Positions 1 to 64,000 are shown, counted from the first letter of the stretch. The stretch: 64,000 nucleotides of DNA from Kofleriaceae bacterium (GCA_965215005.1 CBDCCZ010000043.1:1-64000), one strand, 5' to 3'. Notes: generated by a model not told the origin, from the sequence alone. A program made the numbers and translations.

Positions 1-2
1 AT

Positions 3-593
3 GAGAAACGTTTGGACGCGTTGGCGACCTCCGGCTTGTTCGCCCCCGGCCGGTTGACCCTCGAGCAGTTGCGCTGTTACGCGGTGGCGCCTCCGCTGAC
101 GTGGGAACCGGGGCCAAACGCCGCGCCGGCATGCATGCTCGTCGTTGAGAACGCGCACACCTACGCGAGCTTTCGGCAGTGGAATCAACGCAGTAGCCAG
201 TACCGAGTCATCGCGTACGGCCAAGGCAACGCGTTTCGAGCGACGGTGGCGGACGTTGCCCGCATCGTCGCAGAGCACAGCGTCGAGCGCGTTGAATACT
301 TCGGCGATCTCGATCCCGCGGGCATTGCGATACCCACGCTAGCAGCGCCAACATTAAACAATCAGGGGCTCGTTTTTCGGCCTGCCACTCGTTGGTACCA
401 GCGACTGCTCGAGCGCGCCGAATCGCTGGCACTCAGCGGTCGCCGCCTCGACACGGCAATCGATCTATCTTGGCTGGGTGCCGAGCTCGCGCCACGAACG
501 CGCGCACTACTCCAGGCGGGCCACCGAGCGCCCCAGGAGCTAATCGGAACCGAAGAGCTGTCGCGCATCGACTGCGCTACCGCGTCGATGTAG
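3..593 (+). CDS. Wadjet JetD-like Toprim-domain protein (DUF2220 type), 5' end outside the window
   Basis: Frame is open from the left edge (EKRLDAL...). Toprim motifs VVEN, YGxGNAF and YFGDLDPAG, plus C-terminal PQE. Confidence 0.75.
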   Translation, partial: EKRLDALATSGLFAPGRLTLEQLRCYAVAPPLTWEPGPNAAPACMLVVENAHTYASFRQWNQRSSQYRVIAYGQGNAFRATVADVARIVAEHSVERVEYFGDLDPAGIAIPTLAAPTLNNQGLVFRPATRWYQRLLERAESLALSGRRLDTAIDLSWLGAELAPRTRALLQAGHRAPQELIGTEELSRIDCATASM

Positions 594-794
594 GTCGGCA
601 GCTCCGCGGGAAGGCTCGACACGCATATCTGTCGTGATGCGTCGCCCGGCGGCAGGTCGCGCCAACGCGGACGCGAGCGAGCGCTTTCTTGGCCTGCTAA
701 TCGTGGCGCGGGAAAAGACGCAGAGCGAAGCGCCGGCTCGTGCGTTGCGAGCTAGCATGCGTTCCGCTTCGCTTGCCCCACAGAGAGCCTGCTC

Positions 795-3700
795 ATGATG
801 ACCTCGTTACGATCTTGCCGATCTCGCCGCGCCAGCTTGGGCGTACTGTTCGCCGTGTGCACCGCGTCGCTGTCGTGCGGCGCGAAGAAAGGCGACACCT
901 CGATGACGTCCCGCACCCCCAACTCGCGTCCAGTCGTGGTTGCCGAGCCGGAACCTGGCCTCACGCTGCGCCTCAGCGATGGCGAGGCCGTCGTGGCCAC
1001 CGAGCAGGTTCCCTTGGCCGATGCCAAGCCACTCGGCGAGGCCGAGACCCGGGCGATGTTGGCGCGACTGCGGCCCATCGCAGTCGCCGCCGAGGATCGC
1101 CGCGACCACGTGCTCCGCGATGGACCCAAGCCACCGCCACGCGCCGGCGCAACCGTGGAGACGCCATTTCCACCGCCCGCCGCCCCCGCACTACCAGCCA
1201 CCGGAGCCGCCGAGCCGCTGGCCGTGGTGCGCATGGCGCCCCAAGGGCCGGTGCCCCTCGCGCCGCACGTGAGCGTCACGTTCTCGGCGCCCATGGTCGC
1301 TGTGACTGGTCAGAATCAAGCCGCCGCATCGGTGCCGGTGACCCTCACGCCCTCGCCGCCGGGAACGTGGCGCTGGCTCGGCACCCGCACTGTCATCTTT
1401 TCTGGCGATGGCCGCCTTCCGCAGGCAACGGAGTATCGCGTCGAGGTGCCTGCGACGACACGCGCGGCCAATGGTGCAGTAATCGGCACCGCCGCCCAAT
1501 GGACGTTCCGTACGCCGCCGCCCACCATCGAGGCGAGCTACCCCACGCATGGCCCGCAGCGCCGCGACACCAAGCTCCTGGTGCGCTTCGATCAACGCGT
1601 CGATCCAGCCGCCATTCTCGAGCACCTGCGCGTCACCGCTGACTCGCAGAGCTTCGCCGTCCGTGCGCTCACCGAAGCGGAGCGCGCCGCAGAACCGATC
1701 GCTTCGCGTCTTGCGCGAGCACGCGCGCAGGGGCACGAAGAACGCGTCGTGGCGTTTGCGACCACATCGCTGCTGCCCAAGGACGCCACGGTGAAGGTCA
1801 CGGTTGCCGCCGGCGCGCCCTCCGCCGAAGGACCGCTCGTGACCGAGAAGCCGCAGTCGTGGAGCTTTCGCACCTACCCACCGCTGCGGGTCGCCGAGGC
1901 GCGGTGCGGGTGGGGCAATCAATGCCCGCCGCTGTCGCCGTGGACGGTGCGCATGAACAACCCGCTCGCAGGCGACCTCGACCCCGCGACCATCGACGTG
2001 CGCCCCGCCCTGCCGGGCCTGCGCGTGGAGGTGCTCGGTGACACGATCATGCTGCAAGGTCGCTCGGCGGGCCGTACGACCTACACCGTGACGCTGCCGG
2101 CGTCGTTGCGCGATGAGTTCGAGCAGGAGCTGGGTCGCGCCACCGAGGTGACGTTTCGCGTCGGTGATGCGCAACCGAGCCTCAGTGGTCCTACGCAGCC
2201 GATGGTCGTCCTCGACCCAGCTGCCGAGCGCCCTTCGTTTGCGGTGTATTCGATCAATCACCCCAAGCTACGGGTTCGCTTGTATGGGGTCACTCCGGCG
2301 GATTGGCCGGCGTGGCAAGAGTACTTGCGCAGCCCGTACATCAAGGGAAAACGGCAAACGCCGCCGGGTAAACGAGTGGTGGACACGGTGGTCGAGCCGC
2401 GAGGGCCCCGCGATACCTTGCTCGAAACTGCGATTGATTTGCAGCCGGCGCTGCCGAGCGGCCACGGTCATGTCATCGCCGTAGTGGAGCCCAAAGACGC
2501 AGCTCGCGGAGACGCGCGGGTGCAGGCGTGGGTGCAAGCAACCGCCATCGGGCTCGATGCCTTCGTCGACGATGGCGAGCTGATTGGCTGGGCCAGCCGA
2601 CTCAGCGACGGCGCTTCGCTTCCCGGCGTGCAGCTCGAAATCCAGCCTTACGGAGCCACCGCTGTTACCGCGGCTGATGGCACCGCCCGCATCACGCTTC
2701 CTGATCGAGGCCAGAAATCCGGCTCCGGCGTCTTGCTGGCGAGGCAGGGCGATGACGTCGCCATGCTGCCCGAAGACATCCACCCGTGGAATCAAGAGGG
2801 CAGCTGGTACCGCAATCGGCCTGCCACGACGCTGCAGTGGCTGGTGTGGGACGACCGACAGATGTATCGCCCCGGCGAGCACGTGCACCTGAAGGGGTGG
2901 CTGCGCCGGATCGACTGGGGGGAAGGCGGCGACTTGCAGCCACTTGATGACGCCGTCTCCGCGGTTGCTTATCAGGCGTACGACCCGCTGGGCAACGAGC
3001 TCGCCAGCGGCCGAATTGACGTGAGTGCCGCGGGCGGTTTCGACCTCGAGCTGGAGCTGCCCAAGACCCCCAATCTCGGCTACGCCCGCGTCGAGCTGCG
3101 TCCCGTGGGCGCCAAGGAAGAAAGCTACAGCCACTCGTTCCAAATTCAGGAGTTTCGCCGGCCCGAGTTCGAGGTCGTCGCCACGGCCAGCCAGGGACCG
3201 CACCTCGTCGGCCAAACCGCCGAGCTGACGGCAACTGCCAGCTACTACGCCGGCGGCGGTCTCTCGGGTGCTGCCGTGCGTTGGACTGTCACCGCCAGCC
3301 CAACCTCGTTCTCGCCGCCGGGCCACGATGACTTTCAGTTCGGCGTCTGGGTGCCGTGGTGGGGGTTTGGCCGCGGAATGCCGAGTGAGGACCAAAGTCG
3401 CCGTTATCGCCACGAAGCCCGGACCGATGCCAACGGTGAGCACGTCTTGGCCATGGAGTTGGTAGCGGCAAATCCTCCGCAGCCAATGTCGGTGGTGGCC
3501 GAAGCGGTGATTACCGATGTCAATCGGCAAGCGCAGGCCGCGCGAACCACCATGCTTGTTCATCCTGCCGCACATTACGTGGGCCTGCGGACCTCGAAGC
3601 TGTTCGTCGACGAGGGCTCCGAGATGGTCATCGAGGCGATCGCCGTGGACCACGAGGGCATGCTCCTCACCGGGCGGACCATCGAGATGCGCGCGGTGCG

Positions 3701-6700
3701 ACTCGACTGGGGTCTAGAGAATGGCGAGTGGAGCGAGCGCGAGCGGGACGAGCAACAGTGCACCATCACCAGCCGCGCAACCCCAGATATCTGCCGATTC
3801 AAGCCTGCAGAGGGCGGCCAGCACCGGATCAGCGCTCGAATCCGCGACGAAAAGGGCCGCGTGAGCGAGAGTCAGCTCACGGTGTGGGTTGCGGGCGGCA
3901 AGTCGCCGCCGGCGCGCGGCGTCGAGATGGAAACCGTGGAGCTAATTCCCGATGCCAAGGAATACGCGCCGGGTGCGACCGCGAAGATTCTCATCCAGGC
4001 GCCCTTCGTGCCGGCGGAAGCGCTGCTTACCGTCCGCCGCTCGGGCATCGTGAGCACCCGTCGCTTCGCGATGACGAAGCCTTCGATGACGGTGGAGGTC
4101 CCCATCACTGCCGCTTACGTTCCCAACGTGTTCGTGCAACTCGACCTCATCGGCGCCGCCGCGCGCACCGATGAGCAGGGTCGCCCGCAGCAACTGCCCA
4201 AGCGTCCCGCCTACGCCTCTGGACAGCTCGAGCTCGCAGTGCCCCCCACCGACCGACGTCTCGAGGTGCGCGTCGACCCAGCGGCCAGAAAACTGGCTCC
4301 GGGCGCCAAGACCGAGCTCGGGCTCGAGGTGCTCGATGCTCGCGGTCGGCCGGTCGGCGATGCCGAAATCGCGGTGGTGGTGGTCGACGAAGCAGTGCTT
4401 GCCCTCACCGGCTACCAATATCCCGACCCGCTCGCCGCGTTCCATCCGCAACGCGGGCCAGGCGCACGCGATCATCACCTTCGAGCGGCGGTGACTCTGG
4501 CGCAGCCGCCAAGCGAGCTGCAAGCCGAGGTCGAAGAAGCCGCCATGGGCGCCGACATGATGGCCGCGGCTCCCGCGGCTCCACCGATGGCACGCATGGC
4601 AGCAAAGTCATCGGCGGGCGGCGCAGCGCCAACGCCCATTGCGGTGCGCGAAAACTTTGATGCGCTGGCGTATTTCGCGCCGGCCATTCGTACCAACGCC
4701 GCCGGTCGGGCCCGCGTCACCATCACCATGCCCGATAATCTCACTCGCTACCGCGTGGTTGCGATGAGCGCCACCGCCGGTCGCCAATTCGGCAAAGGCG
4801 AGTCGAGCATCACGGCGCGCCTGCCCTTGATGGTGCGGCCCTCGCCGCCGCGATTCCTCAACTATGGAGACCGCTTTTCGTTGCCCGTGGTGCTGCAGAA
4901 CCAGACCGATGCGCCCATGGAAGTTCGCGTCGCAGCTCGCGCCGCCAATGCCATGCTAGCGGCTAGCAGCGGCCGAATCCTCACCATTCCCGCAAATGAT
5001 CGCCGCGAGGTGCGGTTTGCCGCCACCACCGAGCAAGCGGGAATCGCGCGGTTTCAGATCGCCGCCGCTGCCGGCGGTGTAAGCGATGCCGCCGAGGTCG
5101 CGCTGCCGGTCTACACGCCGGCTACGACCGAGGCATTTGCCACCTATGGCGAGCTCGAGCGCGGCGCTCTTCGCCAACCCGTTGCGGCGCCCGGTGACGC
5201 TATCGCCAACTTTGGCGGCCTCGAAATCACCACTTCCTCGACGCAGCTACAGGCTCTCACCGACGCTCTCGTGTACCTCGTCGAGTATCCCTACGACTGC
5301 ACCGAGCAGGTCGCTTCGCGCATCTTGGCGGTCGCGGCGCTGCGCCAGGTGCTCGCTGAGTTCACCGCCAAAGATCTACCGCCGCCCGAGGAAATCGAGG
5401 CCGCCGTGGGCCGCGACCTCGAGCGGCTCGCGACCCTGCAGCAGCCCGACGGCGGATTTGGCTTTTGGCCGGGAAGCCAACGTTCGTGGCCGTACGTAAG
5501 CGTGCACGCCGCGCACGCGCTGCTCGCCGCAAAGCGAGAAGGCTACGCCGTGTCTGCCGAGGCACTCGAGCGCAGTCGCAGGTATCTCACCAACATCGAG
5601 AAGCACTTCTCCGCCGAGATGCATCCTTCCGTGCGTCATAGCATCCTGGCCTACGCCCTCGCGACGCGCCGCCGCATGGGCAAAGGCGACCCGCAACGCG
5701 CCAAGCGACTGCTCGAGGAAGTCGGCGTCGATAAGCTACCGCTCGAAGCGTTGGGCTGGATTTTGAGCTCGCTGCAAGGCGAGTCGAGCGCGCGGGCCGA
5801 GCGCGCCGCGATCCTGCGGCAGCTGGGAAATCGCGTGAGCGAAACCGCCGCCGCCGCCCACTGGACCACCTCGTATAGCGACGACGCGCACCTGCTGTTG
5901 CACTCGAACCGGCGCACCGATGCCATCATCCTCGATGCGTTGATTGCCGAAGCGCCCAAGAGCGACCTCATCGCCAAGGTCGTCCGCGGGCTACTCGCCC
6001 ACCGCACCCGCGGACGCTGGGAAAACACCCAGGAGAACGCGTTCGTGCTGCTCGCGCTGCGACGCTACTTCGACGTCTACGAAGGCGTCACTCCGAATTT
6101 CGTGGCGCGCCTGTGGCTCGGTGAGCGCTTCGCGGGCGAGCATCGCTTCACGGGGCGCACCACCGACCGCCAGCACGTAACCATCCCCATGGCGACTGTC
6201 GCGGCTGCCGGCAAAGCACCAGTGACTATCGATAAGTCGGGCGCCGGTCGTCTCTACTATCGCATCGGCATGAGCTACGCACCGCGCGACTTGCGACTCG
6301 AGGCAGCGGACTATGGCTTCGCCGTGGAGCGCCGTTATGAGCCCCTCGACGCGCCCAGTGATGTTCAACGCGACACCGACGGCAGCTGGCGCATCCGCGC
6401 TGGCGCGCGCGTGCGGGTCCGCGTGAACATGGTCGCGCCGTCGCGGCGGTATCACGTGGCGCTGGTCGATCCGCTGCCGGCGGGGCTCGAGGTTTTGAAC
6501 CCCGCGCTCGCGGTGACGGAGGAGCTCCCAGCCGATCCGGCCGCGCGCAACGGCTATTGGTGGTGGTGGCGGCCGTGGTATGAGCACCAAAACGTGCGCG
6601 ATGAGCGCGTCGAGGCGTTTACTTCGCTGCTGGCCGCCGGCGTCTACGAGTACAGTTACGTGGCTCGAGCCACCACTCCAGGGCAGTTCGTGGTGCCGCC

Positions 6701-6809
6701 CGCGAAGGCCGAAGAGATGTACGCGCCGGAGACATTCGGGCGCTCGGCTAGCGACCGCGTCGTCGTAGCCGCCGAAGGCGCCGCGGCACCCGCACAGATC
6801 GCCAAGTGA
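795..6809 (+). CDS. Bacterial alpha-2-macroglobulin family lipoprotein
   Basis: 2004 aa. Lipobox-like SLSC, N-terminal Ig-like repeats, DDRQMYRPGE (MG2), MPDNLTRYRV, thioester motif YPYDCTEQ, DPLPAGLE and PAKAEEMY. Confidence 0.93.
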   Translation: MMTSLRSCRSRRASLGVLFAVCTASLSCGAKKGDTSMTSRTPNSRPVVVAEPEPGLTLRLSDGEAVVATEQVPLADAKPLGEAETRAMLARLRPIAVAAEDRRDHVLRDGPKPPPRAGATVETPFPPPAAPALPATGAAEPLAVVRMAPQGPVPLAPHVSVTFSAPMVAVTGQNQAAASVPVTLTPSPPGTWRWLGTRTVIFSGDGRLPQATEYRVEVPATTRAANGAVIGTAAQWTFRTPPPTIEASYPTHGPQRRDTKLLVRFDQRVDPAAILEHLRVTADSQSFAVRALTEAERAAEPIASRLARARAQGHEERVVAFATTSLLPKDATVKVTVAAGAPSAEGPLVTEKPQSWSFRTYPPLRVAEARCGWGNQCPPLSPWTVRMNNPLAGDLDPATIDVRPALPGLRVEVLGDTIMLQGRSAGRTTYTVTLPASLRDEFEQELGRATEVTFRVGDAQPSLSGPTQPMVVLDPAAERPSFAVYSINHPKLRVRLYGVTPADWPAWQEYLRSPYIKGKRQTPPGKRVVDTVVEPRGPRDTLLETAIDLQPALPSGHGHVIAVVEPKDAARGDARVQAWVQATAIGLDAFVDDGELIGWASRLSDGASLPGVQLEIQPYGATAVTAADGTARITLPDRGQKSGSGVLLARQGDDVAMLPEDIHPWNQEGSWYRNRPATTLQWLVWDDRQMYRPGEHVHLKGWLRRIDWGEGGDLQPLDDAVSAVAYQAYDPLGNELASGRIDVSAAGGFDLELELPKTPNLGYARVELRPVGAKEESYSHSFQIQEFRRPEFEVVATASQGPHLVGQTAELTATASYYAGGGLSGAAVRWTVTASPTSFSPPGHDDFQFGVWVPWWGFGRGMPSEDQSRRYRHEARTDANGEHVLAMELVAANPPQPMSVVAEAVITDVNRQAQAARTTMLVHPAAHYVGLRTSKLFVDEGSEMVIEAIAVDHEGMLLTGRTIEMRAVRLDWGLENGEWSERERDEQQCTITSRATPDICRFKPAEGGQHRISARIRDEKGRVSESQLTVWVAGGKSPPARGVEMETVELIPDAKEYAPGATAKILIQAPFVPAEALLTVRRSGIVSTRRFAMTKPSMTVEVPITAAYVPNVFVQLDLIGAAARTDEQGRPQQLPKRPAYASGQLELAVPPTDRRLEVRVDPAARKLAPGAKTELGLEVLDARGRPVGDAEIAVVVVDEAVLALTGYQYPDPLAAFHPQRGPGARDHHLRAAVTLAQPPSELQAEVEEAAMGADMMAAAPAAPPMARMAAKSSAGGAAPTPIAVRENFDALAYFAPAIRTNAAGRARVTITMPDNLTRYRVVAMSATAGRQFGKGESSITARLPLMVRPSPPRFLNYGDRFSLPVVLQNQTDAPMEVRVAARAANAMLAASSGRILTIPANDRREVRFAATTEQAGIARFQIAAAAGGVSDAAEVALPVYTPATTEAFATYGELERGALRQPVAAPGDAIANFGGLEITTSSTQLQALTDALVYLVEYPYDCTEQVASRILAVAALRQVLAEFTAKDLPPPEEIEAAVGRDLERLATLQQPDGGFGFWPGSQRSWPYVSVHAAHALLAAKREGYAVSAEALERSRRYLTNIEKHFSAEMHPSVRHSILAYALATRRRMGKGDPQRAKRLLEEVGVDKLPLEALGWILSSLQGESSARAERAAILRQLGNRVSETAAAAHWTTSYSDDAHLLLHSNRRTDAIILDALIAEAPKSDLIAKVVRGLLAHRTRGRWENTQENAFVLLALRRYFDVYEGVTPNFVARLWLGERFAGEHRFTGRTTDRQHVTIPMATVAAAGKAPVTIDKSGAGRLYYRIGMSYAPRDLRLEAADYGFAVERRYEPLDAPSDVQRDTDGSWRIRAGARVRVRVNMVAPSRRYHVALVDPLPAGLEVLNPALAVTEELPADPAARNGYWWWWRPWYEHQNVRDERVEAFTSLLAAGVYEYSYVARATTPGQFVVPPAKAEEMYAPETFGRSASDRVVVAAEGAAAPAQIAK

Positions 6810-6934
6810 GCCAGCGGCCGCCAGCGCAGCGAGCCGGGCCCCCGTTACCCCGGGTTAGAACAAACCAGTGACGGGGGCTCGCTCCGAAGAGACGCCTGCA
6901 TACAATGGCGCCTCTTTTAGGAAGGGCTCGCTTC

Positions 6935-8908
6935 ATGAGTAATCCCAACGACCAACCCGGCCTCGGTCCCGTTCCCGGCCAGACCGCCGCCAAGATCGCC
7001 GCGGCCGCACCGCCCGCCCACCAGCCGTACATTCCCGACTCGACCGTGCTTCCGGAGATCACGGTAGGCACCGTGGCGCTGTCGATCGTGTTGTCGGTTA
7101 TTCTCGGCGCCGCGAATGCCTATTTGGGCATGTTCGCGGGCATGACGGTGTCCGCCTCGATTCCGGCGGCAGTGTTGTCGATGGCGATCTTGTCGGCGTT
7201 CGGCGGCAACATCCTGCAGAACAATAGCGTTCAGACCGCGGCATCCGCTGGCGAAAGTCTCGCTGCCGGCGTCATCTTCACGCTGCCGGCGCTGATCATC
7301 ATGGGCCGGTGGGCCAACTTCCACTACCTCGAGACCACGCTGATCGCTGGGTTTGGCGGCCTTCTTGGAGTGCTGTTCACCATTCCGCTGCGTCGTGCGC
7401 TCATCGTCGAGCAGCCGCTGCAGTTTCCCGAAGGCGTTGCGACCGCCGAGGTGCTCAAGAGCGGCGACAGCGGCGGTGGCGGCGTTAAAGCCATCGCCGT
7501 GGCTGGACTCATTGGCGCGCTGTTCAAGCTGCTAGTCACCGGCGTCAAGCTCAGTAAAGAAAGTGCCGTCGCTGCGGCCAACGCAGGCGGCTCGATCTTT
7601 TACATCGGCTCGAGTCTATCGCCCGCGCTGATAGGCGTTGGCTTCATCGTGCGGCTCAACATCGCCGCGCTCATCTTCCTGGGCGGCGCCATCAACTGGT
7701 TGGTCGCCATTCCGCTCTATTCGGCGATCGCCGGCGCCCCCGAGGGCTCGGCAGAAGAGGCTGCGTTTGCCATCTGGAGCAGCGACACGCGGTATCTCGG
7801 GGTCGGCGCCATGTTGGTCGGTGGGCTGTGGGCGCTCATTCGGCTGCGCAAGCCGCTCATCACCGGCATCCGCGGCGGCCTGCAGGCCTATAGCGGCAAC
7901 AAGGCATCTAGCGCCGCGCTGCCGCGCAGCGAACAAGATACTTCTATGAAGCTCGTCATCGGGCTTGCCGCCGCCTCACTGGTGCCGCTGTTCTTCTTGT
8001 TCGAACACTTCACCCACGATATCGGCATCGCCGCGTTCATGGCGGTGTTCATGCTCATCGCCGGCTTTCTATTCTCGGCGGTGGCCGCCTATATGGCCGG
8101 GCTGGTGGGCTCGTCCAACAACCCCATTTCCGGCATTACCATCGCCACCATTCTTACTTCCGCGCTGCTGCTGCTAGCCATGCGCGTCGACAGTGAGGTG
8201 GGCCCTGTCGCCGCCATCCTAATCGGTGGCGTGGTGTGCTGCGCCGCCGCTCTTGGTGGCGACAACATGCAAGATCTCAAAGCGGGCCACATCATCGGCT
8301 CGACGCCGAAGAAGCTGCAAATCATGCAAGTGATTGGTGTGCTGGCAGCGGCGTTCACGCTGGGGCCGGTGCTCAATGTCATGCACAGCTCCTACGAGAT
8401 CGGCAGCGTCGATTTGCCGGCGCCGCAGGCGGGGCTCATGGCTGCCGTCGCACGAGGCGTGTTTCACGGCGGCTTGCCGTGGGGCATCGTCGCCATTGGC
8501 GCTGCGATCGCGGTGGCGGTCATCATTCTCGACGTCGCGCTCGAGGCTCGCGGCGCCCGTTTCCGCACGCCGGTGTTGGCGCTAGCGGTGGGCATCTACC
8601 TGCCCTTCGAGCTCTCGGTGCCGATCTTCCTCGGCGGCTTACTCGCCTATCTCGTCGACCGCCACAACGCGCGCTTCGATGAAGACACCCGCACCCTCCG
8701 TGATCGCAACGGACTCTTGTTCGCAGCGGGTCTCATCACCGGAGAAGCACTGCTCGGCATCGCCATCGCCGTTCCCATCGCCGCCACTCACGACTCGGAT
8801 GTGCTCGCGCTGTTTGGCGTTCACAACGGCAGCCCACTACCCGGTATGGTCGTGCTAGCCGCGGTGATGTACCTCATCTATCGCTCGGGAACCCGCTCGT
8901 CGCAGTGA
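6935..8908 (+). CDS. OPT family oligopeptide transporter
   Basis: Motifs AANAYLGMFAGMTVSASIPAA, FPEG, GSSNNPISG and DNMQDLKAG; many TM helices. ATG at 6935 follows GGAAGG (ORF track starts at 6905). Confidence 0.92.
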   Translation: MSNPNDQPGLGPVPGQTAAKIAAAAPPAHQPYIPDSTVLPEITVGTVALSIVLSVILGAANAYLGMFAGMTVSASIPAAVLSMAILSAFGGNILQNNSVQTAASAGESLAAGVIFTLPALIIMGRWANFHYLETTLIAGFGGLLGVLFTIPLRRALIVEQPLQFPEGVATAEVLKSGDSGGGGVKAIAVAGLIGALFKLLVTGVKLSKESAVAAANAGGSIFYIGSSLSPALIGVGFIVRLNIAALIFLGGAINWLVAIPLYSAIAGAPEGSAEEAAFAIWSSDTRYLGVGAMLVGGLWALIRLRKPLITGIRGGLQAYSGNKASSAALPRSEQDTSMKLVIGLAAASLVPLFFLFEHFTHDIGIAAFMAVFMLIAGFLFSAVAAYMAGLVGSSNNPISGITIATILTSALLLLAMRVDSEVGPVAAILIGGVVCCAAALGGDNMQDLKAGHIIGSTPKKLQIMQVIGVLAAAFTLGPVLNVMHSSYEIGSVDLPAPQAGLMAAVARGVFHGGLPWGIVAIGAAIAVAVIILDVALEARGARFRTPVLALAVGIYLPFELSVPIFLGGLLAYLVDRHNARFDEDTRTLRDRNGLLFAAGLITGEALLGIAIAVPIAATHDSDVLALFGVHNGSPLPGMVVLAAVMYLIYRSGTRSSQ

Positions 8909-8916
8909 CCGTGGCA

Positions 8917-8945
8917 GCCGGAACGCGCATGGCTCGCGTTCCGGC
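8917..8945. terminator. Hairpin between convergent genes (probable bidirectional terminator)
   Basis: GCCGGAACGCG-catggct-CGCGTTCCGGC, a perfect 11-bp stem with no U-tract. Confidence 0.55.
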
Positions 8946-8964
8946 GCCTCCTACGCGGGCAGTC

Positions 8965-10179
8965 TCAATCGATGATGACGCCGCAGGGAAACTCAGCGCT
9001 CACGGTCACGTCGTTCTCGTTTAGCAGCGTGTCGCACGCCGCTCCTAACAGCCGCAGCGTCATGGAATCCACGACCTCCCAGTCGGTTCCGTACTCGAGG
9101 GTGGTGCCGTTGATGGTCACCGTGCCCTCACCGGCGCGTCCTGCGGAGACTGTGCCGTCGATCGCGAGCTCGCAGCTGCGCGTCCCACGGATGATGGTGT
9201 CGAACGCGTTGATCAGCGCCTGGCGGTCGTTTGCGGGATAAAAAGGCGCCTGCGGGCCTCCCGCGGCCTGTCCCACTCCAGCGTTGGCCATTTCCTGCAG
9301 GTGCTCCTCGGCGATGGCGTTGCCGACGCTGAGAATGAAAAGGTCGATGCCGGCATCGTGCGCAGCCTTGGCGCCGTTGACCGCTTCCTCGCGAGCCTGA
9401 CGCCGTTCCATGTCGTTGTTCGGGTTGCGGTGTTCACAGCTATCCGGCTCGCCGTCGGTGGCCAGCACGATGATCGCCGGCGATTCAGCCGGCGGCGGAT
9501 CGGCGGCGATGTTGGCCAGCAGCGCGACAATCGAGTCGCCGGTGGGGGTGTCGGCGTCGGCGTCGGGAACGTTGTCTTGCAGCAGCATCTTGATCGGAGC
9601 GGCATTGGTGAGCGCCGGCGCCACCGCAGTAAGATCCGGGCACGTGCCGGCGTTGTCGTTGGTGTAAAGCGAGGCCCCAAACACCACCTTCGACTCGAGC
9701 GCATCCACCGCACCGCCGGGATCCGTGAGCGCCGTGCGCACGGCGGTCCAGCGGTCGACGGCGCCTGGGAACGGTTGGTTCATGCTGCCGCTATGATCGA
9801 TCAGCAGATACACCGTGGGCACGACCGGCGACAGCTCTGCCGTGACGCGCGGGCAGTCGCCGCCAACACCACTGCCGCCATCGACGTTCGAGCCGCCGGC
9901 TCCGCCATCGACGTCGGAGCCCATTCCGCCTTCACATTGACCGCGCGCGGTGCAGGTTTGGCCATCGCCGCAGCCGATTGCGTTCGAGCACTCCGCAGTG
10001 CAAGTTTGGTCAGCGCCGCAGTAGAGCCCCGTTGCGCAGTCGCGATTGTCGACGCATACCGCGCCGCAGTCCGCAGGCGCATCCGCCGCTTCGCAGGGTT
10101 TGGCGCCAATGTCGCTGCTCCCACAGCCCATCGCCAGTGCAATCAAAAGACATCCAAAGCCAACTGACACTACACGCAT
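8965..10179 (-). CDS. Cys-rich von Willebrand factor A domain lipoprotein
   Basis: Lipobox-like AMGC, N-terminal Cys-rich repeats, MIDAS elements DHSGS, TPT and TDG. Confidence 0.85.
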   Translation of the reverse strand: MRVVSVGFGCLLIALAMGCGSSDIGAKPCEAADAPADCGAVCVDNRDCATGLYCGADQTCTAECSNAIGCGDGQTCTARGQCEGGMGSDVDGGAGGSNVDGGSGVGGDCPRVTAELSPVVPTVYLLIDHSGSMNQPFPGAVDRWTAVRTALTDPGGAVDALESKVVFGASLYTNDNAGTCPDLTAVAPALTNAAPIKMLLQDNVPDADADTPTGDSIVALLANIAADPPPAESPAIIVLATDGEPDSCEHRNPNNDMERRQAREEAVNGAKAAHDAGIDLFILSVGNAIAEEHLQEMANAGVGQAAGGPQAPFYPANDRQALINAFDTIIRGTRSCELAIDGTVSAGRAGEGTVTINGTTLEYGTDWEVVDSMTLRLLGAACDTLLNENDVTVSAEFPCGVIID

Positions 10180-10337
10180 GAACGTCCCCTAGTGAGCGAA
10201 CCATTGATGGAAGAGGCGTCGGTTTCGCCCCGGAAGCAATGCTAGCAACGCGCATGGCGCGCCAGCAAAGTGAGCTTTTGCCCACGGCATCAGCTTGAGA
10301 CTCACATGCAGGGACGGCTAAGCTGCTCGCAACAGGT

Positions 10338-12569
10338 ATGACGACCGCAGACCGCTCCGCTCAGGCGCGGTTCGGCACGTTCGGCGGCGTATTTACGCCC
10401 TGCGTGCTCACCATCCTGGGCGTCATCATGTTCATGCGCTCTGGCTACGTGGTCGGCAATGTCGGCCTGTTTCAGGCGCTCATCATCCTTGGCATCGCCA
10501 AGGCGATCACCACTCTGACCACGCTGTCGCTGTCTGCCATCGCGACCAACACCGAGGTTCGCACCGGCGGCGTCTACTACATGATCTCGCGAACGCTTGG
10601 GCCTGACTTCGGCGGCGCCATCGGCCTCACGCTGTTCGTCTCGCAAGCGATCTCCGTTGCGTTCTACGTCATCGGCTTCTCCGAAGCGCTGTTCGGGGTC
10701 ATAACCGCGGTCAATCCAGCGCTACAAGAAGCTGTCGACGCCTACTCCCTTGCCCAGCTGACCTCGACCGGCACGATCGTCCTGCTGTTCTTCGTCACGT
10801 TCAAAGGAGCCGACGCAGCGCTCCGCGCTCAGTACGTCATTCTCGCTGTGCTGCTGCTTTCGGTGATCTCGTTCGTCATCGGCGGCCTGCTGTCGTTTAG
10901 TCCCGCGCAGCTATCGCAGAACGCGGGCGGCAACGCCAACGACGTCGGCTTCTGGATGGCCTTTGCGATTTTCTTCCCCGCGGCTACGGGCATCACCGCC
11001 GGCGCCAACATGTCGGGCGATCTCAAGCGACCGGGGCGCTCGATCCCGCGCGGAACGTTGCTCGCCATCGCTTTCACCGGCGCGGTTTACGTGATTCAGC
11101 TCGTGCTCATGGCGGGCTACGCGCCGGCCAGCGACCTCATCGCCGGCCCCTTCGAGACGCTCGAGCGCATGAGCCTGTGGGGCCCGCTGGTCATCGCCGG
11201 CGTGTTTGCCGCGACCCTCTCCTCCGCACTTGGTAGCTTCCTCGGCGCCCCGCGCATCTTGCAAGCGATGGGCAAGGATCGCCTATTGCGCCCACTGGAG
11301 TACTTTGGGGTCGGTCATGGCAGCGCCGACGAGCCACGCCGCGCCACCGTCCTCACCTTGGCCATCGCCGCGGCCATCGTCTGGGCCGGCGACCTCAACG
11401 CCGTGGCGCAAGTGATCTCGATGTTCTTTCTCATCGCCTACGGGATGATCAACCTCTCGGCCTTCGTCGAAGGGCGCGGCGGCAATCCCAGCTTTCGGCC
11501 CCAGTTCAAGCTGTTTGGCTGGCCCTCCGCGCTCGCCGGCAGCATCGGTTGTGGCGTGGCGATGTTCAAGATCGATCAGAACTACGCGCTGGTCTCCATG
11601 GGCATCGCGGCGGGGCTGTATTTCTGGCTTCGCGGGCGGACCAGCGGCGACTGGGGCGATGCCAAGCGCGGCTACATCTTCTCGCGCACGCGCAAAAACC
11701 TGCTCTTGCTCGAGACCATGACACCCGATCCAAAGAATTGGCGCCCGGCGCTCGCAGTGCTCACCGAAGACGCCGAGCGCGACCGCCAGCTCATTCAGTG
11801 CGCCTCCTGGATCGAAAACAAGCGCGGCCTGTTATCGATTCTCGAGCTCCGCTCGGAGCCACAATCTCAGCTCGCCGAGCGCATGCAGCTGCGCGCGCGC
11901 CGCATGCAGCAAATCCATGAGCAGCTGCGCGCTCGCGGTATCGTGGCGCTGGCCGATTCGGTGGTGGTTGAAGACGCGGTGGCCCGACTCGACCCCATCT
12001 TCCAGGCCTACTCGATCGGCAGCTTGCGGCCCAACACCGTCATGCTCAGCGTGCCACCGCCCTCGCAGACCCGACGCCGCGCGCGGATCGCGCGAATGCT
12101 CCGCACGCTGGCCGACTTTGGCGTCAACATGGTGATCTACAAGGGCGCGCGCGTCGATCACCGCGACACTAAGAAACGCATCGACGTGTGGTGGCACGGG
12201 CAGCGCAACGGCTCGCTGTTGGCGCTGTTTGCTTATTTGGCAAACACCCACCCGGACTGGAAGAATGCCCGCATTCGCATGCTTCGAGTGGTGGCGACCG
12301 CCGCGGAGCATCTCGAGGCCGAGCAGAGTCTGACTGAGATGATGGCCGCAGCACGCCTGGCGGTGGACATCGACATCATCCACTCGCCAAAGCCGATTTC
12401 CGAGCTCATCGCCGAACTGTCGGGCAGTGCCGACCTGGTGTTGCTCGGTCTCGATCAGCGCAGCGTCCTGGACTTTGACAAGTTCTTAGCCGAGCGCGAC
12501 GACCTGCTCGCGCGATTGCCGCCAACGTTGCTAGTACTTTCGAACGGCGAAGCAGACCTAATGGCATAG
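10338..12569 (+). CDS. Cation-chloride cotransporter (SLC12/APC superfamily)
   Basis: FGTFGGVFTPCVLTILGVIMFMR, GGVYYMISRTLGPDFGGAIG, FFPAATGITAGANMSGDLK, KNWRP and IDVWW are SLC12 hallmarks. Confidence 0.88.
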   Translation: MTTADRSAQARFGTFGGVFTPCVLTILGVIMFMRSGYVVGNVGLFQALIILGIAKAITTLTTLSLSAIATNTEVRTGGVYYMISRTLGPDFGGAIGLTLFVSQAISVAFYVIGFSEALFGVITAVNPALQEAVDAYSLAQLTSTGTIVLLFFVTFKGADAALRAQYVILAVLLLSVISFVIGGLLSFSPAQLSQNAGGNANDVGFWMAFAIFFPAATGITAGANMSGDLKRPGRSIPRGTLLAIAFTGAVYVIQLVLMAGYAPASDLIAGPFETLERMSLWGPLVIAGVFAATLSSALGSFLGAPRILQAMGKDRLLRPLEYFGVGHGSADEPRRATVLTLAIAAAIVWAGDLNAVAQVISMFFLIAYGMINLSAFVEGRGGNPSFRPQFKLFGWPSALAGSIGCGVAMFKIDQNYALVSMGIAAGLYFWLRGRTSGDWGDAKRGYIFSRTRKNLLLLETMTPDPKNWRPALAVLTEDAERDRQLIQCASWIENKRGLLSILELRSEPQSQLAERMQLRARRMQQIHEQLRARGIVALADSVVVEDAVARLDPIFQAYSIGSLRPNTVMLSVPPPSQTRRRARIARMLRTLADFGVNMVIYKGARVDHRDTKKRIDVWWHGQRNGSLLALFAYLANTHPDWKNARIRMLRVVATAAEHLEAEQSLTEMMAAARLAVDIDIIHSPKPISELIAELSGSADLVLLGLDQRSVLDFDKFLAERDDLLARLPPTLLVLSNGEADLMA

Positions 12570-12575
12570 CGCGCT

Positions 12576-12617
12576 TTGCTTTGCTAGCGGGTTGCCGACT
12601 TACGCCGCAAGCAGCTA
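12576..12617. repeat. REP-like palindromic repeat, copy 1 (degenerate)
   Basis: TTGCTTTGCTAGCGGGTTGCCGACTTACGCCGCAAGCAGCTA matches the copies at 28308-28350 and 28371-28400. Lies between convergent stop codons. Confidence 0.75.
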
Positions 12618-15600
12618 TTCGCGTGGCTCCTTGGGAGTCGAGCTGCTGATCGCCTCGGCTCTGGGCAAGTCGCCGTGGCCGCCGCGCCGGTGCCGGTTAG
12701 ATTCCCCACCGCGGCTTGGGCCCGCGTAGCGCCAGGTATGCACGATGGCGCGTTTCGCATCATCGAGGATGACGTAAAGCGAGGGCACTAGCAGCAGCGT
12801 GAAGCCGGTCGCGAAGAGCACACCAAATCCGAGACTGATCGCCATCGGGATGAGGAACCGCGCCTGCACCGAGGTCTCGAGGATCATTGGCGCTAGTCCA
12901 AAGAACGTGGTGAGCGAGGTCAGCAAGATGGCACGGAAGCGCAAAGCTCCTGCCGCCACCGCCGCTTCGACGGGCGACTTATCCTCCTGGCGTAAGCGAT
13001 TGATCGCGACGACGAGGATCAACGAATCGTTGACCACCACGCCCGATAGCGCCACCACTCCCATCAGCGACATCATGCTCAGGTCATAGCCCATGAGTAG
13101 ATGGCCGAAGACAGCGCCGACGATGCCGAAAGGAATCACCGTGATGATGATGAACGGCTGGATATAGCTGCGGAAGGCGACCGCGAGCAGTGCGACGATC
13201 GCGATGACCGCCATTCCAAAGCCGACGAACAGACTCGTGTTGGTCTCGCGGGTCTGCTCCTGCTCGCCGCCAACTTGATAGGTCACTCCAGGATACTTGC
13301 CGAGAAGCTCGGGCAAGAGCTCTTTGGCGATGCGCCGATTGACCTCGGTGGCGTTGGCCGCTGCTTGGTCCACCTCGGCCGTAACCGTGACGGCGCGGCG
13401 GCCATCGATACGACGAATGTCAGTGTACGACTGGCCGCGCTCGATGCTGGCCGCCTGCGCGAGCGGCAGCTCACCACCACCCGGCGTGCGAATGATCAGC
13501 TCCTCGATGTCGTATTCGGAGCCGCGCTCTTCCTTCGGCAACCGAACGTACACCCGCAGCTCGTCCCGTCCCCGTTGTTGGCGCGCCGCTTCCGCCCCGA
13601 AGAATGAATTGCGCACCTGCCTCGCGAGCTCGAGCTCAGTGAGGCCGAGGCTCCGCGCCTGCTCGGTGACCGCGAGATTGAGCTGCTCTTTGCCGCTTGC
13701 AAGCCCGTCATCGATATCCAGGACACCAGCGTAGTCTGCGATGCGTCGGGCAAACTCTTCGGAGACCGCGGCAAGAACCGTCATGTCGCGATGATTGAAC
13801 TGATACTCGATGGCGCTTCCAGAAGGCGGTCCGGTGTCGATCTGCGCGCGGAAACTATCGAGGCCAGGAAATTCATCGCGCAAATGATCGTTGAACGCCT
13901 TGGCGAGCTCCGCCAAGCGAAGGGTTCGATCGCCTGAGGGCACCAAGTAGATCATGACCTCGGCGATGTGGCTGCCGCCGCCATACGCCGAGGAAGGATC
14001 CATGCCTTGATTGGTCGTTGCACCAACTTGCGAGAAGACCCCGCGAACGTTTTTGTCGCGACCGCCGTGCGCAGCGATAACCTCATCGGCAATTTCTAGC
14101 ATTCGCTGCTCGAGCCGACGTGTAACGTCCGCCGAAGTTCCATAAGGCAGCTCAGCAACTGCAGTGATGACATCTGCTTCCACTTTGGGAAATTGTGTGA
14201 AGCGAACGTGTCCGCCGCCCACCAGCCCGCAGGTGCTCAGTAGCAGGGCGAGGCAGAGCGATGCTGTGAGATAACGACGAGAGATCGCCCGCGTCGCAAC
14301 CGGCACGTAGAATCGCTGAATCATGCGCTCGAAAAAGTGACTGAAGCGCTCCTGTTGCCGATCTACATGCCCAAACACGCCGCGACGGCTGCTTTTCTTG
14401 GAGTGAGCCAGGTGAGCGGGCAAAATCAGCAGCGATTCGACGAGCGAGATGCAGAGCACCGTGATCACCGCAATGGGAATGACGCGGAAGAACTTACCCA
14501 TGACGCCTGGAACGAACATCAGCGGCGTGTAGGCAATCATCGTCGTAAGCACCGCGAATATCACCGGCGCCGCAACTTCTTTGACGCCCTGGATCGCCGC
14601 TTCCACCCGTCCCGCGCCGAGCTGGCGGCGTCGGTAGACTGCCTCGCCGACGATGATGGCATCGTCCACCACCATGCCGAGCACGATGATGAAAGCAAAC
14701 AACGAGATCATGTTGATCGACACGTCCGTGCTCGGCAGGATCAACATCGAGCCGATGAACGAGATGGGAATGCCGAGCGTCACCCAGAACGCCAGCTTGA
14801 CCTCGAGGAACAAGCCTAGAATCAGCAGCACCAAGACGAAGCCCATGAGCGCGTTTCGGATCAGTAGATCGAGGCGTTCGGCATAGAACTCACTGGTATC
14901 GAACCAGGTGGCCAGCTCGATGCCTGGCGGCGCACTCGCACGCGACTTGCCGACGTGCTCCTTGACTGCCGCGGAGATCTCTAGTGGCTTCTGATCGCCC
15001 ACCCGAAACACGCTGAGCATGATCGCTGGCTTGCCGAGATACAGCGCTCGCTGATCGTTGTCAGCAAACCCGTCTTTGACCTCGGCGAGCTCACCTAGGC
15101 GAACCCGCGTGCCATCAGGCCGACTGACCACAACGATGTCTTCAAAGTCGATGCCGCGCTCACGACGCTGGGCAGTTCGCAGCAGCACCTCTCCCTTGGG
15201 AGTCTTTACGCCACCGCCGGGAAGCTCCACGGACGAGGCCCGAATGCCATTTGCGACCTGCTCGAGCGTCAGCCCGTACTCGCGCAAGTGCCGCTGCGGA
15301 ACCTCGACACTGATCTCTAGCGGCCGCGCGCCCTTCAGCTCGACCACTGTGATGCGAGGGTCGGCCAACAGCTCATCGCGCATCTTCTCGGCGTAGGCCT
15401 TTAGCGACGCCTCGTCCTGATCCCCGTAGACCACAAGCGAGATGACCTGATTGCGCAGCTTTGCGAGCGAGATGACCGGCCGCTCGATGTTCTCGGGAAA
15501 CGAGGTGATGCGATCCATCGCCGACTTCACGTCGCTCAGCGCCTGGTCGGCGTCGGTGCCGAGCAATAGCTCGACCACCACCACCGCCATTCCCTCGAGC

Positions 15601-15902
15601 GCGGTAGCACGCACCTTCTTGATCCCGTCGAGCCCCCGCACCGCCTCCTCAGCGGCCAAAAGCACCCCCTGCTCCACTTCCGCCGGACTCGCGCCCGGGT
15701 AAGGAACGTTGATGATGATTTGATCGATGTCGAACTCGGGAAACACTTCTTGCTTGACGGTGCAGCTCTTGAGCCCGCCACCGATGAGAAGCACCAACAT
15801 CAGGATGTTGGCAGCTACCGAGTTCTTGGCCATCCAGGCCAAGGCACCACCGCGGCCCTTGCGATCGTCGTCTTCCGACTCGCTCAAGAAATTGTCACTC
15901 AT
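12615..15902 (-). CDS. RND efflux transporter permease subunit (AcrB/AcrD/AcrF family)
   Basis: 1095 aa. [19 protein letters not shown] and [12 protein letters not shown]. Confidence 0.95.
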
Positions 15903-17121
15903 GTGCCGCTCCGCTGGTCTTACTCGCCGCGGCGGCGGGTGGCGACTCGGCCGCTACCGTGTCTGCCGTGCGCAGCTTCATTCCTTCCACGGCGACCGGT
16001 AGCGGCGACACGATGACCTTATCGCCTTGGCCAATTCCGTTGCGAACCAGCACGTCGTCGGCCTCGCGCCACACCACCTCGACGGAACGAACCTCGAGCG
16101 TTTGCTTTGCGCCTAGCACATAGACCTTGTTGCCCTCGCGCAGCGCCAAGCGCGGCAATCGGACCACCTCGGCAGTGTCATGGCCTTCGATGACCACATC
16201 TACATAGGCACCAAGGAGCAACGGCAGACCGCGCTCCTCTGCGGCCGCGAGTCCAAGAGGATCGCGAATCTCGACGAGAAGTCGCGCCATACGCCCCACA
16301 GGGTCGAGCTCGCCAAGCAGTCGCTTTACTCGTCCTCGCCGCTCGATGAGCTCACGACCCAGGCGTTGCTGCACCACCACCTCCGCGCCCTCACCAGGCG
16401 ATGCGCCGACCCCGGGCACGTCGATCCAGCTCAACCGATCGACAGGAATCGAGACCTGCACCCAAAACGCATCGGTGCCGACCAGCGTCGCCAGCGAAAC
16501 CTGCGGCCCCACCAGTTGGCCAACATCGACTTGCTTTTGCTGCACCAGCGCATTGAATGGCGCCCGCAGCACCGTCTTTGAAACCGCCAGCTCCGCCTGC
16601 TTGACGCCACTCTGCGCGGCTTTTAGCGCCGCTTCTGCGGTCTTGAGCTGGGGGTCACGCAACGCGAGCGATCCATCGGCTGGCGCATCGCTCTCGCCGA
16701 GCAGCTCCCACTCTCGCTCGGCTACTTTCTTACGGCTCTGCTCGAGGCGCAGCTCGGTGTGCACTCTATCGACTTGTGCCGCTTGCTGCTCGAGCGCGAG
16801 CTGATAGTCGCGCGGGTCGATGCGGAGCAGCATTTCGCCCTTTTTAACGGTGCCGCCGGGAATGAGCTCGCGACTCACCGACACCACGCGACCGCCCACC
16901 TCCGACACCAACGAGATTTGTTGCGCAGCGATAACGGTGCCGCTTGCGCGTACGCTCACGGGCTGCCGCGACACCTCGGCCGCGACGACCTCGACCATCG
17001 CCCCAGGGGTTGGCCGTGCAACCTTTTCTGCTTCGGGCTTGGCCGCGAGGAGAACGCGCATCAAGCCGAAGCCCGCGGCGATGATGACAATCGGGATGAG
17101 AATGCGCAGAAACAACTTCAT
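15895..17121 (-). CDS. RND periplasmic adaptor (membrane fusion protein)
   Basis: N-terminal TM segment, SEVGGRV, lipoyl/hairpin region, LRAPF. ATG at 17121 overlaps the upstream stop (ATGA). Confidence 0.92.
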
Positions 17122-18533
17122 GTTGAGGAACCTCCGCGTTTCGCAGCGCTGAGCTGTCGCGTCCAGGTGCCGCCGAGCGCGCGGCAAAGCTGCACTCGAT
17201 ACGAAAGGAGCTGCCGTTGTGCCTGCAGCAGCGCCAGCTCGGCTTGTTGTTGGGCTTGCAGAGCCGACAGCACGGGCAGGTAATCGATGAGGCCCTGACG
17301 ATAACGCCCCCGCGCTTCACGCAAGGTCGACTCGAGAATTGCGAGCCGTGCCTCGAGCTCGCTCAAGTATGCAAGCTGTTGCCGCTCCTGCACCAACGCG
17401 TTCTCGACCTCGACGATGGCGCGCAGCAGCGTCTGGCCATACGTCATGAGCCGCTCGTCGACCACCGCCTCCGAGCGATCGACCTCGGCGGCGCGCCGGC
17501 CGCCGTCGAATAGTGGCGCGAAGATCGAGCTCACCACGCTCCATAGCGGGGTCGCGATGATCTCGCCGAGCTCACGGGACTGCAAGCTGAGACTGCCGCT
17601 TAGCCGCAGACCCGGCAGACGATCGGCAACGGCCACGGCCACTCGATAATCAGCGGCAACCACTTGCCGCATCGCCGCACGAACATCCGGCCGGCGGCCG
17701 ACGAGATCCGCCGGCAGCCCGGTAGCGGGCAACGCTGGCAGCGTTGGCAACGCATCGGGCGCACTGAGCTCGAGCCCCGCCGGCGGCTTACCCACCAGGA
17801 CGGCGATGCGGTTCTGTTGCAGAACGATTGCGGCATCGATGAGCGTGAGGTTGGCGCGTGTGGCGATGGCCTGTTGTTGTTGCTGATAAACGTCGAGTGC
17901 TGAAGCCAATCCCTGCTGAAAGCGCAGCTTGACCAACTCGAGATAGGTATCGTTGAGCTCGATCTGTTGGCTGAGGAGGCGCTTTTGCGCCTTTTGCGAC
18001 ACCAGGTCGAGCCACGCTTCGGTGACCTCAGCGGTGAGAGTCATCGCCAGCGCCTCTGCATTGTCGCGCGCCGCCAGCGCATCGAAGGCGGCCGCATTGG
18101 ATTGGTTTGCGATGCGACGCCAGACATCCACTTCGTAAGCAGCGCTGGCCGAGACCGTGAACGTATCAACGGTGGGGGTGAAGACGGTATCGCCGAGGTC
18201 GAAGCGATTCTTCTGCCGTGCCGCCGACGCTTGCAGATCCACGCTCGGCCATCTTGCTGCTCCTTGCTGCGTCGCAAGGAACCTCGCTTGCCGCACCCGC
18301 GCCCACGCCGCTCGCAGCTCGAGATTCTTCGCCAGCGTTTGCGCGACCAAGTTATCGAGCTGTGGCGCGCCAAACCCACGCCACCATTGCTCGGGCAAGG
18401 GGCGTTGGTCGACCGCAGCGATGCCGTACGCAGCCGGCGTTGCAATCGGTGGCGCCGGCGTTCGATTTACCGCATGCGGTGAGCATGCGCCGAGCATGGC
18501 GATCACGCTCGCAGCGCACCCGAGCCGGGTCAT
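17118..18533 (-). CDS. Efflux outer membrane factor lipoprotein (NodT/OprM type)
   Basis: Lipobox [23 protein letters not shown] and ALGG. Confidence 0.93.
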
Positions 18534-19192
18534 CGTGAGGTCTCCGGCGTCGGAGCGCAGAACCCATGCAAGATCATCGCGATGAAGCCCTCGATGAGAG
18601 CCTGAGAATCGACGGGGCTCGGAAACCGGCGGCTCATCTCCTCGGCATTCATGCGAATCAGCAGAGTCCCGATCATTGCCGCCCAGAGCTGCGCTGACGC
18701 CTGCACGGCATCGAGCTCGGGACGCAAGCTGCCCTCGTTCTTGCCGCGCTCGAGCAGCGACTCCACAGCGCCGGTGATGCGACGAATGTGGCCGCGGTGC
18801 TCATCGAAGCCGGCACCGGCGCAATCGAGAGGCACGCCGCTCACCAGGCTACCGATGGCGAGCAGAAAGTGCTGGGGATGCGACTCCACGAACTGCGCGT
18901 ACGCCGCGATTAACGCCGCAAGCACGACCGGAGCAGGATCTCGGCTGCCTTTGACGATGCGCTCGAAGTCATCGGCCACCGTAGCGACTGCTCGCGAGGC
19001 CACGCCAATGAACAGCTCATCCTTGCTCGGGAAATAGAGATACAGGGTGCCTTTGCTGAGCTCCGCTGCTGCGGCAACTTCGTCCATGGTCGCTGCAGCA
19101 AAGCCTTTGCTAAAGAACACCGATTCGGCGGCATCGAGGATGCTCGAGCGCCGCTCTTGCCGCTCTCGCTGGCGTCTGCTGAGTATGCCCAT
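18530..19192 (-). CDS. TetR/AcrR family transcriptional regulator
   Basis: [12 protein letters not shown]...[11 protein letters not shown]...[15 protein letters not shown]. Likely start is ATG 19192; first gene of the overlapping efflux operon. Confidence 0.93.
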
Positions 19193-19210
19193 GTGCTCCG
19201 AGTCAGAGAA

Positions 19211-19223
19211 TGACCAGCGGTCA
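19211..19223. promoter_or_regulatory. Putative TetR operator
   Basis: Inverted repeat TGACC-agc-GGTCA 18 nt upstream of the tetR start codon. Confidence 0.55.
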
Positions 19224-19424
19224 GTAGTTGAGCTTAAGTAACACGTTCCCGAGGACTTGCGATTAGAAAGCGTTCCCGGCGCCCGCCGAAATGCCGCCCA
19301 CAACACCGCACCTCCGATGCCGGAGCCGCTTCGATGGTGGCGTCACGCGAGCGCTTTGCCCCGCGAAGCGCGGCAAGCCAGCTCGCCTCGTCGGACCGTT
19401 AGCCTCGCAAGGACTCGCGAATGC

Positions 19425-19856
19425 TTACACCACCGGCACTTGTCGCGGTGTTCCGACGAACGGCATCCCCATGGCCGAACGCCCGCCGCCGGCGCGCCAG
19501 CTGGCTTCCACCGGATAATGATAGACGCTGCCGACATCGCTCGCGACGATGCGGATGACCGTGCGCTCCCCCGGCTGCAACGGCGGCGCTGGCTCGACTC
19601 GGACCCCGCCGCCGCCGAGGTTGACGATCGATACCTCGTGCACCTGCCGCCCCACTGCAATGGTAGCGGCGAGTGCGACATCGACCCTTGCGTAGCGCCG
19701 TCTGCGCTCGTAGGACTCGTCGCCGGGCTCGGTGCCGAACAGCTTTGCGAGTGCGTCCAGCCGCATGGCGCCCGCCTCGCTCAAATCCATGGTGGCGAGA
19801 TCGCGACGCGCCAACAGCCGCCGATACTCATAAACGAGGTGGAGCAAATCGGGCAT
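19425..19856 (-). CDS. PilZ domain protein
   Basis: RRRYARVDV (RxxxR) and VNLGGGG (D/NxS/GxxG) motifs. Likely start is ATG 19856. Confidence 0.8.
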   Translation of the reverse strand: MPDLLHLVYEYRRLLARRDLATMDLSEAGAMRLDALAKLFGTEPGDESYERRRRYARVDVALAATIAVGRQVHEVSIVNLGGGGVRVEPAPPLQPGERTVIRIVASDVGSVYHYPVEASWRAGGGRSAMGMPFVGTPRQVPVV

Positions 19857-20151
19857 CCGCGGTGCTTCAATGCACGCCTCGGTCCATCCGCAACTAGCTG
19901 AAAATTCCACGCTTCGTTGAGGCTACCGCGGTGGCCAAGCACCTAGTGGGGGCCGAGCGCCCCCACCGGTCTGTGATCCACAGCGTGCGTCGTGAACACG
20001 CTAGAAAAGCAATTAGCGTCGGTAAGACACCGAAAGAAAGTCGCGAGCAGCGGTTAGCGACCGCGCTCGCGATCAAAACCGCCGACCCAGCAGCTCTCAT
20101 ACGATAGCGTACAGGTTGACATCCGTTGCCGCGCTATCGACTGTAGTCGAC

Positions 20152-20961
20152 GTGCATACCGCTGTCGTCACCGGGGCTGGTCGCGGCCTCGGCCGTGAAA
20201 TCGCCGTGGGCCTGGCCCGCAAAGGCTATCAGGTACTCGTCACGGACATCGACGAGGTGGCGGCTCGCCACACCGCGGTGACCATCGGCGGTCGCGCGAT
20301 GCGTCAAGATGTTCGCGAACCCGCCTCGCATCGCGAAATCGCACGAGCGGCGATGGAGCGCGGGCCGCTGCGCGTGTGGGTGAACAACGCCGGTGTGTTG
20401 GAAACCGGCGCGGCGTGGGAGCTCGACGAGGTGCAAGTGCGGCGGCACATCGACGTGAACGTTCTTGGCGTGATCTGGGGTGCGCGCGCTGCGGTCGAGG
20501 CCATGCGGCAGAGCGGTGGCCATATCATCAACATCGCCTCGATGTCTTCGCATGTGCCCGCTCCGGGGCTGGCGGTCTATGGCGCTACCAAGCACGCCGT
20601 GCTCGGATTTTCGACCTCGCTCGAAGGCGACTTGCGCGCCGCCAAGTTGCCGATTCGCGTCAGCGCGGTCTGTCCCGACGCGATCGACACCGATATGGTG
20701 CGCGAGGTCGCCGACAGTGGGGATGCTGATATATTGTTCTCCGCGGCTCATTTATTAACTGCGGAGCGAGTGGCCAAGGTGGTGGTCGAGCTCGTCGACC
20801 GACCACGCCTGGTGGTAAGCTTGCCGCTGTCGCGCGCCGCACTAGCGCACCTCATGCGGCCCTTCCCAGCGCTCGGACTGCGCCTCCTCGAGCCGTTTCG
20901 CAAGCTCGGCGAGCGCCACCGCAAGAGCGCGCTGCGGCGGCCCGGCTGGCGCTCGCGCTAG
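20152..20961 (+). CDS. Short-chain dehydrogenase/reductase
   Basis: TGAGRGLG, NNAG and YGATK. Start is GTG 20152 or TTG 20116. Confidence 0.92.
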   Translation: MHTAVVTGAGRGLGREIAVGLARKGYQVLVTDIDEVAARHTAVTIGGRAMRQDVREPASHREIARAAMERGPLRVWVNNAGVLETGAAWELDEVQVRRHIDVNVLGVIWGARAAVEAMRQSGGHIINIASMSSHVPAPGLAVYGATKHAVLGFSTSLEGDLRAAKLPIRVSAVCPDAIDTDMVREVADSGDADILFSAAHLLTAERVAKVVVELVDRPRLVVSLPLSRAALAHLMRPFPALGLRLLEPFRKLGERHRKSALRRPGWRSR

Positions 20962-20968
20962 GGTCGCG

Positions 20969-21499
20969 CTAGGGCCGGCGCCACAGCTCGATGCGATACG
21001 CGGTGCCTTCCTCCTGCGTCTCATCGAGCACGCGCTCGAGCTCGAACGCGTGCTCAAACGGGGGGAAGAACGTGTCGCACTGGAAGTCGCCAGCGATGCG
21101 CGTGTAGTAGATATTGCGGCACTCGGGCATCGCCACCGCCTGCTCATAGACGACGCCGCCGCCCACCACGAACAAGGTCTCGAGACGCAAAGCGGCGTTT
21201 GTTAGATGATTGAGCGCCTCCTGCAAACTCTGCGCGTGCAGTACCTCGGCATCCACCTCTAGGCTCGAGCGGCGGCTGAGGACGACATTGTAGCGATTTG
21301 GCAGCGGGCGAAACCGCGGGGTTATCGACTCCCAGGTCCGTCGCCCCATGATCACCGCGTTGCGCATGCCAGCGCCGTGCACCTCCGAGGTCGTACGCTT
21401 GAAATGCGCCAAATCGCCCGGCAAGTGCCACGGAAGCTGCCCATCACGCGCGATGCCTTGCGCCTCATCGGCGGCCACCACGATGTCAAAGTGACTCAA
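20969..21499 (-). CDS. folA: Dihydrofolate reductase
   Basis: [49 protein letters not shown] and CDTFFP. TTG at 21499 overlaps the thyA stop (TTGA). Confidence 0.92.
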
Positions 21500-22278
21500 A
21501 CTGCGACCTCGAACTTGATGAAGGGGTGATGGCGATAGTCGCGCAGCTCGATGTCCTCGAACGTGATTTCCGCAAGCGGCTTCTTCGCAACGTGCACGCG
21601 CGGCAGCGGCAGCGGCTCGCGTTCGAGCTGAGTCATGAGACCTTCGACGTGATTCAAGTAGATGTGCGCATCGCCCAAGGTGTGAATGAAGAAGCGCGGC
21701 CGGAGGTCGGCTTCCTGCGCCAACAGCGTCAGCAGCAGCGCATAGCTCGCGATGTTGAAAGGAACGCCGAGGGCCAAGTCGGCCGAGCGCTGATAGAGCT
21801 GCAGGTCGAGCTCGCCCTCGCTCGTGGCGTAGAGCTGAAACAGCGTGTGACACGGCGGCAGCGCCATACGAGGCACGTCCGTCGGGTTCCACGCGCTCAC
21901 CAAGTTGCGGCGCGAGGCCGGGTCGCGGCGAAGGAGCTCGAGCGATTGGCGAATTTGATCGATGCCTTGGCCGCCCCAGTTGCGCCATTGGTAACCGTAG
22001 ATCGGCCCCAGCTCGCCGTTCTCGTCGGCCCAAGCGTCCCAAATCGGCGTGTGCTGCGTAAGCTCATCGTTGATGTTGGTCGAGCCGCGAAGAAACCAGA
22101 GCAGCTCACGAACCACCGCCGAAAACAGCACCTTCTTGGTGGTGAGCAGCGGGAAGCCCTGACGCAGATCGTAGCGGACCTGAGCACCAAACATCGACAG
22201 GGTTCCGGTACCGGTGCGATCCGAGCGGCGCTCGCCGTGCTCGAGCACTTGTCTGATTAGGTCTAGATACGCTTTCAT
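21496..22278 (-). CDS. thyA: Thymidylate synthase
   Basis: [24 protein letters not shown] and [14 protein letters not shown]. Confidence 0.97.
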
Positions 22279-22323
22279 CGCCTGCCCGCGAAGGTATGCT
22301 GCGGCGGCGGCGTTTGCAAAAGC

Positions 22324-22358
22324 CAAGGGCCAATCCGGCAACGCCAGATCGGCCCTTG
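22324..22358 (-). terminator. Hairpin downstream of the spondin gene
   Basis: CAAGGGCC...GGCCCTTG outer stem with an imperfect inner stem, between the spondin stop and the thyA start. Confidence 0.45.
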
Positions 22359-22371
22359 CTGTTACGCGGTG

Positions 22372-24393
22372 CTATTGCACGGGCGTGATGGTGACGCGAA
22401 CCACGTCGTTAACGGGTGGGTAGATCCACACCGGATCGTCGAGCTCGCGGACCGAGCCGTCACCTTCGGGCGCGCCGGTGTTGGGCATGCCGCGGGGCGC
22501 TTGATTGGCGCCAGCGGCGCCGGCTTCATTGGTCTCGGTACCCGCATCCCAAGCGCCGAGGGCCGCGGCGACGTCGGCGGCGATATCGGCTTCAGAGCGA
22601 CGTGCGCCAGCAGCATCGAGCAGCTCGATGCCGGTGGCACCAAGTGCGACGAAAGCGTCGTTGGACGGCACGATCATGCTGGCAACGTTGAGATACCGAT
22701 TGGCGGCATCGGCGGTGACCGTGAAAGTGACCTCCGCGCCTGGCATCAGCGGCCCTGCTCCGGCAACTCCGGCCATGCCCACCGCGGTATTGCCTCGCAG
22801 CTCGTCGGCCAGGACTGCCGCGTTGCCATCCTCGGCAAGAGCCTCGAGCCCCTCGCTGGCGGCCGCGCCACCTTCGAACAGCATCACCGAGCCATCGTGC
22901 ACGGCGTAGAGAGGCGGCGAGAGCACGCCGGGGTACGCAGAGCCACCGCTGGTGTTGCGAATCGTGACGTCAAAGCTATCCGCCGCGGCACCATAATCGA
23001 TTGTCACGGTGAGAAATCCGCCGGCGTTCTCGCCTGCAAGGTCATTGGTAGCGTCCATATAGCGACGCACTTCGGTGTTGGGATCGACCGGACCAGTGTT
23101 GGGAGCACCTTGCCGCGGCGTTCCGTTGCCGCCGACGCCCGCCTGATTGGGACCCACGCCGGGCACTTCATTGGCCTCGGTTCCCGCGTCCCACACTGCG
23201 AGCAGCCGCTTCATGTCGGCTGCCACGTCTGCGGCCGGGCGCGCATTGCCGGCTTCGTCGATCAGCAGCACGCCAGACGGCGGAAACGCGAGAAACGCAT
23301 CGTTGGTCTCGACCACCATGGTCGCGATCGAGAGCCGCGGATACTCAGCGCTGGGAGTGACCATGAACGTGTATGAATCACCCGGCAACGCCGGACCGTC
23401 GGCGCCTGGATTGGCCGCCGTGCGAGCTTGCGCTCCCGCGGTGCCCACGCCGGCCGCTCCGCTGTGCGAGGCAACCAGTGCCGCGGGCGAGCCATCCTCT
23501 GCGAGATTCTCGAGCCCCGCTCCAGCGTCAGCTTCGCCCTCGGTGAAGAGTGACCAGCTATCGCCGTGGGTTGCAAAGAACACCGGCGCCAGCGGCGTGA
23601 GCAGAGTGCCGCGATCGCCAGAGATATTGCTCACGGTGATGGTGAAGGTGCCATCGGCCTCTTCGACCGCGACATCGGCGATGAGGCCGGCGAGCGGCAG
23701 ACCGCGGGTCGTAGACGAAAACGGCGCCACGACACCTTCGGCCGGGCCAGATTCTGGGCCTCCGCGAGGCGCTTGCTGCGCACCGTCGCCCGGCGCCTCA
23801 TCCTGCTCGGTGCCCGCGTCCCAGAGCGCGATCAGATCGGTGATGTCGCGCTCTGCAAGCGGCTCTCCCGCGTCATCGAAGAGCTCGATGCCTGCGGGCG
23901 CCGGCGCCAGAAATACATCATTGGATTGCACGAACATCGTCGCCAGCGACAGTCGCTGTGCCGCCTCCGCGGTGAACTCTAGCTCGTAAGCTTGTCCGGG
24001 CATGAGCGGCCCCGGCATCGAAGCGCCCTCGGGGGTATTGAACGCTCCGCTCGAGGGGACTGCAGTGGCTAGATAATCGGCCATGGGCGCGGGATTGCCA
24101 TCCTCAGCGATGGCTTCTAGACCGTTTGCCGCCGGCTCGCCCACTGTGAACAGCTGTACATCGGCGCCGTGCGTCGCCCAAACTCCGGGCGAGATTGGCG
24201 TGGGCAATGCGCTCTGGTCGGAAATGTTTTCGATGCGCAGGCGGAAGGTCTGCTCTGCGGCGGGATTGGGACCGGGTCCAGCGTCGGGGTCGGCGGGACG
24301 ATCGACATCATCGTCATCGCCACAGGCTGTCATCCCAAACGACGTCAAACCGGCCATGCACGCCGTTAACAAAAGCTTACGAGTAAGAATCAC
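22372..24393 (-). CDS. Lipoprotein with three tandem spondin_N-like domains
   Basis: Signal ending TAC then GDDD. Three repeats of H...LFxxG...GLExxAEDG...A(T/S)M..(S/T)ND.F...WDAGTE. Confidence 0.88.
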   Translation of the reverse strand: MILTRKLLLTACMAGLTSFGMTACGDDDDVDRPADPDAGPGPNPAAEQTFRLRIENISDQSALPTPISPGVWATHGADVQLFTVGEPAANGLEAIAEDGNPAPMADYLATAVPSSGAFNTPEGASMPGPLMPGQAYELEFTAEAAQRLSLATMFVQSNDVFLAPAPAGIELFDDAGEPLAERDITDLIALWDAGTEQDEAPGDGAQQAPRGGPESGPAEGVVAPFSSTTRGLPLAGLIADVAVEEADGTFTITVSNISGDRGTLLTPLAPVFFATHGDSWSLFTEGEADAGAGLENLAEDGSPAALVASHSGAAGVGTAGAQARTAANPGADGPALPGDSYTFMVTPSAEYPRLSIATMVVETNDAFLAFPPSGVLLIDEAGNARPAADVAADMKRLLAVWDAGTEANEVPGVGPNQAGVGGNGTPRQGAPNTGPVDPNTEVRRYMDATNDLAGENAGGFLTVTIDYGAAADSFDVTIRNTSGGSAYPGVLSPPLYAVHDGSVMLFEGGAAASEGLEALAEDGNAAVLADELRGNTAVGMAGVAGAGPLMPGAEVTFTVTADAANRYLNVASMIVPSNDAFVALGATGIELLDAAGARRSEADIAADVAAALGAWDAGTETNEAGAAGANQAPRGMPNTGAPEGDGSVRELDDPVWIYPPVNDVVRVTITPVQ

Positions 24394-24480
24394 GATCTCC
24401 TCCTTCTATGGCGCTCGCAGCGAGCGCGCCGTGCTCGAGCCTCGGCACGCTCAGGAAGCGCACCGGTCGATAGTGGAAGA

Positions 24481-24508
24481 GTTACGACATCAGCCCGCTG
24501 CGGTTACA
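24481..24508 (-). promoter_or_regulatory. Putative ECF sigma-factor promoter for the spondin gene
   Basis: Minus strand reads TGTAAC-N16-CGTAAC, the AAC...CGT pattern typical of ECF promoters, about 90 nt upstream of the start. Confidence 0.45.
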
Positions 24509-24662
24509 CCGCTTTGGAGGTAACCGCATCCGTCCTGCCTACTCGTCCTTAGGAGCAACGCCAATCGCCGCGTTAGCATCGCTGCATGGATCGTATTCGT
24601 CGCGCTCCGCGAGCCTATTCTCCTCACGCGGATGTAACCCTCGTCACCCTCGGAGCCTTCTG

Positions 24663-25505
24663 ATGGCGCCGCAACCCATACGCGTCGCCGAGCTCATCGA
24701 TACCTATGACGGCGTATTGCTCGACGCATATGGCGTGTTGGTCGACGCGCGGGGAGCTCTCGAAGGCGCGGTCGAGCTGATCGAAGCGCTCGAGCGCCGC
24801 GGTCGCCATTGGCAAATCGTCACCAACGATTCCTCACGCACGCTTGCGACCAGTGCAGCGCGTTTTCAACGGCTCGGCATTGCTGCCAACGAGGATCGCA
24901 TCGTGACTTCCGGCGCACTACTCACACCCTTCTTTCGCCAACGTGGGCTCGACGGAGCCCGCTGCATGGTGCTTGGCCCGCGAGATTCGGAGCTTTACGT
25001 CGAGGAAGCGGGCGGTGAGGTCGTAGCAATCGAGCCAAGCGGCGACTGCGACGTGGTGATCATCGGTGACGACGAGGGCTATCCCTTTTTGGCCGGCATC
25101 GAGGCGGTCATGGGCGTGTTGTTTCGCCGCTTCGACCGCGGCGACGACACCGTGCTGGTGTGTCCCAATCCCGATCTCATCTATCCCAAAGGCAAGGACG
25201 AGTTTGGTTTCACCAGCGGCGCCGTGGCGTTGCTACTCGAGCAGGCGTTAACGCGCCGCTACCGACGACGCTTCGAGTTCATCCGGCTCGGCAAGCCGCG
25301 GCCAACGATCTTCGAGTACGCCCGCGAGCGAGCGCCCTCCGACTCGCTGGTGATGATCGGCGATCAGCAAGAAACCGACATTGCTGGTGCACGCGCCGCA
25401 GGGCTCGACTCAGCGCTGCTAACCACCGGCGTGAGCCGCTGGCACGACAGCAATCCCGAGGGAGCTCAACCGACCTACCTATTGGATTCCATCGTGCTCA
25501 CCTGA
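24663..25505 (+). CDS. HAD-IIA family hydrolase
   Basis: LLDAYGVL, VTND, NPD, GKP and MIGDQQETDI. Confidence 0.9.
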   Translation: MAPQPIRVAELIDTYDGVLLDAYGVLVDARGALEGAVELIEALERRGRHWQIVTNDSSRTLATSAARFQRLGIAANEDRIVTSGALLTPFFRQRGLDGARCMVLGPRDSELYVEEAGGEVVAIEPSGDCDVVIIGDDEGYPFLAGIEAVMGVLFRRFDRGDDTVLVCPNPDLIYPKGKDEFGFTSGAVALLLEQALTRRYRRRFEFIRLGKPRPTIFEYARERAPSDSLVMIGDQQETDIAGARAAGLDSALLTTGVSRWHDSNPEGAQPTYLLDSIVLT

Positions 25506-26384
25506 GGGCTGGCCCGCGAGCCATTCGCCGATGTCTGCGGGCCACTCGGCCTCAAAGCGCAGCATTTCACCGCTCGTGGAATGCACGAATCCAAGCGTGC
25601 GCGCGTGCAGCGCCATGCGTGGCGGCTCGATGGGCGCGCGACTGCCGTACTGCGGATCGGCAAGCACGGGATGGCCAAGGCCGAGACAGTGAAGGCGGAT
25701 TTGATGAGTTCTGCCAGTATGCAGCTCGGCATCGAGCTCGGAGAAGGTTGGCCACCGGCGTCGCGTGGTGAGGATGGTCCGCGCCTCGCGCCCGGCAACC
25801 GGCGCGGTGACCGCGAGCTCCACGGCGTCCAGCTGACCGGCTACCAACGCGACATACCGGCGCTCGATATCGTGGACGCGAAAGCGCTCGGCAAGCGCGC
25901 GATTGGCCTCCTCGGTGCGCGCAAAGACGAGCAAACCGCTGGTCTGTAAATCCAGCCGATGCACCACGAACACCGGCGCGCCAACCGCCGGATGAGCCAG
26001 CAGCTCGGACACCGCATTGCCGCGATCGCTCTCCGGCGTGGGTGCCGACAACAGCCCCGCCGGCTTGTGCACGACCACCAGCTGCGCATCGCAGTGCACG
26101 AGCTCCAAGCTCGGCAGCGCAGCCGCATCACGCTCGCGCGCCTGCCGCCCGACGCTCTTGGTCGCCCGCTCGAGCGCCCCGCCGAGATGAGCCTCGATCC
26201 TCTGCCCCGGCCACATCCGACGTCCAGCGACCTTCACCCGCTTGCCGTCGACGAACACACCGCCGATGTCGAGTAGCACCCGAGCTTGCCGGCGCGACAA
26301 ACTTTCGATGCACGCCGCCAACACCTGATCGAGGCGCTTGCCGCGCTGGGCATCGGGAACCTCGAAGCGAACTGTTTTCGACAT
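25479..26384 (-). CDS. RluA/RluD family pseudouridine synthase with S4 domain
   Basis: RLDQVLA S4 start, KPAG, HRLD catalytic motif and GRTHQIR. Confidence 0.93.
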   Translation of the reverse strand: MSKTVRFEVPDAQRGKRLDQVLAACIESLSRRQARVLLDIGGVFVDGKRVKVAGRRMWPGQRIEAHLGGALERATKSVGRQARERDAAALPSLELVHCDAQLVVVHKPAGLLSAPTPESDRGNAVSELLAHPAVGAPVFVVHRLDLQTSGLLVFARTEEANRALAERFRVHDIERRYVALVAGQLDAVELAVTAPVAGREARTILTTRRRWPTFSELDAELHTGRTHQIRLHCLGLGHPVLADPQYGSRAPIEPPRMALHARTLGFVHSTSGEMLRFEAEWPADIGEWLAGQPSGEHDGIQ

Positions 26385-26404
26385 CTGACTTCTTTGAAAA
26401 GGCG

Positions 26405-27337
26405 CTAATTGTGCTGCGTATGCGACTCGGTGGCTTCTGCTTGCGCGGCGACCCGCTCAATCGCCGCAGCAATTTCATCGGGAACTTCTTCTTGAAGGAA
26501 ATGGCCTGCTCGGGTTCGCGTCACCTTTGCATGCGGCAACAACCGCTCGAGCCGGGTTCTAACGCGACCAAGGATGGGATCGCGATCGCCCCACACCAGC
26601 TCCGCCGGGCCGCGAAAATCGGCGACGAAGCGCTCGCAGTCGTGAAGCGGCGCAATCGAGTCGTGCGTGGTGGAGTTTGGCACCATTCGCGCCAGCCCCA
26701 GAGGCGCGGCCCGCTCACGCAGGTGACGCAGCGGATAGCGGTAAGCGCGCCCGGCCGAGCCGAGCAGGCTCCGCTTGTTGCCCTGCACCAGCGGCATCGC
26801 GTTCTGCGCCAAGCCGGCGCCTTCGAAGAGCAGCCGTGACACCAGCGGCATCTGACTGAGTCGGTGGAACAAAGTAGGCCGAAAACCTGGCTTTGGAGGC
26901 CCAGCCACGGTGTTCATCAGCACCAGACCGCTGACACCTGCCGCGCCGCGCGCCAACGCACAAAGACCAATGGGACCACCCCAGTCCTGCCCAACGAATA
27001 GCAAGTCATCGAGCTCGAGCTGCCGCACCAGCGCGCTCACCCACTCGGCGTGGTTGTCGAGGCGATGCTCCGACAGGCTCCGTGGCTTATCGGAGAAGCC
27101 CAGACCAACCAAATCCGGCATGATCAAACGCAGCGGCTGGCCCGCCAAACAGGCAGCGACCTTGCGATACAAAAAGCTCCAGGTGGGGTTGCCGTGCAGC
27201 AGCAAGACCGGCCGGCCGCGGCCCATTTCCATGACGTGCATGGCGTACCCGCCAACGTCGAGACGATAGCGATCGATGCCCGCTGGCAGCATGGACTCGA
27301 TCCAACCGGGAAGCGCAGGAGCTGGAAGGCGTTGCAC
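26405..27337 (-). CDS. Haloalkane dehalogenase/OleB-like alpha/beta hydrolase
   Basis: LLHGNPTWSFLY, GLGFSDKP, GQDWGG and AGHFLQEE. Confidence 0.88.
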   Translation of the reverse strand: MQRLPAPALPGWIESMLPAGIDRYRLDVGGYAMHVMEMGRGRPVLLLHGNPTWSFLYRKVAACLAGQPLRLIMPDLVGLGFSDKPRSLSEHRLDNHAEWVSALVRQLELDDLLFVGQDWGGPIGLCALARGAAGVSGLVLMNTVAGPPKPGFRPTLFHRLSQMPLVSRLLFEGAGLAQNAMPLVQGNKRSLLGSAGRAYRYPLRHLRERAAPLGLARMVPNSTTHDSIAPLHDCERFVADFRGPAELVWGDRDPILGRVRTRLERLLPHAKVTRTRAGHFLQEEVPDEIAAAIERVAAQAEATESHTQHN

Positions 27338-27380
27338 GCGCCATGTGTACTCGGCCGATGCATCCCACCGCAAGCAAAGA

Positions 27381-28163
27381 TCAACGGCCGGTAAAGACTG
27401 CTTGGCGCCGCTCGACGAACGACTGCACGCCTTCGCGCGCGTCATCGGTCTCCATCAGCGCCCGCGCCCGTGCCATCAGCTGCTCTTTCGCGCGCTGATC
27501 GCCGCCTTCCTCGGCCGATAGCGCCGACTCACGGGTAGCGCGCACCGCAAGAGGTGCTGCGCTCGCAACTCGCTCGGCAAGAGCCAGCGCCGCCTCGAGC
27601 TCGCGTCCGGCGGGCACCACCTCTTCCACCAACCGCATCGCCCGTGCGGTTTCTGCATCGAACTCATCACCGGTGAGCAGATAGCGCATCGCCATACCCC
27701 AACCGGCCGCGCGCGCAAACCGCAACGTCGCGCCGCCAAACGGCATGATGCCGCGACTCACCTCCATTTGGCGAAAGCGCGTGTCGTCGGCTGCTACTCG
27801 AACATCGCATGCAAGTAGCAGCTCGATGCCGATTGTGAGGCACCAGCCGCGCACTGCGGCGACCACTGGTTTGCTCCGTCGCCGGCCAAAGAGGTCGAGC
27901 GGATCCACCGCCGTCTGCGGAAACAGCTCGGTTCCGCTCGCCACCGCCGGACCGACCTCGGCAAGATCGAGGCCCGCGGTGAAGTGCGCACCATGACCAA
28001 ACAAGACTGCGCAGCGCAAGGATTCGTCTTCTTCGAATTCGGTGTAGGCGCGGGCGAGCTCGGAAAGCATCACGAGATTGAACGCATTGCGCTTGTCGGG
28101 CCGATTGAGCCCGATCGCGAAGATGTGACCGCGGCTCTCGGTGGTCAATGTCGAATAGCTCAT
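27381..28163 (-). CDS. Crotonase/enoyl-CoA hydratase family protein
   Basis: LNRPDKRNA, FTAGLDL, GIELLLACD and MEVSRGIMPFGG. Confidence 0.92.
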   Translation of the reverse strand: MSYSTLTTESRGHIFAIGLNRPDKRNAFNLVMLSELARAYTEFEEDESLRCAVLFGHGAHFTAGLDLAEVGPAVASGTELFPQTAVDPLDLFGRRRSKPVVAAVRGWCLTIGIELLLACDVRVAADDTRFRQMEVSRGIMPFGGATLRFARAAGWGMAMRYLLTGDEFDAETARAMRLVEEVVPAGRELEAALALAERVASAAPLAVRATRESALSAEEGGDQRAKEQLMARARALMETDDAREGVQSFVERRQAVFTGR

Positions 28164-28200
28164 GCGCTAAGCGTAGCCGCTGGCAACGCAACCCATCCAG

Positions 28201-28300
28201 TACCCCGCCGCGGGATTCATGACGCAGAAATCCGCCGCCCCATTGCGGGCAAGGGCGGCAGATTTCTGCTGCTCACGCGCCCCCTTCGGCGTCTCCCCAA
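28201..28300. repeat. Structured intergenic element (MITE/REP-like remnant) with long hairpin
   Basis: Stem GCAGAAATC-c-GCCGCCC (28224-28240) pairs with GGGCGGC-a-GATTTCTGC (28253-28269). CCGCCGCGGGATT at 28205 recurs at 28356. Confidence 0.55.
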
Positions 28301-28307
28301 GCGATTG

Positions 28308-28400
28308 TTGCTTTGCTAGCGGTTTGCCGACTTACGCCGGCAAACCACTAATGCACCGCCGCGGGATTTAGGCTTGCCGACTTACGCCGGCAAACACTAG
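28308..28400. repeat. REP-like palindromic repeat, copies 2 and 3
   Basis: CTAGCGGTTTGCCGACTTACGCCGGCAAACCACTA (28316-28350) and GGCTTGCCGACTTACGCCGGCAAACACTAG (28371-28400); core TTGCCG-N8-CGGCAA. Confidence 0.8.
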
Positions 28401-29353
28401 CGCGTGACCTGCCGAAGGCAGCCGACGGCCCGCAGCGCGAGCACCAGCGAGGTCGCACGAGCGGTCATCGGCTCGATCGTCGGTGCTGCAGTCGTAGAGG
28501 TCGCGAAGGCATCGAGCCAGCGCTCGCGGGGTGGACGAGTTAAGATGCCTCCCAGGCTAAACAGCGCCAGGTCAGTGATGCCGGCGTCGCACGCGATGCG
28601 CGCGTCGTCCTCGAGCTCAGCCACCGAACGATACACTGGCTCGTCGCCAAGCGCCCCAACGCCGGTGACGCCGAGGGATAGGCTGGCTTTCTGGCCGAAG
28701 CGTTTGCCTGCGGCGCGCGCAACCAAGCCGAGCAGTGCGGTGGCGTCACGCCGGCGCAGCCAACCGCGGGAATAGCCGACGAGCAGCGAGCTATACATCA
28801 TGATATTGACGCGGTCGAAGGCGGCGAGCGGCGCTCCGAGCAGGCGCTCCCAGCCGCGATCGGAGTACGGCGCGCCAAGCGCGACCATTGGCGGCACGGT
28901 CGCGGTGACCGTCATGCCGCGGGCGTGGGCGTCATCGACGAGCCGCGCCAGGGGCGCCGCCGAGCCGCCGAGCCGCCACACCCGAAGGCAAGCGTGCAGC
29001 TGGCCGGCGAGCACCCCGCGCAAGAGCTCGATGGGCGGCTCGATATCGACGATGAGCTCGCTTGGCAGCACGGAGAGGCTATCGAGAAAGCGGAGCGTGG
29101 CATCGCGAAAATAATGAGCGTTGGCGCGACTGGCCCACCGGCCACGACTATCACTCACGAGATGCCAAATCGCGACGCGGACGCCGTTGTCGCTGCAGCG
29201 ATCTAACATCGCCGCAGCCGCGCCGCGCCGCTCGGGCGTTACCGCCACGTTGAGCCCGATGTTGCGCTCACGTAACGCGCGCAGTAGCGACTCGTCACTC
29301 AACACCGAGTAAGGAACGAGCTCGCTCCAAAGCTGGCGCCGCGCCCTGGTCAC
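28397..29353 (-). CDS. Hypothetical protein, probable glycoside-hydrolase-like TIM barrel
   Basis: 318 aa. LIVDIEP and FDRVNIMMY recall the GH18-type DxE and DxxNxMxY strands. Confidence 0.55.
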   Translation of the reverse strand: MTRARRQLWSELVPYSVLSDESLLRALRERNIGLNVAVTPERRGAAAAMLDRCSDNGVRVAIWHLVSDSRGRWASRANAHYFRDATLRFLDSLSVLPSELIVDIEPPIELLRGVLAGQLHACLRVWRLGGSAAPLARLVDDAHARGMTVTATVPPMVALGAPYSDRGWERLLGAPLAAFDRVNIMMYSSLLVGYSRGWLRRRDATALLGLVARAAGKRFGQKASLSLGVTGVGALGDEPVYRSVAELEDDARIACDAGITDLALFSLGGILTRPPRERWLDAFATSTTAAPTIEPMTARATSLVLALRAVGCLRQVTR

Positions 29354-29367
29354 GTTACGATGCCCTC

Positions 29368-30450
29368 ATGAAGATTCTTTACGGCGTCGTCGGTGAGGGT
29401 ATGGGCCACGCCATCCGCTCGCGCGTCGTGCTGCAGCATCTGTTGGCGCGCGGTCACCAGGTCGAGGTCATGGCCTCGAGTCGCGCCCATGGCTATTTGT
29501 CGCAGCGATTTAGCGGGGTCAACCAGATTCACGGACTGCACCTCGTGAGCGAAGAAAACCGCGTGCGCCTTGGCAAGACGCTGTGGTCCAACCTCGTGGC
29601 TGGCATCGGCGGGGTGCCGCGAAACATCGGCGCGTATTTCGAGCTCCTCGACGATTTTCACCCCGAGGTCGTAATCAGCGACTTCGAATCGTGGAGCTAC
29701 TACTACGGCAAAGCGCACGACTTGCCGACCTTCAGCATCGACAACATGCAGATCATCAATCGCTGCATGCATCCGCCCGAGATCCTCGCCGGACAACGCG
29801 TTCAGTTCGAGCTCGTCCGTGCGTTCGTTAAGAGCAAGCTGCCGTTCTGTCACCACTACCTGATCACTTCTTTCTTTCGCCCGCCGGTGCGCAAAGAGCG
29901 AACGTCGCTGTTCCCGCCCATCTTACGCGACGAGATCCTCCAGGCGACTCCACGCCGCGGCGACCACTTGCTCATCTACCAGACGGGAGAGACGTTCAAG
30001 GAGCTTGCCGATAGCCTGCAACGCGCCGGCATGGAATCGCGCGTGTATGGCATGCGCCGGGAGCTGCAAGCAGATGAGGTTGACGGCAACCTGCGCTTCC
30101 GACCGTTTTCCGAAGAAACGTTCATCGAAGATCTGGCCACCGCGCGCGCAGTCGTCGCTTCAGCAGGATTTACGCTCATGGGTGAAGCAGTCTATCTGCG
30201 CAAACCGATGCTCACGGTGCCACTGGGCAAACAGTTCGAGCAGCTCCTCAACGGCCGCTACCTCGAGCGCGAAGGCTTCGGCATGACCGCCGAGTCCCTC
30301 GCGGGAGGTCGCGTGCTAACCGACTTTCTCGCCAACCTCCCCCGCTACGAAGCCAACTTGACACGCTATGCACAAGCAGGAAACTCCATGCTCTTCGAAG
30401 CCCTCGACATCCACCTCGACCGCGCGGCGCGAGGCGTCTTCCGTGACTGA
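29368..30450 (+). CDS. MJ1255/VC2487-type GT-B glycosyltransferase
   Basis: MKILYGVVGEGMGHAIRS, VISDFE, SIDN, AGFTLMGEA and QFEQLLN. Confidence 0.87.
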   Translation: MKILYGVVGEGMGHAIRSRVVLQHLLARGHQVEVMASSRAHGYLSQRFSGVNQIHGLHLVSEENRVRLGKTLWSNLVAGIGGVPRNIGAYFELLDDFHPEVVISDFESWSYYYGKAHDLPTFSIDNMQIINRCMHPPEILAGQRVQFELVRAFVKSKLPFCHHYLITSFFRPPVRKERTSLFPPILRDEILQATPRRGDHLLIYQTGETFKELADSLQRAGMESRVYGMRRELQADEVDGNLRFRPFSEETFIEDLATARAVVASAGFTLMGEAVYLRKPMLTVPLGKQFEQLLNGRYLEREGFGMTAESLAGGRVLTDFLANLPRYEANLTRYAQAGNSMLFEALDIHLDRAARGVFRD

Positions 30451-31438
30451 TGCCGAGCAGCTCGAACGCATCGCCGCAGTCGTGCGCACGGTAATCGATC
30501 GCGAGTATCCCAGCAAGATCGGACACGTCCTCTTTTCCGCCGAGGATGCGCTGCCGCCGCGGGCCCTCACGCCGGTGTTCTTTGGCTGTTTCGACTGGCA
30601 CTCTGCGGTTCACGCCCACTGGACGTTGGCGCGCTTGCTGCGCGTAAAAGCCGCTCCTGCGCTACGTGCGCGCCTGCACGCTGCCCTCGCCAGCAGTCTC
30701 ACCGCCGACCGCGTTGCTGGCGAGCTAGCCTACCTTCGCCCCCGTCCGAGCTTCGAGATGCCCTATGGCGCCGCCTGGCTGCTTCGCTTGGATGCCGAGC
30801 TCGCCGCCGCGGCGCTGCCGTTTCGCCCAGCCCTGGCGCCGCTAGTGGAGCTCGTGCGCGAGCGCTTCGTCGAGTGGCTAGAGCGACTGCCCTGCCCCAT
30901 CCGCAGCGGTGAGCACAGCCAATCGGCATTCGCCATGACGCTGGCGTTCGACGCCGCGCAAGAGCTCGATGACCGCCCGATGATCGACCTGCTCATCAAA
31001 CGCGCGACGGACTTCTATCTCGGCGATCGGCACGCACCAATCAATTACGAGCCGTCCGCTTATGACTTCTTGTCGCCCGCGCTCGCCGAAGCCGACCTCA
31101 TGCGCCGCGTGCTGCCTACCAATGACTTCTTGCGCTGGCTCGAGGATTTTCTGCCACTCGATGAGAACACGTTCACCCCGGTTTCCTGCGCAGCTCCAGC
31201 CGACGGCAAGCTTGCCCACGCCGATGGCCTCAACCTCTCGCGAGCGTGGATGCTGCGCGACATCGCCCGACTGCTGGGCTCACCCGATCGAGCTCGCCGG
31301 GTCGCGGCGCTCGCCCATGCCCATGCAGCCGCCAGCCTCCCTGCTGCGCGCGGCGCCAACTACGAAGGCACGCACTGGCTCGGAACATTTGCCGTCTATT
31401 GGCTCACAGACCCCAGCCGGCCAGCACAGCAAGCGTAA
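30443..31438 (+). CDS. DUF2891 family protein
   Basis: FFGCFDWHSAVHAHW, FEMPYG, GEHSQSAF, DFLSP, DGKLAHADGLNLSRAW and YEGTHWLGTFA. GTG start overlaps the GT stop. Confidence 0.85.
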   Translation: MTDAEQLERIAAVVRTVIDREYPSKIGHVLFSAEDALPPRALTPVFFGCFDWHSAVHAHWTLARLLRVKAAPALRARLHAALASSLTADRVAGELAYLRPRPSFEMPYGAAWLLRLDAELAAAALPFRPALAPLVELVRERFVEWLERLPCPIRSGEHSQSAFAMTLAFDAAQELDDRPMIDLLIKRATDFYLGDRHAPINYEPSAYDFLSPALAEADLMRRVLPTNDFLRWLEDFLPLDENTFTPVSCAAPADGKLAHADGLNLSRAWMLRDIARLLGSPDRARRVAALAHAHAAASLPAARGANYEGTHWLGTFAVYWLTDPSRPAQQA

Positions 31439-31468
31439 CTGAGCGAGCACGCCTCTGGCGCTCAGGGC

Positions 31469-32461
31469 TCAAGCCGCCATCGACATGACGAGTCGGCGCG
31501 CCTCGAGCGACCGCCGCGCCTCGACGACTGCCCGGCGCTCGATTGGGGCGCTGCATACCTGCTCGATGAGCTCACTGATGCGTTCCTCGAGCGTCCCGCG
31601 CAGCGGCTGCACCAGCCGTCCATAGCTGTACACGATGGTCTTGAGGTGATTGCGAACGCCGGCGCGCGTGGACTCGGTGATCGGCGCGTCGCCGAGCTTG
31701 CGCGCAACGTCTTCATCACGGCGGAGGCAAATCCGCTGCGAGGGCTCTAGCGCCAGATATGGAGCTGCCTTGCGCCGTCTATCGTCGAGCACGCGGCCGG
31801 CTTTGCAGTAAACGAAAGCCACCCGGCTCCCCACCCACTTGCGACACCGCTCATCAAAGAACGCCTCGCCGCCGACCGCCCGGCCGCCGCCGCCGTCGGT
31901 GCTCCAGCCAACCTTGATGATGCCGCGATACGCGCGATCAAAAAACGATACATCAGCCACCTGCCGCAGCACGTATTCGTGAGTTGAGCGCGGCGCATGC
32001 GCGGCGACCTCAGCGAGCGCTGCCCGATACGCCGCACTCGCATGAAACTGCGATGCGGTAACGATGTGCATCCGCTCGAGACCGGCTGCGGCGCGCGCTT
32101 GCGTGAGAAGTTGCACCGTCTCGAGAGTGCGACTTGCGACCGCGGCCGCGGCCAAGCCGTTGGCGCGCGCGTGCTCATCCGCCACCAGCACCACCGTGCA
32201 AGCGGCGCCAACCGAGCGCCGCACCACTTCGGCGGCGAGCAGCATTCCCAAGACATCCAGAGGCATCGCGCGGCTGAGCTCGGCGCGGGTGCACAGCCCA
32301 ATGCCCAAGAACACCGCGCCAGGACACTCACGCCCCGCTTGCCGAAGCGCGATCAGCGACGGGCGCGAAGCGATCAGCGGTTCTTGCAGGAGTGCTTCGC
32401 GCAGCTGCTTGCGCCACCGCGGCTCTCCAGACGCCACTTCTCTCTTTGCACGGGCCGTCAT
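31469..32461 (-). CDS. Class Ic aminoacyl-tRNA synthetase-like (TyrRS/TrpRS fold) protein lacking HIGH and KMSKS
   Basis: Collinear matches to archaeal-type TyrRS segments: VLVADEHARAN, AGLERMHIVTASQF, YVLRQVADV, AVGG. ATG at 32461 overlaps the sulfotransferase stop (TGATG). Confidence 0.6.
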   Translation of the reverse strand: MTARAKREVASGEPRWRKQLREALLQEPLIASRPSLIALRQAGRECPGAVFLGIGLCTRAELSRAMPLDVLGMLLAAEVVRRSVGAACTVVLVADEHARANGLAAAAVASRTLETVQLLTQARAAAGLERMHIVTASQFHASAAYRAALAEVAAHAPRSTHEYVLRQVADVSFFDRAYRGIIKVGWSTDGGGGRAVGGEAFFDERCRKWVGSRVAFVYCKAGRVLDDRRRKAAPYLALEPSQRICLRRDEDVARKLGDAPITESTRAGVRNHLKTIVYSYGRLVQPLRGTLEERISELIEQVCSAPIERRAVVEARRSLEARRLVMSMAA

Positions 32462-33390
32462 CAATGGAGAAACGCCGGAAGTCGCCATTCGACACCCGGT
32501 CGTGACAGCGGTTGTCGTTGCCAGCGCGCAAACACCTCGCGCTGAGCAGGCGTGAGCATCTCGTCGCCCTCCCGCGTGGTGCCCTTGCGTAGAAAGCGTC
32601 CCTCGGTGATACCGCGCTGCAACACCAGCTCACCCACGTGATCGAACTTATCCTCGTGCTGCTTCATGACGGCGAACGAGCTCTGCTCGACTACGCGTGC
32701 GATCTGGCTAGAGGTTGCACGGATGTTCAGATGATTCGCCATCGCGGCGATCGCGGCTGCCGTGTTGCCGCGCAGGTCCTCGTAGCGGATCAGCAACACG
32801 CGGGCGTTCTCGCGTTGTTGCTCCCAGCCAGCCACGTGCCGGCGCCAAGAGCCATATTGCAGTCGGCCGGCGATGAAGCGCTCAAAGAATTGCTCGAAGC
32901 TGCCGCAATAGCCAAGGTGCGAGCGATACAGGTGGTAATAGGAGACGGCTACATCGCGGCCATCGCGCTGCAAGTATACGAATCGGCCTACGGATGGCAG
33001 CCACCGGTACGGCAAGTGGGTCTTGAAGATGCGCGGCGACGGCAGCTCAGCGAAACGCTCGCCGGTGCCGTAGGCAAAGGAGCGCTCCCACCAAGGCGAT
33101 ACCGCGCTCAGATGACGAAAGTCGCTGAAGCGATTGCCGGCGAGCAAATACAAGATGAATTGCGTCCACGTGGTTCCCGACCGCGGATAGCTGGCGACGA
33201 AGATATCGTCGGGTCGAGGGCGGAACCTGCTCCGTTCGCTCAAGAACCGCGCAACGCGAGCACCATCCGCCAATCGATCGGCGGCTCGGTCGAGGGCATT
33301 GCCCACGTTTCCCAGAACGGTGGAGAGAGTATCGGTCACGGCGCTAGACTGCACTTGCACCGGGTTGCCGCTCACCCGCCCCCCGCTCAC
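32461..33390 (-). CDS. PAPS-dependent sulfotransferase (Sulfotransfer_1)
   Basis: 5'-PSB loop DDIFVASYPRSGTTW, IFKTHLP, 3'-PB RDGRDVAVSYY, YEDL and FLRKG. Confidence 0.92.
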   Translation of the reverse strand: MSGGRVSGNPVQVQSSAVTDTLSTVLGNVGNALDRAADRLADGARVARFLSERSRFRPRPDDIFVASYPRSGTTWTQFILYLLAGNRFSDFRHLSAVSPWWERSFAYGTGERFAELPSPRIFKTHLPYRWLPSVGRFVYLQRDGRDVAVSYYHLYRSHLGYCGSFEQFFERFIAGRLQYGSWRRHVAGWEQQRENARVLLIRYEDLRGNTAAAIAAMANHLNIRATSSQIARVVEQSSFAVMKQHEDKFDHVGELVLQRGITEGRFLRKGTTREGDEMLTPAQREVFARWQRQPLSRPGVEWRLPAFLH

Positions 33391-34853
33391 GGCGTATCGG
33401 TGAAGTAGAAGTAGGTTCCATCTTTATGCGTGACGGCATGCCAGCCTTGTGGCAGCGCGATCGCGCTCCAATAGTACAACCAGCGCGCATCCGCCGGCGG
33501 CACATTGGTGCAGCCATGGCTCTTGGTGTTGCCAAACTTGTTGTGCCAGTAGGCCCCGTGAAGCGCGAAATTTCGGTGATAGAACATGGTCCAAGGCACT
33601 TCCTGGACCTCATAGCGGCCACTCTCGTCGTCCTTGCCGCGCATGGTCTTGGTTAGGTACTTGCGGTTCACTCTATAGAGACCGGTTGGAGTCTCGTAGC
33701 CATCTTTCCCGCTCGATACCAGCGTTGCGTAGACGGGCCTGTCGCCTTCGTAGGCCACGAGCGCTTGCCGCTCGAGGTCGATATGCACCCACTTCTCCTC
33801 GGCCGGAACGCCCTTGGGCCGCGCGATTTTGCGCACTAGCCGCACCGCCTCTTCGGCCACCGCAAAGTCGCCATCGCTGCGCACGTAGCGCTTGCCCTCG
33901 ACCTCCACCACGCCAACCGAGGTGAAGCGCGCCTGCTGCTCGGCAATGCCACACTCGCGCGGCCCGTCCACCTCCATGCACACCAGCGGCGCCTCTTGCG
34001 CGACGAACGCCAACGGCAAGCGATAGCGCTCCCCTAGCTGCTCGCCACGCATCGGCGGTTGATCGAGCACCTTGACGTCTTGCGCACGCACATATCGGCC
34101 GCGAATGGTGCGATAGAAGCGCTGCTCGCCAACCCGCTCCTCTCCGACCAGCGCCAGGAAGTAGTCGCCTTCCAACCACTCTTCCACTACGTCCGGGGTA
34201 CCGCCGTCGCCGTCCATCGCGCGATCGAGCTCGCGCACCTCAGAGGCGCTCGGCAGCCGATCCAGACGCGGCGCTCGCGGCGTCATCACGCGCCCGTAGC
34301 GAAACGGCACCGCGGTGTTTAGCCGCGGTCGCAACACCGACAACTCGCGGCTGCGATCGGGTGAAGCCAGCGCCAGCCCATCAGCGGAACACGCATAGCC
34401 CCCGCCGAGGACCTGGTACCAATTGCCGCGGCAGCCGCGGCCGCTGACCTTGCGGCCATACACCCGCGCGCCCTCCCGGAAGTGGCCGATTTCGAAGCTC
34501 GAGCCGCTCCGCGCATAGATGGGAACCTCAAACTCGGTGACGAGCAGCGTCGTGGGGTAATCAGCGCGATCCTCGTTCCCCGGATGCCAGTCGGTGCCCC
34601 CAGGGCCGAGGGTTGGCACCCAACCGTGCATCGACGGCGCTGCGAGCACCAGCTGCCCATCTCGACCGGGCCTGGGCGTGCCGCTAACAGCCAGTGCGGG
34701 CTCGAGCGCAGCTTCGCTGAGCGAGCTCGAGTCACCGTCCTCTTGCTCGTGTTCGCTTGGATCGGCGCTGTGCGCGCTGCCGCCAGCGGATGCGCAGCCT
34801 AAAGCGACCACGCTGGCTGCAAGGCATGAACATCGAAGCCTTCGCCAATACAT
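33387..34853 (-). CDS. L,D-transpeptidase (YkuD family) lipoprotein
   Basis: Lipobox ALGC; C-terminal VSSGK..TPTG and ALHGAYWHNKFGNTKSHGCTNV. Confidence 0.92.
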   Translation of the reverse strand: MYWRRLRCSCLAASVVALGCASAGGSAHSADPSEHEQEDGDSSSLSEAALEPALAVSGTPRPGRDGQLVLAAPSMHGWVPTLGPGGTDWHPGNEDRADYPTTLLVTEFEVPIYARSGSSFEIGHFREGARVYGRKVSGRGCRGNWYQVLGGGYACSADGLALASPDRSRELSVLRPRLNTAVPFRYGRVMTPRAPRLDRLPSASEVRELDRAMDGDGGTPDVVEEWLEGDYFLALVGEERVGEQRFYRTIRGRYVRAQDVKVLDQPPMRGEQLGERYRLPLAFVAQEAPLVCMEVDGPRECGIAEQQARFTSVGVVEVEGKRYVRSDGDFAVAEEAVRLVRKIARPKGVPAEEKWVHIDLERQALVAYEGDRPVYATLVSSGKDGYETPTGLYRVNRKYLTKTMRGKDDESGRYEVQEVPWTMFYHRNFALHGAYWHNKFGNTKSHGCTNVPPADARWLYYWSAIALPQGWHAVTHKDGTYFYFTDTP

Positions 34854-34944
34854 CCGATCATTGTAATGGATCCTGCCGCCGCACGCGAAAACTCACGACG
34901 ACGCCGCAGCCGTAGCAGCAGCAGCTTGTGGTAAAAACGCGCCG

Positions 34945-35367
34945 ATGCGGCTCCTGGCGCCTCCGATCAACGATATCAGCACCGACTTGAACGACCCGCC
35001 GCCCCTCGCCGGGCGCTCTAGCGACTACCCCGAGCGGCTCAAAGCAACCGTTGCCAAACACTACGCGCACCTCCGACCGCTGAGCGTGTCGCAGTCTGCT
35101 AGCGATGTTCTCGCGGCCGCCGCCGAGTTGGTGCGAAGCAACGGTTGGCGACTGGAGCAGCTCGACGAGAAGAACGGCCTTCTCCACGGCGTAGCGATCA
35201 CCAAGCTCTTCAAATTCAAAGATGACCTCACCGTCCGGGTACGCTCGCAAGGCACCGGCAGCCTCGTCGACATGCGTTCGAGCTCGCGGCTCGGCAAAGG
35301 CGACTTCGGGGCCAATGCCGAGCGCATCGAGAGCTTCTTTGCCGCGCTCCGCGCGCGCCTCGGCTAG
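34945..35367 (+). CDS. DUF1499 domain protein
   Basis: PPINDISTD, LFKFKDD, VDMRSSSRLGKGDFGANAERI. Confidence 0.85.
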   Translation: MRLLAPPINDISTDLNDPPPLAGRSSDYPERLKATVAKHYAHLRPLSVSQSASDVLAAAAELVRSNGWRLEQLDEKNGLLHGVAITKLFKFKDDLTVRVRSQGTGSLVDMRSSSRLGKGDFGANAERIESFFAALRARLG

Positions 35368-35391
35368 CGTGCGCGTGCTATTCGCGCTCGC

Positions 35392-36039
35392 TCAGCGCCC
35401 CGATGGGCAGCTAACGCCGGTGCCGCCAATCCCGCAGTAGCCAGCGGGATTCTTGGCCAAGTACTGCTGGTGATACTCCTCGGCATAATAAAACGTCGGT
35501 GCTAACGCGATTTCCGAGGTGATGTCGCCCAGCCCCGCCTCGTGCAGCCGCGCTTGGTAGCGCTGCCGTGTTTGCTCCGCGACGCCCCGCTCGACGTCAT
35601 TTTCGACGTAAATAGCGGAGCGATACTGGGTGCCGAGGTCGTTGCCCTGGCGCATGCCTTGGGTCGGGTCGTGGCTCTCCCAGAAGACCCGCAAGAGCTC
35701 TTCGAGCGTGACTCGCTGCGGATCATAGATCACTCGCACGACCTCGGTGTGGCCCGTGCGACCGCTACAGACCTCTTCGTAGGTAGGATTGGGCGTGTGG
35801 CCGCCGGCGTAACCAACCGCGGTCACGAGCACGCCATCGGTCTGCCAAAACTTGCGCTCCGCCCCCCAAAAGCATCCGAGTCCAACAACTAACTCGCCAG
35901 TACCGTCGGGAAACGGGGGGATCATTCGGTGCCCGTTCACGAAGTGGGTCTGGGGAACCGGCATGGCGGTGGCGCGACCGGCGAGCGCGTCCGCGGCGGT
36001 AGGAATGGTCAGCTTATGGGAATTGGTAGTGCGAAACAT
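35392..36039 (-). CDS. msrA: Peptide-methionine (S)-S-oxide reductase
   Basis: [33 protein letters not shown] and AEEYHQQYL. Confidence 0.96.
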
Positions 36040-36087
36040 GCTTGCCTCGGCGACCAGAATAGCCGCGGCACGGAGCATCGGCTACCG

Positions 36088-36996
36088 TCAGCTCGCGATC
36101 GCAGCAAGCTGCACCGTTGCCCGCGACGTTGCCATCCGCGGCTGCCACAGCGCGCGATGGTCGGCGATGTAATCGAACACCGTGCGCGGCGGATGGTCCA
36201 GGAGGCTGCCCAAGGTCGGATCGACGTCGGCGGCCTGGCCGAAGCGCAACCCGACGTGCAGCACGGTCTGGACGAGGATCTGCATCCACGGCATGCCCCG
36301 CCTGCGGAGATGGCGCGCGTAGCCGAGAATGCTCGCTGCGCGATACCGGATGGGGCGCTCGAGAGCCAGTGACAACGCCGCTGCAACCGCTTCTAGAGAC
36401 ACGGCAACGGGACCGGTGAGTGTGTAGGCTCTGCCGTCGTGCTCCGCCGGCGCGCACAGCGAAGCGGCCGCGACCTCGGCGACGTCGCGAACATCGACCC
36501 AAGCCACCACACCGTCGCCCGCTGGCACATACAGCCGATCGTCTTCGAGCAGATCGAGGCGGTAGGCATCGCCGAGGTTCTGCGCGAAGAACCCGGGACG
36601 CAAGATCGTGGAGCCAACCGATGCGCTGGCGAGGTGTCGCTCGACCGCCGCGTGCGGGATCACCCGACTGCCCTCGGCGCCTGCGACCGACACGAAGGTG
36701 ACGTGGTCAACTCCGAGTTTTATCGCTAAATCAATGAACGGATTGAGCGTCTGTTTGGTGTTCGCCACCGAAGGCGGGCGCAACAGAAACACGCGGCTCA
36801 CGCCCTCGAGCGCCTGGCGCCAGGTCGTGGAGTCGGTCAAATCAAGCGCCGTCGCGTCCACGGCGCCATGCATGGCAGCAACGGAGCCCGCATCACGCGC
36901 CGCTGCACGAACGCGAGCACCTTTGGCGACGAGTGCCCTCACTACATGCTGGCCAACGTTGCCCGTTGCGCCGGTTACCAGGATGGATCGGTTCAT
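36088..36996 (-). CDS. NmrA family NAD(P)-binding protein
   Basis: ILVTGATGNVG, LRPGFFAQN, VDVRDVAEVA and YTLTGP. Confidence 0.9.
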   Translation of the reverse strand: MNRSILVTGATGNVGQHVVRALVAKGARVRAAARDAGSVAAMHGAVDATALDLTDSTTWRQALEGVSRVFLLRPPSVANTKQTLNPFIDLAIKLGVDHVTFVSVAGAEGSRVIPHAAVERHLASASVGSTILRPGFFAQNLGDAYRLDLLEDDRLYVPAGDGVVAWVDVRDVAEVAAASLCAPAEHDGRAYTLTGPVAVSLEAVAAALSLALERPIRYRAASILGYARHLRRRGMPWMQILVQTVLHVGLRFGQAADVDPTLGSLLDHPPRTVFDYIADHRALWQPRMATSRATVQLAAIAS

Positions 36997-37054
36997 CGGA
37001 ATGCCTCCAGGAGAGGGTCAAAACGCCGTTGCCGGCGCAAACTAGCTAGCAAGC

Positions 37055-37657
37055 TCACGACTGGTTTGGCGGGCCGAGCCCGAGCCAAACGCTATCAACT
37101 AGCGCCGCGACGTACTGCTCATCGTCGCCGGCGACCCAACCAGGACCGCCGACATCGCGCAAAAATCCGCGCGATTCGATGGCACCTAGAAACGCCTCAG
37201 CGACCATCGCCGGCGATTCGCAGTGCAGGACGCCAGCGGCGGCGGCACGCGCTAACCAACCGCCGAGCGCGTGTCGCACCAGAACCGGCGGCGGCGGCAT
37301 CCCCGGCGGAAACACCCTACTGAGGGCGATTCCGCTGGCTCGCAGTACCACTAGTCGTGGCGCCAGCTCGGCGAAAAACGCACACGCGTCGACGAGAATG
37401 GCGATGAGCTCACTGCGAACGTCGGCGCCTCGTGACGGACCAGCATCGAGCCGGGTCGCCCACAGCGGTGGGCCACTGGGGCACAGCGCACGGATCAGCA
37501 GCTGCTCTTTGGAGCCGACACGCTTGAGCACCGCCGCTTGCGAAATCCCGAGCCGCTCTGCCACGCGAGCGGTGGTGGCAGAGGGTCCAAACGCGAGGAA
37601 TACCTCCCGCGCGGCGCGGTCGATGTCTTCATCACTGACGAGGCGTGGGCGGGGCAT
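37055..37657 (-). CDS. TetR/AcrR family regulator
   Basis: MPRPRLVSDEDIDRAAREVF...TTARVAERLGISQAAVLKRVGSKE HTH. Confidence 0.88.
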   Translation of the reverse strand: MPRPRLVSDEDIDRAAREVFLAFGPSATTARVAERLGISQAAVLKRVGSKEQLLIRALCPSGPPLWATRLDAGPSRGADVRSELIAILVDACAFFAELAPRLVVLRASGIALSRVFPPGMPPPPVLVRHALGGWLARAAAAGVLHCESPAMVAEAFLGAIESRGFLRDVGGPGWVAGDDEQYVAALVDSVWLGLGPPNQS

Positions 37658-37753
37658 GGTTAGTTACCGATAAAAAACTTACCGCAACGGTGAACCGGCG
37701 CCAAGCGAAAAGTTCGCCTGGCTTCCTTCCCGGGCGGGATCAGTGATCACGTG

Positions 37754-38758
37754 TCAGCGCTGATCCTTGGCTGCAGAGCGGTTGCGCCGGTTCCGTGCCG
37801 TGGTGTCGCCAGGGCGACCGCTGCGAGCGGCGTTCTCCGCGGAATCCGCGGGATAGGCGCGACGGATAGTCTCTGCCAGCGAGCGCAGCGCGGGTGCAAC
37901 GGGTGCACGTTTGCGCCAAATCAGCGCGATGGTCCGTGCTGGGGTGGGATCCGCAAGGGGCCGGATTTTCAGCCGAGCCCGCTGGGTTTCGGTGGCGACG
38001 GCGAGCTTCGGCAGCAACGTTACACCGGTGCCGCCCGCAACCATCTGCGTCAACGTGGAAAGGCTCGTGGCGCGAAACTCGAGCTCACGCGCTTTCGTGC
38101 TCGAACAAAACGACAGCGCCTGCTCGCGAAAGCAGTGGCCATCGTCTAGAAGCAGGACATCGGCATCGCACAGCTCGTCGCGGCCGACTTGGGAAGAAGC
38201 CGCGCCCAGCGGGTCGTCCCAACCCGTTGCCAAGACGAACGGATCCGTCGCAACGACTGCATGCTCGACTTCGCCGATGTCGGCCTCGAGCGCCAGTAGA
38301 GCCGCGTCGAGGCTGCCCTGCGCGAGGCGGTGCACCAGCGTCTCGGTCTTATCCTCGAGCCAAATGGCGGTGAGCTGCGGAAACGCTTCGCGCAGTGCCG
38401 GAGCGATGCTCGGCAGCAGATACGGCGAAATCGTGGGGATTACCCCGAGCCGCAGCGTCCCAGTCAAAGGATCGCTAGCGCCGCGCGCTGCGGCAACGAG
38501 ATCGTCGGCATCTCGCAGCAGCCGCCGTGCCCGTTCAAGGACGTCTTTGCCGGCGGCGGTCGGCAACACGCGGCGTCGGTCGCGCTCGAACAAGTGCAGC
38601 CCCAGCGCGTCTTCGAGCTGCGCAAGCTGCGCGCTCAGCGATGGCTGCGAAACATGACATCGCTCCGCGGCTTTGCGAAAGCTGAGCGCCTCGGCCACGG
38701 CAACGGCGTACTGCAGCTGGCGCAGCGAGAACGGGTGCGGAGCAAAATTCAGAGCCAT
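37754..38758 (-). CDS. oxyR: LysR family peroxide sensor OxyR
   Basis: LysR HTH, LGVIPTISPYLLP, both redox cysteines in LLDDGHCFREQALSFC, then FRATSLSTL. Confidence 0.88.
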   Translation of the reverse strand: MALNFAPHPFSLRQLQYAVAVAEALSFRKAAERCHVSQPSLSAQLAQLEDALGLHLFERDRRRVLPTAAGKDVLERARRLLRDADDLVAAARGASDPLTGTLRLGVIPTISPYLLPSIAPALREAFPQLTAIWLEDKTETLVHRLAQGSLDAALLALEADIGEVEHAVVATDPFVLATGWDDPLGAASSQVGRDELCDADVLLLDDGHCFREQALSFCSSTKARELEFRATSLSTLTQMVAGGTGVTLLPKLAVATETQRARLKIRPLADPTPARTIALIWRKRAPVAPALRSLAETIRRAYPADSAENAARSGRPGDTTARNRRNRSAAKDQR

Positions 38759-38877
38759 AGCCTATCGATACCTCCCGAATACCTGCCGTGAAACGTCGCG
38801 CTGCGCCGCGACGCAACCCCGCCGGGAACTTCGCGCTCCTCGCGCTTCGGTCGCCCGTCCATGTATAGAGTTGCCTC

Positions 38878-39453
38878 ATGCAGACGATCGAGCACGTCTT
38901 GGGGTTCTGGTTCGGCACCGGCGACTTCCGCAAGGAGCTGTGGTTCGAGCCCTCCGTCGCCACCGATCGTCATATCCGCGACTGCTTCGCCGCCACCCGT
39001 GCCCAGGCGAGAGTCGGCGAGCTCAATTCCTGGACAGCTACCCCACGCGGCCGCCTCGCCCTCATCATCGTGCTCGATCAGCTGTCGAGGAACATCTATC
39101 GAGATCTTCCCGAAGCCTTCGCCGCCGATCCCCAGGCGCAACGCGTTTGCCTAGAAGGCCTCGAGCACGGGCACGACCGCCACCTCGACGTGTTCGAGCG
39201 CGTCTTCTTCTACATGCCCCTCATGCACGCCGAAACCCTCGCGCTGCAAGAACAGGGCATCACCGTCTTCCACGATCTCGCCGCCAACGCCGCTCCTGAG
39301 CACGAAGCCGCCTGCCAAAGCACCCTCCGCCACGCCATCGCCCACCGCGACGTCATCGCCCGCTTCGGCCGCTTCCCGCACCGCAACGCCGTTCTCGGCC
39401 GCCCCTCTACCCCCGAAGAGCTCGGGCACCTCCAACACGGCCGCTTCGGCTAG
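38878..39453 (+). CDS. DUF924 family protein
   Basis: VLGFWFG, LALIIVLDQLSRNIYR, FFYMPLMHAE and RFGRFPHRN. Confidence 0.92.
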   Translation: MQTIEHVLGFWFGTGDFRKELWFEPSVATDRHIRDCFAATRAQARVGELNSWTATPRGRLALIIVLDQLSRNIYRDLPEAFAADPQAQRVCLEGLEHGHDRHLDVFERVFFYMPLMHAETLALQEQGITVFHDLAANAAPEHEAACQSTLRHAIAHRDVIARFGRFPHRNAVLGRPSTPEELGHLQHGRFG

Positions 39454-39595
39454 ACGCACGGCACCGCGGGATTGGCGTGCGGTTGCCCCTGCTCGGCGTC
39501 TCCTGCCCACGACAATGCGACGGTGCTCACGGATCGAGGTTGGTGCGGAACGGTATTCGGGGCGGCTACCCACTTGTACTTCCTCAGCTTTTCAC

Positions 39596-39625
39596 ATGTC
39601 ACTCCTCTGACAGAGAGCTGTCACA
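39596..39625 (+). promoter_or_regulatory. Pho-box-like 11-bp direct repeats
   Basis: TGTCAC (39597), TGACAG (39608) and TGTCAC (39619) at exact 11-nt spacing upstream of the lipoprotein-TBDR locus. Confidence 0.55.
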
Positions 39626-39701
39626 GAGCCTGCCGAGTATGCCCCCGAACACCACCCAGGTGGGCTCGTTGCCTACGCAGCGGAGCCAGGAAGGCGTATT
39701 C

Positions 39702-41033
39702 ATGTTTAGTCTCAAGCATCAAACGATCCTGCTAATCGCTGGCGTTGCCTTGGCGATGGCCGGTTGCGGCGACGACGATGGCGGCACCGACAATCCGGGA
39801 ACGAACCCCGACGCCGGCGGCGGCGGCGACGGCGATCCCACCGGGGCAGATTGCCCAGACCATCCCAGTGTCACGGAGATGAACGGCGTGTGCGTCATCT
39901 CCGGTGGCAGCGGCTCGGAGGTCACGCAAGACCTTACGCTGACTGCCGACAAGGCCTGGTTCTTGAATGGCGCCGTCTTCATCGGAGACGACGCCGGCAA
40001 GACGGTGCTCACCATCGAAGCGGGCACGACCATTCAAGGTGGCGATACGAGCTTCTTGCTGATCCAGCGTGGCTCACAAATTATGGCAGAGGGCACCGCG
40101 GACAAGCCCATCGTCATGACGTCCGCACTGCCGGAAGGCGAGCGTGGCTCATCGGATTGGGGCGGCTTGATCATCAACGGCAAGGCCCCCCTCAACTACG
40201 GCGCCAACAATGAAGCTGAAGGTGAAGCCGGCACTGGAACCTTCGGAGGCACCGACCCCGCCGACAATAGTGGCGTATTAAAGTACGTTCGCGTCGAGTA
40301 CGCAGGCGCTTTGGTGGATGCCCAGAACGAGCTGAATGGCATCGCATTTCAAGGCGTTGGTAGCGGCACCACTGTCGACTACGTGCAGACCTATCTCACC
40401 GCCGACGACGGCATCGAGTTCTTTGGCGGCACGGTCAACGTGAAGCACGTCGTCATTTCTGGCGCAGACGACGACTCGATCGACTGGGTCGGTGGCTGGA
40501 GCGGCAATGCTCAGTTCCTAGTGGTAGAGCAGCTTCCTGACAGTGGTATGGAGGCCGAGCGCGGCATCGAAGCTGATAATCTCGAGGCCGATCCAACGGC
40601 CACTCCGTACTCAGATCCCGTTCTATCGAACGTGACTCTCGTAGCCCGTGCCGGCAACGGCGCGACTGGCGCACAGTTGCGCCGCGGCACCAAGGGCGAG
40701 CTCCACAACTTCATCATCACCGGCTTCGGCGGTCCCTGCATCACCGTTGACGGCGACGAAACTGCGGCCAATGTTGCCGACAACTCGCTCGTCATTGCCA
40801 ATCACGTCCACAACTGCACTGGCGCGCTCGATGGAGCCGCAGTGGACCTTGCGGCAGGTGCAAACGTGGTCACCGGCGACCCGATGCTTGATGATAACTG
40901 GATGCCGATGACTGGCTCGCCTGCTCTGGGTATCGGTGCGGCACCCGCCGGCGCATTCTTCGAAGCGGTTGACTACGCCGGCGCCTTCAGCGCAACCGAA
41001 AACTGGGCCCAGGGCTGGACGGCCGCGAACTAA
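39702..41033 (+). CDS. Acidic lipoprotein, probable beta-helix, of the type encoded beside TonB-dependent receptors
   Basis: Lipobox MAGC then GDDD; GTADKPIVMTS, WGGLII, DNSGVLKYVRVEYAG, DDGIEFFGG and DDSIDW. Confidence 0.8.
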   Translation: MFSLKHQTILLIAGVALAMAGCGDDDGGTDNPGTNPDAGGGGDGDPTGADCPDHPSVTEMNGVCVISGGSGSEVTQDLTLTADKAWFLNGAVFIGDDAGKTVLTIEAGTTIQGGDTSFLLIQRGSQIMAEGTADKPIVMTSALPEGERGSSDWGGLIINGKAPLNYGANNEAEGEAGTGTFGGTDPADNSGVLKYVRVEYAGALVDAQNELNGIAFQGVGSGTTVDYVQTYLTADDGIEFFGGTVNVKHVVISGADDDSIDWVGGWSGNAQFLVVEQLPDSGMEAERGIEADNLEADPTATPYSDPVLSNVTLVARAGNGATGAQLRRGTKGELHNFIITGFGGPCITVDGDETAANVADNSLVIANHVHNCTGALDGAAVDLAAGANVVTGDPMLDDNWMPMTGSPALGIGAAPAGAFFEAVDYAGAFSATENWAQGWTAAN

Positions 41034-41268
41034 CCCGAGGCTCATGAGGTGAGATGAGAGCCAGAGCTCTCATTTCACTCGACACCCTGGTGGCGGATTC
41101 GGCCCAGGAGATGCTCGCCAGCTTCGAGCGCAGCCCAATGCTGCGGCTCCGATGACTTCGCAGTTTCTTCTTGGCACGGCCGTCGCCAGGGTGCTGTCCG
41201 TTGACGAGTCCGAAGTTGCAGGGTGGCGGCAACGTCTCGTTGTGACGCCAGAGGTCCTTAGAAGTCAT

Positions 41269-44200
41269 ATGCGCGCCAGCTATCACGCACTCCTTCTGCT
41301 GCTCATTGCCTTCGGGATGATGTGCTTCGCACCGTCTGCCCACGCGCAGACTGCGGCCGATCCTCACACTGAGCCGTCTTCCGAGGTCCCGCAGACAGGC
41401 GCCGAGGCCCCTGAGGCGGTGCCAAGTGAAGATCGCGCCAGTTCTCCTCAGCCGGTTACTGCCGAGCCTGAGGCTACGTTGGTTTCGCCGCCAGGAGTCG
41501 AACAGCGAGGCGGCGAGCTCCGCATGCTGGTGTTCGCTGGGGCCACGCCGCTGACCGGAGTCACTGTAGAAATCGGCAACCAGAGCCGCGTGACCAATGA
41601 GGAAGGCAGTGCGGTCTTCAGCCTTCCTGCCGCCACTTACGTTCCTCACGTATTGATACCGCGTGCGTTGCTACCGGGCGCGGCGCGCACAGACGGGCCT
41701 GTGATCACCTCGACCGTACCGATGATAGTTATCGAGGGAGAGCAGATAGAAGCCATCATCACGGTCGACTCCAGCGGTAAGATTCAAAAAGCCGATATCG
41801 AGACGCCAGGCGCGGGTCGCGCCGCCGAAACACGCCGCGCGGAAAACTTCGAGGAGCGGCGCCGCAGCGGTCCCCAGGGCATCGTCCGCGGCATCGTGTT
41901 CCTCGGCGAACAGGGCGAGAAACGGCAACCCATCGCTGACGCACGTGTATTCGTACGAGGCGCCCCGGTGGAGGCAGTGACCGACGCTGAGGGCACGTTC
42001 AAGCTGGAGTTACCGGAAGGCACCTACGACATCGTCATCATTCACTCGCAGTACACGACGAAAAATCTCGAAGACGTAAAAGTAGACGCCAACAAGCCGC
42101 AAGATGTCCGGGTGAGGGTGGAGAAAGCCACTCCACAGCTCGAAGCCTTCGTCGTCACCGCTCCTCATATCGAAGGCGGCGTGGCCTCACTCGTTGCCGA
42201 ACGCCGCGAGAGCTCGAGCGTCGATGACGTCATCGGCGCCGCGGAGATGTCTCGTTCTGGTGATGCCGACGCCGCCGGTGCGCTCAAGCGGGTCACCGGC
42301 ATCACTGTAGTAGGTGGCCAGTTCGTCTACGTGCGTGGCATGGGCGAGCGCTATTCCGCAACTCTATTGAACCAGCATTCCGTTCCCAGCCCAGAGCCCG
42401 AGCGTCGCGTGATTCCGCTCGACTTGTTCTCCACGGACGTCCTCGAGAGCGTCGTAATCCAAAAGACGCCCTCCGCCGACGTGCCAGGGGAATTCGGCGG
42501 AGGGCTCGTCCTCCTTCGTACCAAGACGTTTCCCGAAGAGCTCACTGCCGCGGTCTCCGTATCGACTGGCCTTGTGACGAACGCGACCTTTCGCGAACGA
42601 CCGAGCTACGAGGGCGGCAGCCTCGACTTTCTCGGAACCGACGACGGTACCCGAGAGCTGCCCCAAAAGATCCGCGAGAGCTCTCCCATCCGTGCGGGTA
42701 ACCCAGTGATTCCCGGATATTCTCCGGAGGAACGCGCGCAGCTAGGACGCCTCCTATCGAACAACTACAACCTTCGCTACAAGCGGGTTGCGCCCAACTT
42801 GGGTCTCGATGCAGTCATTGGCGATAAGCTCCAGCTCGCCGGCATACCTATCGGGTTTCTCATCGCGGGCTCCTATGACAACGTCCACCAATACAGGGAA
42901 GACGTGTTCCGCACGTACATCCCATCTACGACCAGCGAGGGGGGTCTCGAGGTGGCAGACGACGTCGTCATATCCGACGCGACCAACTCTATCTCGTCGA
43001 GCGTCATCGCTGTCGCAGGAGCCGAGCCGGCCGAAGGACAGCTCTTAAAGGCTACGACCCTGCTCCTTCGTGTGTCCGATGATCAAGCGGCTGCTTCCAC
43101 CGGCCGCAATGAGGACCAGGGTGCCCTGATCCGGCGGGCGCGTCTGCGCTTCGTAGAACGGCAGGTCTTCAGCCAGCAAATATCAGGTTCGCACACGCTG
43201 CCGCAGCTGACTGACGCTACCTTGGATTGGCGCTACGCCTACTCACGCGCCATGCGCGCCGAGCCGGACCGCCGCGAGTATTTATATGTCGATGAGTCAG
43301 GAGGTGCTTCTCCACCTGACTTCCGGCTTTCCGGGATCACCGGCGAGAATCAGCGCGTCTGGAATGACCTATCGGATCAAGTTCACGACGCAGGCGTCGA
43401 CTACTTGCAGCCGTTCACGGTCTGGGGAGATCTAGCCGCCTCGGCGAAGTTCGGCGGCGTCATTACGACGCGCGAGCGCCAGTTCGACACGTTGCGACTC
43501 AACTTTTTTGCGCCTCGAGGATTTCCGGCTGAGCTCAACAGACAAACGCTCGAGGAGATCTGGTCGCCCGAACATATCAACGCAGACGGTGGCTGGATCC
43601 TCGCGGACGCTACGCAGGCAACCGATGCCTACACGGCGGAACAGCAAATTCAAGCGGGCTATGCGATGGCGACGCTGCCCATCGCCACGGCGGTAGAGGT
43701 CACCGCCGGCGCGCGCGTTGAGCGTTCGCGGCAGCGGGTCTCTACCTTTGATCCGTTCGCCAACGACGATGCCGCGCAGCAAGCCGAGCTGAACAATACC
43801 GATCTTTTGCCTTCAGCGACGGCTAAGTGGCAGATCAGCGATGAGCTGGTTCTCCGCGGCGGTTACGGTCGCACACTCACTCGTCCCGACTTTCGTGAGC
43901 TCTCCGAGTCGGAATACCGCGACGTAGTCACCAACCGCCGGTACAAGGGCAATCCTGAGCTCCAGCGCGGCACTATTGACAACATCGACGCCCGGCTCGA
44001 GTACTACTTTTCGACGGATGAGTTGGCCTCCATCTCGGCTTTCTACAAAGCGTTTCGCGACCCAATCGAGCAGATCGACACCGCCACCACCGATCGAACG
44101 ATCAGCTGGCAGAACGTCGACAGTGCGCGGAACCTTGGTGTGGAGCTCGAGCTACGCCGGCGCTTCGGCTTTGTCGCAGACAGCCTTGACGAGGTTTTTG

Positions 44201-44601
44201 CGGCCGTCAACGTCGCTCTGATTCAGTCTCAAGTTTCCATTGGTGAGGACAACGTTAGTACGTCAAAGAGTCGGCCGCTGCAGGGACAGTCTCCTTACGT
44301 AATCAATCTCCAGGGAGGGTATGACGATGAGGGAGACTCTGGACTGACGGCAACGTTCCTCTACAACGTGTACGGGCGCCGCATTCGCGACGTAGGCCGC
44401 TACCAGACCCCCGATGTCTACGAGCAGCCCTACCATCAACTCGATTTCGTCCTCAGCCAGAAATTCGGCGATGGTTGGCGCGTCAAGTTCAAGGCAAAGA
44501 ACCTGCTCGATCAAGAAGTGCAGTTCTTGCAGAGTACGCGAGTTCAGCGCAGCTATCGCAGCGGCCGCGCATTCACGATCTCGCTTGGTTGGAGCTACTG
44601 A
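41269..44601 (+). CDS. TonB-dependent receptor with N-terminal carboxypeptidase-regulatory-like domains
   Basis: Signal peptide from ATG 41269 (frame open from 41152); plug ALKRVTG...YVRGMGERY, PLDLF, RPDFREL, GNPEL; C-terminal ISLGWSY. Confidence 0.93.
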   Translation: MRASYHALLLLLIAFGMMCFAPSAHAQTAADPHTEPSSEVPQTGAEAPEAVPSEDRASSPQPVTAEPEATLVSPPGVEQRGGELRMLVFAGATPLTGVTVEIGNQSRVTNEEGSAVFSLPAATYVPHVLIPRALLPGAARTDGPVITSTVPMIVIEGEQIEAIITVDSSGKIQKADIETPGAGRAAETRRAENFEERRRSGPQGIVRGIVFLGEQGEKRQPIADARVFVRGAPVEAVTDAEGTFKLELPEGTYDIVIIHSQYTTKNLEDVKVDANKPQDVRVRVEKATPQLEAFVVTAPHIEGGVASLVAERRESSSVDDVIGAAEMSRSGDADAAGALKRVTGITVVGGQFVYVRGMGERYSATLLNQHSVPSPEPERRVIPLDLFSTDVLESVVIQKTPSADVPGEFGGGLVLLRTKTFPEELTAAVSVSTGLVTNATFRERPSYEGGSLDFLGTDDGTRELPQKIRESSPIRAGNPVIPGYSPEERAQLGRLLSNNYNLRYKRVAPNLGLDAVIGDKLQLAGIPIGFLIAGSYDNVHQYREDVFRTYIPSTTSEGGLEVADDVVISDATNSISSSVIAVAGAEPAEGQLLKATTLLLRVSDDQAAASTGRNEDQGALIRRARLRFVERQVFSQQISGSHTLPQLTDATLDWRYAYSRAMRAEPDRREYLYVDESGGASPPDFRLSGITGENQRVWNDLSDQVHDAGVDYLQPFTVWGDLAASAKFGGVITTRERQFDTLRLNFFAPRGFPAELNRQTLEEIWSPEHINADGGWILADATQATDAYTAEQQIQAGYAMATLPIATAVEVTAGARVERSRQRVSTFDPFANDDAAQQAELNNTDLLPSATAKWQISDELVLRGGYGRTLTRPDFRELSESEYRDVVTNRRYKGNPELQRGTIDNIDARLEYYFSTDELASISAFYKAFRDPIEQIDTATTDRTISWQNVDSARNLGVELELRRRFGFVADSLDEVFAAVNVALIQSQVSIGEDNVSTSKSRPLQGQSPYVINLQGGYDDEGDSGLTATFLYNVYGRRIRDVGRYQTPDVYEQPYHQLDFVLSQKFGDGWRVKFKAKNLLDQEVQFLQSTRVQRSYRSGRAFTISLGWSY

Positions 44602-45014
44602 TGTCTCATTTGGTAAGCGCGCTTCTTTGCCTCCTCGCTGTCCTCAGCGCGGGATGTGCCAGTGATGAGTGCCTGGTCTTCGACTACGCGCCTCCTTCGG
44701 CCAGGCTGTTACTCATCGATAGCGCCACTGGCGAGAAGATCTGCGACGCCGACGTCACCACGTGCGATGGACGAAACGTGTTCGCGCGCGCCGCGGACTG
44801 CGTCTACGAAGTTCCCGACTGGGCCGATGCCGAGCTTGGATCAACCGCGTGGCTGATGGTCGCAGGCTACCAGCTAAAGAAGGTGACCTTTCCGTCGCCC
44901 CAGCCGGATGCCTGCGGTGAGCTCGATGCACCGGAATTACAGGAGCTCGAGCTAACGCCGGCGGCAACACCCCCCGTCGGTGATTCGTGTGAGGAACCTG
45001 ACGGGAATGGTTGA
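44601..45014 (+). CDS. Small Cys-rich lipoprotein, unknown function
   Basis: ATG overlaps the TBDR stop (TGATG); signal MSHLVSALLCLLAVLSAGC. Confidence 0.7.
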   Translation: MSHLVSALLCLLAVLSAGCASDECLVFDYAPPSARLLLIDSATGEKICDADVTTCDGRNVFARAADCVYEVPDWADAELGSTAWLMVAGYQLKKVTFPSPQPDACGELDAPELQELELTPAATPPVGDSCEEPDGNG

Positions 45015-45035
45015 TGACTATAAGTTTTCAGGGCC

Positions 45036-45051
45036 GTTACGCGGTTGTCAC
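45036..45051 (+). promoter_or_regulatory. Second Pho-box/OmpR-type direct repeat
   Basis: GTTAC-N6-GTCAC upstream of the DUF3450-tonB genes. Confidence 0.4.
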
Positions 45052-45072
45052 AATTTTACGGTAGGTCGATGT

Positions 45073-45858
45073 ATGCGCTTTGAAGTGTCGCGTCGTATGA
45101 GGCGAATCGCATTCCTTAGTCTCGTCGCGGTCGTCGCGCTGGCCTCCTCCCCGGCCAGTGCGCAGTCTGCTGACGAGCTTGCCAAGCGCCTGGCCGAGCT
45201 CCGCAATGAGGTCGAGTCCCTTTCGGAGGACCTGAACACGAGCAAGACGGACACGCGCAATGAGATCCAAGCGCTCGCCCGTCAAAAGGCCGACCTGAAG
45301 GTAGAGCTCGACCGCGAGCAGATTCGCGTGCAAAAGCTGCGCGCGGCACTCGAAAAGAAGAAGACGCAGGTCGCCGAGACTTCCACCGAGGGCGAGGATC
45401 TGGCGCCGATTTTCACTGCCGCCGTCGGCGGCCTGCGGAACTACATCCAGGGCAGCCTACCGTTTCGAGTTACGGAGCGACTGGCCGAGCTCGACAAGAT
45501 CGAGGATCAGCGCAAGACCGGGGTGCTCACGTATCCGCGGGCGCTGGTCAGGGTCTGGAGTCTCATCGAGGATGAGCTCCGAATGACCCACGAGAACGCC
45601 ACCTTCCAGCAAACGATCAACCTGGGCGGTGACGAGCTCCTGGCCGAGGTCGTCCGCCTCGGAATGGTGATGCTGTACTTCCAGACTCGTGACGGACGTG
45701 TCGGCTACGCCGATAAGGCGCAGGAAGGCTGGCGCTTCGTGCTGGCCACCGAGGATGCCGACGAGAAACAGATTCGTTCCCTGTTTGATAGCTTCAAACG
45801 GCAAATCCGGGTCGGGTTCTTCCGCATCCCGAACGCGCTGCCGATGGAGAGCAAGTGA
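45073..45858 (+). CDS. DUF3450 family protein (TtpB-like)
   Basis: Signal peptide, coiled coil, SLPFRVTERL and VRLGMVMLYFQT; first gene of the exbB/exbD/tonB run. Confidence 0.8.
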   Translation: MRFEVSRRMRRIAFLSLVAVVALASSPASAQSADELAKRLAELRNEVESLSEDLNTSKTDTRNEIQALARQKADLKVELDREQIRVQKLRAALEKKKTQVAETSTEGEDLAPIFTAAVGGLRNYIQGSLPFRVTERLAELDKIEDQRKTGVLTYPRALVRVWSLIEDELRMTHENATFQQTINLGGDELLAEVVRLGMVMLYFQTRDGRVGYADKAQEGWRFVLATEDADEKQIRSLFDSFKRQIRVGFFRIPNALPMESK

Positions 45859-47330
45859 TGTTTGGTGCAGAGCGAGTCCATCGGACATTGGGAGGCGTGC
45901 TGGTCCTATGGGCGAGCGCCTTCCTGCTTTTCGTTGCGCCGGCGAGTGCTCAGCAGAAGCCGTCGAAGAAGCCCGCCGGATCGAGCGCCAGCCGGCTCTT
46001 AGACGCCTATAAGCGCGAATTTGCCTTCCTGGAAGCCGAAAAGCGCAGTCTGCAAGCTCGGCTCAGCGAGGAAAAGAAAGAGGCACAAGGCCGACTTGGT
46101 GCCGCGAAAGCCGAGACGGATCGGCTTCAGGGGCAAATCGTCAACTTGGCCTCGGAAGCGCAGCGCCTCGAGGAGCTGCTGCTTTCGGCGGAGCGCGAAT
46201 ACGACTCGCTCGATCAAAGTGAGGACGTGGTCGGCGACATCCTCACCCGCGCGAGCTCGGCGTTCTCAAAAGTTGACGTCGCGATGCCGGAGGCCGACTC
46301 GGAGGATCGCGAGGCGCTCCGCGCGCAGATGCAATTCGCGTTTACAAAAGCACCCGAGGTTCTCGCGATGCTCGGTCAGGTACGGCGCAAGAATGGCGAG
46401 TACTTCGATGCGACGGGAGAGAAAGTCAGCGGGCCGATCCTCATGATCGGTGATGTCGCAACCTACGGATTGGCTGACGGCGCGCGCGGTGTTCTTGCAC
46501 CTGCAGGTGAGAGCCGTCTAAAGCTCTGGCCCGCCGAAGGTGGCACCGAGACAGCGGAGGCGTTGGCCGCGGGCAAGCAGCCTGAAATGCTCCCGATCTT
46601 TCTCTACGAGTCGCTCGACCAGGGCATCGAACAGAAGAAAGACAAGTCGGCACTCGACGTCGTTAGAGCGGGTGGAACCATCGCCTGGGTGATCGTCGGG
46701 CTCGGCGTCCTGGCACTCCTCATGGTCATCGCGCGCTTCTTCTTGCTGCTGCGCGCTTCCATGGGAAATCGCAACGTGCTCGAGCCAGTGCTCGGCTATG
46801 TCGAGCGTGGCAAGTACAAACAGGCGCTCGACGTCGCCGCCCGCGCCCACAACTCGTCGGGCCGCGTACTAACCGCCACCCTGCGGAACCTCGACAAGAG
46901 CCGTGAGCAGCTCGAGGACATCGTTGCCGAAGCGGTTCTCGATGAACAACCGCGATTGTCACGCTTTGGCTCCGCCATCTTGGTCCTTGCGGCAGTGTCG
47001 CCGCTCATGGGTCTCCTCGGAACCGTTACTGGCATGATCTCGACCTTCGACGTCATCACCGAGTTCGGCACCGGCAATCCCAAGCTGCTCTCTGGCGGCA
47101 TCTCCGAGGCGCTCATCACCACTGAGTTAGGTCTTATCGTTGCGATCCCCGCGCTTCTCGTCGGTCACATGCTCAGCGGTTGGTCCGAGCGCATTCGCGA
47201 CACGCTCGATGCATCTGCGTTGGCGGTGGTCAACCGCGCCGCCGGGTTCAAGCCGCCCTCGACTGGCGAGTCTTTAGAGATCGAGCCGTCATCACACGAT
47301 GACCGAGCTGTCGCCGAGCCGAGGAAATGA
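45855..47330 (+). CDS. TtpC-like long MotA/TolQ/ExbB protein
   Basis: Signal peptide and periplasmic coiled coil, then SPLMGLLGTVTGMI and GGISEALITTELGL. Confidence 0.87.
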   Translation: MMFGAERVHRTLGGVLVLWASAFLLFVAPASAQQKPSKKPAGSSASRLLDAYKREFAFLEAEKRSLQARLSEEKKEAQGRLGAAKAETDRLQGQIVNLASEAQRLEELLLSAEREYDSLDQSEDVVGDILTRASSAFSKVDVAMPEADSEDREALRAQMQFAFTKAPEVLAMLGQVRRKNGEYFDATGEKVSGPILMIGDVATYGLADGARGVLAPAGESRLKLWPAEGGTETAEALAAGKQPEMLPIFLYESLDQGIEQKKDKSALDVVRAGGTIAWVIVGLGVLALLMVIARFFLLLRASMGNRNVLEPVLGYVERGKYKQALDVAARAHNSSGRVLTATLRNLDKSREQLEDIVAEAVLDEQPRLSRFGSAILVLAAVSPLMGLLGTVTGMISTFDVITEFGTGNPKLLSGGISEALITTELGLIVAIPALLVGHMLSGWSERIRDTLDASALAVVNRAAGFKPPSTGESLEIEPSSHDDRAVAEPRK

Positions 47331-47341
47331 GCTAAGTCGTC

Positions 47342-47932
47342 ATGGATCAAGGCATTCGCGACACCATCCTCGGCTATATCGATCAAGGCGGCTTCGTCAT
47401 GCCGCCGCTGATCATTGGCGCGATGGTGCTCTGGTACATGATTGGGTACCGGTTCATCACCTTGCAACGAGGCACCACCAAGCACGTGCGCTCGCTGGTT
47501 CAGGCCTACCAGCAGGGGTGGTCTCACAAGCCGCGCGGAATCATCGATCAAGCAGCACGCCAAGGTGTCATCGCTGCGCGCCGATATCCGCAGGACACCG
47601 CTCGAGTTCTCGACGACACGTTCTTTCCCCTCTATCAGGATGTCAAGAAGGGCCGCGCGGTGATTATGAGCATCGTGAGCGCCGCGCCGCTGCTAGGACT
47701 CCTCGGGACCGTCACCGGGATGATCGAGACGTTCGATTCGTTAGGTGACATGACTCTCTTCGCTCAGTCTGGTGGCATCGCTGGCGGTATCTCGCAGGCG
47801 CTGTTCTCTACGCAGATGGGCCTGTGCGTGGCAATCCCAGGCGTCATCGTTGGCCGCCTTCTCGACCGTCGCCAGCGCGTCGTCGAGGAAGAGCTCGACC
47901 AGATCAAGGCGCTTCTCGGAGGTGGCTCATGA
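47342..47932 (+). CDS. exbB: ExbB proton channel protein
   Basis: APLLGLLGTVTGMI and GGISQALFSTQMGL. Confidence 0.88.
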   Translation: MDQGIRDTILGYIDQGGFVMPPLIIGAMVLWYMIGYRFITLQRGTTKHVRSLVQAYQQGWSHKPRGIIDQAARQGVIAARRYPQDTARVLDDTFFPLYQDVKKGRAVIMSIVSAAPLLGLLGTVTGMIETFDSLGDMTLFAQSGGIAGGISQALFSTQMGLCVAIPGVIVGRLLDRRQRVVEEELDQIKALLGGGS

Positions 47933-48333
47933 GACTGCGAGCAAGACCTGAGCAGAAGTCGGACATCGACATCTCGCCGCTGATCGATATGGTGTTCATT
48001 CTGCTCATCTTCTTCATGGTGTCGACGACCTTCGTCAAAGACATGAAGATCGACATCGAGCGGCCGGGTGCCTCTTCGGCCGAGAGTGCATCTACCAAGG
48101 CGCTTCGCATCAATATCGACTCTGGTGCCAACATTTACATTGATGGCAATCCGGTTCGGCCGTGGATGGTCCAAAGCCACGTTCGCGACTACTTGCAGAG
48201 TGCGGGCGGAGGCAGTGTCTTAGTCATCACGGATCGCAGGGTCCCTGCTGATCGTTTGATTGAAGTCGTTGATCAAGCGCGTATGGCCGGAGCCAACGAC
48301 ATCGGTGTCGCAACGGAAAATGAGGCGGGATAA
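47929..48333 (+). CDS. exbD: ExbD biopolymer transport protein
   Basis: IDISPLIDMVFILLIFFMVSTTF; ATGA overlap with exbB. Confidence 0.92.
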   Translation: MRLRARPEQKSDIDISPLIDMVFILLIFFMVSTTFVKDMKIDIERPGASSAESASTKALRINIDSGANIYIDGNPVRPWMVQSHVRDYLQSAGGGSVLVITDRRVPADRLIEVVDQARMAGANDIGVATENEAG

Positions 48334-48971
48334 TGAGCAACAAAATCCGACATCTCGTAGCAATCGTAGCGATGATTGGCGGCGCCGCCGGCGTATTTGC
48401 GCTGCTCATCTTCATGAACGATTACAGCAAGCCTCCCGCTCCTGAGCCGGCAAAAGTCGCCAAAGACTTCAAGATCGAAAAGCTAAAGAAGAAGCAAGAG
48501 CAGCCTAAGCCGCAGCAGCGGCCTAAGCCGCGACAGCCGGCCCCGACTGCGCGTCGCGCGCCAGCGCCCAACATCACAACCTCGCTCTCAGGGCTCAGCT
48601 TCGATCTGCCGCAGTTCGAAAACACCGATCTCATGGGCACCGACAGACTCCTCTCGGGCGCCGATGGCAGCAAGAAGCTCGTGATGACCCAGGACTCGGT
48701 GGATACACTGCCCAAGCCGCGGATGCGCAACCCGCCCGAGTATCCTGAGAAGGCGCGCGCGCGAGGCATCGAAGGCGAGGTGCTGCTCAGCTTGAAGATC
48801 ACCGAGCGGGGCGATGTCGAGCAGGCGCGCGTGGTGTCCGCCAAGCCACCCGGCGTATTCGAAGACGTCGCCGTCGCAGCAGCGCGCCAGTGGACGTTCG
48901 ATCCGGCCACGTATAAAGGCGAGCCGGTGGCCACGGTGGTGCAACAGCCCATGCCTTTCCGTCTGAACTGA
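48333..48971 (+). CDS. tonB: Energy transducer TonB
   Basis: N-terminal TM segment, Pro/Lys-rich linker, PEYPEKARARGIEGEV C-terminal domain. Confidence 0.92.
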   Translation: MSNKIRHLVAIVAMIGGAAGVFALLIFMNDYSKPPAPEPAKVAKDFKIEKLKKKQEQPKPQQRPKPRQPAPTARRAPAPNITTSLSGLSFDLPQFENTDLMGTDRLLSGADGSKKLVMTQDSVDTLPKPRMRNPPEYPEKARARGIEGEVLLSLKITERGDVEQARVVSAKPPGVFEDVAVAAARQWTFDPATYKGEPVATVVQQPMPFRLN

Positions 48972-48977
48972 GGCTTT

Positions 48978-50153
48978 ATGATCCGCCGCTCGGCCTTGCT
49001 CATTGCGCTACTCATGGCAGCGATTTCCGTTGCGCCATCGCCGGCGGCCATCGCCGCCGAGGACGAAGAGGCGCAAGAAGAGGAAATCGATCACGTCGCC
49101 TTAGCGGCACGCCTGGTGCAAGACGGTCACTATGACCGTGCTGAGCTGACCCTGGCGGAGGTCGATCTGTCCGCCGAAGACGTCGATAAAAAGCTCTACT
49201 ACGTACTACGCGGGTTGATTGCGCTGCAAAAGCAGTCTTACGACGCTGCAGCCAAGAGCTTCGCCGACGCAGTCCGAGCCGGCAACACCGACCCGCTGGT
49301 GTTCATCAACTTGGCGCGCGCCAAGTTCGGCATGAAGAAATACCGCGACGCAGTGTTGGCGCTCGATCGCGGCGGCGCCGCCGCCCGGGCGGAGCCGCAG
49401 GCTGAGCTGCTCAAGTCGCGCGCCTATTGGGAGCTCGACCAGCCAGAGGAAGCGCTCACCGTGCTAGCCCGTGCCCGCAAGCGCTTTCCCGATGCCATCG
49501 ATTTTGCCCGCACCGAAATCTTCTATCTCATCAAGCTCGAGCTATTTCAGGAGCTCGCCCAACGCAGCGGTGCATTTCTTGAGCGAAGTGACATCGTGGC
49601 GGATGACCTGGCAGCCATTGGTGAGGCTTTGCGGCAAAGTGGCCAGCTCGAGGTCGCGGCGCAGACACTCGAGGCTGCGCGGCTACGTTTTCCCGATGAA
49701 GAGAAGCTTACCGTGCAGCTCGCGCGAGTGCTGATGGATCAGGGCCAGCTGTTGTCTTCAGCGATGCTCCTCGAGCACGCCGCACGACTCAACCCCAAGT
49801 ATCTCGTCGAGGCCGCGGAGCTCTATCGACAAGCTGGCAATCTCGAGCGCGCGCTTTACATCAACGCGCGCATTGCAGATCAACCATCTAAGATGAAACA
49901 GCGCTTGCAGATCCTCTTGCAGCTCGAGCGCTACGACATGATTTCTGCTATGGAGGCACGACTGTCGCGGCTTGGCCTCCTCAGCGAGGATCAAATTCGC
50001 TACGCGATTGCCTACGGCTACTTCGAAATCCGCGATTTCAAAGCAGCGGAGCGACATCTCAAGCAGCTCACGGATCCCGACCTCTTCGAAAAGGGCATCA
50101 CATTACGCAAAGCCATCGACGCGTGCCGCGAAGCTGGCTGGCTGTGCATGTGA
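48978..50153 (+). CDS. Secreted TPR protein (TtpD-like position)
   Basis: Signal peptide and repeated helical TPR-like motifs; directly follows tonB. Confidence 0.75.
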   Translation: MIRRSALLIALLMAAISVAPSPAAIAAEDEEAQEEEIDHVALAARLVQDGHYDRAELTLAEVDLSAEDVDKKLYYVLRGLIALQKQSYDAAAKSFADAVRAGNTDPLVFINLARAKFGMKKYRDAVLALDRGGAAARAEPQAELLKSRAYWELDQPEEALTVLARARKRFPDAIDFARTEIFYLIKLELFQELAQRSGAFLERSDIVADDLAAIGEALRQSGQLEVAAQTLEAARLRFPDEEKLTVQLARVLMDQGQLLSSAMLLEHAARLNPKYLVEAAELYRQAGNLERALYINARIADQPSKMKQRLQILLQLERYDMISAMEARLSRLGLLSEDQIRYAIAYGYFEIRDFKAAERHLKQLTDPDLFEKGITLRKAIDACREAGWLCM

Positions 50154-50178
50154 TCCCCTTGACGCCGAGTCTCGACTG

Positions 50179-51816
50179 CTAACGCCGCCGGTCGAGCCAG
50201 TCGCGGAATTGGTCGACGGTACGAGTGTTGAGTACGGCGGGCGCGGAAATCCAGCCGCGCTGGGCCTGCAACACAGCCCAATCGAGACGCCGCAGCGCTT
50301 CCGGCTCGGCCGCTTCACTTGCCAGTAAAAACGTGCAACCGAGCTCCGCAGCTCTGCGAAGGATCGCCGGCGGTGGATCGAGTCGCTCGAGATCGCCCGT
50401 GATTTCCAGAGCGACCTCGTGCTCGACGGCGGCACGCAGCACGACATCGATATCGAATTGACGCTCGGACGCCGATGCGGCGCCAATCCAGCGTCCGGTG
50501 AGATGGGCGAGCACGTCCACGCGCGGGTCGCGAATGATTTGCAGCAGCACCTGCGTGCAGTCTTCCCCAACGGTTGTCGGAACGGCGATAGAAATGTCCG
50601 CAGCAGACGTTGCGGCCGGAAAGCTGCCGTCAGGATTGGCAGATAACACGGCGGCTTCGAAGCTATGAAAGTCTCTGGGCCCGCGCTCCTCTCGAGAACC
50701 AATCGCCCACTGCAGGCCGCGTGAGGCGGCGGCTTCGACGAGCGCCGCGTGCGCACTTTTAGTGGTCGGAATCCAGCGGCCATCGCCGAGCAGTGTATCG
50801 GTGGTGACGGCCTCCGGCAGCGAAGCGTTGGCTGCGGCCTCGAGCTCCCCGCTGCCTTCGCGCATAGGCGGCGGCACCCAAGCCAGCTCCAGAGCACTGT
50901 AAATCTCGTGCTCTGTGGCGCTGGCGATGATGGCTCCGCTCTCTACGTCACTCAGCGCATACTCGTTGAGGGTCAGGCCGCGCGCGATGGCCCGTTGGCG
51001 CAGCTGGATGTTGTGTTGTTTAGAGCCCGTAAAGTAGAGAATGGCGGCGCCAAACTGTGATGGCGCCACCACACGCAAGTCAACTTGCAGTCCCGTGTCG
51101 GTGAGCACCGAGGTCTTCGTCTCGCCGCTCCCTACGATCTCTCGCACCATTGGAAAGGAGCGAAACGCCTCCATGATGGGCGCAGCCTCGCTGCTGGCAA
51201 CGGTGAAATCGAGATCGCCGATGGTATCGCGGAAGCGCCGCAGACTGCCGCAATAGCGAACGCTCTGAGCACCCGGCAGCGCCGCGAGCCTTGCACGCAA
51301 ATCCTCTGCGAGTGGCAACGCGAGCGCGATTGGCGTGCGCCTCTCCTTGCCGGTAGAACCCATCCGTTCGAGCGCCTGCGCGAGCTTCTCCTCGGTCTTG
51401 GCGCCAAATCCCGGCAGCTCGCGCACTCGTTTCGCGGCGAGCGCGGCGCTCAAGGTCGCGGCATCGTGCACGCCGAGGGCATCGCGCAGCTTGGCGAGCT
51501 TCTTTGGTCCAAGTCCCGGGATCTTGCTGAGCGCGACATAATCAGCGGGATACTTCTCGCGCAGCTCGACTAGCTTGCTAACGACTCCGTGGTCGAAGAA
51601 CTGGCGAATCTTTGCCGCCATGCTCTTGCCCACGCCGTCGATGGTCGTGAGCTCCGCTTCGGTCATCGATGCCACGTCGCCGTCGAAAAGGCTCAGCTCG
51701 GTGACCGCAATCTCATACGCTCGCGCGCGAAATGACTGCGGACTGCCCTCGTCCAGCGTCGTCAGCTCGGCCAGCTCTTCGAGCTGCGCGAGCAGCTGTT
51801 GCTTCGCATCCGCCAC
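50179..51816 (-). CDS. polX: DNA polymerase X with degenerate PHP domain
   Basis: FRARAY, HhH motifs GVGK and GLGPKK, GSLRR..TIGDLD, QVDLRVV and YFTGSKQHN. Confidence 0.9.
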   Translation of the reverse strand: MADAKQQLLAQLEELAELTTLDEGSPQSFRARAYEIAVTELSLFDGDVASMTEAELTTIDGVGKSMAAKIRQFFDHGVVSKLVELREKYPADYVALSKIPGLGPKKLAKLRDALGVHDAATLSAALAAKRVRELPGFGAKTEEKLAQALERMGSTGKERRTPIALALPLAEDLRARLAALPGAQSVRYCGSLRRFRDTIGDLDFTVASSEAAPIMEAFRSFPMVREIVGSGETKTSVLTDTGLQVDLRVVAPSQFGAAILYFTGSKQHNIQLRQRAIARGLTLNEYALSDVESGAIIASATEHEIYSALELAWVPPPMREGSGELEAAANASLPEAVTTDTLLGDGRWIPTTKSAHAALVEAAASRGLQWAIGSREERGPRDFHSFEAAVLSANPDGSFPAATSAADISIAVPTTVGEDCTQVLLQIIRDPRVDVLAHLTGRWIGAASASERQFDIDVVLRAAVEHEVALEITGDLERLDPPPAILRRAAELGCTFLLASEAAEPEALRRLDWAVLQAQRGWISAPAVLNTRTVDQFRDWLDRRR

Positions 51817-51862
51817 GCGCGAATACTACCTTGAGCAGCTCTTCGCGGGCGCGTGTACCTGA

Positions 51863-53170
51863 TTAGCGGCCGACCGCGAGCTCAGCGGGACCAAACGATC
51901 GCTCGAAGAGCGCGGTGATAGCCAGCTTGGCCTGCTCGGAAATGAACCGGGTGCCGGTCCCCGCGAATCGCTTGGTTGTGATGGTTGGCTCGCTAGCGCT
52001 CGTCCACTCGCTGCCATTCCAGGTGAACCACGCGCACTTCTCTTGGTCGAACACGAAGACCGGCTTGTGCCACACGCGGGCCAGCTCCGCGGCCCAACCC
52101 GTGCCGCCCTTGACGGTGCCATCTGCGAGAATGACGCCCACCACGAACACCTCTTGGGCGGTATTCACTTGATGCCAGATGCTCTGCAACGTCTTGGTGA
52201 AACGCGGCGTATTGGGATACTGCCGATGCATGTGCGCTTGCACGTAAACCGGACTCACCGCGCCCTCGCTGAGCTCCTCGTCGGTGAGGCGCACGAGACC
52301 GCGCGTACGTGGCGGGGTGCGGCCTTCGAAGGTGAAGTTGAGCTCCACGAGTCCCCACTTCTCAGCGCACTCGCCAAAGAGCTGCTCAGCCCCGGTCGCA
52401 CCGCCCGATAACAGCGTGAACGACGTCGGCGGCATCTCGGGGACACGCCGCCCCTCTTCACCGAGCTCGAGCCGCAACGTATCCGGGTGCAAGGTGAGCC
52501 GAGACTCTGACGGCGCAAGATTGTCGTGATCCTTTAGGATTCGCAACGCGACATCCTTACCGTGTGGCTCGAGATAGATGGCAACATCGATGAGCTCCAC
52601 GAGCTCACTACATGGAGCAGGCAAGGTGTTGGTAGGAGCCGCACCCTCGCGGTGCGTCTGCGCCGACATCCAAAGCTCCGCCTCGAGCATCTTGGCGTAG
52701 GCCTTGAGCGCACCGATCATCGCGGCGTTTTCCGCCAGCGAGTGCCCCGCCCAGTTGTAGCCATCGACGACGATCGCCTGAGGCCGGAAATCCAGCACTT
52801 GACGAAAGCTCTCGACAGTCTTGTCGAGACGCTCGGGCCAAATATCGCGGTCGGCAAACGCGTGGATGACGCGCTGCTCGCCCACCATCTGCCGAACCTG
52901 CTCTTCGTCCTGCAGGCCGCACTGCACGGCCATGTCTTCGAACAGAGCGTCATACCAGCTCTGCACGTGCTCTACGGTCTGCTCGAGAGCGATGTGGAGC
53001 ACCGGCTTCTCGCGCATCAAATCATCGAGAGCGATCTGAACTAGACACGCAGTCTTGCCAACCCCGGCGCGCGCCATGACGACGCCGAGGTTGCCCCTGC
53101 CCAGCCCTCCGTGAATCGATTCTTCGAGAATACGGAGGGGGCTGTGCGCGTTGACCTGCTTCCGATACAT
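51863..53170 (-). CDS. RecA/KaiC-like P-loop ATPase fused to a SLOG-like C-terminal domain
   Basis: Walker A ARAGVGKT, Walker B AIVVDG; C-terminal LSGGATGAE, GGTGWA and KPVFVFD. Confidence 0.72.
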   Translation of the reverse strand: MYRKQVNAHSPLRILEESIHGGLGRGNLGVVMARAGVGKTACLVQIALDDLMREKPVLHIALEQTVEHVQSWYDALFEDMAVQCGLQDEEQVRQMVGEQRVIHAFADRDIWPERLDKTVESFRQVLDFRPQAIVVDGYNWAGHSLAENAAMIGALKAYAKMLEAELWMSAQTHREGAAPTNTLPAPCSELVELIDVAIYLEPHGKDVALRILKDHDNLAPSESRLTLHPDTLRLELGEEGRRVPEMPPTSFTLLSGGATGAEQLFGECAEKWGLVELNFTFEGRTPPRTRGLVRLTDEELSEGAVSPVYVQAHMHRQYPNTPRFTKTLQSIWHQVNTAQEVFVVGVILADGTVKGGTGWAAELARVWHKPVFVFDQEKCAWFTWNGSEWTSASEPTITTKRFAGTGTRFISEQAKLAITALFERSFGPAELAVGR

Positions 53171-53195
53171 CTCCCCCCCCGTTAGACTCGGCGCT

Positions 53196-55286
<2,091 letters not shown>

Positions 55287-55640
55287 GGTACGGCTCCGGT
55301 TCAACCTCTAGAGGGCGCGGTCCATTACCCCTAGATCATGCGGGGCGTCAAGTAAAAAACGCGGCTGCACCACCCCCAGAGGCAGCCGGTGCTCGTCGCG
55401 CAAGCGTGGTACATCTATCAGGTTCTGTAAGATTTAACGAGCCCGAACACACGCGGCGGAATCGCAACTTGCGGGCGATCACCGCTCCAAGGAAACGCGG
55501 CGCCCTCGATATAGCAGCTGCCGCGCCATTGGCGACCATAGTGTCTGCGACCGAGGGCGACTGTCCAGCGCTAACGCCGCGCTAACCAGGCGGTCCCCGT
55601 CGCAGCACCACGACAACAGCACCTGCCGCCGCGGCAAGCG

Positions 55641-57026
55641 ATGCTAGGCTGGGCGCAGATGCGAGGGCGAGCGCTGTGGGGGGTGGTTTGGGCGCTCGTG
55701 GCCGCCGCGTCGCCTGCCCGAGCGCAGCCGGCGACCGTCCCGAGCGAGCTGCGCGCGGCACCGGCGTGGCGCGCCGCGGCTCCCATCAGCAACCTCATCT
55801 ATCTGAATCGCTGTGCAAGCGGATGCACGTTCACCCGCGGCGTCGACGACTCACGAAGCCAAACCTCGAGCATTCCGCCCGATGGCATCGAGCTCTCGCC
55901 CTTTGCCCACTCCGAGGCGCTGTGGGACCGCGTGGTGCAATGCGTGCGAAACGTCTATGCGCCGTATGCAGTAGAAATCGTTACCGAGGACCCCGGCGAC
56001 CGGCCACATCACGAGGCCATCGTCGCCGGCCATCCCCGTGAGATGGGGTTAAGCGACGATATCGGCGGCGTGGCCGTCATTTCGGCCGATTGCTCGCCGC
56101 GGGACAACGTCATCTCCTTCACCTTTGCCAATCGGTTTCCCAGCTCCGTGCCGCTCGAAATCTGCGCCACCGTGGCGCAGGAAAGTGCGCACTCGTTCGG
56201 CCTCGACCACGTCTTCGACTGCACCGACCCGATGACCTACTTGCAGGGCTGCGGGCAAAAATTCTTCCGCGATGCGCTCCTGCCGTGCGGAGAAGCCAGT
56301 GTGCGGCCATGTCGCTGTGGAAATGAGCGCCAGAACGCCCACCAAACACTGCTGCGGGTGTTTGGACGCGGCGCAGGTGCCGCGCCGCCGGCGGTCGAGA
56401 TTCTTCTTCCCGCCCCAGACGATGCGGTGATGGCTGGGTATCCCATTTACGCCAGCGCCATCGATCCTCGCGGCATTGCGACCGTTGACGTTCTCATCAA
56501 CAACCGCCGCTACGCCCGCTTGCCCGGTCACGAGCGCCCCCGCGATCCCACGGACCCGTACGTATTCGTGACCCCCGCGCTGCCCGATGGCGTGCAGCGC
56601 ATCGAGGTGCGGGCGCGAAATGACCTGGGGCTGATGACCAGCGCGCGTGTCGAGGCGACGAAAGGGGCGCCATGCACCTCCGCCGCCTCGTGTGCCGAGG
56701 GTCAGAGTTGTGATGCCGGTGCGTGCCTTTGGCCGCCGCTGCAAGAGCTCGGTGCAGCCTGCTCCGACGATGCCGATTGCGACTCGTTTCTGTGCCCTGA
56801 TAACGCCGGCGAGCGGCTCTGTAGCCAGTTCTGCGTGCCAGCTGTCGAAGGTGAATGCCCCGACGGCTTCGAGTGCTTAGCCGCCAGCGATCGCGGCGTT
56901 TGCTGGCCGCTTCCGGAACCGGGCGGCTGCTGCCGTGCGAGCCGCTCCAGCGGAGGTCAAGAGCTCCTCCTACTGGGCGTGGTGCTGCTGTTGCGACGGC
57001 GCAAAAGCGGGCGAGCGCGACCCTAG
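55641..57026 (+). CDS. Secreted Cys-rich metzincin-like protein with Ig-like domain and MYXO-CTERM-like tail
   Basis: QESAHSFGLDH...DPM (Met-turn), Ig-like segment, Cys repeats, C-terminal GGCC...LLLLGVVLLLRRRK. Confidence 0.75.
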   Translation: MLGWAQMRGRALWGVVWALVAAASPARAQPATVPSELRAAPAWRAAAPISNLIYLNRCASGCTFTRGVDDSRSQTSSIPPDGIELSPFAHSEALWDRVVQCVRNVYAPYAVEIVTEDPGDRPHHEAIVAGHPREMGLSDDIGGVAVISADCSPRDNVISFTFANRFPSSVPLEICATVAQESAHSFGLDHVFDCTDPMTYLQGCGQKFFRDALLPCGEASVRPCRCGNERQNAHQTLLRVFGRGAGAAPPAVEILLPAPDDAVMAGYPIYASAIDPRGIATVDVLINNRRYARLPGHERPRDPTDPYVFVTPALPDGVQRIEVRARNDLGLMTSARVEATKGAPCTSAASCAEGQSCDAGACLWPPLQELGAACSDDADCDSFLCPDNAGERLCSQFCVPAVEGECPDGFECLAASDRGVCWPLPEPGGCCRASRSSGGQELLLLGVVLLLRRRKSGRARP

Positions 57027-57754
57027 CGATAGCGCTCGTATAGCGCGTCGCGCCACCCGAGCAGCGGCGCGAACGACTGCTCGAGCTCGCGATCGGTCCA
57101 CGCGGTTCGCTGCTCGGGCGTCATGCGCACATAGCGATCGTCGACCGGTCGCACGAAATGCAGCGCGGCGGCCATGGCGATGTCAGCGAACGTGAACCCG
57201 TGCTCGAGAAGCGTGGGCCGCCCACCTTCGAGAGCGCGCGCGAGCTCGCTCAAGACGTGACCGAAGCTGGCGCGATGCGCCGCTTCGCCTGCCGACCCAA
57301 AGCGATACTTGCGCGCGAGATAGCGCATACCGACGGTCGCCACCATGCCTCGCAGCGGCGCCGGCACGAACGCCGGCACGCTCTGTCGCTTGGCTTTCGA
57401 ATCGCGCCCCATGCGGGACGTCACCAGCACTCGGCCCGCCTGCATTGCCTCGTCGGCGAGCTGCTCCCAGCGCGCGATCTCGCCGCGATGCTGCGGCGGA
57501 AACAACGTCGTTCCACTGCCGAGCTGGTCGGCGTAGCGAGCGATCTCGATGCTGTCGAAGATTCCTTCGGCGCGATCGAGAAGCAACACCGGCGCGGTAA
57601 TGCGTCCACGCAACCGCCGCAATCGCCACCGCAATAGCGGCTCGCCGAGCATCGGCACGTAAGCGACCTCGCGATACTCGAGACGGTGGTGATCGAGAGC
57701 CCAGCGGGCCTTCTCCGACCACGGCGAATACGAGATCGCGTGAAGTTCGATCAC
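57023..57754 (-). CDS. Glutathione S-transferase family protein
   Basis: YSPWSEKARWALD, APVL, DSIEIARY and FTFADI. Confidence 0.88.
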   Translation of the reverse strand: MIELHAISYSPWSEKARWALDHHRLEYREVAYVPMLGEPLLRWRLRRLRGRITAPVLLLDRAEGIFDSIEIARYADQLGSGTTLFPPQHRGEIARWEQLADEAMQAGRVLVTSRMGRDSKAKRQSVPAFVPAPLRGMVATVGMRYLARKYRFGSAGEAAHRASFGHVLSELARALEGGRPTLLEHGFTFADIAMAAALHFVRPVDDRYVRMTPEQRTAWTDRELEQSFAPLLGWRDALYERYR

Positions 57755-58965
57755 TTCTCGTCCTGTCGCCGCGCGAATAGATCCGCGAACGTGCCGAGCG
57801 ACTTCGGTGTCTCGGGTCGATAGCTCTTGGCGTGGCTCGCTTCCTCCGCCGCCTTGACCGCTGCCATCGATAGCGCGATCCGTTTGCGCTCCTGATCCAC
57901 CGCCAGCACGCTCACCTCCACCGCCTGCCCTTCGGCCACCACTTCTTTGGGATGATTGATGCGGCGGCCAGCACCGAGCTCGCTGATGTGCACCAGGCCC
58001 TCGACATTGGGCGCAAGCTCGACGAACGCACCGAATGGAGCAAGTCGAGTGATGGTTCCCACTCGCGTCTCACCGGCAATGATGCTCTTGGTCGCTTCGA
58101 TCCACGGATCTTCTTCCATGGCTTTGAGCGACAACCCGACCTTCTCCGGGCGCTTGGGATCGCCGGTGGCTTCGACCTTGACGACTTGTACCTCGAGCAC
58201 CTGCCCCACCGACAGAATCTCGCTCGGATGCTCCACCCGGCCAAAGCCGAGCTCGCTGATGTGCAGCATTCCCTCGATGCCGCCGATATCGACGAAGGCC
58301 CCGTAGTCCTTGATGGTCGTCACCGTGCCGCGCAGTACCAGCCCTTCAGCGAGCTTGGCGCGCGTTTGCTCGGCATTCTTGGCCGCTTCCTCTTCGAGGA
58401 GCTGCCGGCGCGACAGCACGATGTTTAAGCTGTTGCCGCGGCCAGCCTCGAGGCGCGTGATGCGAAAGCTCAGCCGTCGCCCCACGAACACCGAGGGATC
58501 CTCGACGAAGCGATTGTCGAGCTGCGACATGGGGCAGAAGCCGCGTTGACCCGCCACCTGCACCTCGAGGCCACCTTTGTTTTGACCAGTAACGGTGCCT
58601 TCGACGCTAAGGCCATGCTCGAACGCCTGTTGCAGCTCGCCGGGCGCCGCGGCCCCGCGGCCCAGGTGGGTTCGCAACACGATCGAGCCTTCGGCGGTAT
58701 CGATCACCGTGGCGTCGATGCGATCTCCTTCGGCCACCGTGAGCTCGCCGTCGGCAGAGGTCACCTCGGCGCGCGAGAGTACTGCTTCCGACTTGGCGCC
58801 GATCTCCACGAACACCGACTCGGCGGTGATGGACACGATCGTGCCGGTTACCTGATCGCCTTCGCGAGGCGTCCGCCGGCGCTGCCCTGCGCCCTTGGAT
58901 TGGCTCTCGAACTCCTCCAGGAGCGCGGCGAAATCTTCTTCTTCGCGGTCTTGCCCGTTCGACAC
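57751..58965 (-). CDS. Ribosomal protein S1-like protein with four S1 domains
   Basis: EDFAALL N-terminus, NKGG, YGAFVDIGGIEGMLHISE, FGAFVELAPNVEGLVHISE and LGTFADL. Confidence 0.9.
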   Translation of the reverse strand: MSNGQDREEEDFAALLEEFESQSKGAGQRRRTPREGDQVTGTIVSITAESVFVEIGAKSEAVLSRAEVTSADGELTVAEGDRIDATVIDTAEGSIVLRTHLGRGAAAPGELQQAFEHGLSVEGTVTGQNKGGLEVQVAGQRGFCPMSQLDNRFVEDPSVFVGRRLSFRITRLEAGRGNSLNIVLSRRQLLEEEAAKNAEQTRAKLAEGLVLRGTVTTIKDYGAFVDIGGIEGMLHISELGFGRVEHPSEILSVGQVLEVQVVKVEATGDPKRPEKVGLSLKAMEEDPWIEATKSIIAGETRVGTITRLAPFGAFVELAPNVEGLVHISELGAGRRINHPKEVVAEGQAVEVSVLAVDQERKRIALSMAAVKAAEEASHAKSYRPETPKSLGTFADLFARRQDEK

Positions 58966-59034
58966 CGGCGCACTGTACAGCTGCCGCGGCCACGACGCCA
59001 GAGCCGCCCGCGAGTCTGCAGTAGCGATTGCGCG

Positions 59035-60162
59035 TCAGTCATCGCCGCTTAGGTGGCGGAGCTTCAATACGGTATCGGCGTCAATCTGTTCGGCGAGCGG
59101 GGATTGGGTAATGAGGAGGTCGCCGCGGCGGGCGCGTTCGAAGGCGCGATTGTCGGTACTGCGGCGGCGACGTAAGAGCCGCACGAGTTGCCGCCCTTGA
59201 TCGCTGCAGACATAGAGCTCGTGTTTGCCTTTTGACTTAAGCGGCGCCGAGACGACTCGCAACGGCTGGTGCTGGAGGTGGGGCATCTGTGCGGCCGGCG
59301 TTTGTCGCAGGACTAGGTATGAGAACTTCATGCCGCCGGTGCGCAGGCCGGTGGCTTGGGCCAACTGGCGGGCTCGCGGCGGCAACTCGACGGCGCGATC
59401 TTCGTGGCACCAATCGGCTTCGTCGGCCAGGGCTGGACACGGTGCGACGGTGCGCGTGCAAGGAGCGAATACCTGCGCGCGATCGTCCATCAAGAGTTGA
59501 TCGCGAAGAAGGTGAAGCGCGCGGGTGGTTTCCCGCAGCGCGGGTTCGATGACCACCAGCGAGCCACCTGGCGCGAGAGCACGGATTGCCTTCTCGACGA
59601 GGGGCAACTGGGCGGCGGCAGGCAGCTCATTGAGAACCGTTCCCATGAGCACGAGATCAAAGCTGCCCTGCAACTCGATCGCGGCGACATCGGCAGCGTT
59701 GACGCGGATTCGAGCGTCGGGAACGAAGGCGGCGACGGCATCGGCGGCGAGCTCGAGTGCGCTGCGATCTACATCCACCAGCGTGGCATCGAGTCTGCTT
59801 TGCTGGCCGCGACGGGCGAGGAAATCAGCGAGCCCAAGGGTCATCGCGCCGGCGCCGGCACCTAAGTCGAGAACGCGCAGCTGATGCTCGCCTAGCAGCC
59901 CGACGCGATCGAGCTCGGTGAGCGGGATGAGCACCTTGGCGGCATCGGCGACGGTGAAGAACAGGGCGCGCGCCGCTAAATCGGCAGCGGCCGGGTTGCC
60001 AGCGAGCGTCTCGTGCAACCGCGAACGCTCGCTGGTATAGCGGAGCGTGCGTTCGACGATGGCAGCACGGAGGGCGGTACCGCTGAGCGCCGCAGGCGGC
60101 AATCTCCCACGAGCCGCCGCCCAAAGTGCTTCCTCGAGCCGTGAATCGAGTCGCCAGGTCAC
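59035..60162 (-). CDS. Rsm22/METTL17-like SAM-dependent methyltransferase
   Basis: VLDLGAGAG, VLNEL, IEP, FAPC...CP...WCH, KFSYLV, RVVSAP and RGD. Confidence 0.83.
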   Translation of the reverse strand: MTWRLDSRLEEALWAAARGRLPPAALSGTALRAAIVERTLRYTSERSRLHETLAGNPAAADLAARALFFTVADAAKVLIPLTELDRVGLLGEHQLRVLDLGAGAGAMTLGLADFLARRGQQSRLDATLVDVDRSALELAADAVAAFVPDARIRVNAADVAAIELQGSFDLVLMGTVLNELPAAAQLPLVEKAIRALAPGGSLVVIEPALRETTRALHLLRDQLLMDDRAQVFAPCTRTVAPCPALADEADWCHEDRAVELPPRARQLAQATGLRTGGMKFSYLVLRQTPAAQMPHLQHQPLRVVSAPLKSKGKHELYVCSDQGRQLVRLLRRRRSTDNRAFERARRGDLLITQSPLAEQIDADTVLKLRHLSGDD

Positions 60163-60183
60163 GCCGCGCTCATCGATCCTCGG

Positions 60184-62403
60184 CTACTGCCGATCCGTGG
60201 CGCGCTTGGCGATGGCGATGCGCTGCTTGACGCGCTCACCCGCGGCCACCGTTAGCTCGCCGAGCGCCGCGAGCGGCTCGCCGCCGGACTGCAGCGGAGG
60301 CACCCACACCCGCACGCGATACCTACCAGCGGGGACCTCTTCGAAGTCAGTAACGCCGCGGTCATCGGTGACCGCAACGTAAGGATGCGCGGGAACGATC
60401 ACCCAACTCGGCGACTCGGGGGCAGCGGCGGTTTGCACTCGCCAGATTCCTGGCTCGTCGAGCGCGACCGTTCGGCGGTGACCAATGAGAGGCAGCGGCG
60501 CCTCCGCGACCACCTCCGGCGACGCACCCCAGCGCTCCACCGTCACGCGCTGGGCACGCAGCGTCAGGTTTGCGAGCTCTAAGATTGCACCTAGGCGCGG
60601 CGCGCGCACCATGGGCTGAGCGAAGCGGCAGCCCACGATAGCCAGCTCCACCGGCGCGTCGGCATCGGGGGCGCGTCCGGCCGTCACGCCTTCGAGCTCG
60701 ACCACCGCCTGCCGGAGGCCTCCCAAGGTGTGAATCGACACCGGCGGCCGACGTGCATCGCCGCATTCATCGATTCCCGGCGAGCGGCGCAGCGCTGCTG
60801 GCGCATCGTCCCAGGAAACGCTGATTTCGGCACTTCCGCCGCCGATGAGACGGCCATCGCGGTGCGGCCCAAGTCGATATGGAGGTGCCGCGCCAGGCGG
60901 CGTCGCCGCGGCGCCGGCGTCTCGCGGCCCTTCAGCCACTACCTCACCCCCGTCGCTAGCGGGTTCTTCCAAGGCTTTGCGATTGCCGCCGCAAGCAATT
61001 AGCGTCGTAACAAGCAGCAGCAGCGCTGCCAAGGCTCCGATGGCTCGCAGCCGAGCGAGGACGCGCGAAAGCACCTCACCAGCATCGGCCACGCAGCGAT
61101 TCACTGCCACGCCTCGATACGCACTGCCGGCGAGCACGATGCCCAATGGCTGCGCATGATCGTCGGCGCGCTCCACCCGATCGACATGGCCGGCGGTGTA
61201 CTGCGGAATCGCCCGCGGCCACCGCACCACATGTCGATGCACCGGCTCGGCCGTTACGCCGATGGTGCGACGCAAATCGTTGAGAGCCACCTCGACAAGC
61301 TCGTCATCGCGAAGGTCGAGAATCGCGGGATCGCGCGTGCCGCCAAAGATGCAGCGCAACAGGACCTTTCCTGAGGGCGCTCTATTGGGCCAGAGCACGC
61401 TCTCGAATACACAACCCAAGAGCCGCAGCGGCTCACCTTCAGCAACGATGAAGCCAAAGCCATCGAGCGGATGCACGATGTCAGCGCGATCGAAACCAAG
61501 ATGCACCATCGCAGCGGGTGCGTAGGGAATCTCTTCGAGCGTAGCGGCAAGCGGCGGCGACAACGCCGCAACCATGCGCGCCGCGCGATAGGCAGGCGTC
61601 GCCAACACCACAGCATCGAAACGGCGTCGTTGGCCATTGGGATAGCGCACCTGCAAGCGGTCACCATCGGCCTCTAGGGCCTCGGGCGCGATCCCGAGCT
61701 CGAAGCGATCGCCGATGCGCGCCGCCAGCGCCTCAGCGAGTGCCTCGACGCCGGCGATCGGCGCGTGCAGCCGCATGCGCTTGTTCTTTTGGTCAGGCGA
61801 GCGACGTCGCGCCGCTGCGATCATTCCGCGCAGCAAGCCGCCTTGTTCTTCGAGCGCGTGGAGCTCAGGGAAGCCGGCGCGCAGACTTATCTCGCGAGCG
61901 CTGCCCGCGAAGATCCCAGTCACCATCGGCGCCACGATTCGTTGCGCAATCTCAGAGCCAAGACGACGCTCAGCGAACGCAAACACCGATTCCTCGGCTC
62001 GCGGATCGGCGCGCCGCAGCGGTTCGGTGAGCAGCCGCAACTTGCCGCGAAGCGATATCAAATCGGTGGTGATTGCCTCCAGCGGATTGCCAGGCAACGG
62101 GCGCAGCTCGCCGTCAAGCATGATCCATCGGCGTTTCGCCGCCGGCGAGGCTTCCTCCAACGCAACACCGAGGGCATCGGCCAGTGCCACAGCGCCCTCC
62201 TCGGCTCCGGACAAAAAGCCGTTGGCGGCGTGCTCGCGCAGATATCCACCCGCCGAGCTGGTGCGCAACACCCCGCCAACGCGGTCGGTGGCCTCGTATA
62301 CGCGCACTTCGACATCCCCACGCGCCAGCAGCGCATGAGCCGCGGCGAGTCCGGCCACGCCGGCCCCCACCACAGCGACTTGGGGACGCGGGGCTGCGCT
62401 CAT
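60184..62403 (-). CDS. hemY: HemY-type (co)protoporphyrinogen oxidase fused to a lipoprotein-like extracytoplasmic domain
   Basis: [32 protein letters not shown] and YRGVAVNRC in the first ~445 aa; then a hydrophobic stretch ending LIAC and ~270 further residues. Confidence 0.88.
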
Positions 62404-63461
62404 GCTGGACGAGTGGAATACTCGCGCACCGCATCCACCATCACCCGAACGTGCTCAGGGTTGGTCTGCGGCAGCACGCCATGTCCCAGGTTGAACACGT
62501 GCCCCGGCGCTCCGCCGACGGCATCGAGCACGTCCTTGACCCGCTCGCGGACGCCTTCGGGCGGCAAGAATAAACACGTGGGATCCATATTTCCCTGCAC
62601 CGCCACCGGGCCGAGCTGCTGGCGCGCATGACCGATGTCGATACGCCAGTCGATGCCATAGACGTCAGCCCCGGCCTCGGTATAGGTATCGAGATAGGGC
62701 GCGCAGCCATTTACGAAATAGATGATGGGCACGCCATCGCCGCGGCTCCACGTTGGCGAAGCTTTGAGGCGATCGAACACCGCCTTGGCGTGACGCAGCG
62801 CCCACTCGCGAAAGTCGCGCGGCGACAGAATTCCAGCCCAGCTATCGAAGAGCTGTACCGCCTGCGCGCCGGCTTCCACCTGCGCCTCGAGATAGCTCGC
62901 GCAACACGCCGCCAGCTTATCGAGCAGCGCATGCGCGGTCTTTGGATCGCTGTACATCATCGCTTTGGTGTGCGGATAACTCTTCGAGCCGCCACCTTCG
63001 ATAGCGTACGTGGCGAGCGTGAACGGCGCGCCGGCAAACCCGATGAGCGGAACGCGATCGGCGAGGGTTTTGCGGATCAGCCGCACGGCGTCGAGCACGT
63101 AGGGCATCTCAGCGGCGGGATCCGGCACGGTGAGGCGGTCCACCGCGGCGCGATCGCGGAGCGGTTGTGGGAGCGACGGCCCGCCATCGCCAAAGATGAG
63201 CTCCATGCCCATCGCTTCGATTGGCACCAAGATGTCGCAAAACAAGATCGCTGCATCGAAACCAAAGCGATCGATGGGCTGCATGGTGACTTCGCAGGCC
63301 AGCTCTGGCGTCTTGCAAAGCTCGAGGAACGAGACCTTGCGGCGCACCGCCTGATATTCGGGCAGGTATCGCCCTGCTTGCCGCATCATCCAAACTGGCG
63401 TCCGCTCGACTGGTTGCCGGCGGCAGGCGCGCAAGAACAGGTGCTCATTGTCCGAAGCCAT
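62400..63461 (-). CDS. hemE: Uroporphyrinogen decarboxylase
   Basis: [39 protein letters not shown] and FNLGHG. Confidence 0.97.
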
Positions 63462-63553
63462 GGCGCTCGATGGTAGCACGCAGCTTGCGCCAGTCGGCAC
63501 ACGTGGAAGCGCGGATATTGGCGCGTTCTCGCCTTCGAGATACAGTGCCACCC

Positions 63554-64000
63554 ATGAGGCCAAGCGGGGGCGCGCACCTGGTTCTACTGCTGCTCTTGAC
63601 CGCGATTGGATGCGGCGGCAGCGCAGGCCAAGATGCTGGCCCTCCGCCACCTGGTCCGTTCGACGACGTAAAGCTCACGCAGGATCTCACGGCAGAGAGT
63701 CTCGATGGTCCACTCCACGTGGTGCGCGACGAGTACGGCCTGCTGCACGTTCATGCAACCACGCCGGGCGATGCTGCCTATGGGCAAGGCTACATGATGG
63801 CGCACGATCGGCTGCCGCAAATGGATATCCTGCGACGCTTCGGCGCCGGTACCTTGGCCGAAATCTTCGGAGCCCTCGATCCAAGCACGCTAGAGACCGA
63901 CCTCGAGATGCGGATTCATCGCATGCGACCCCTCGCTGAAGCAGCGTGGGCGGCTTTGCGAACTTCTACCGATCCGCGCGACCGCGAGATCGTGATCATC
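63554..64000 (+). CDS. Penicillin acylase (Ntn hydrolase) family lipoprotein, 3' end outside the window
   Basis: Not in the ORF track. My translation: [20 protein letters not shown]...[13 protein letters not shown]...[32 protein letters not shown]. Confidence 0.88.

Follow-up and report, generated by a model that had tools for sequence, protein, structure and literature searches.

A three-gene locus conserved in several lineages of Myxococcota

The window, the whole stretch of DNA analysed here, spans 64,000 nucleotides of a Kofleriaceae bacterium, and an ORF listing places three minus-strand genes at 31469..34853. The genes and their two junctions are as follows.

33387-34853, minus strand: L,D-transpeptidase (LDT) gene, 488 aa, ATG start
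32461-33390, minus strand: sulfotransferase (ST) gene, 309 aa, GTG start
31469-32461, minus strand: gene for a tyrosyl-tRNA synthetase (TyrRS)-derived, or aaRS-like, protein, 330 aa from the ATG at 32461
33387-33390, minus strand: GTGA overlap of the LDT stop and the ST GTG start, read in the sequence
32459-32463, minus strand: TGATG overlap of the ST stop and the TyrRS-like ATG start, read in the sequence

Both overlaps that an earlier note on this DNA had described were found: ...ACG CCG TGA overlaps GTG AGC at the first junction, and ...CAT TGA overlaps ATG ACG at the second. A longer form of the TyrRS-derived ORF is also listed (31469-32488, minus strand, 339 aa, ATG at 32488), the start of which would create a 28-nt overlap with the ST gene; the 330-aa form corresponds to entry P0004 of the protein collection. 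Stop/start codon overlaps are by themselves frequent in GC-rich operons, and this locus rises above chance adjacency because the co-location is conserved in other lineages. The three genes occur together in at least six Myxococcota lineages and in four gene orders, where ">" denotes succession.

Window and Haliangium sp. MAG (L039): LDT > ST > aaRS-like
L037: LDT (minus), then aaRS-like > ST > M23
L040: LDT (minus), then aaRS-like > ST; CysD and CysN lie directly past LDT
L032: LDT > aaRS-like > x > ST > M23
L031: LDT > aaRS-like > M23, where the contig ends
Genus g10: LDT and ST, with the aaRS-like gene convergent, in 12 of 12 loci inspected

An M23 peptidase gene is a frequent companion of the three genes, CysDN was found with them once, and TauE and M23 genes are also present in 11 of the 12 inspected loci of genus g10; the flanking genes vary between lineages. 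Four-nucleotide overlaps recur outside the window, joining the aaRS-like and ST genes in L037 and L040 and the LDT and aaRS-like genes in L031.

Among 401 Myxococcota genomes sampled, 18 carry the aaRS-like gene, and exactly these 18 carry the top-tier orthologues of ST (at least 461 bits; the next-best ST, at 173 bits, is without the N-terminal ~45 positions) and of LDT (at least 688 bits, with widespread paralogues at 351 bits or below); this test samples effectively two lineages, the window's and one genus, and the ST and LDT models were partly built from sequences of those two. The aaRS-like gene is missing from a single g10 genome, G085, which is 100% complete and is devoid of the ST and LDT orthologues as well. 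Homologues of the third gene, which the earlier note had expected beside ST or LDT genes if its idea were sound, are indeed so placed across lineages and gene orders. That these genes adjoin by chance, without a functional link, might be argued from the frequency of stop/start overlaps in GC-rich genomes and from the variable flanking genes; it is effectively refuted by synteny that persists through shuffled gene orders and by orthologue sets that coincide genome by genome and were lost jointly in G085. Because the orders shuffle yet the adjacency stays, and because the orthologues co-occur, a functional link follows: the three genes constitute a real, conserved functional module, and the coupled unit read from the window's junctions stands.

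A predicted L,D-transpeptidase and a SULT-type sulfotransferase

The LDT carries a hydrophobic N-terminal export signal, read from the sequence, followed by three SH3b-like domains (about residues 98-163, 182-264 and 279-341) and a C-terminal YkuD domain with an SHGCTN motif. A Pfam scan matched YkuD (PF03734) at 2.3e-19 over residues 354-463, and VIA-align superimposed residues 351-486 of the AF2 model (pLDDT 77.8) on a Mycobacterium smegmatis LDT with a Z score of 15.7; the SH3b-like modules aligned with SH3b cell-wall-binding domains at Z scores of 5-6.6. The SHGC motif, which supplies the catalytic His and Cys, is retained in an alignment to the Enterococcus faecium enzyme Ldtfm, and H446, G447 and C448 are invariant across nine orthologues. 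Family profile, catalytic residues and export signal together predict that the protein is a secreted or anchored YkuD L,D-transpeptidase. It had been called a YkuD lipoprotein; the YkuD assignment holds and a lipobox-like VALGC does follow the hydrophobic N-terminus, but this string occurs in the window copy only, its Cys not being conserved in eight aligned orthologues.

The second protein matched Sulfotransfer_1 (PF00685) at 1.5e-48 over residues 60-295 in the Pfam scan, and its best solved relatives are SULT1C2 (5.9e-38), SULT1B1 and the tyrosine-ester sulfotransferase 2zpt (3.2e-36). The YPRSGTTW, KTHLP and RKG..G.. motifs, which we take to be the PAPS-binding loops and catalytic His, are all kept in the alignment to SULT1C2, and YPRSGTTW, KTHLP and RKG are invariant in nine orthologues. 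As the PAPS sulfotransferase annotation made beforehand had it, the protein is, judged by profile and intact motifs, a PAPS-dependent sulfotransferase of the cytoplasm, similar in type to the cytosolic SULTs of animals. An N-terminal extension of ~45 residues is conserved only among the orthologues that belong to the three-gene module. The window's genome holds two APS kinase genes.

The third protein probably descends from a tyrosyl-tRNA synthetase

Pfam scanning at E <= 1 assigned the third protein to no family above the cut-off (best DUF1177, E 0.073) and returned no match to PF00579, the TyrRS family; an NCBIfam search likewise gave no match. Its AF2 model (pLDDT 90.5, pTM 0.89; helices 263-283 and 291-304 at a pLDDT around 98) was submitted to Foldseek, and all matches listed were TyrRS or TrpRS, the best at E 1.7e-7. 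In VIA-align, model residues 14-312 superimpose on Aeropyrum pernix TyrRS (2cya) with a Z score of 20.7 (264 residues, rmsd 3.6), and the Z scores of 18-19 obtained with TrpRS structures are close to this value. A profile search against the PDB matched human TyrRS at E 0.023 via the ADxHA and EDVxxKL stretches. The architecture is that of a class Ic Rossmann domain followed by a C-terminal helical domain of the anticodon-binding type. The aaRS fold that had been claimed for this protein is thus borne out by structure, not by sequence family. From sequence and structure we infer that it descends from an archaeal/eukaryotic-type TyrRS and that its C-terminal domain aligns with the tRNA-binding part of that enzyme. 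A PF00579 scan of the whole genome found two canonical genes only, those of TyrRS and TrpRS; the TyrRS-derived protein is therefore accessory and not the housekeeping enzyme.

Residue conservation was counted across 85 diverse family members, of which the signature reads G53-x-G55, P67-x-D69 and A-D-x-H97-A in the N-terminal part, Y163-x3-[Q/E]167-x2-D170 and K183-V-G-W186 in the middle, and D198-E199-x2-F-D203, Y218-x3-G-R223, P234-Y235 and R243 in the C-terminal part. Ten residues are invariant and many others nearly so; K183, W186, E199, P234, Y235 and R243, invariant or near-invariant, lie in or around the former active site. The HIGH motif is absent: no His is conserved between G53 and L75 in the 85 members, the invariant residues there being G53, G55, P67 and D69, and at the expected position stands an insertion of ~9 residues with the invariant P67-x-D69, which hhalign places, at low confidence, opposite the HLGN of the genome's own TrpRS. 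Nor does any string resemble KMSKS, residues 222-243 reading G-R-x-L-D-x-R-P-K/R-A-x-P-Y...R in the 85 members. With TyrRS fold present and both motifs missing, the description of the protein as a degenerate TyrRS-like enzyme was apt; having lost HIGH and KMSKS, it should no longer be able to use ATP.

The tyrosine pocket appears to have been kept. The residue equivalences to TyrRS given here are drawn from motif spacing and weak hhalign alignments (probability 1-2%), without coordinate superposition. All 85 members have Y163, residue 167 is Gln in 43 of them and Glu in 42, and D170 is found in 77; hhalign sets the Y163-D170 stretch against YMLLQAYD in the TyrRS of this genome (probability about 2%). 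A similarly spaced motif is present in the genome's own TrpRS, where it presumably forms the pocket of that enzyme. D198-E199 is GxDQ-like. The spacing of Y163, 167 and D170 agrees with that of the tyrosine-binding residues Y151, Q155 and D158 of Methanocaldococcus jannaschii TyrRS, as given in an extract of PMC3105412. The g10 clade has other residues in place of H97 and D170 (SN and Q), and the pocket therefore differs there, yet the module is conserved.

Cyclodipeptide synthase chemistry is disfavoured

The earlier note had envisaged an enzyme resembling the cyclodipeptide synthases (CDPSs), which would make a tRNA-derived dipeptide or diketopiperazine that is then sulfated. The two kinds of protein do share a logic, a class Ic fold from which the ATP motifs are absent, and the pocket Tyr and Glu of the TyrRS-derived protein would be equivalent to Y178 and E182 of the CDPS AlbC (PMC3105412, in extract). 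CDPS structures also align with the model, at Z scores of 7.8-11.5 in VIA-align, though over the first domain only (residues ~27-223). TyrRS is a far better match, at 20.7 over the full length including the C-terminal domain, of which CDPSs are described as having no counterpart (PMC3105412), and at E <= 1 no CDPS Pfam family was matched. The catalytic residue may pose a further difficulty. In the same account the CDPS Ser lies two residues past the pocket Gly (G35-x-S37 in AlbC). In the most natural register, which makes G53 the pocket Gly, the Ser position falls on the invariant G55. If G55 is taken instead, it falls on residue 57, which is Cys in 55, Ser in 12, Thr in 6, Ala in 7, Val in 2 and Leu in 1 of the 85 members; a Cys, Ser or Thr in 73 of them would suit a CDPS, but the 10 with Ala, Val or Leu include the entire g10 clade, which keeps the module. 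Neither a tailoring oxidase nor another CDPS-cluster gene lies near the window locus. We consider CDPS chemistry here very improbable.

Fused relatives and archaeal loci suggest a family with a wider role

The family of the TyrRS-derived protein has no name and comprises 589 clusters at 50% identity; HIGH and KMSKS are absent from it and the Y-x3-[Q/E]-x2-D pattern is kept. Four fusions were found among its best 150 relatives: three to a complete canonical TyrRS (P0198, P0204 and P0233), the fourth to a domain of the GNAT type (PF13480). The TyrRS halves retain HLGH/KMGKS, HIGH/KMSKS and HVGY/KMSAS, and the fusions occur in both domain orders and with bacterial-type or archaeal-type TyrRS; the cluster of P0204 has three members, and P0204 itself occurs on six contigs. 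Use of charged tRNA by the window protein is plausible, a direction in which these TyrRS fusions point.

The same fusions could be read otherwise. They look like a pseudo-dimer of an active and a degenerate half, an arrangement described in a review (PMC9437257), and the double-length TyrRS of Leishmania major (3p0h) aligns with the model at a Z score of 17.4. The protein might then be a non-catalytic pseudo-enzyme, either a tyrosine sensor or a TyrRS partner akin to the dead half of the trypanosomatid enzyme, that regulates the adjoining envelope genes or translation and makes no product, as the loss of both ATP motifs and the Lrp/AsnC regulators adjoining copies in DPANN archaea would also allow. 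The ten invariant residues around the former active site speak instead for catalysis or precise ligand handling, and translational coupling to the sulfotransferase suggests a substrate in common; we regard the pseudo-enzyme as quite unlikely.

Four of nine other loci (L033, L038, L034 and L041) hold the family gene without LDT or ST. In DPANN archaea its neighbours are an amino-acid racemase gene, directly downstream in four of six loci examined, a regulator of the Lrp/AsnC type and, in a single case, an aromatic-amino-acid hydroxylase; a dipeptide-epimerase-like gene of the enolase superfamily is present at one DPANN locus. Because such loci and archaea carry the family, its core activity should be independent of peptidoglycan.

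The racemase and epimerase genes raise the prospect that the protein, as a stand-alone or fused editing module, binds or deacylates D-Tyr-tRNATyr, ST detoxifying the free amino acid and LDT and M23 exchanging or removing D-amino acids of peptidoglycan. An editing domain in cis would resemble the TyrRS fusions, and LDTs can exchange D-amino acids. Set against this, carriers keep standard deacylases (DTD, PF02580, in G000, G029, G403 and G404; DTD2, PF04414, in three of five DPANN carriers), hydrolytic residues cannot be assigned in the protein, and a racemase gene is missing from the myxobacterial loci examined. A D-tyrosine module is, in our estimation, improbable.

A model for the module

Taking these results together, we tentatively propose, at a probability of about 40%, that this module of Polyangia-class Myxococcota ties cytoplasmic tyrosine chemistry to peptidoglycan: it would handle a tyrosyl ester or tyrosine, O-sulfate it, and yield a peptidoglycan feature served by a dedicated transpeptidase. 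Since the ATP motifs are gone while D198-E199, the C-terminal domain and, it appears, the tyrosine pocket (Y163, Q/E167 and D170) are kept, the TyrRS-derived protein most likely binds tyrosine pre-activated as an ester, rather than making it; the 3' end of Tyr-tRNATyr and tyrosyl-adenylate are candidates, and the relatives fused to complete TyrRS fit such binding. The SULT1-like ST, whose closest solved relatives act on phenols and tyrosine esters, would O-sulfate the phenol with PAPS. The sulfated product, or a peptidoglycan precursor bearing it, would move to the periplasm, where the dedicated SH3b-YkuD transpeptidase may install or cross-link it; an M23 endopeptidase, likewise dedicated and found in most lineages, may trim it.

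The module may also be real with a substrate other than tyrosine or a product other than a peptidoglycan constituent, such as an exported sulfated small molecule or signal, LDT and M23 being linked through regulation or physiology only. A TauE/SafE-family anion exporter gene between LDT and ST in 11 of 12 g10 loci would suit export, the pocket residues H97 and D170 are exchanged in g10, and SULT-type enzymes, as the names of the solved ST relatives show, accept many phenols and alcohols. We hold this to be unlikely: fusion of relatives to TyrRS and conservation of the Y/QE/D motif indicate tyrosine, and a shared product is hard to avoid, because LDT is a dedicated orthologue that strictly co-occurs with the other two genes and is translationally coupled to ST or to the aaRS-like gene, depending on lineage.

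A more specific version of the tyrosine-to-peptidoglycan proposal, and an improbable one, would have the TyrRS relic act as a Tyr-tRNATyr-dependent tyrosyl-transferase that adds tyrosine to a peptidoglycan precursor; the SULT-type enzyme would make sulfotyrosine, the SH3b-L,D-transpeptidase would cross-link or install the modified stems, and the M23 endopeptidase would trim them. If true, this would be a second, independent transition from aaRS to transferase besides the CDPSs and a sulfated, tRNA-dependent peptidoglycan decoration of diderm bacteria, and in other lineages the relic, fused to TyrRS or beside racemases, would divert tyrosyl-tRNA into other products. Literature searches for sulfated peptidoglycan or cell-wall sulfotyrosine gave nothing, and we know of neither; as the earlier note supposed, they also brought up no published system that combines these genes. 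The module points to a pathway of the cell envelope that is as yet undescribed and probably built on tyrosine.

Comparison with known systems

Among the closest known systems are the archaeal/eukaryotic-type TyrRSs (PF00579), with which the window protein shares the whole-chain fold, the profile-recognisable ADxHA strand and EDVxxKL stretch and, it appears, the Y-x3-Q/E-x2-D pocket motif, with DE in place of the DQ of GxDQ; unlike them, it has neither HIGH nor KMSKS and is not detected by PF00579. The CDPSs (AlbC, Rv2275 and YvmC) are likewise class Ic-derived, have lost the ATP motifs and retain the pocket Tyr and Glu/Gln, but their catalytic Ser is without an invariant counterpart in the TyrRS-derived family. 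An extract of PMC3105412 describes the aminoacyl moiety of aminoacyl-tRNA as entering their old amino-acid pocket. The trypanosomatid double-length TyrRS resembles P0198, P0204 and P0233 in joining an intact TyrRS to a degenerate half; the window protein, in contrast, is free-standing and single rather than two class Ic halves, and the degenerate half belongs to a conserved family of its own and is not a recent duplicate.

In concept, a class Ic paralogue beside an enzyme that modifies an aromatic side chain recalls TrpRS II and nitric-oxide synthase of Deinococcus, listed in Table 1 of PMC9437257, the portion consulted, as an auxiliary aaRS with an amino-acid-modifying enzyme. TrpRS II is an active synthetase, whereas the window protein is without ATP motifs and has a sulfotransferase as putative partner.

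By role, the module may be likened to the tRNA-dependent peptidoglycan branch systems of Gram-positive bacteria. Those systems comprise Fem/MurM transferases, Ldtfm and lysostaphin-type M23 enzymes plus SH3b domains. Here the transferase candidate is aaRS-derived and not of the Fem fold, a sulfotransferase is included, and the genes belong to a diderm myxobacterium. The analogy would extend to a candidate user of aminoacyl-tRNA, to the LDT and M23 enzymes and to wall-binding domains that resemble SH3b, and one member of the TyrRS-derived family is fused to the GNAT domain.

A compact and recurrent three-gene unit

The L,D-transpeptidase (LDT), sulfotransferase (ST) and TyrRS-like genes form a minus-strand unit, bounded on both sides by plus-strand genes, in a locus of ~0.62–0.67 GC.

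29368-30450, plus strand, glycosyltransferase (Glyco_trans_1_3, 4.5e-139), downstream of the trio, convergent
30368-31438, plus strand, DUF2891 protein (4.7e-107), downstream of the trio, convergent
31469-32488, minus strand, TyrRS-like protein, 339 aa ORF
32459-32463, minus strand, ST/TyrRS-like junction, TGATG; CAT TGA and ATG ACG have the A in common
32461-33390, minus strand, sulfotransferase, 309 aa ORF, GTG start
33387-33390, minus strand, LDT/ST junction, GTGA; CCG TGA, with GTG AGC beginning one base before TGA
33387-34853, minus strand, LDT, 488 aa ORF
34945-35367, plus strand, DUF1499 gene, upstream of the LDT, then msrA

Reading the sequence confirmed both start/stop overlaps that the earlier note had described for these three minus-strand genes. 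The 330-aa form of the TyrRS-like protein (P0004 in the protein collection) starts from an internal ATG at 32461. Downstream, the glycosyltransferase and DUF2891 ORFs as listed share 83 nt, and the gap to the trio is 30 nt; upstream, the DUF1499 gene occupies, on the opposite strand, most of the 540-nt gap 5' of the LDT, and a minus-strand ORF at 34858-35250 is probably spurious. Neither tRNA genes nor Rfam families were found near the trio, a promoter and terminator scan at the locus returned nothing exceeding shuffles, and no RNA run was listed as containing the stretch, which is present in the contigs of one run of unrecorded type, probably that of the source sample. Elsewhere in the window, ORFs of 318, 168, 518 and 220 aa (28397-29856, minus strand, and 39477-41649) lack a Pfam match, and 41152-44601 (plus strand) encodes a large TonB-dependent receptor that bears a CarboxypepD_reg domain at its N-terminus.

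The TyrRS-like gene family was detected in 18 of 401 Myxococcota genomes, namely the window's genome and 17 of the 18 genomes of g10, an uncultured Polyangiales genus. Orthologue profiles for the two partner genes tracked it genome by genome: ST scores were bimodal across the 401 genomes, at least 461 bits in exactly the 18 carriers and at most 173 bits elsewhere, the latter matches lacking the N-terminal ~45 positions, and LDT scores reached at least 688 bits in the same 18 and at most 351 bits for paralogues widespread in the class. These 18 carriers amount to two lineages, and both profiles include sequences from each. The one g10 genome without the family gene (G085) is also missing the top-tier ST and LDT.

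Loci were fetched for 12 of the 17 g10 carriers, and all 12 hold LDT and ST orthologues within 4 kb of the family gene, which is convergent there; in 11 of the 12, intervening genes encode a TauE-family exporter and an M23 peptidase. Metagenome and genome scans yielded nine further loci. All three genes are present in L032, L037, L039 (a Haliangium sp. metagenome-assembled genome, MAG) and L040; L031 carries the LDT and the family gene, and its contig breaks off after the first part of an M23 gene; LDT and ST are both missing at L033, at L038 (of which only 1.3 kb lies downstream) and at the DPANN-type L034 and L041. Gene order varies by lineage (LDT>ST>family; LDT|family>ST>M23; LDT>family>x>ST>M23; LDT>TauE>ST|family), and 4-base overlaps join different gene pairs in different lineages. 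In L040, CysD and CysN (sulfate adenylyltransferase; 4412-6906) come directly after the LDT on its strand, the spacings or overlaps being 3 nt and 1 nt, which looks like a sulfate-activation supply dedicated to the module.

The proposal that the trio is a coupled unit whose homologues travel together is thus borne out by the overlaps, the conserved co-location and the co-occurrence across genomes. We consider a real functional module highly probable; adjacency by chance is barely credible.

Several neighbours are recorded here in their own right. L039 carries a Peptidase_M15/DUF882 gene (peptidoglycan peptidase family; 3901-4629) 2 kb upstream of the trio and TusA, PALP and ThiF genes downstream. 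The Mur-ligase-like and 487-aa neighbours in g10, considered as a peptidoglycan link, proved to be PgsB and a 'poly-gamma-glutamate system protein' (L019, 10400-13324, with equivalents in 12/12 g10 loci); both are absent from the window's genome, and we treat them as unrelated to the module.

The third protein resembles a TyrRS that has lost its ATP motifs

The TyrRS-like protein has no Pfam or NCBIfam match, is missed by the PF00579 profile and returned no usable match in an ESM Atlas search; lactate dehydrogenase (LDH) matches (E 0.016) were rejected as a short chance stretch to which the fold gives no support. Its AlphaFold model, which rests on 16 homologues, was predicted with high confidence (pLDDT 90.5, pTM 0.89). 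All Foldseek rows shown were TyrRS or TrpRS, and a second, independent structure search matched it to Aeropyrum pernix TyrRS (Z 20.7 over 264 residues, model 14-312), with other TyrRS and TrpRS at Z 14-19 and the Leishmania major double-length TyrRS at Z 17.4. Cyclodipeptide synthase (CDPS) structures, in contrast, scored Z 7.8-11.5 and were limited to approximately residues 27-223. By this predicted model the protein is more like a complete TyrRS than like a CDPS, and the diketopiperazine route of the earlier note, in which the third protein would act in the manner of a CDPS, is improbable.

Across 85 diverse family members, G53, G55, P67, Y163, K183, W186, E199, P234, Y235 and R243 are invariant and D69, D95, H97, A98, D170, D198, D203, Y218, G222, E250 and K255 nearly so; HxGH after the first strand and KMSKS are both absent. 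The arrangement Y163-x3-[Q/E]-x2-D170 (Q in 43, E in 42; D in 77/85) is spaced like the tyrosine pocket of TyrRS, and a low-confidence hhalign alignment sets it against YMLLQAYD of the genome's own TyrRS. Among the pocket residues described in PMC3105412, the putative counterparts are Y151/Q155/D158 in Methanocaldococcus jannaschii TyrRS and, for Y163 and Q/E167, Y178/E182 in the CDPS AlbC. The family profile barely picks up human TyrRS (E 0.023), through LvADeHA/LFADLHA and dEDVarKL/kEDVKKKL. The label 'degenerate TyrRS-like enzyme' therefore holds, in that the fold matches TyrRS, the ATP motifs are lost and pocket-like residues are retained; from sequence and model together, we infer that the family descends from TyrRS. 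Canonical TyrRS and TrpRS genes lie elsewhere in the window's genome.

Fusions link the family to tyrosyl-tRNA synthetases

A word-indexed search recovered 16 proteins including the query, one a Haliangium ochraceum hypothetical protein, and a first contig scan with a single-protein query found no matches. The exhaustive profile search returned 589 representatives at E <= 1e-3 (463 at <= 1e-10, 282 at <= 1e-30), each a cluster at 50% identity, of an unnamed family spanning bacteria and DPANN archaea. A divergent clade from uncultured Polyangiales/Myxococcales comprises 176 clusters, all annotated 'hypothetical'. One 44%-identical member belongs to a MAG that bears the alphaproteobacterial name Robiginitomaculum sp. 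(L038; 63% GC), with neither LDT nor ST within 9 kb upstream; lateral transfer or misbinning may explain this occurrence.

Four fusions were found among the best 150 of the 589 matches; the word-index search for longer homologues had found none.

P0198, family domain followed by bacterial-type TyrS
P0204, TyrS followed by family domain; 3-member cluster, P0204 itself on 6 contigs (NCBI, JGI, Logan)
P0233, family domain followed by archaeal-type TyrRS
P0193, 581 aa, GNAT (Acetyltransf_6, PF13480) N-terminal to the family domain; singleton, one 60-kb contig

The TyrRS halves still carry HLGH/KMGKS, HIGH/KMSKS and HVGY/KMSAS, and the family halves retain the family invariants. The three TyrRS fusions are metagenomic proteins whose source annotation is merely 'tyrosyl-tRNA synthetase', and each may be the housekeeping TyrRS of its organism with a domain added. 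The best indication that the family acts on something TyrRS produces or binds is that the fusions occur in both orders and with either type of TyrRS; tyrosine or a tyrosyl ester is somewhat favoured as the ligand. That the family is instead a regulatory pseudo-enzyme or a TyrRS partner we regard as unlikely.

The partner enzymes appear intact

By its sequence, the window ST is an intact phenol-type sulfotransferase. It matches Sulfotransfer_1 (1.5e-48), a cytosolic-type PAPS sulfotransferase, has no signal peptide and keeps YPRSGTTW, KTHLP and RKG; among solved structures it comes closest to animal SULT1C2, SULT1B1, tyrosine-ester sulfotransferase and estrogen sulfotransferase (E 1e-38 to 1e-35). 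The window's genome has two APS kinase genes. A complex prediction for the TyrRS-like protein with the ST scored 0.00, indecisive for or against interaction.

The LDT likewise appears intact, exported and SH3b-bearing. It matches YkuD (2.3e-19), its SHGCTN aligns to the catalytic motif of Enterococcus faecium Ldt, and in the predicted model (pLDDT 77.8) the YkuD domain has a structural match at Z 15.7, while three N-terminal modules resemble SH3b-type cell-wall-binding domains (Z 5-6.6, weak but repeated). Of the proposed 'YkuD lipoprotein', the YkuD assignment and a hydrophobic N-terminus stand; orthologues do not share the lipobox-like VALGC.

The strict association of the family with a phenol-type ST and a dedicated LDT suggests undescribed wall chemistry, either peptidoglycan sulfation or tyrosine decoration. 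Less probable is a sulfated product that has nothing to do with tyrosine or with the wall.

DPANN loci point to an amino acid

Nine of 301 genomes of a DPANN archaeal phylum matched the family, seven strongly. An amino-acid racemase lies directly downstream of the family gene in four of six DPANN loci (L061, L062, L063, L064), an unexpected amino-acid-stereochemistry cluster for 1.3-Mb genomes. An Lrp/AsnC regulator faces the family gene in L061, L063 and L064, the last of which encodes, in addition, a biopterin-type aromatic-amino-acid hydroxylase. At L060 the Lrp/AsnC-type gene is a different one, and genes resembling those for a carboxylate-amine ligase and an enolase-superfamily epimerase are present together with a glutamine amidotransferase; L041 has a HisC-like aminotransferase. 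These neighbourhoods suggest that the family's core activity concerns an amino acid, plausibly aromatic, without need for peptidoglycan, and that the myxobacterial module puts this activity to one particular use. The racemases would fit handling of D-tyrosine or other D-amino acids, but carriers keep DTD or DTD2 (D-Tyr-tRNA deacylases), against a simple replacement of these enzymes; we rejected the replacement and hold D-amino-acid handling in general to be doubtful.

A tentative model and its relation to known systems

We tentatively propose, at a probability of roughly 40% for the whole chain, that the relic binds tyrosine already activated as an ester (Tyr-tRNATyr or Tyr-AMP), that its phenol would be O-sulfated by the ST, and that the product, or a precursor bearing it, would reach the wall and there be acted on by the dedicated LDT and M23 enzymes. 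The trio offers a concrete three-gene handle for testing this chemistry, and the TyrRS fusions an independent entry point, as natural constructs that place the relic beside the maker of its presumed substrate.

A full-text literature search, with most subscription journals outside its coverage, found no description of the combination, in line with the view that it is undescribed. In the available text of a 2022 review of aaRS duplication, the only functions given for TyrRS-like paralogues are TyrZ and the double-length TyrRS (PMC9437257). If the proposed model is true, the 589-cluster family would join the short list of aaRS descendants outside translation, as the first derived from TyrRS besides CDPSs, and a peptidoglycan-sulfotyrosine product would be categorically new. 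CDPSs, as far as PMC3105412 describes them, reuse the pocket by the same logic that we propose for the relic. An aaRS descendant without amino-acid activation, paired with a tailoring enzyme, is a known kind of system, within which the trio is new.
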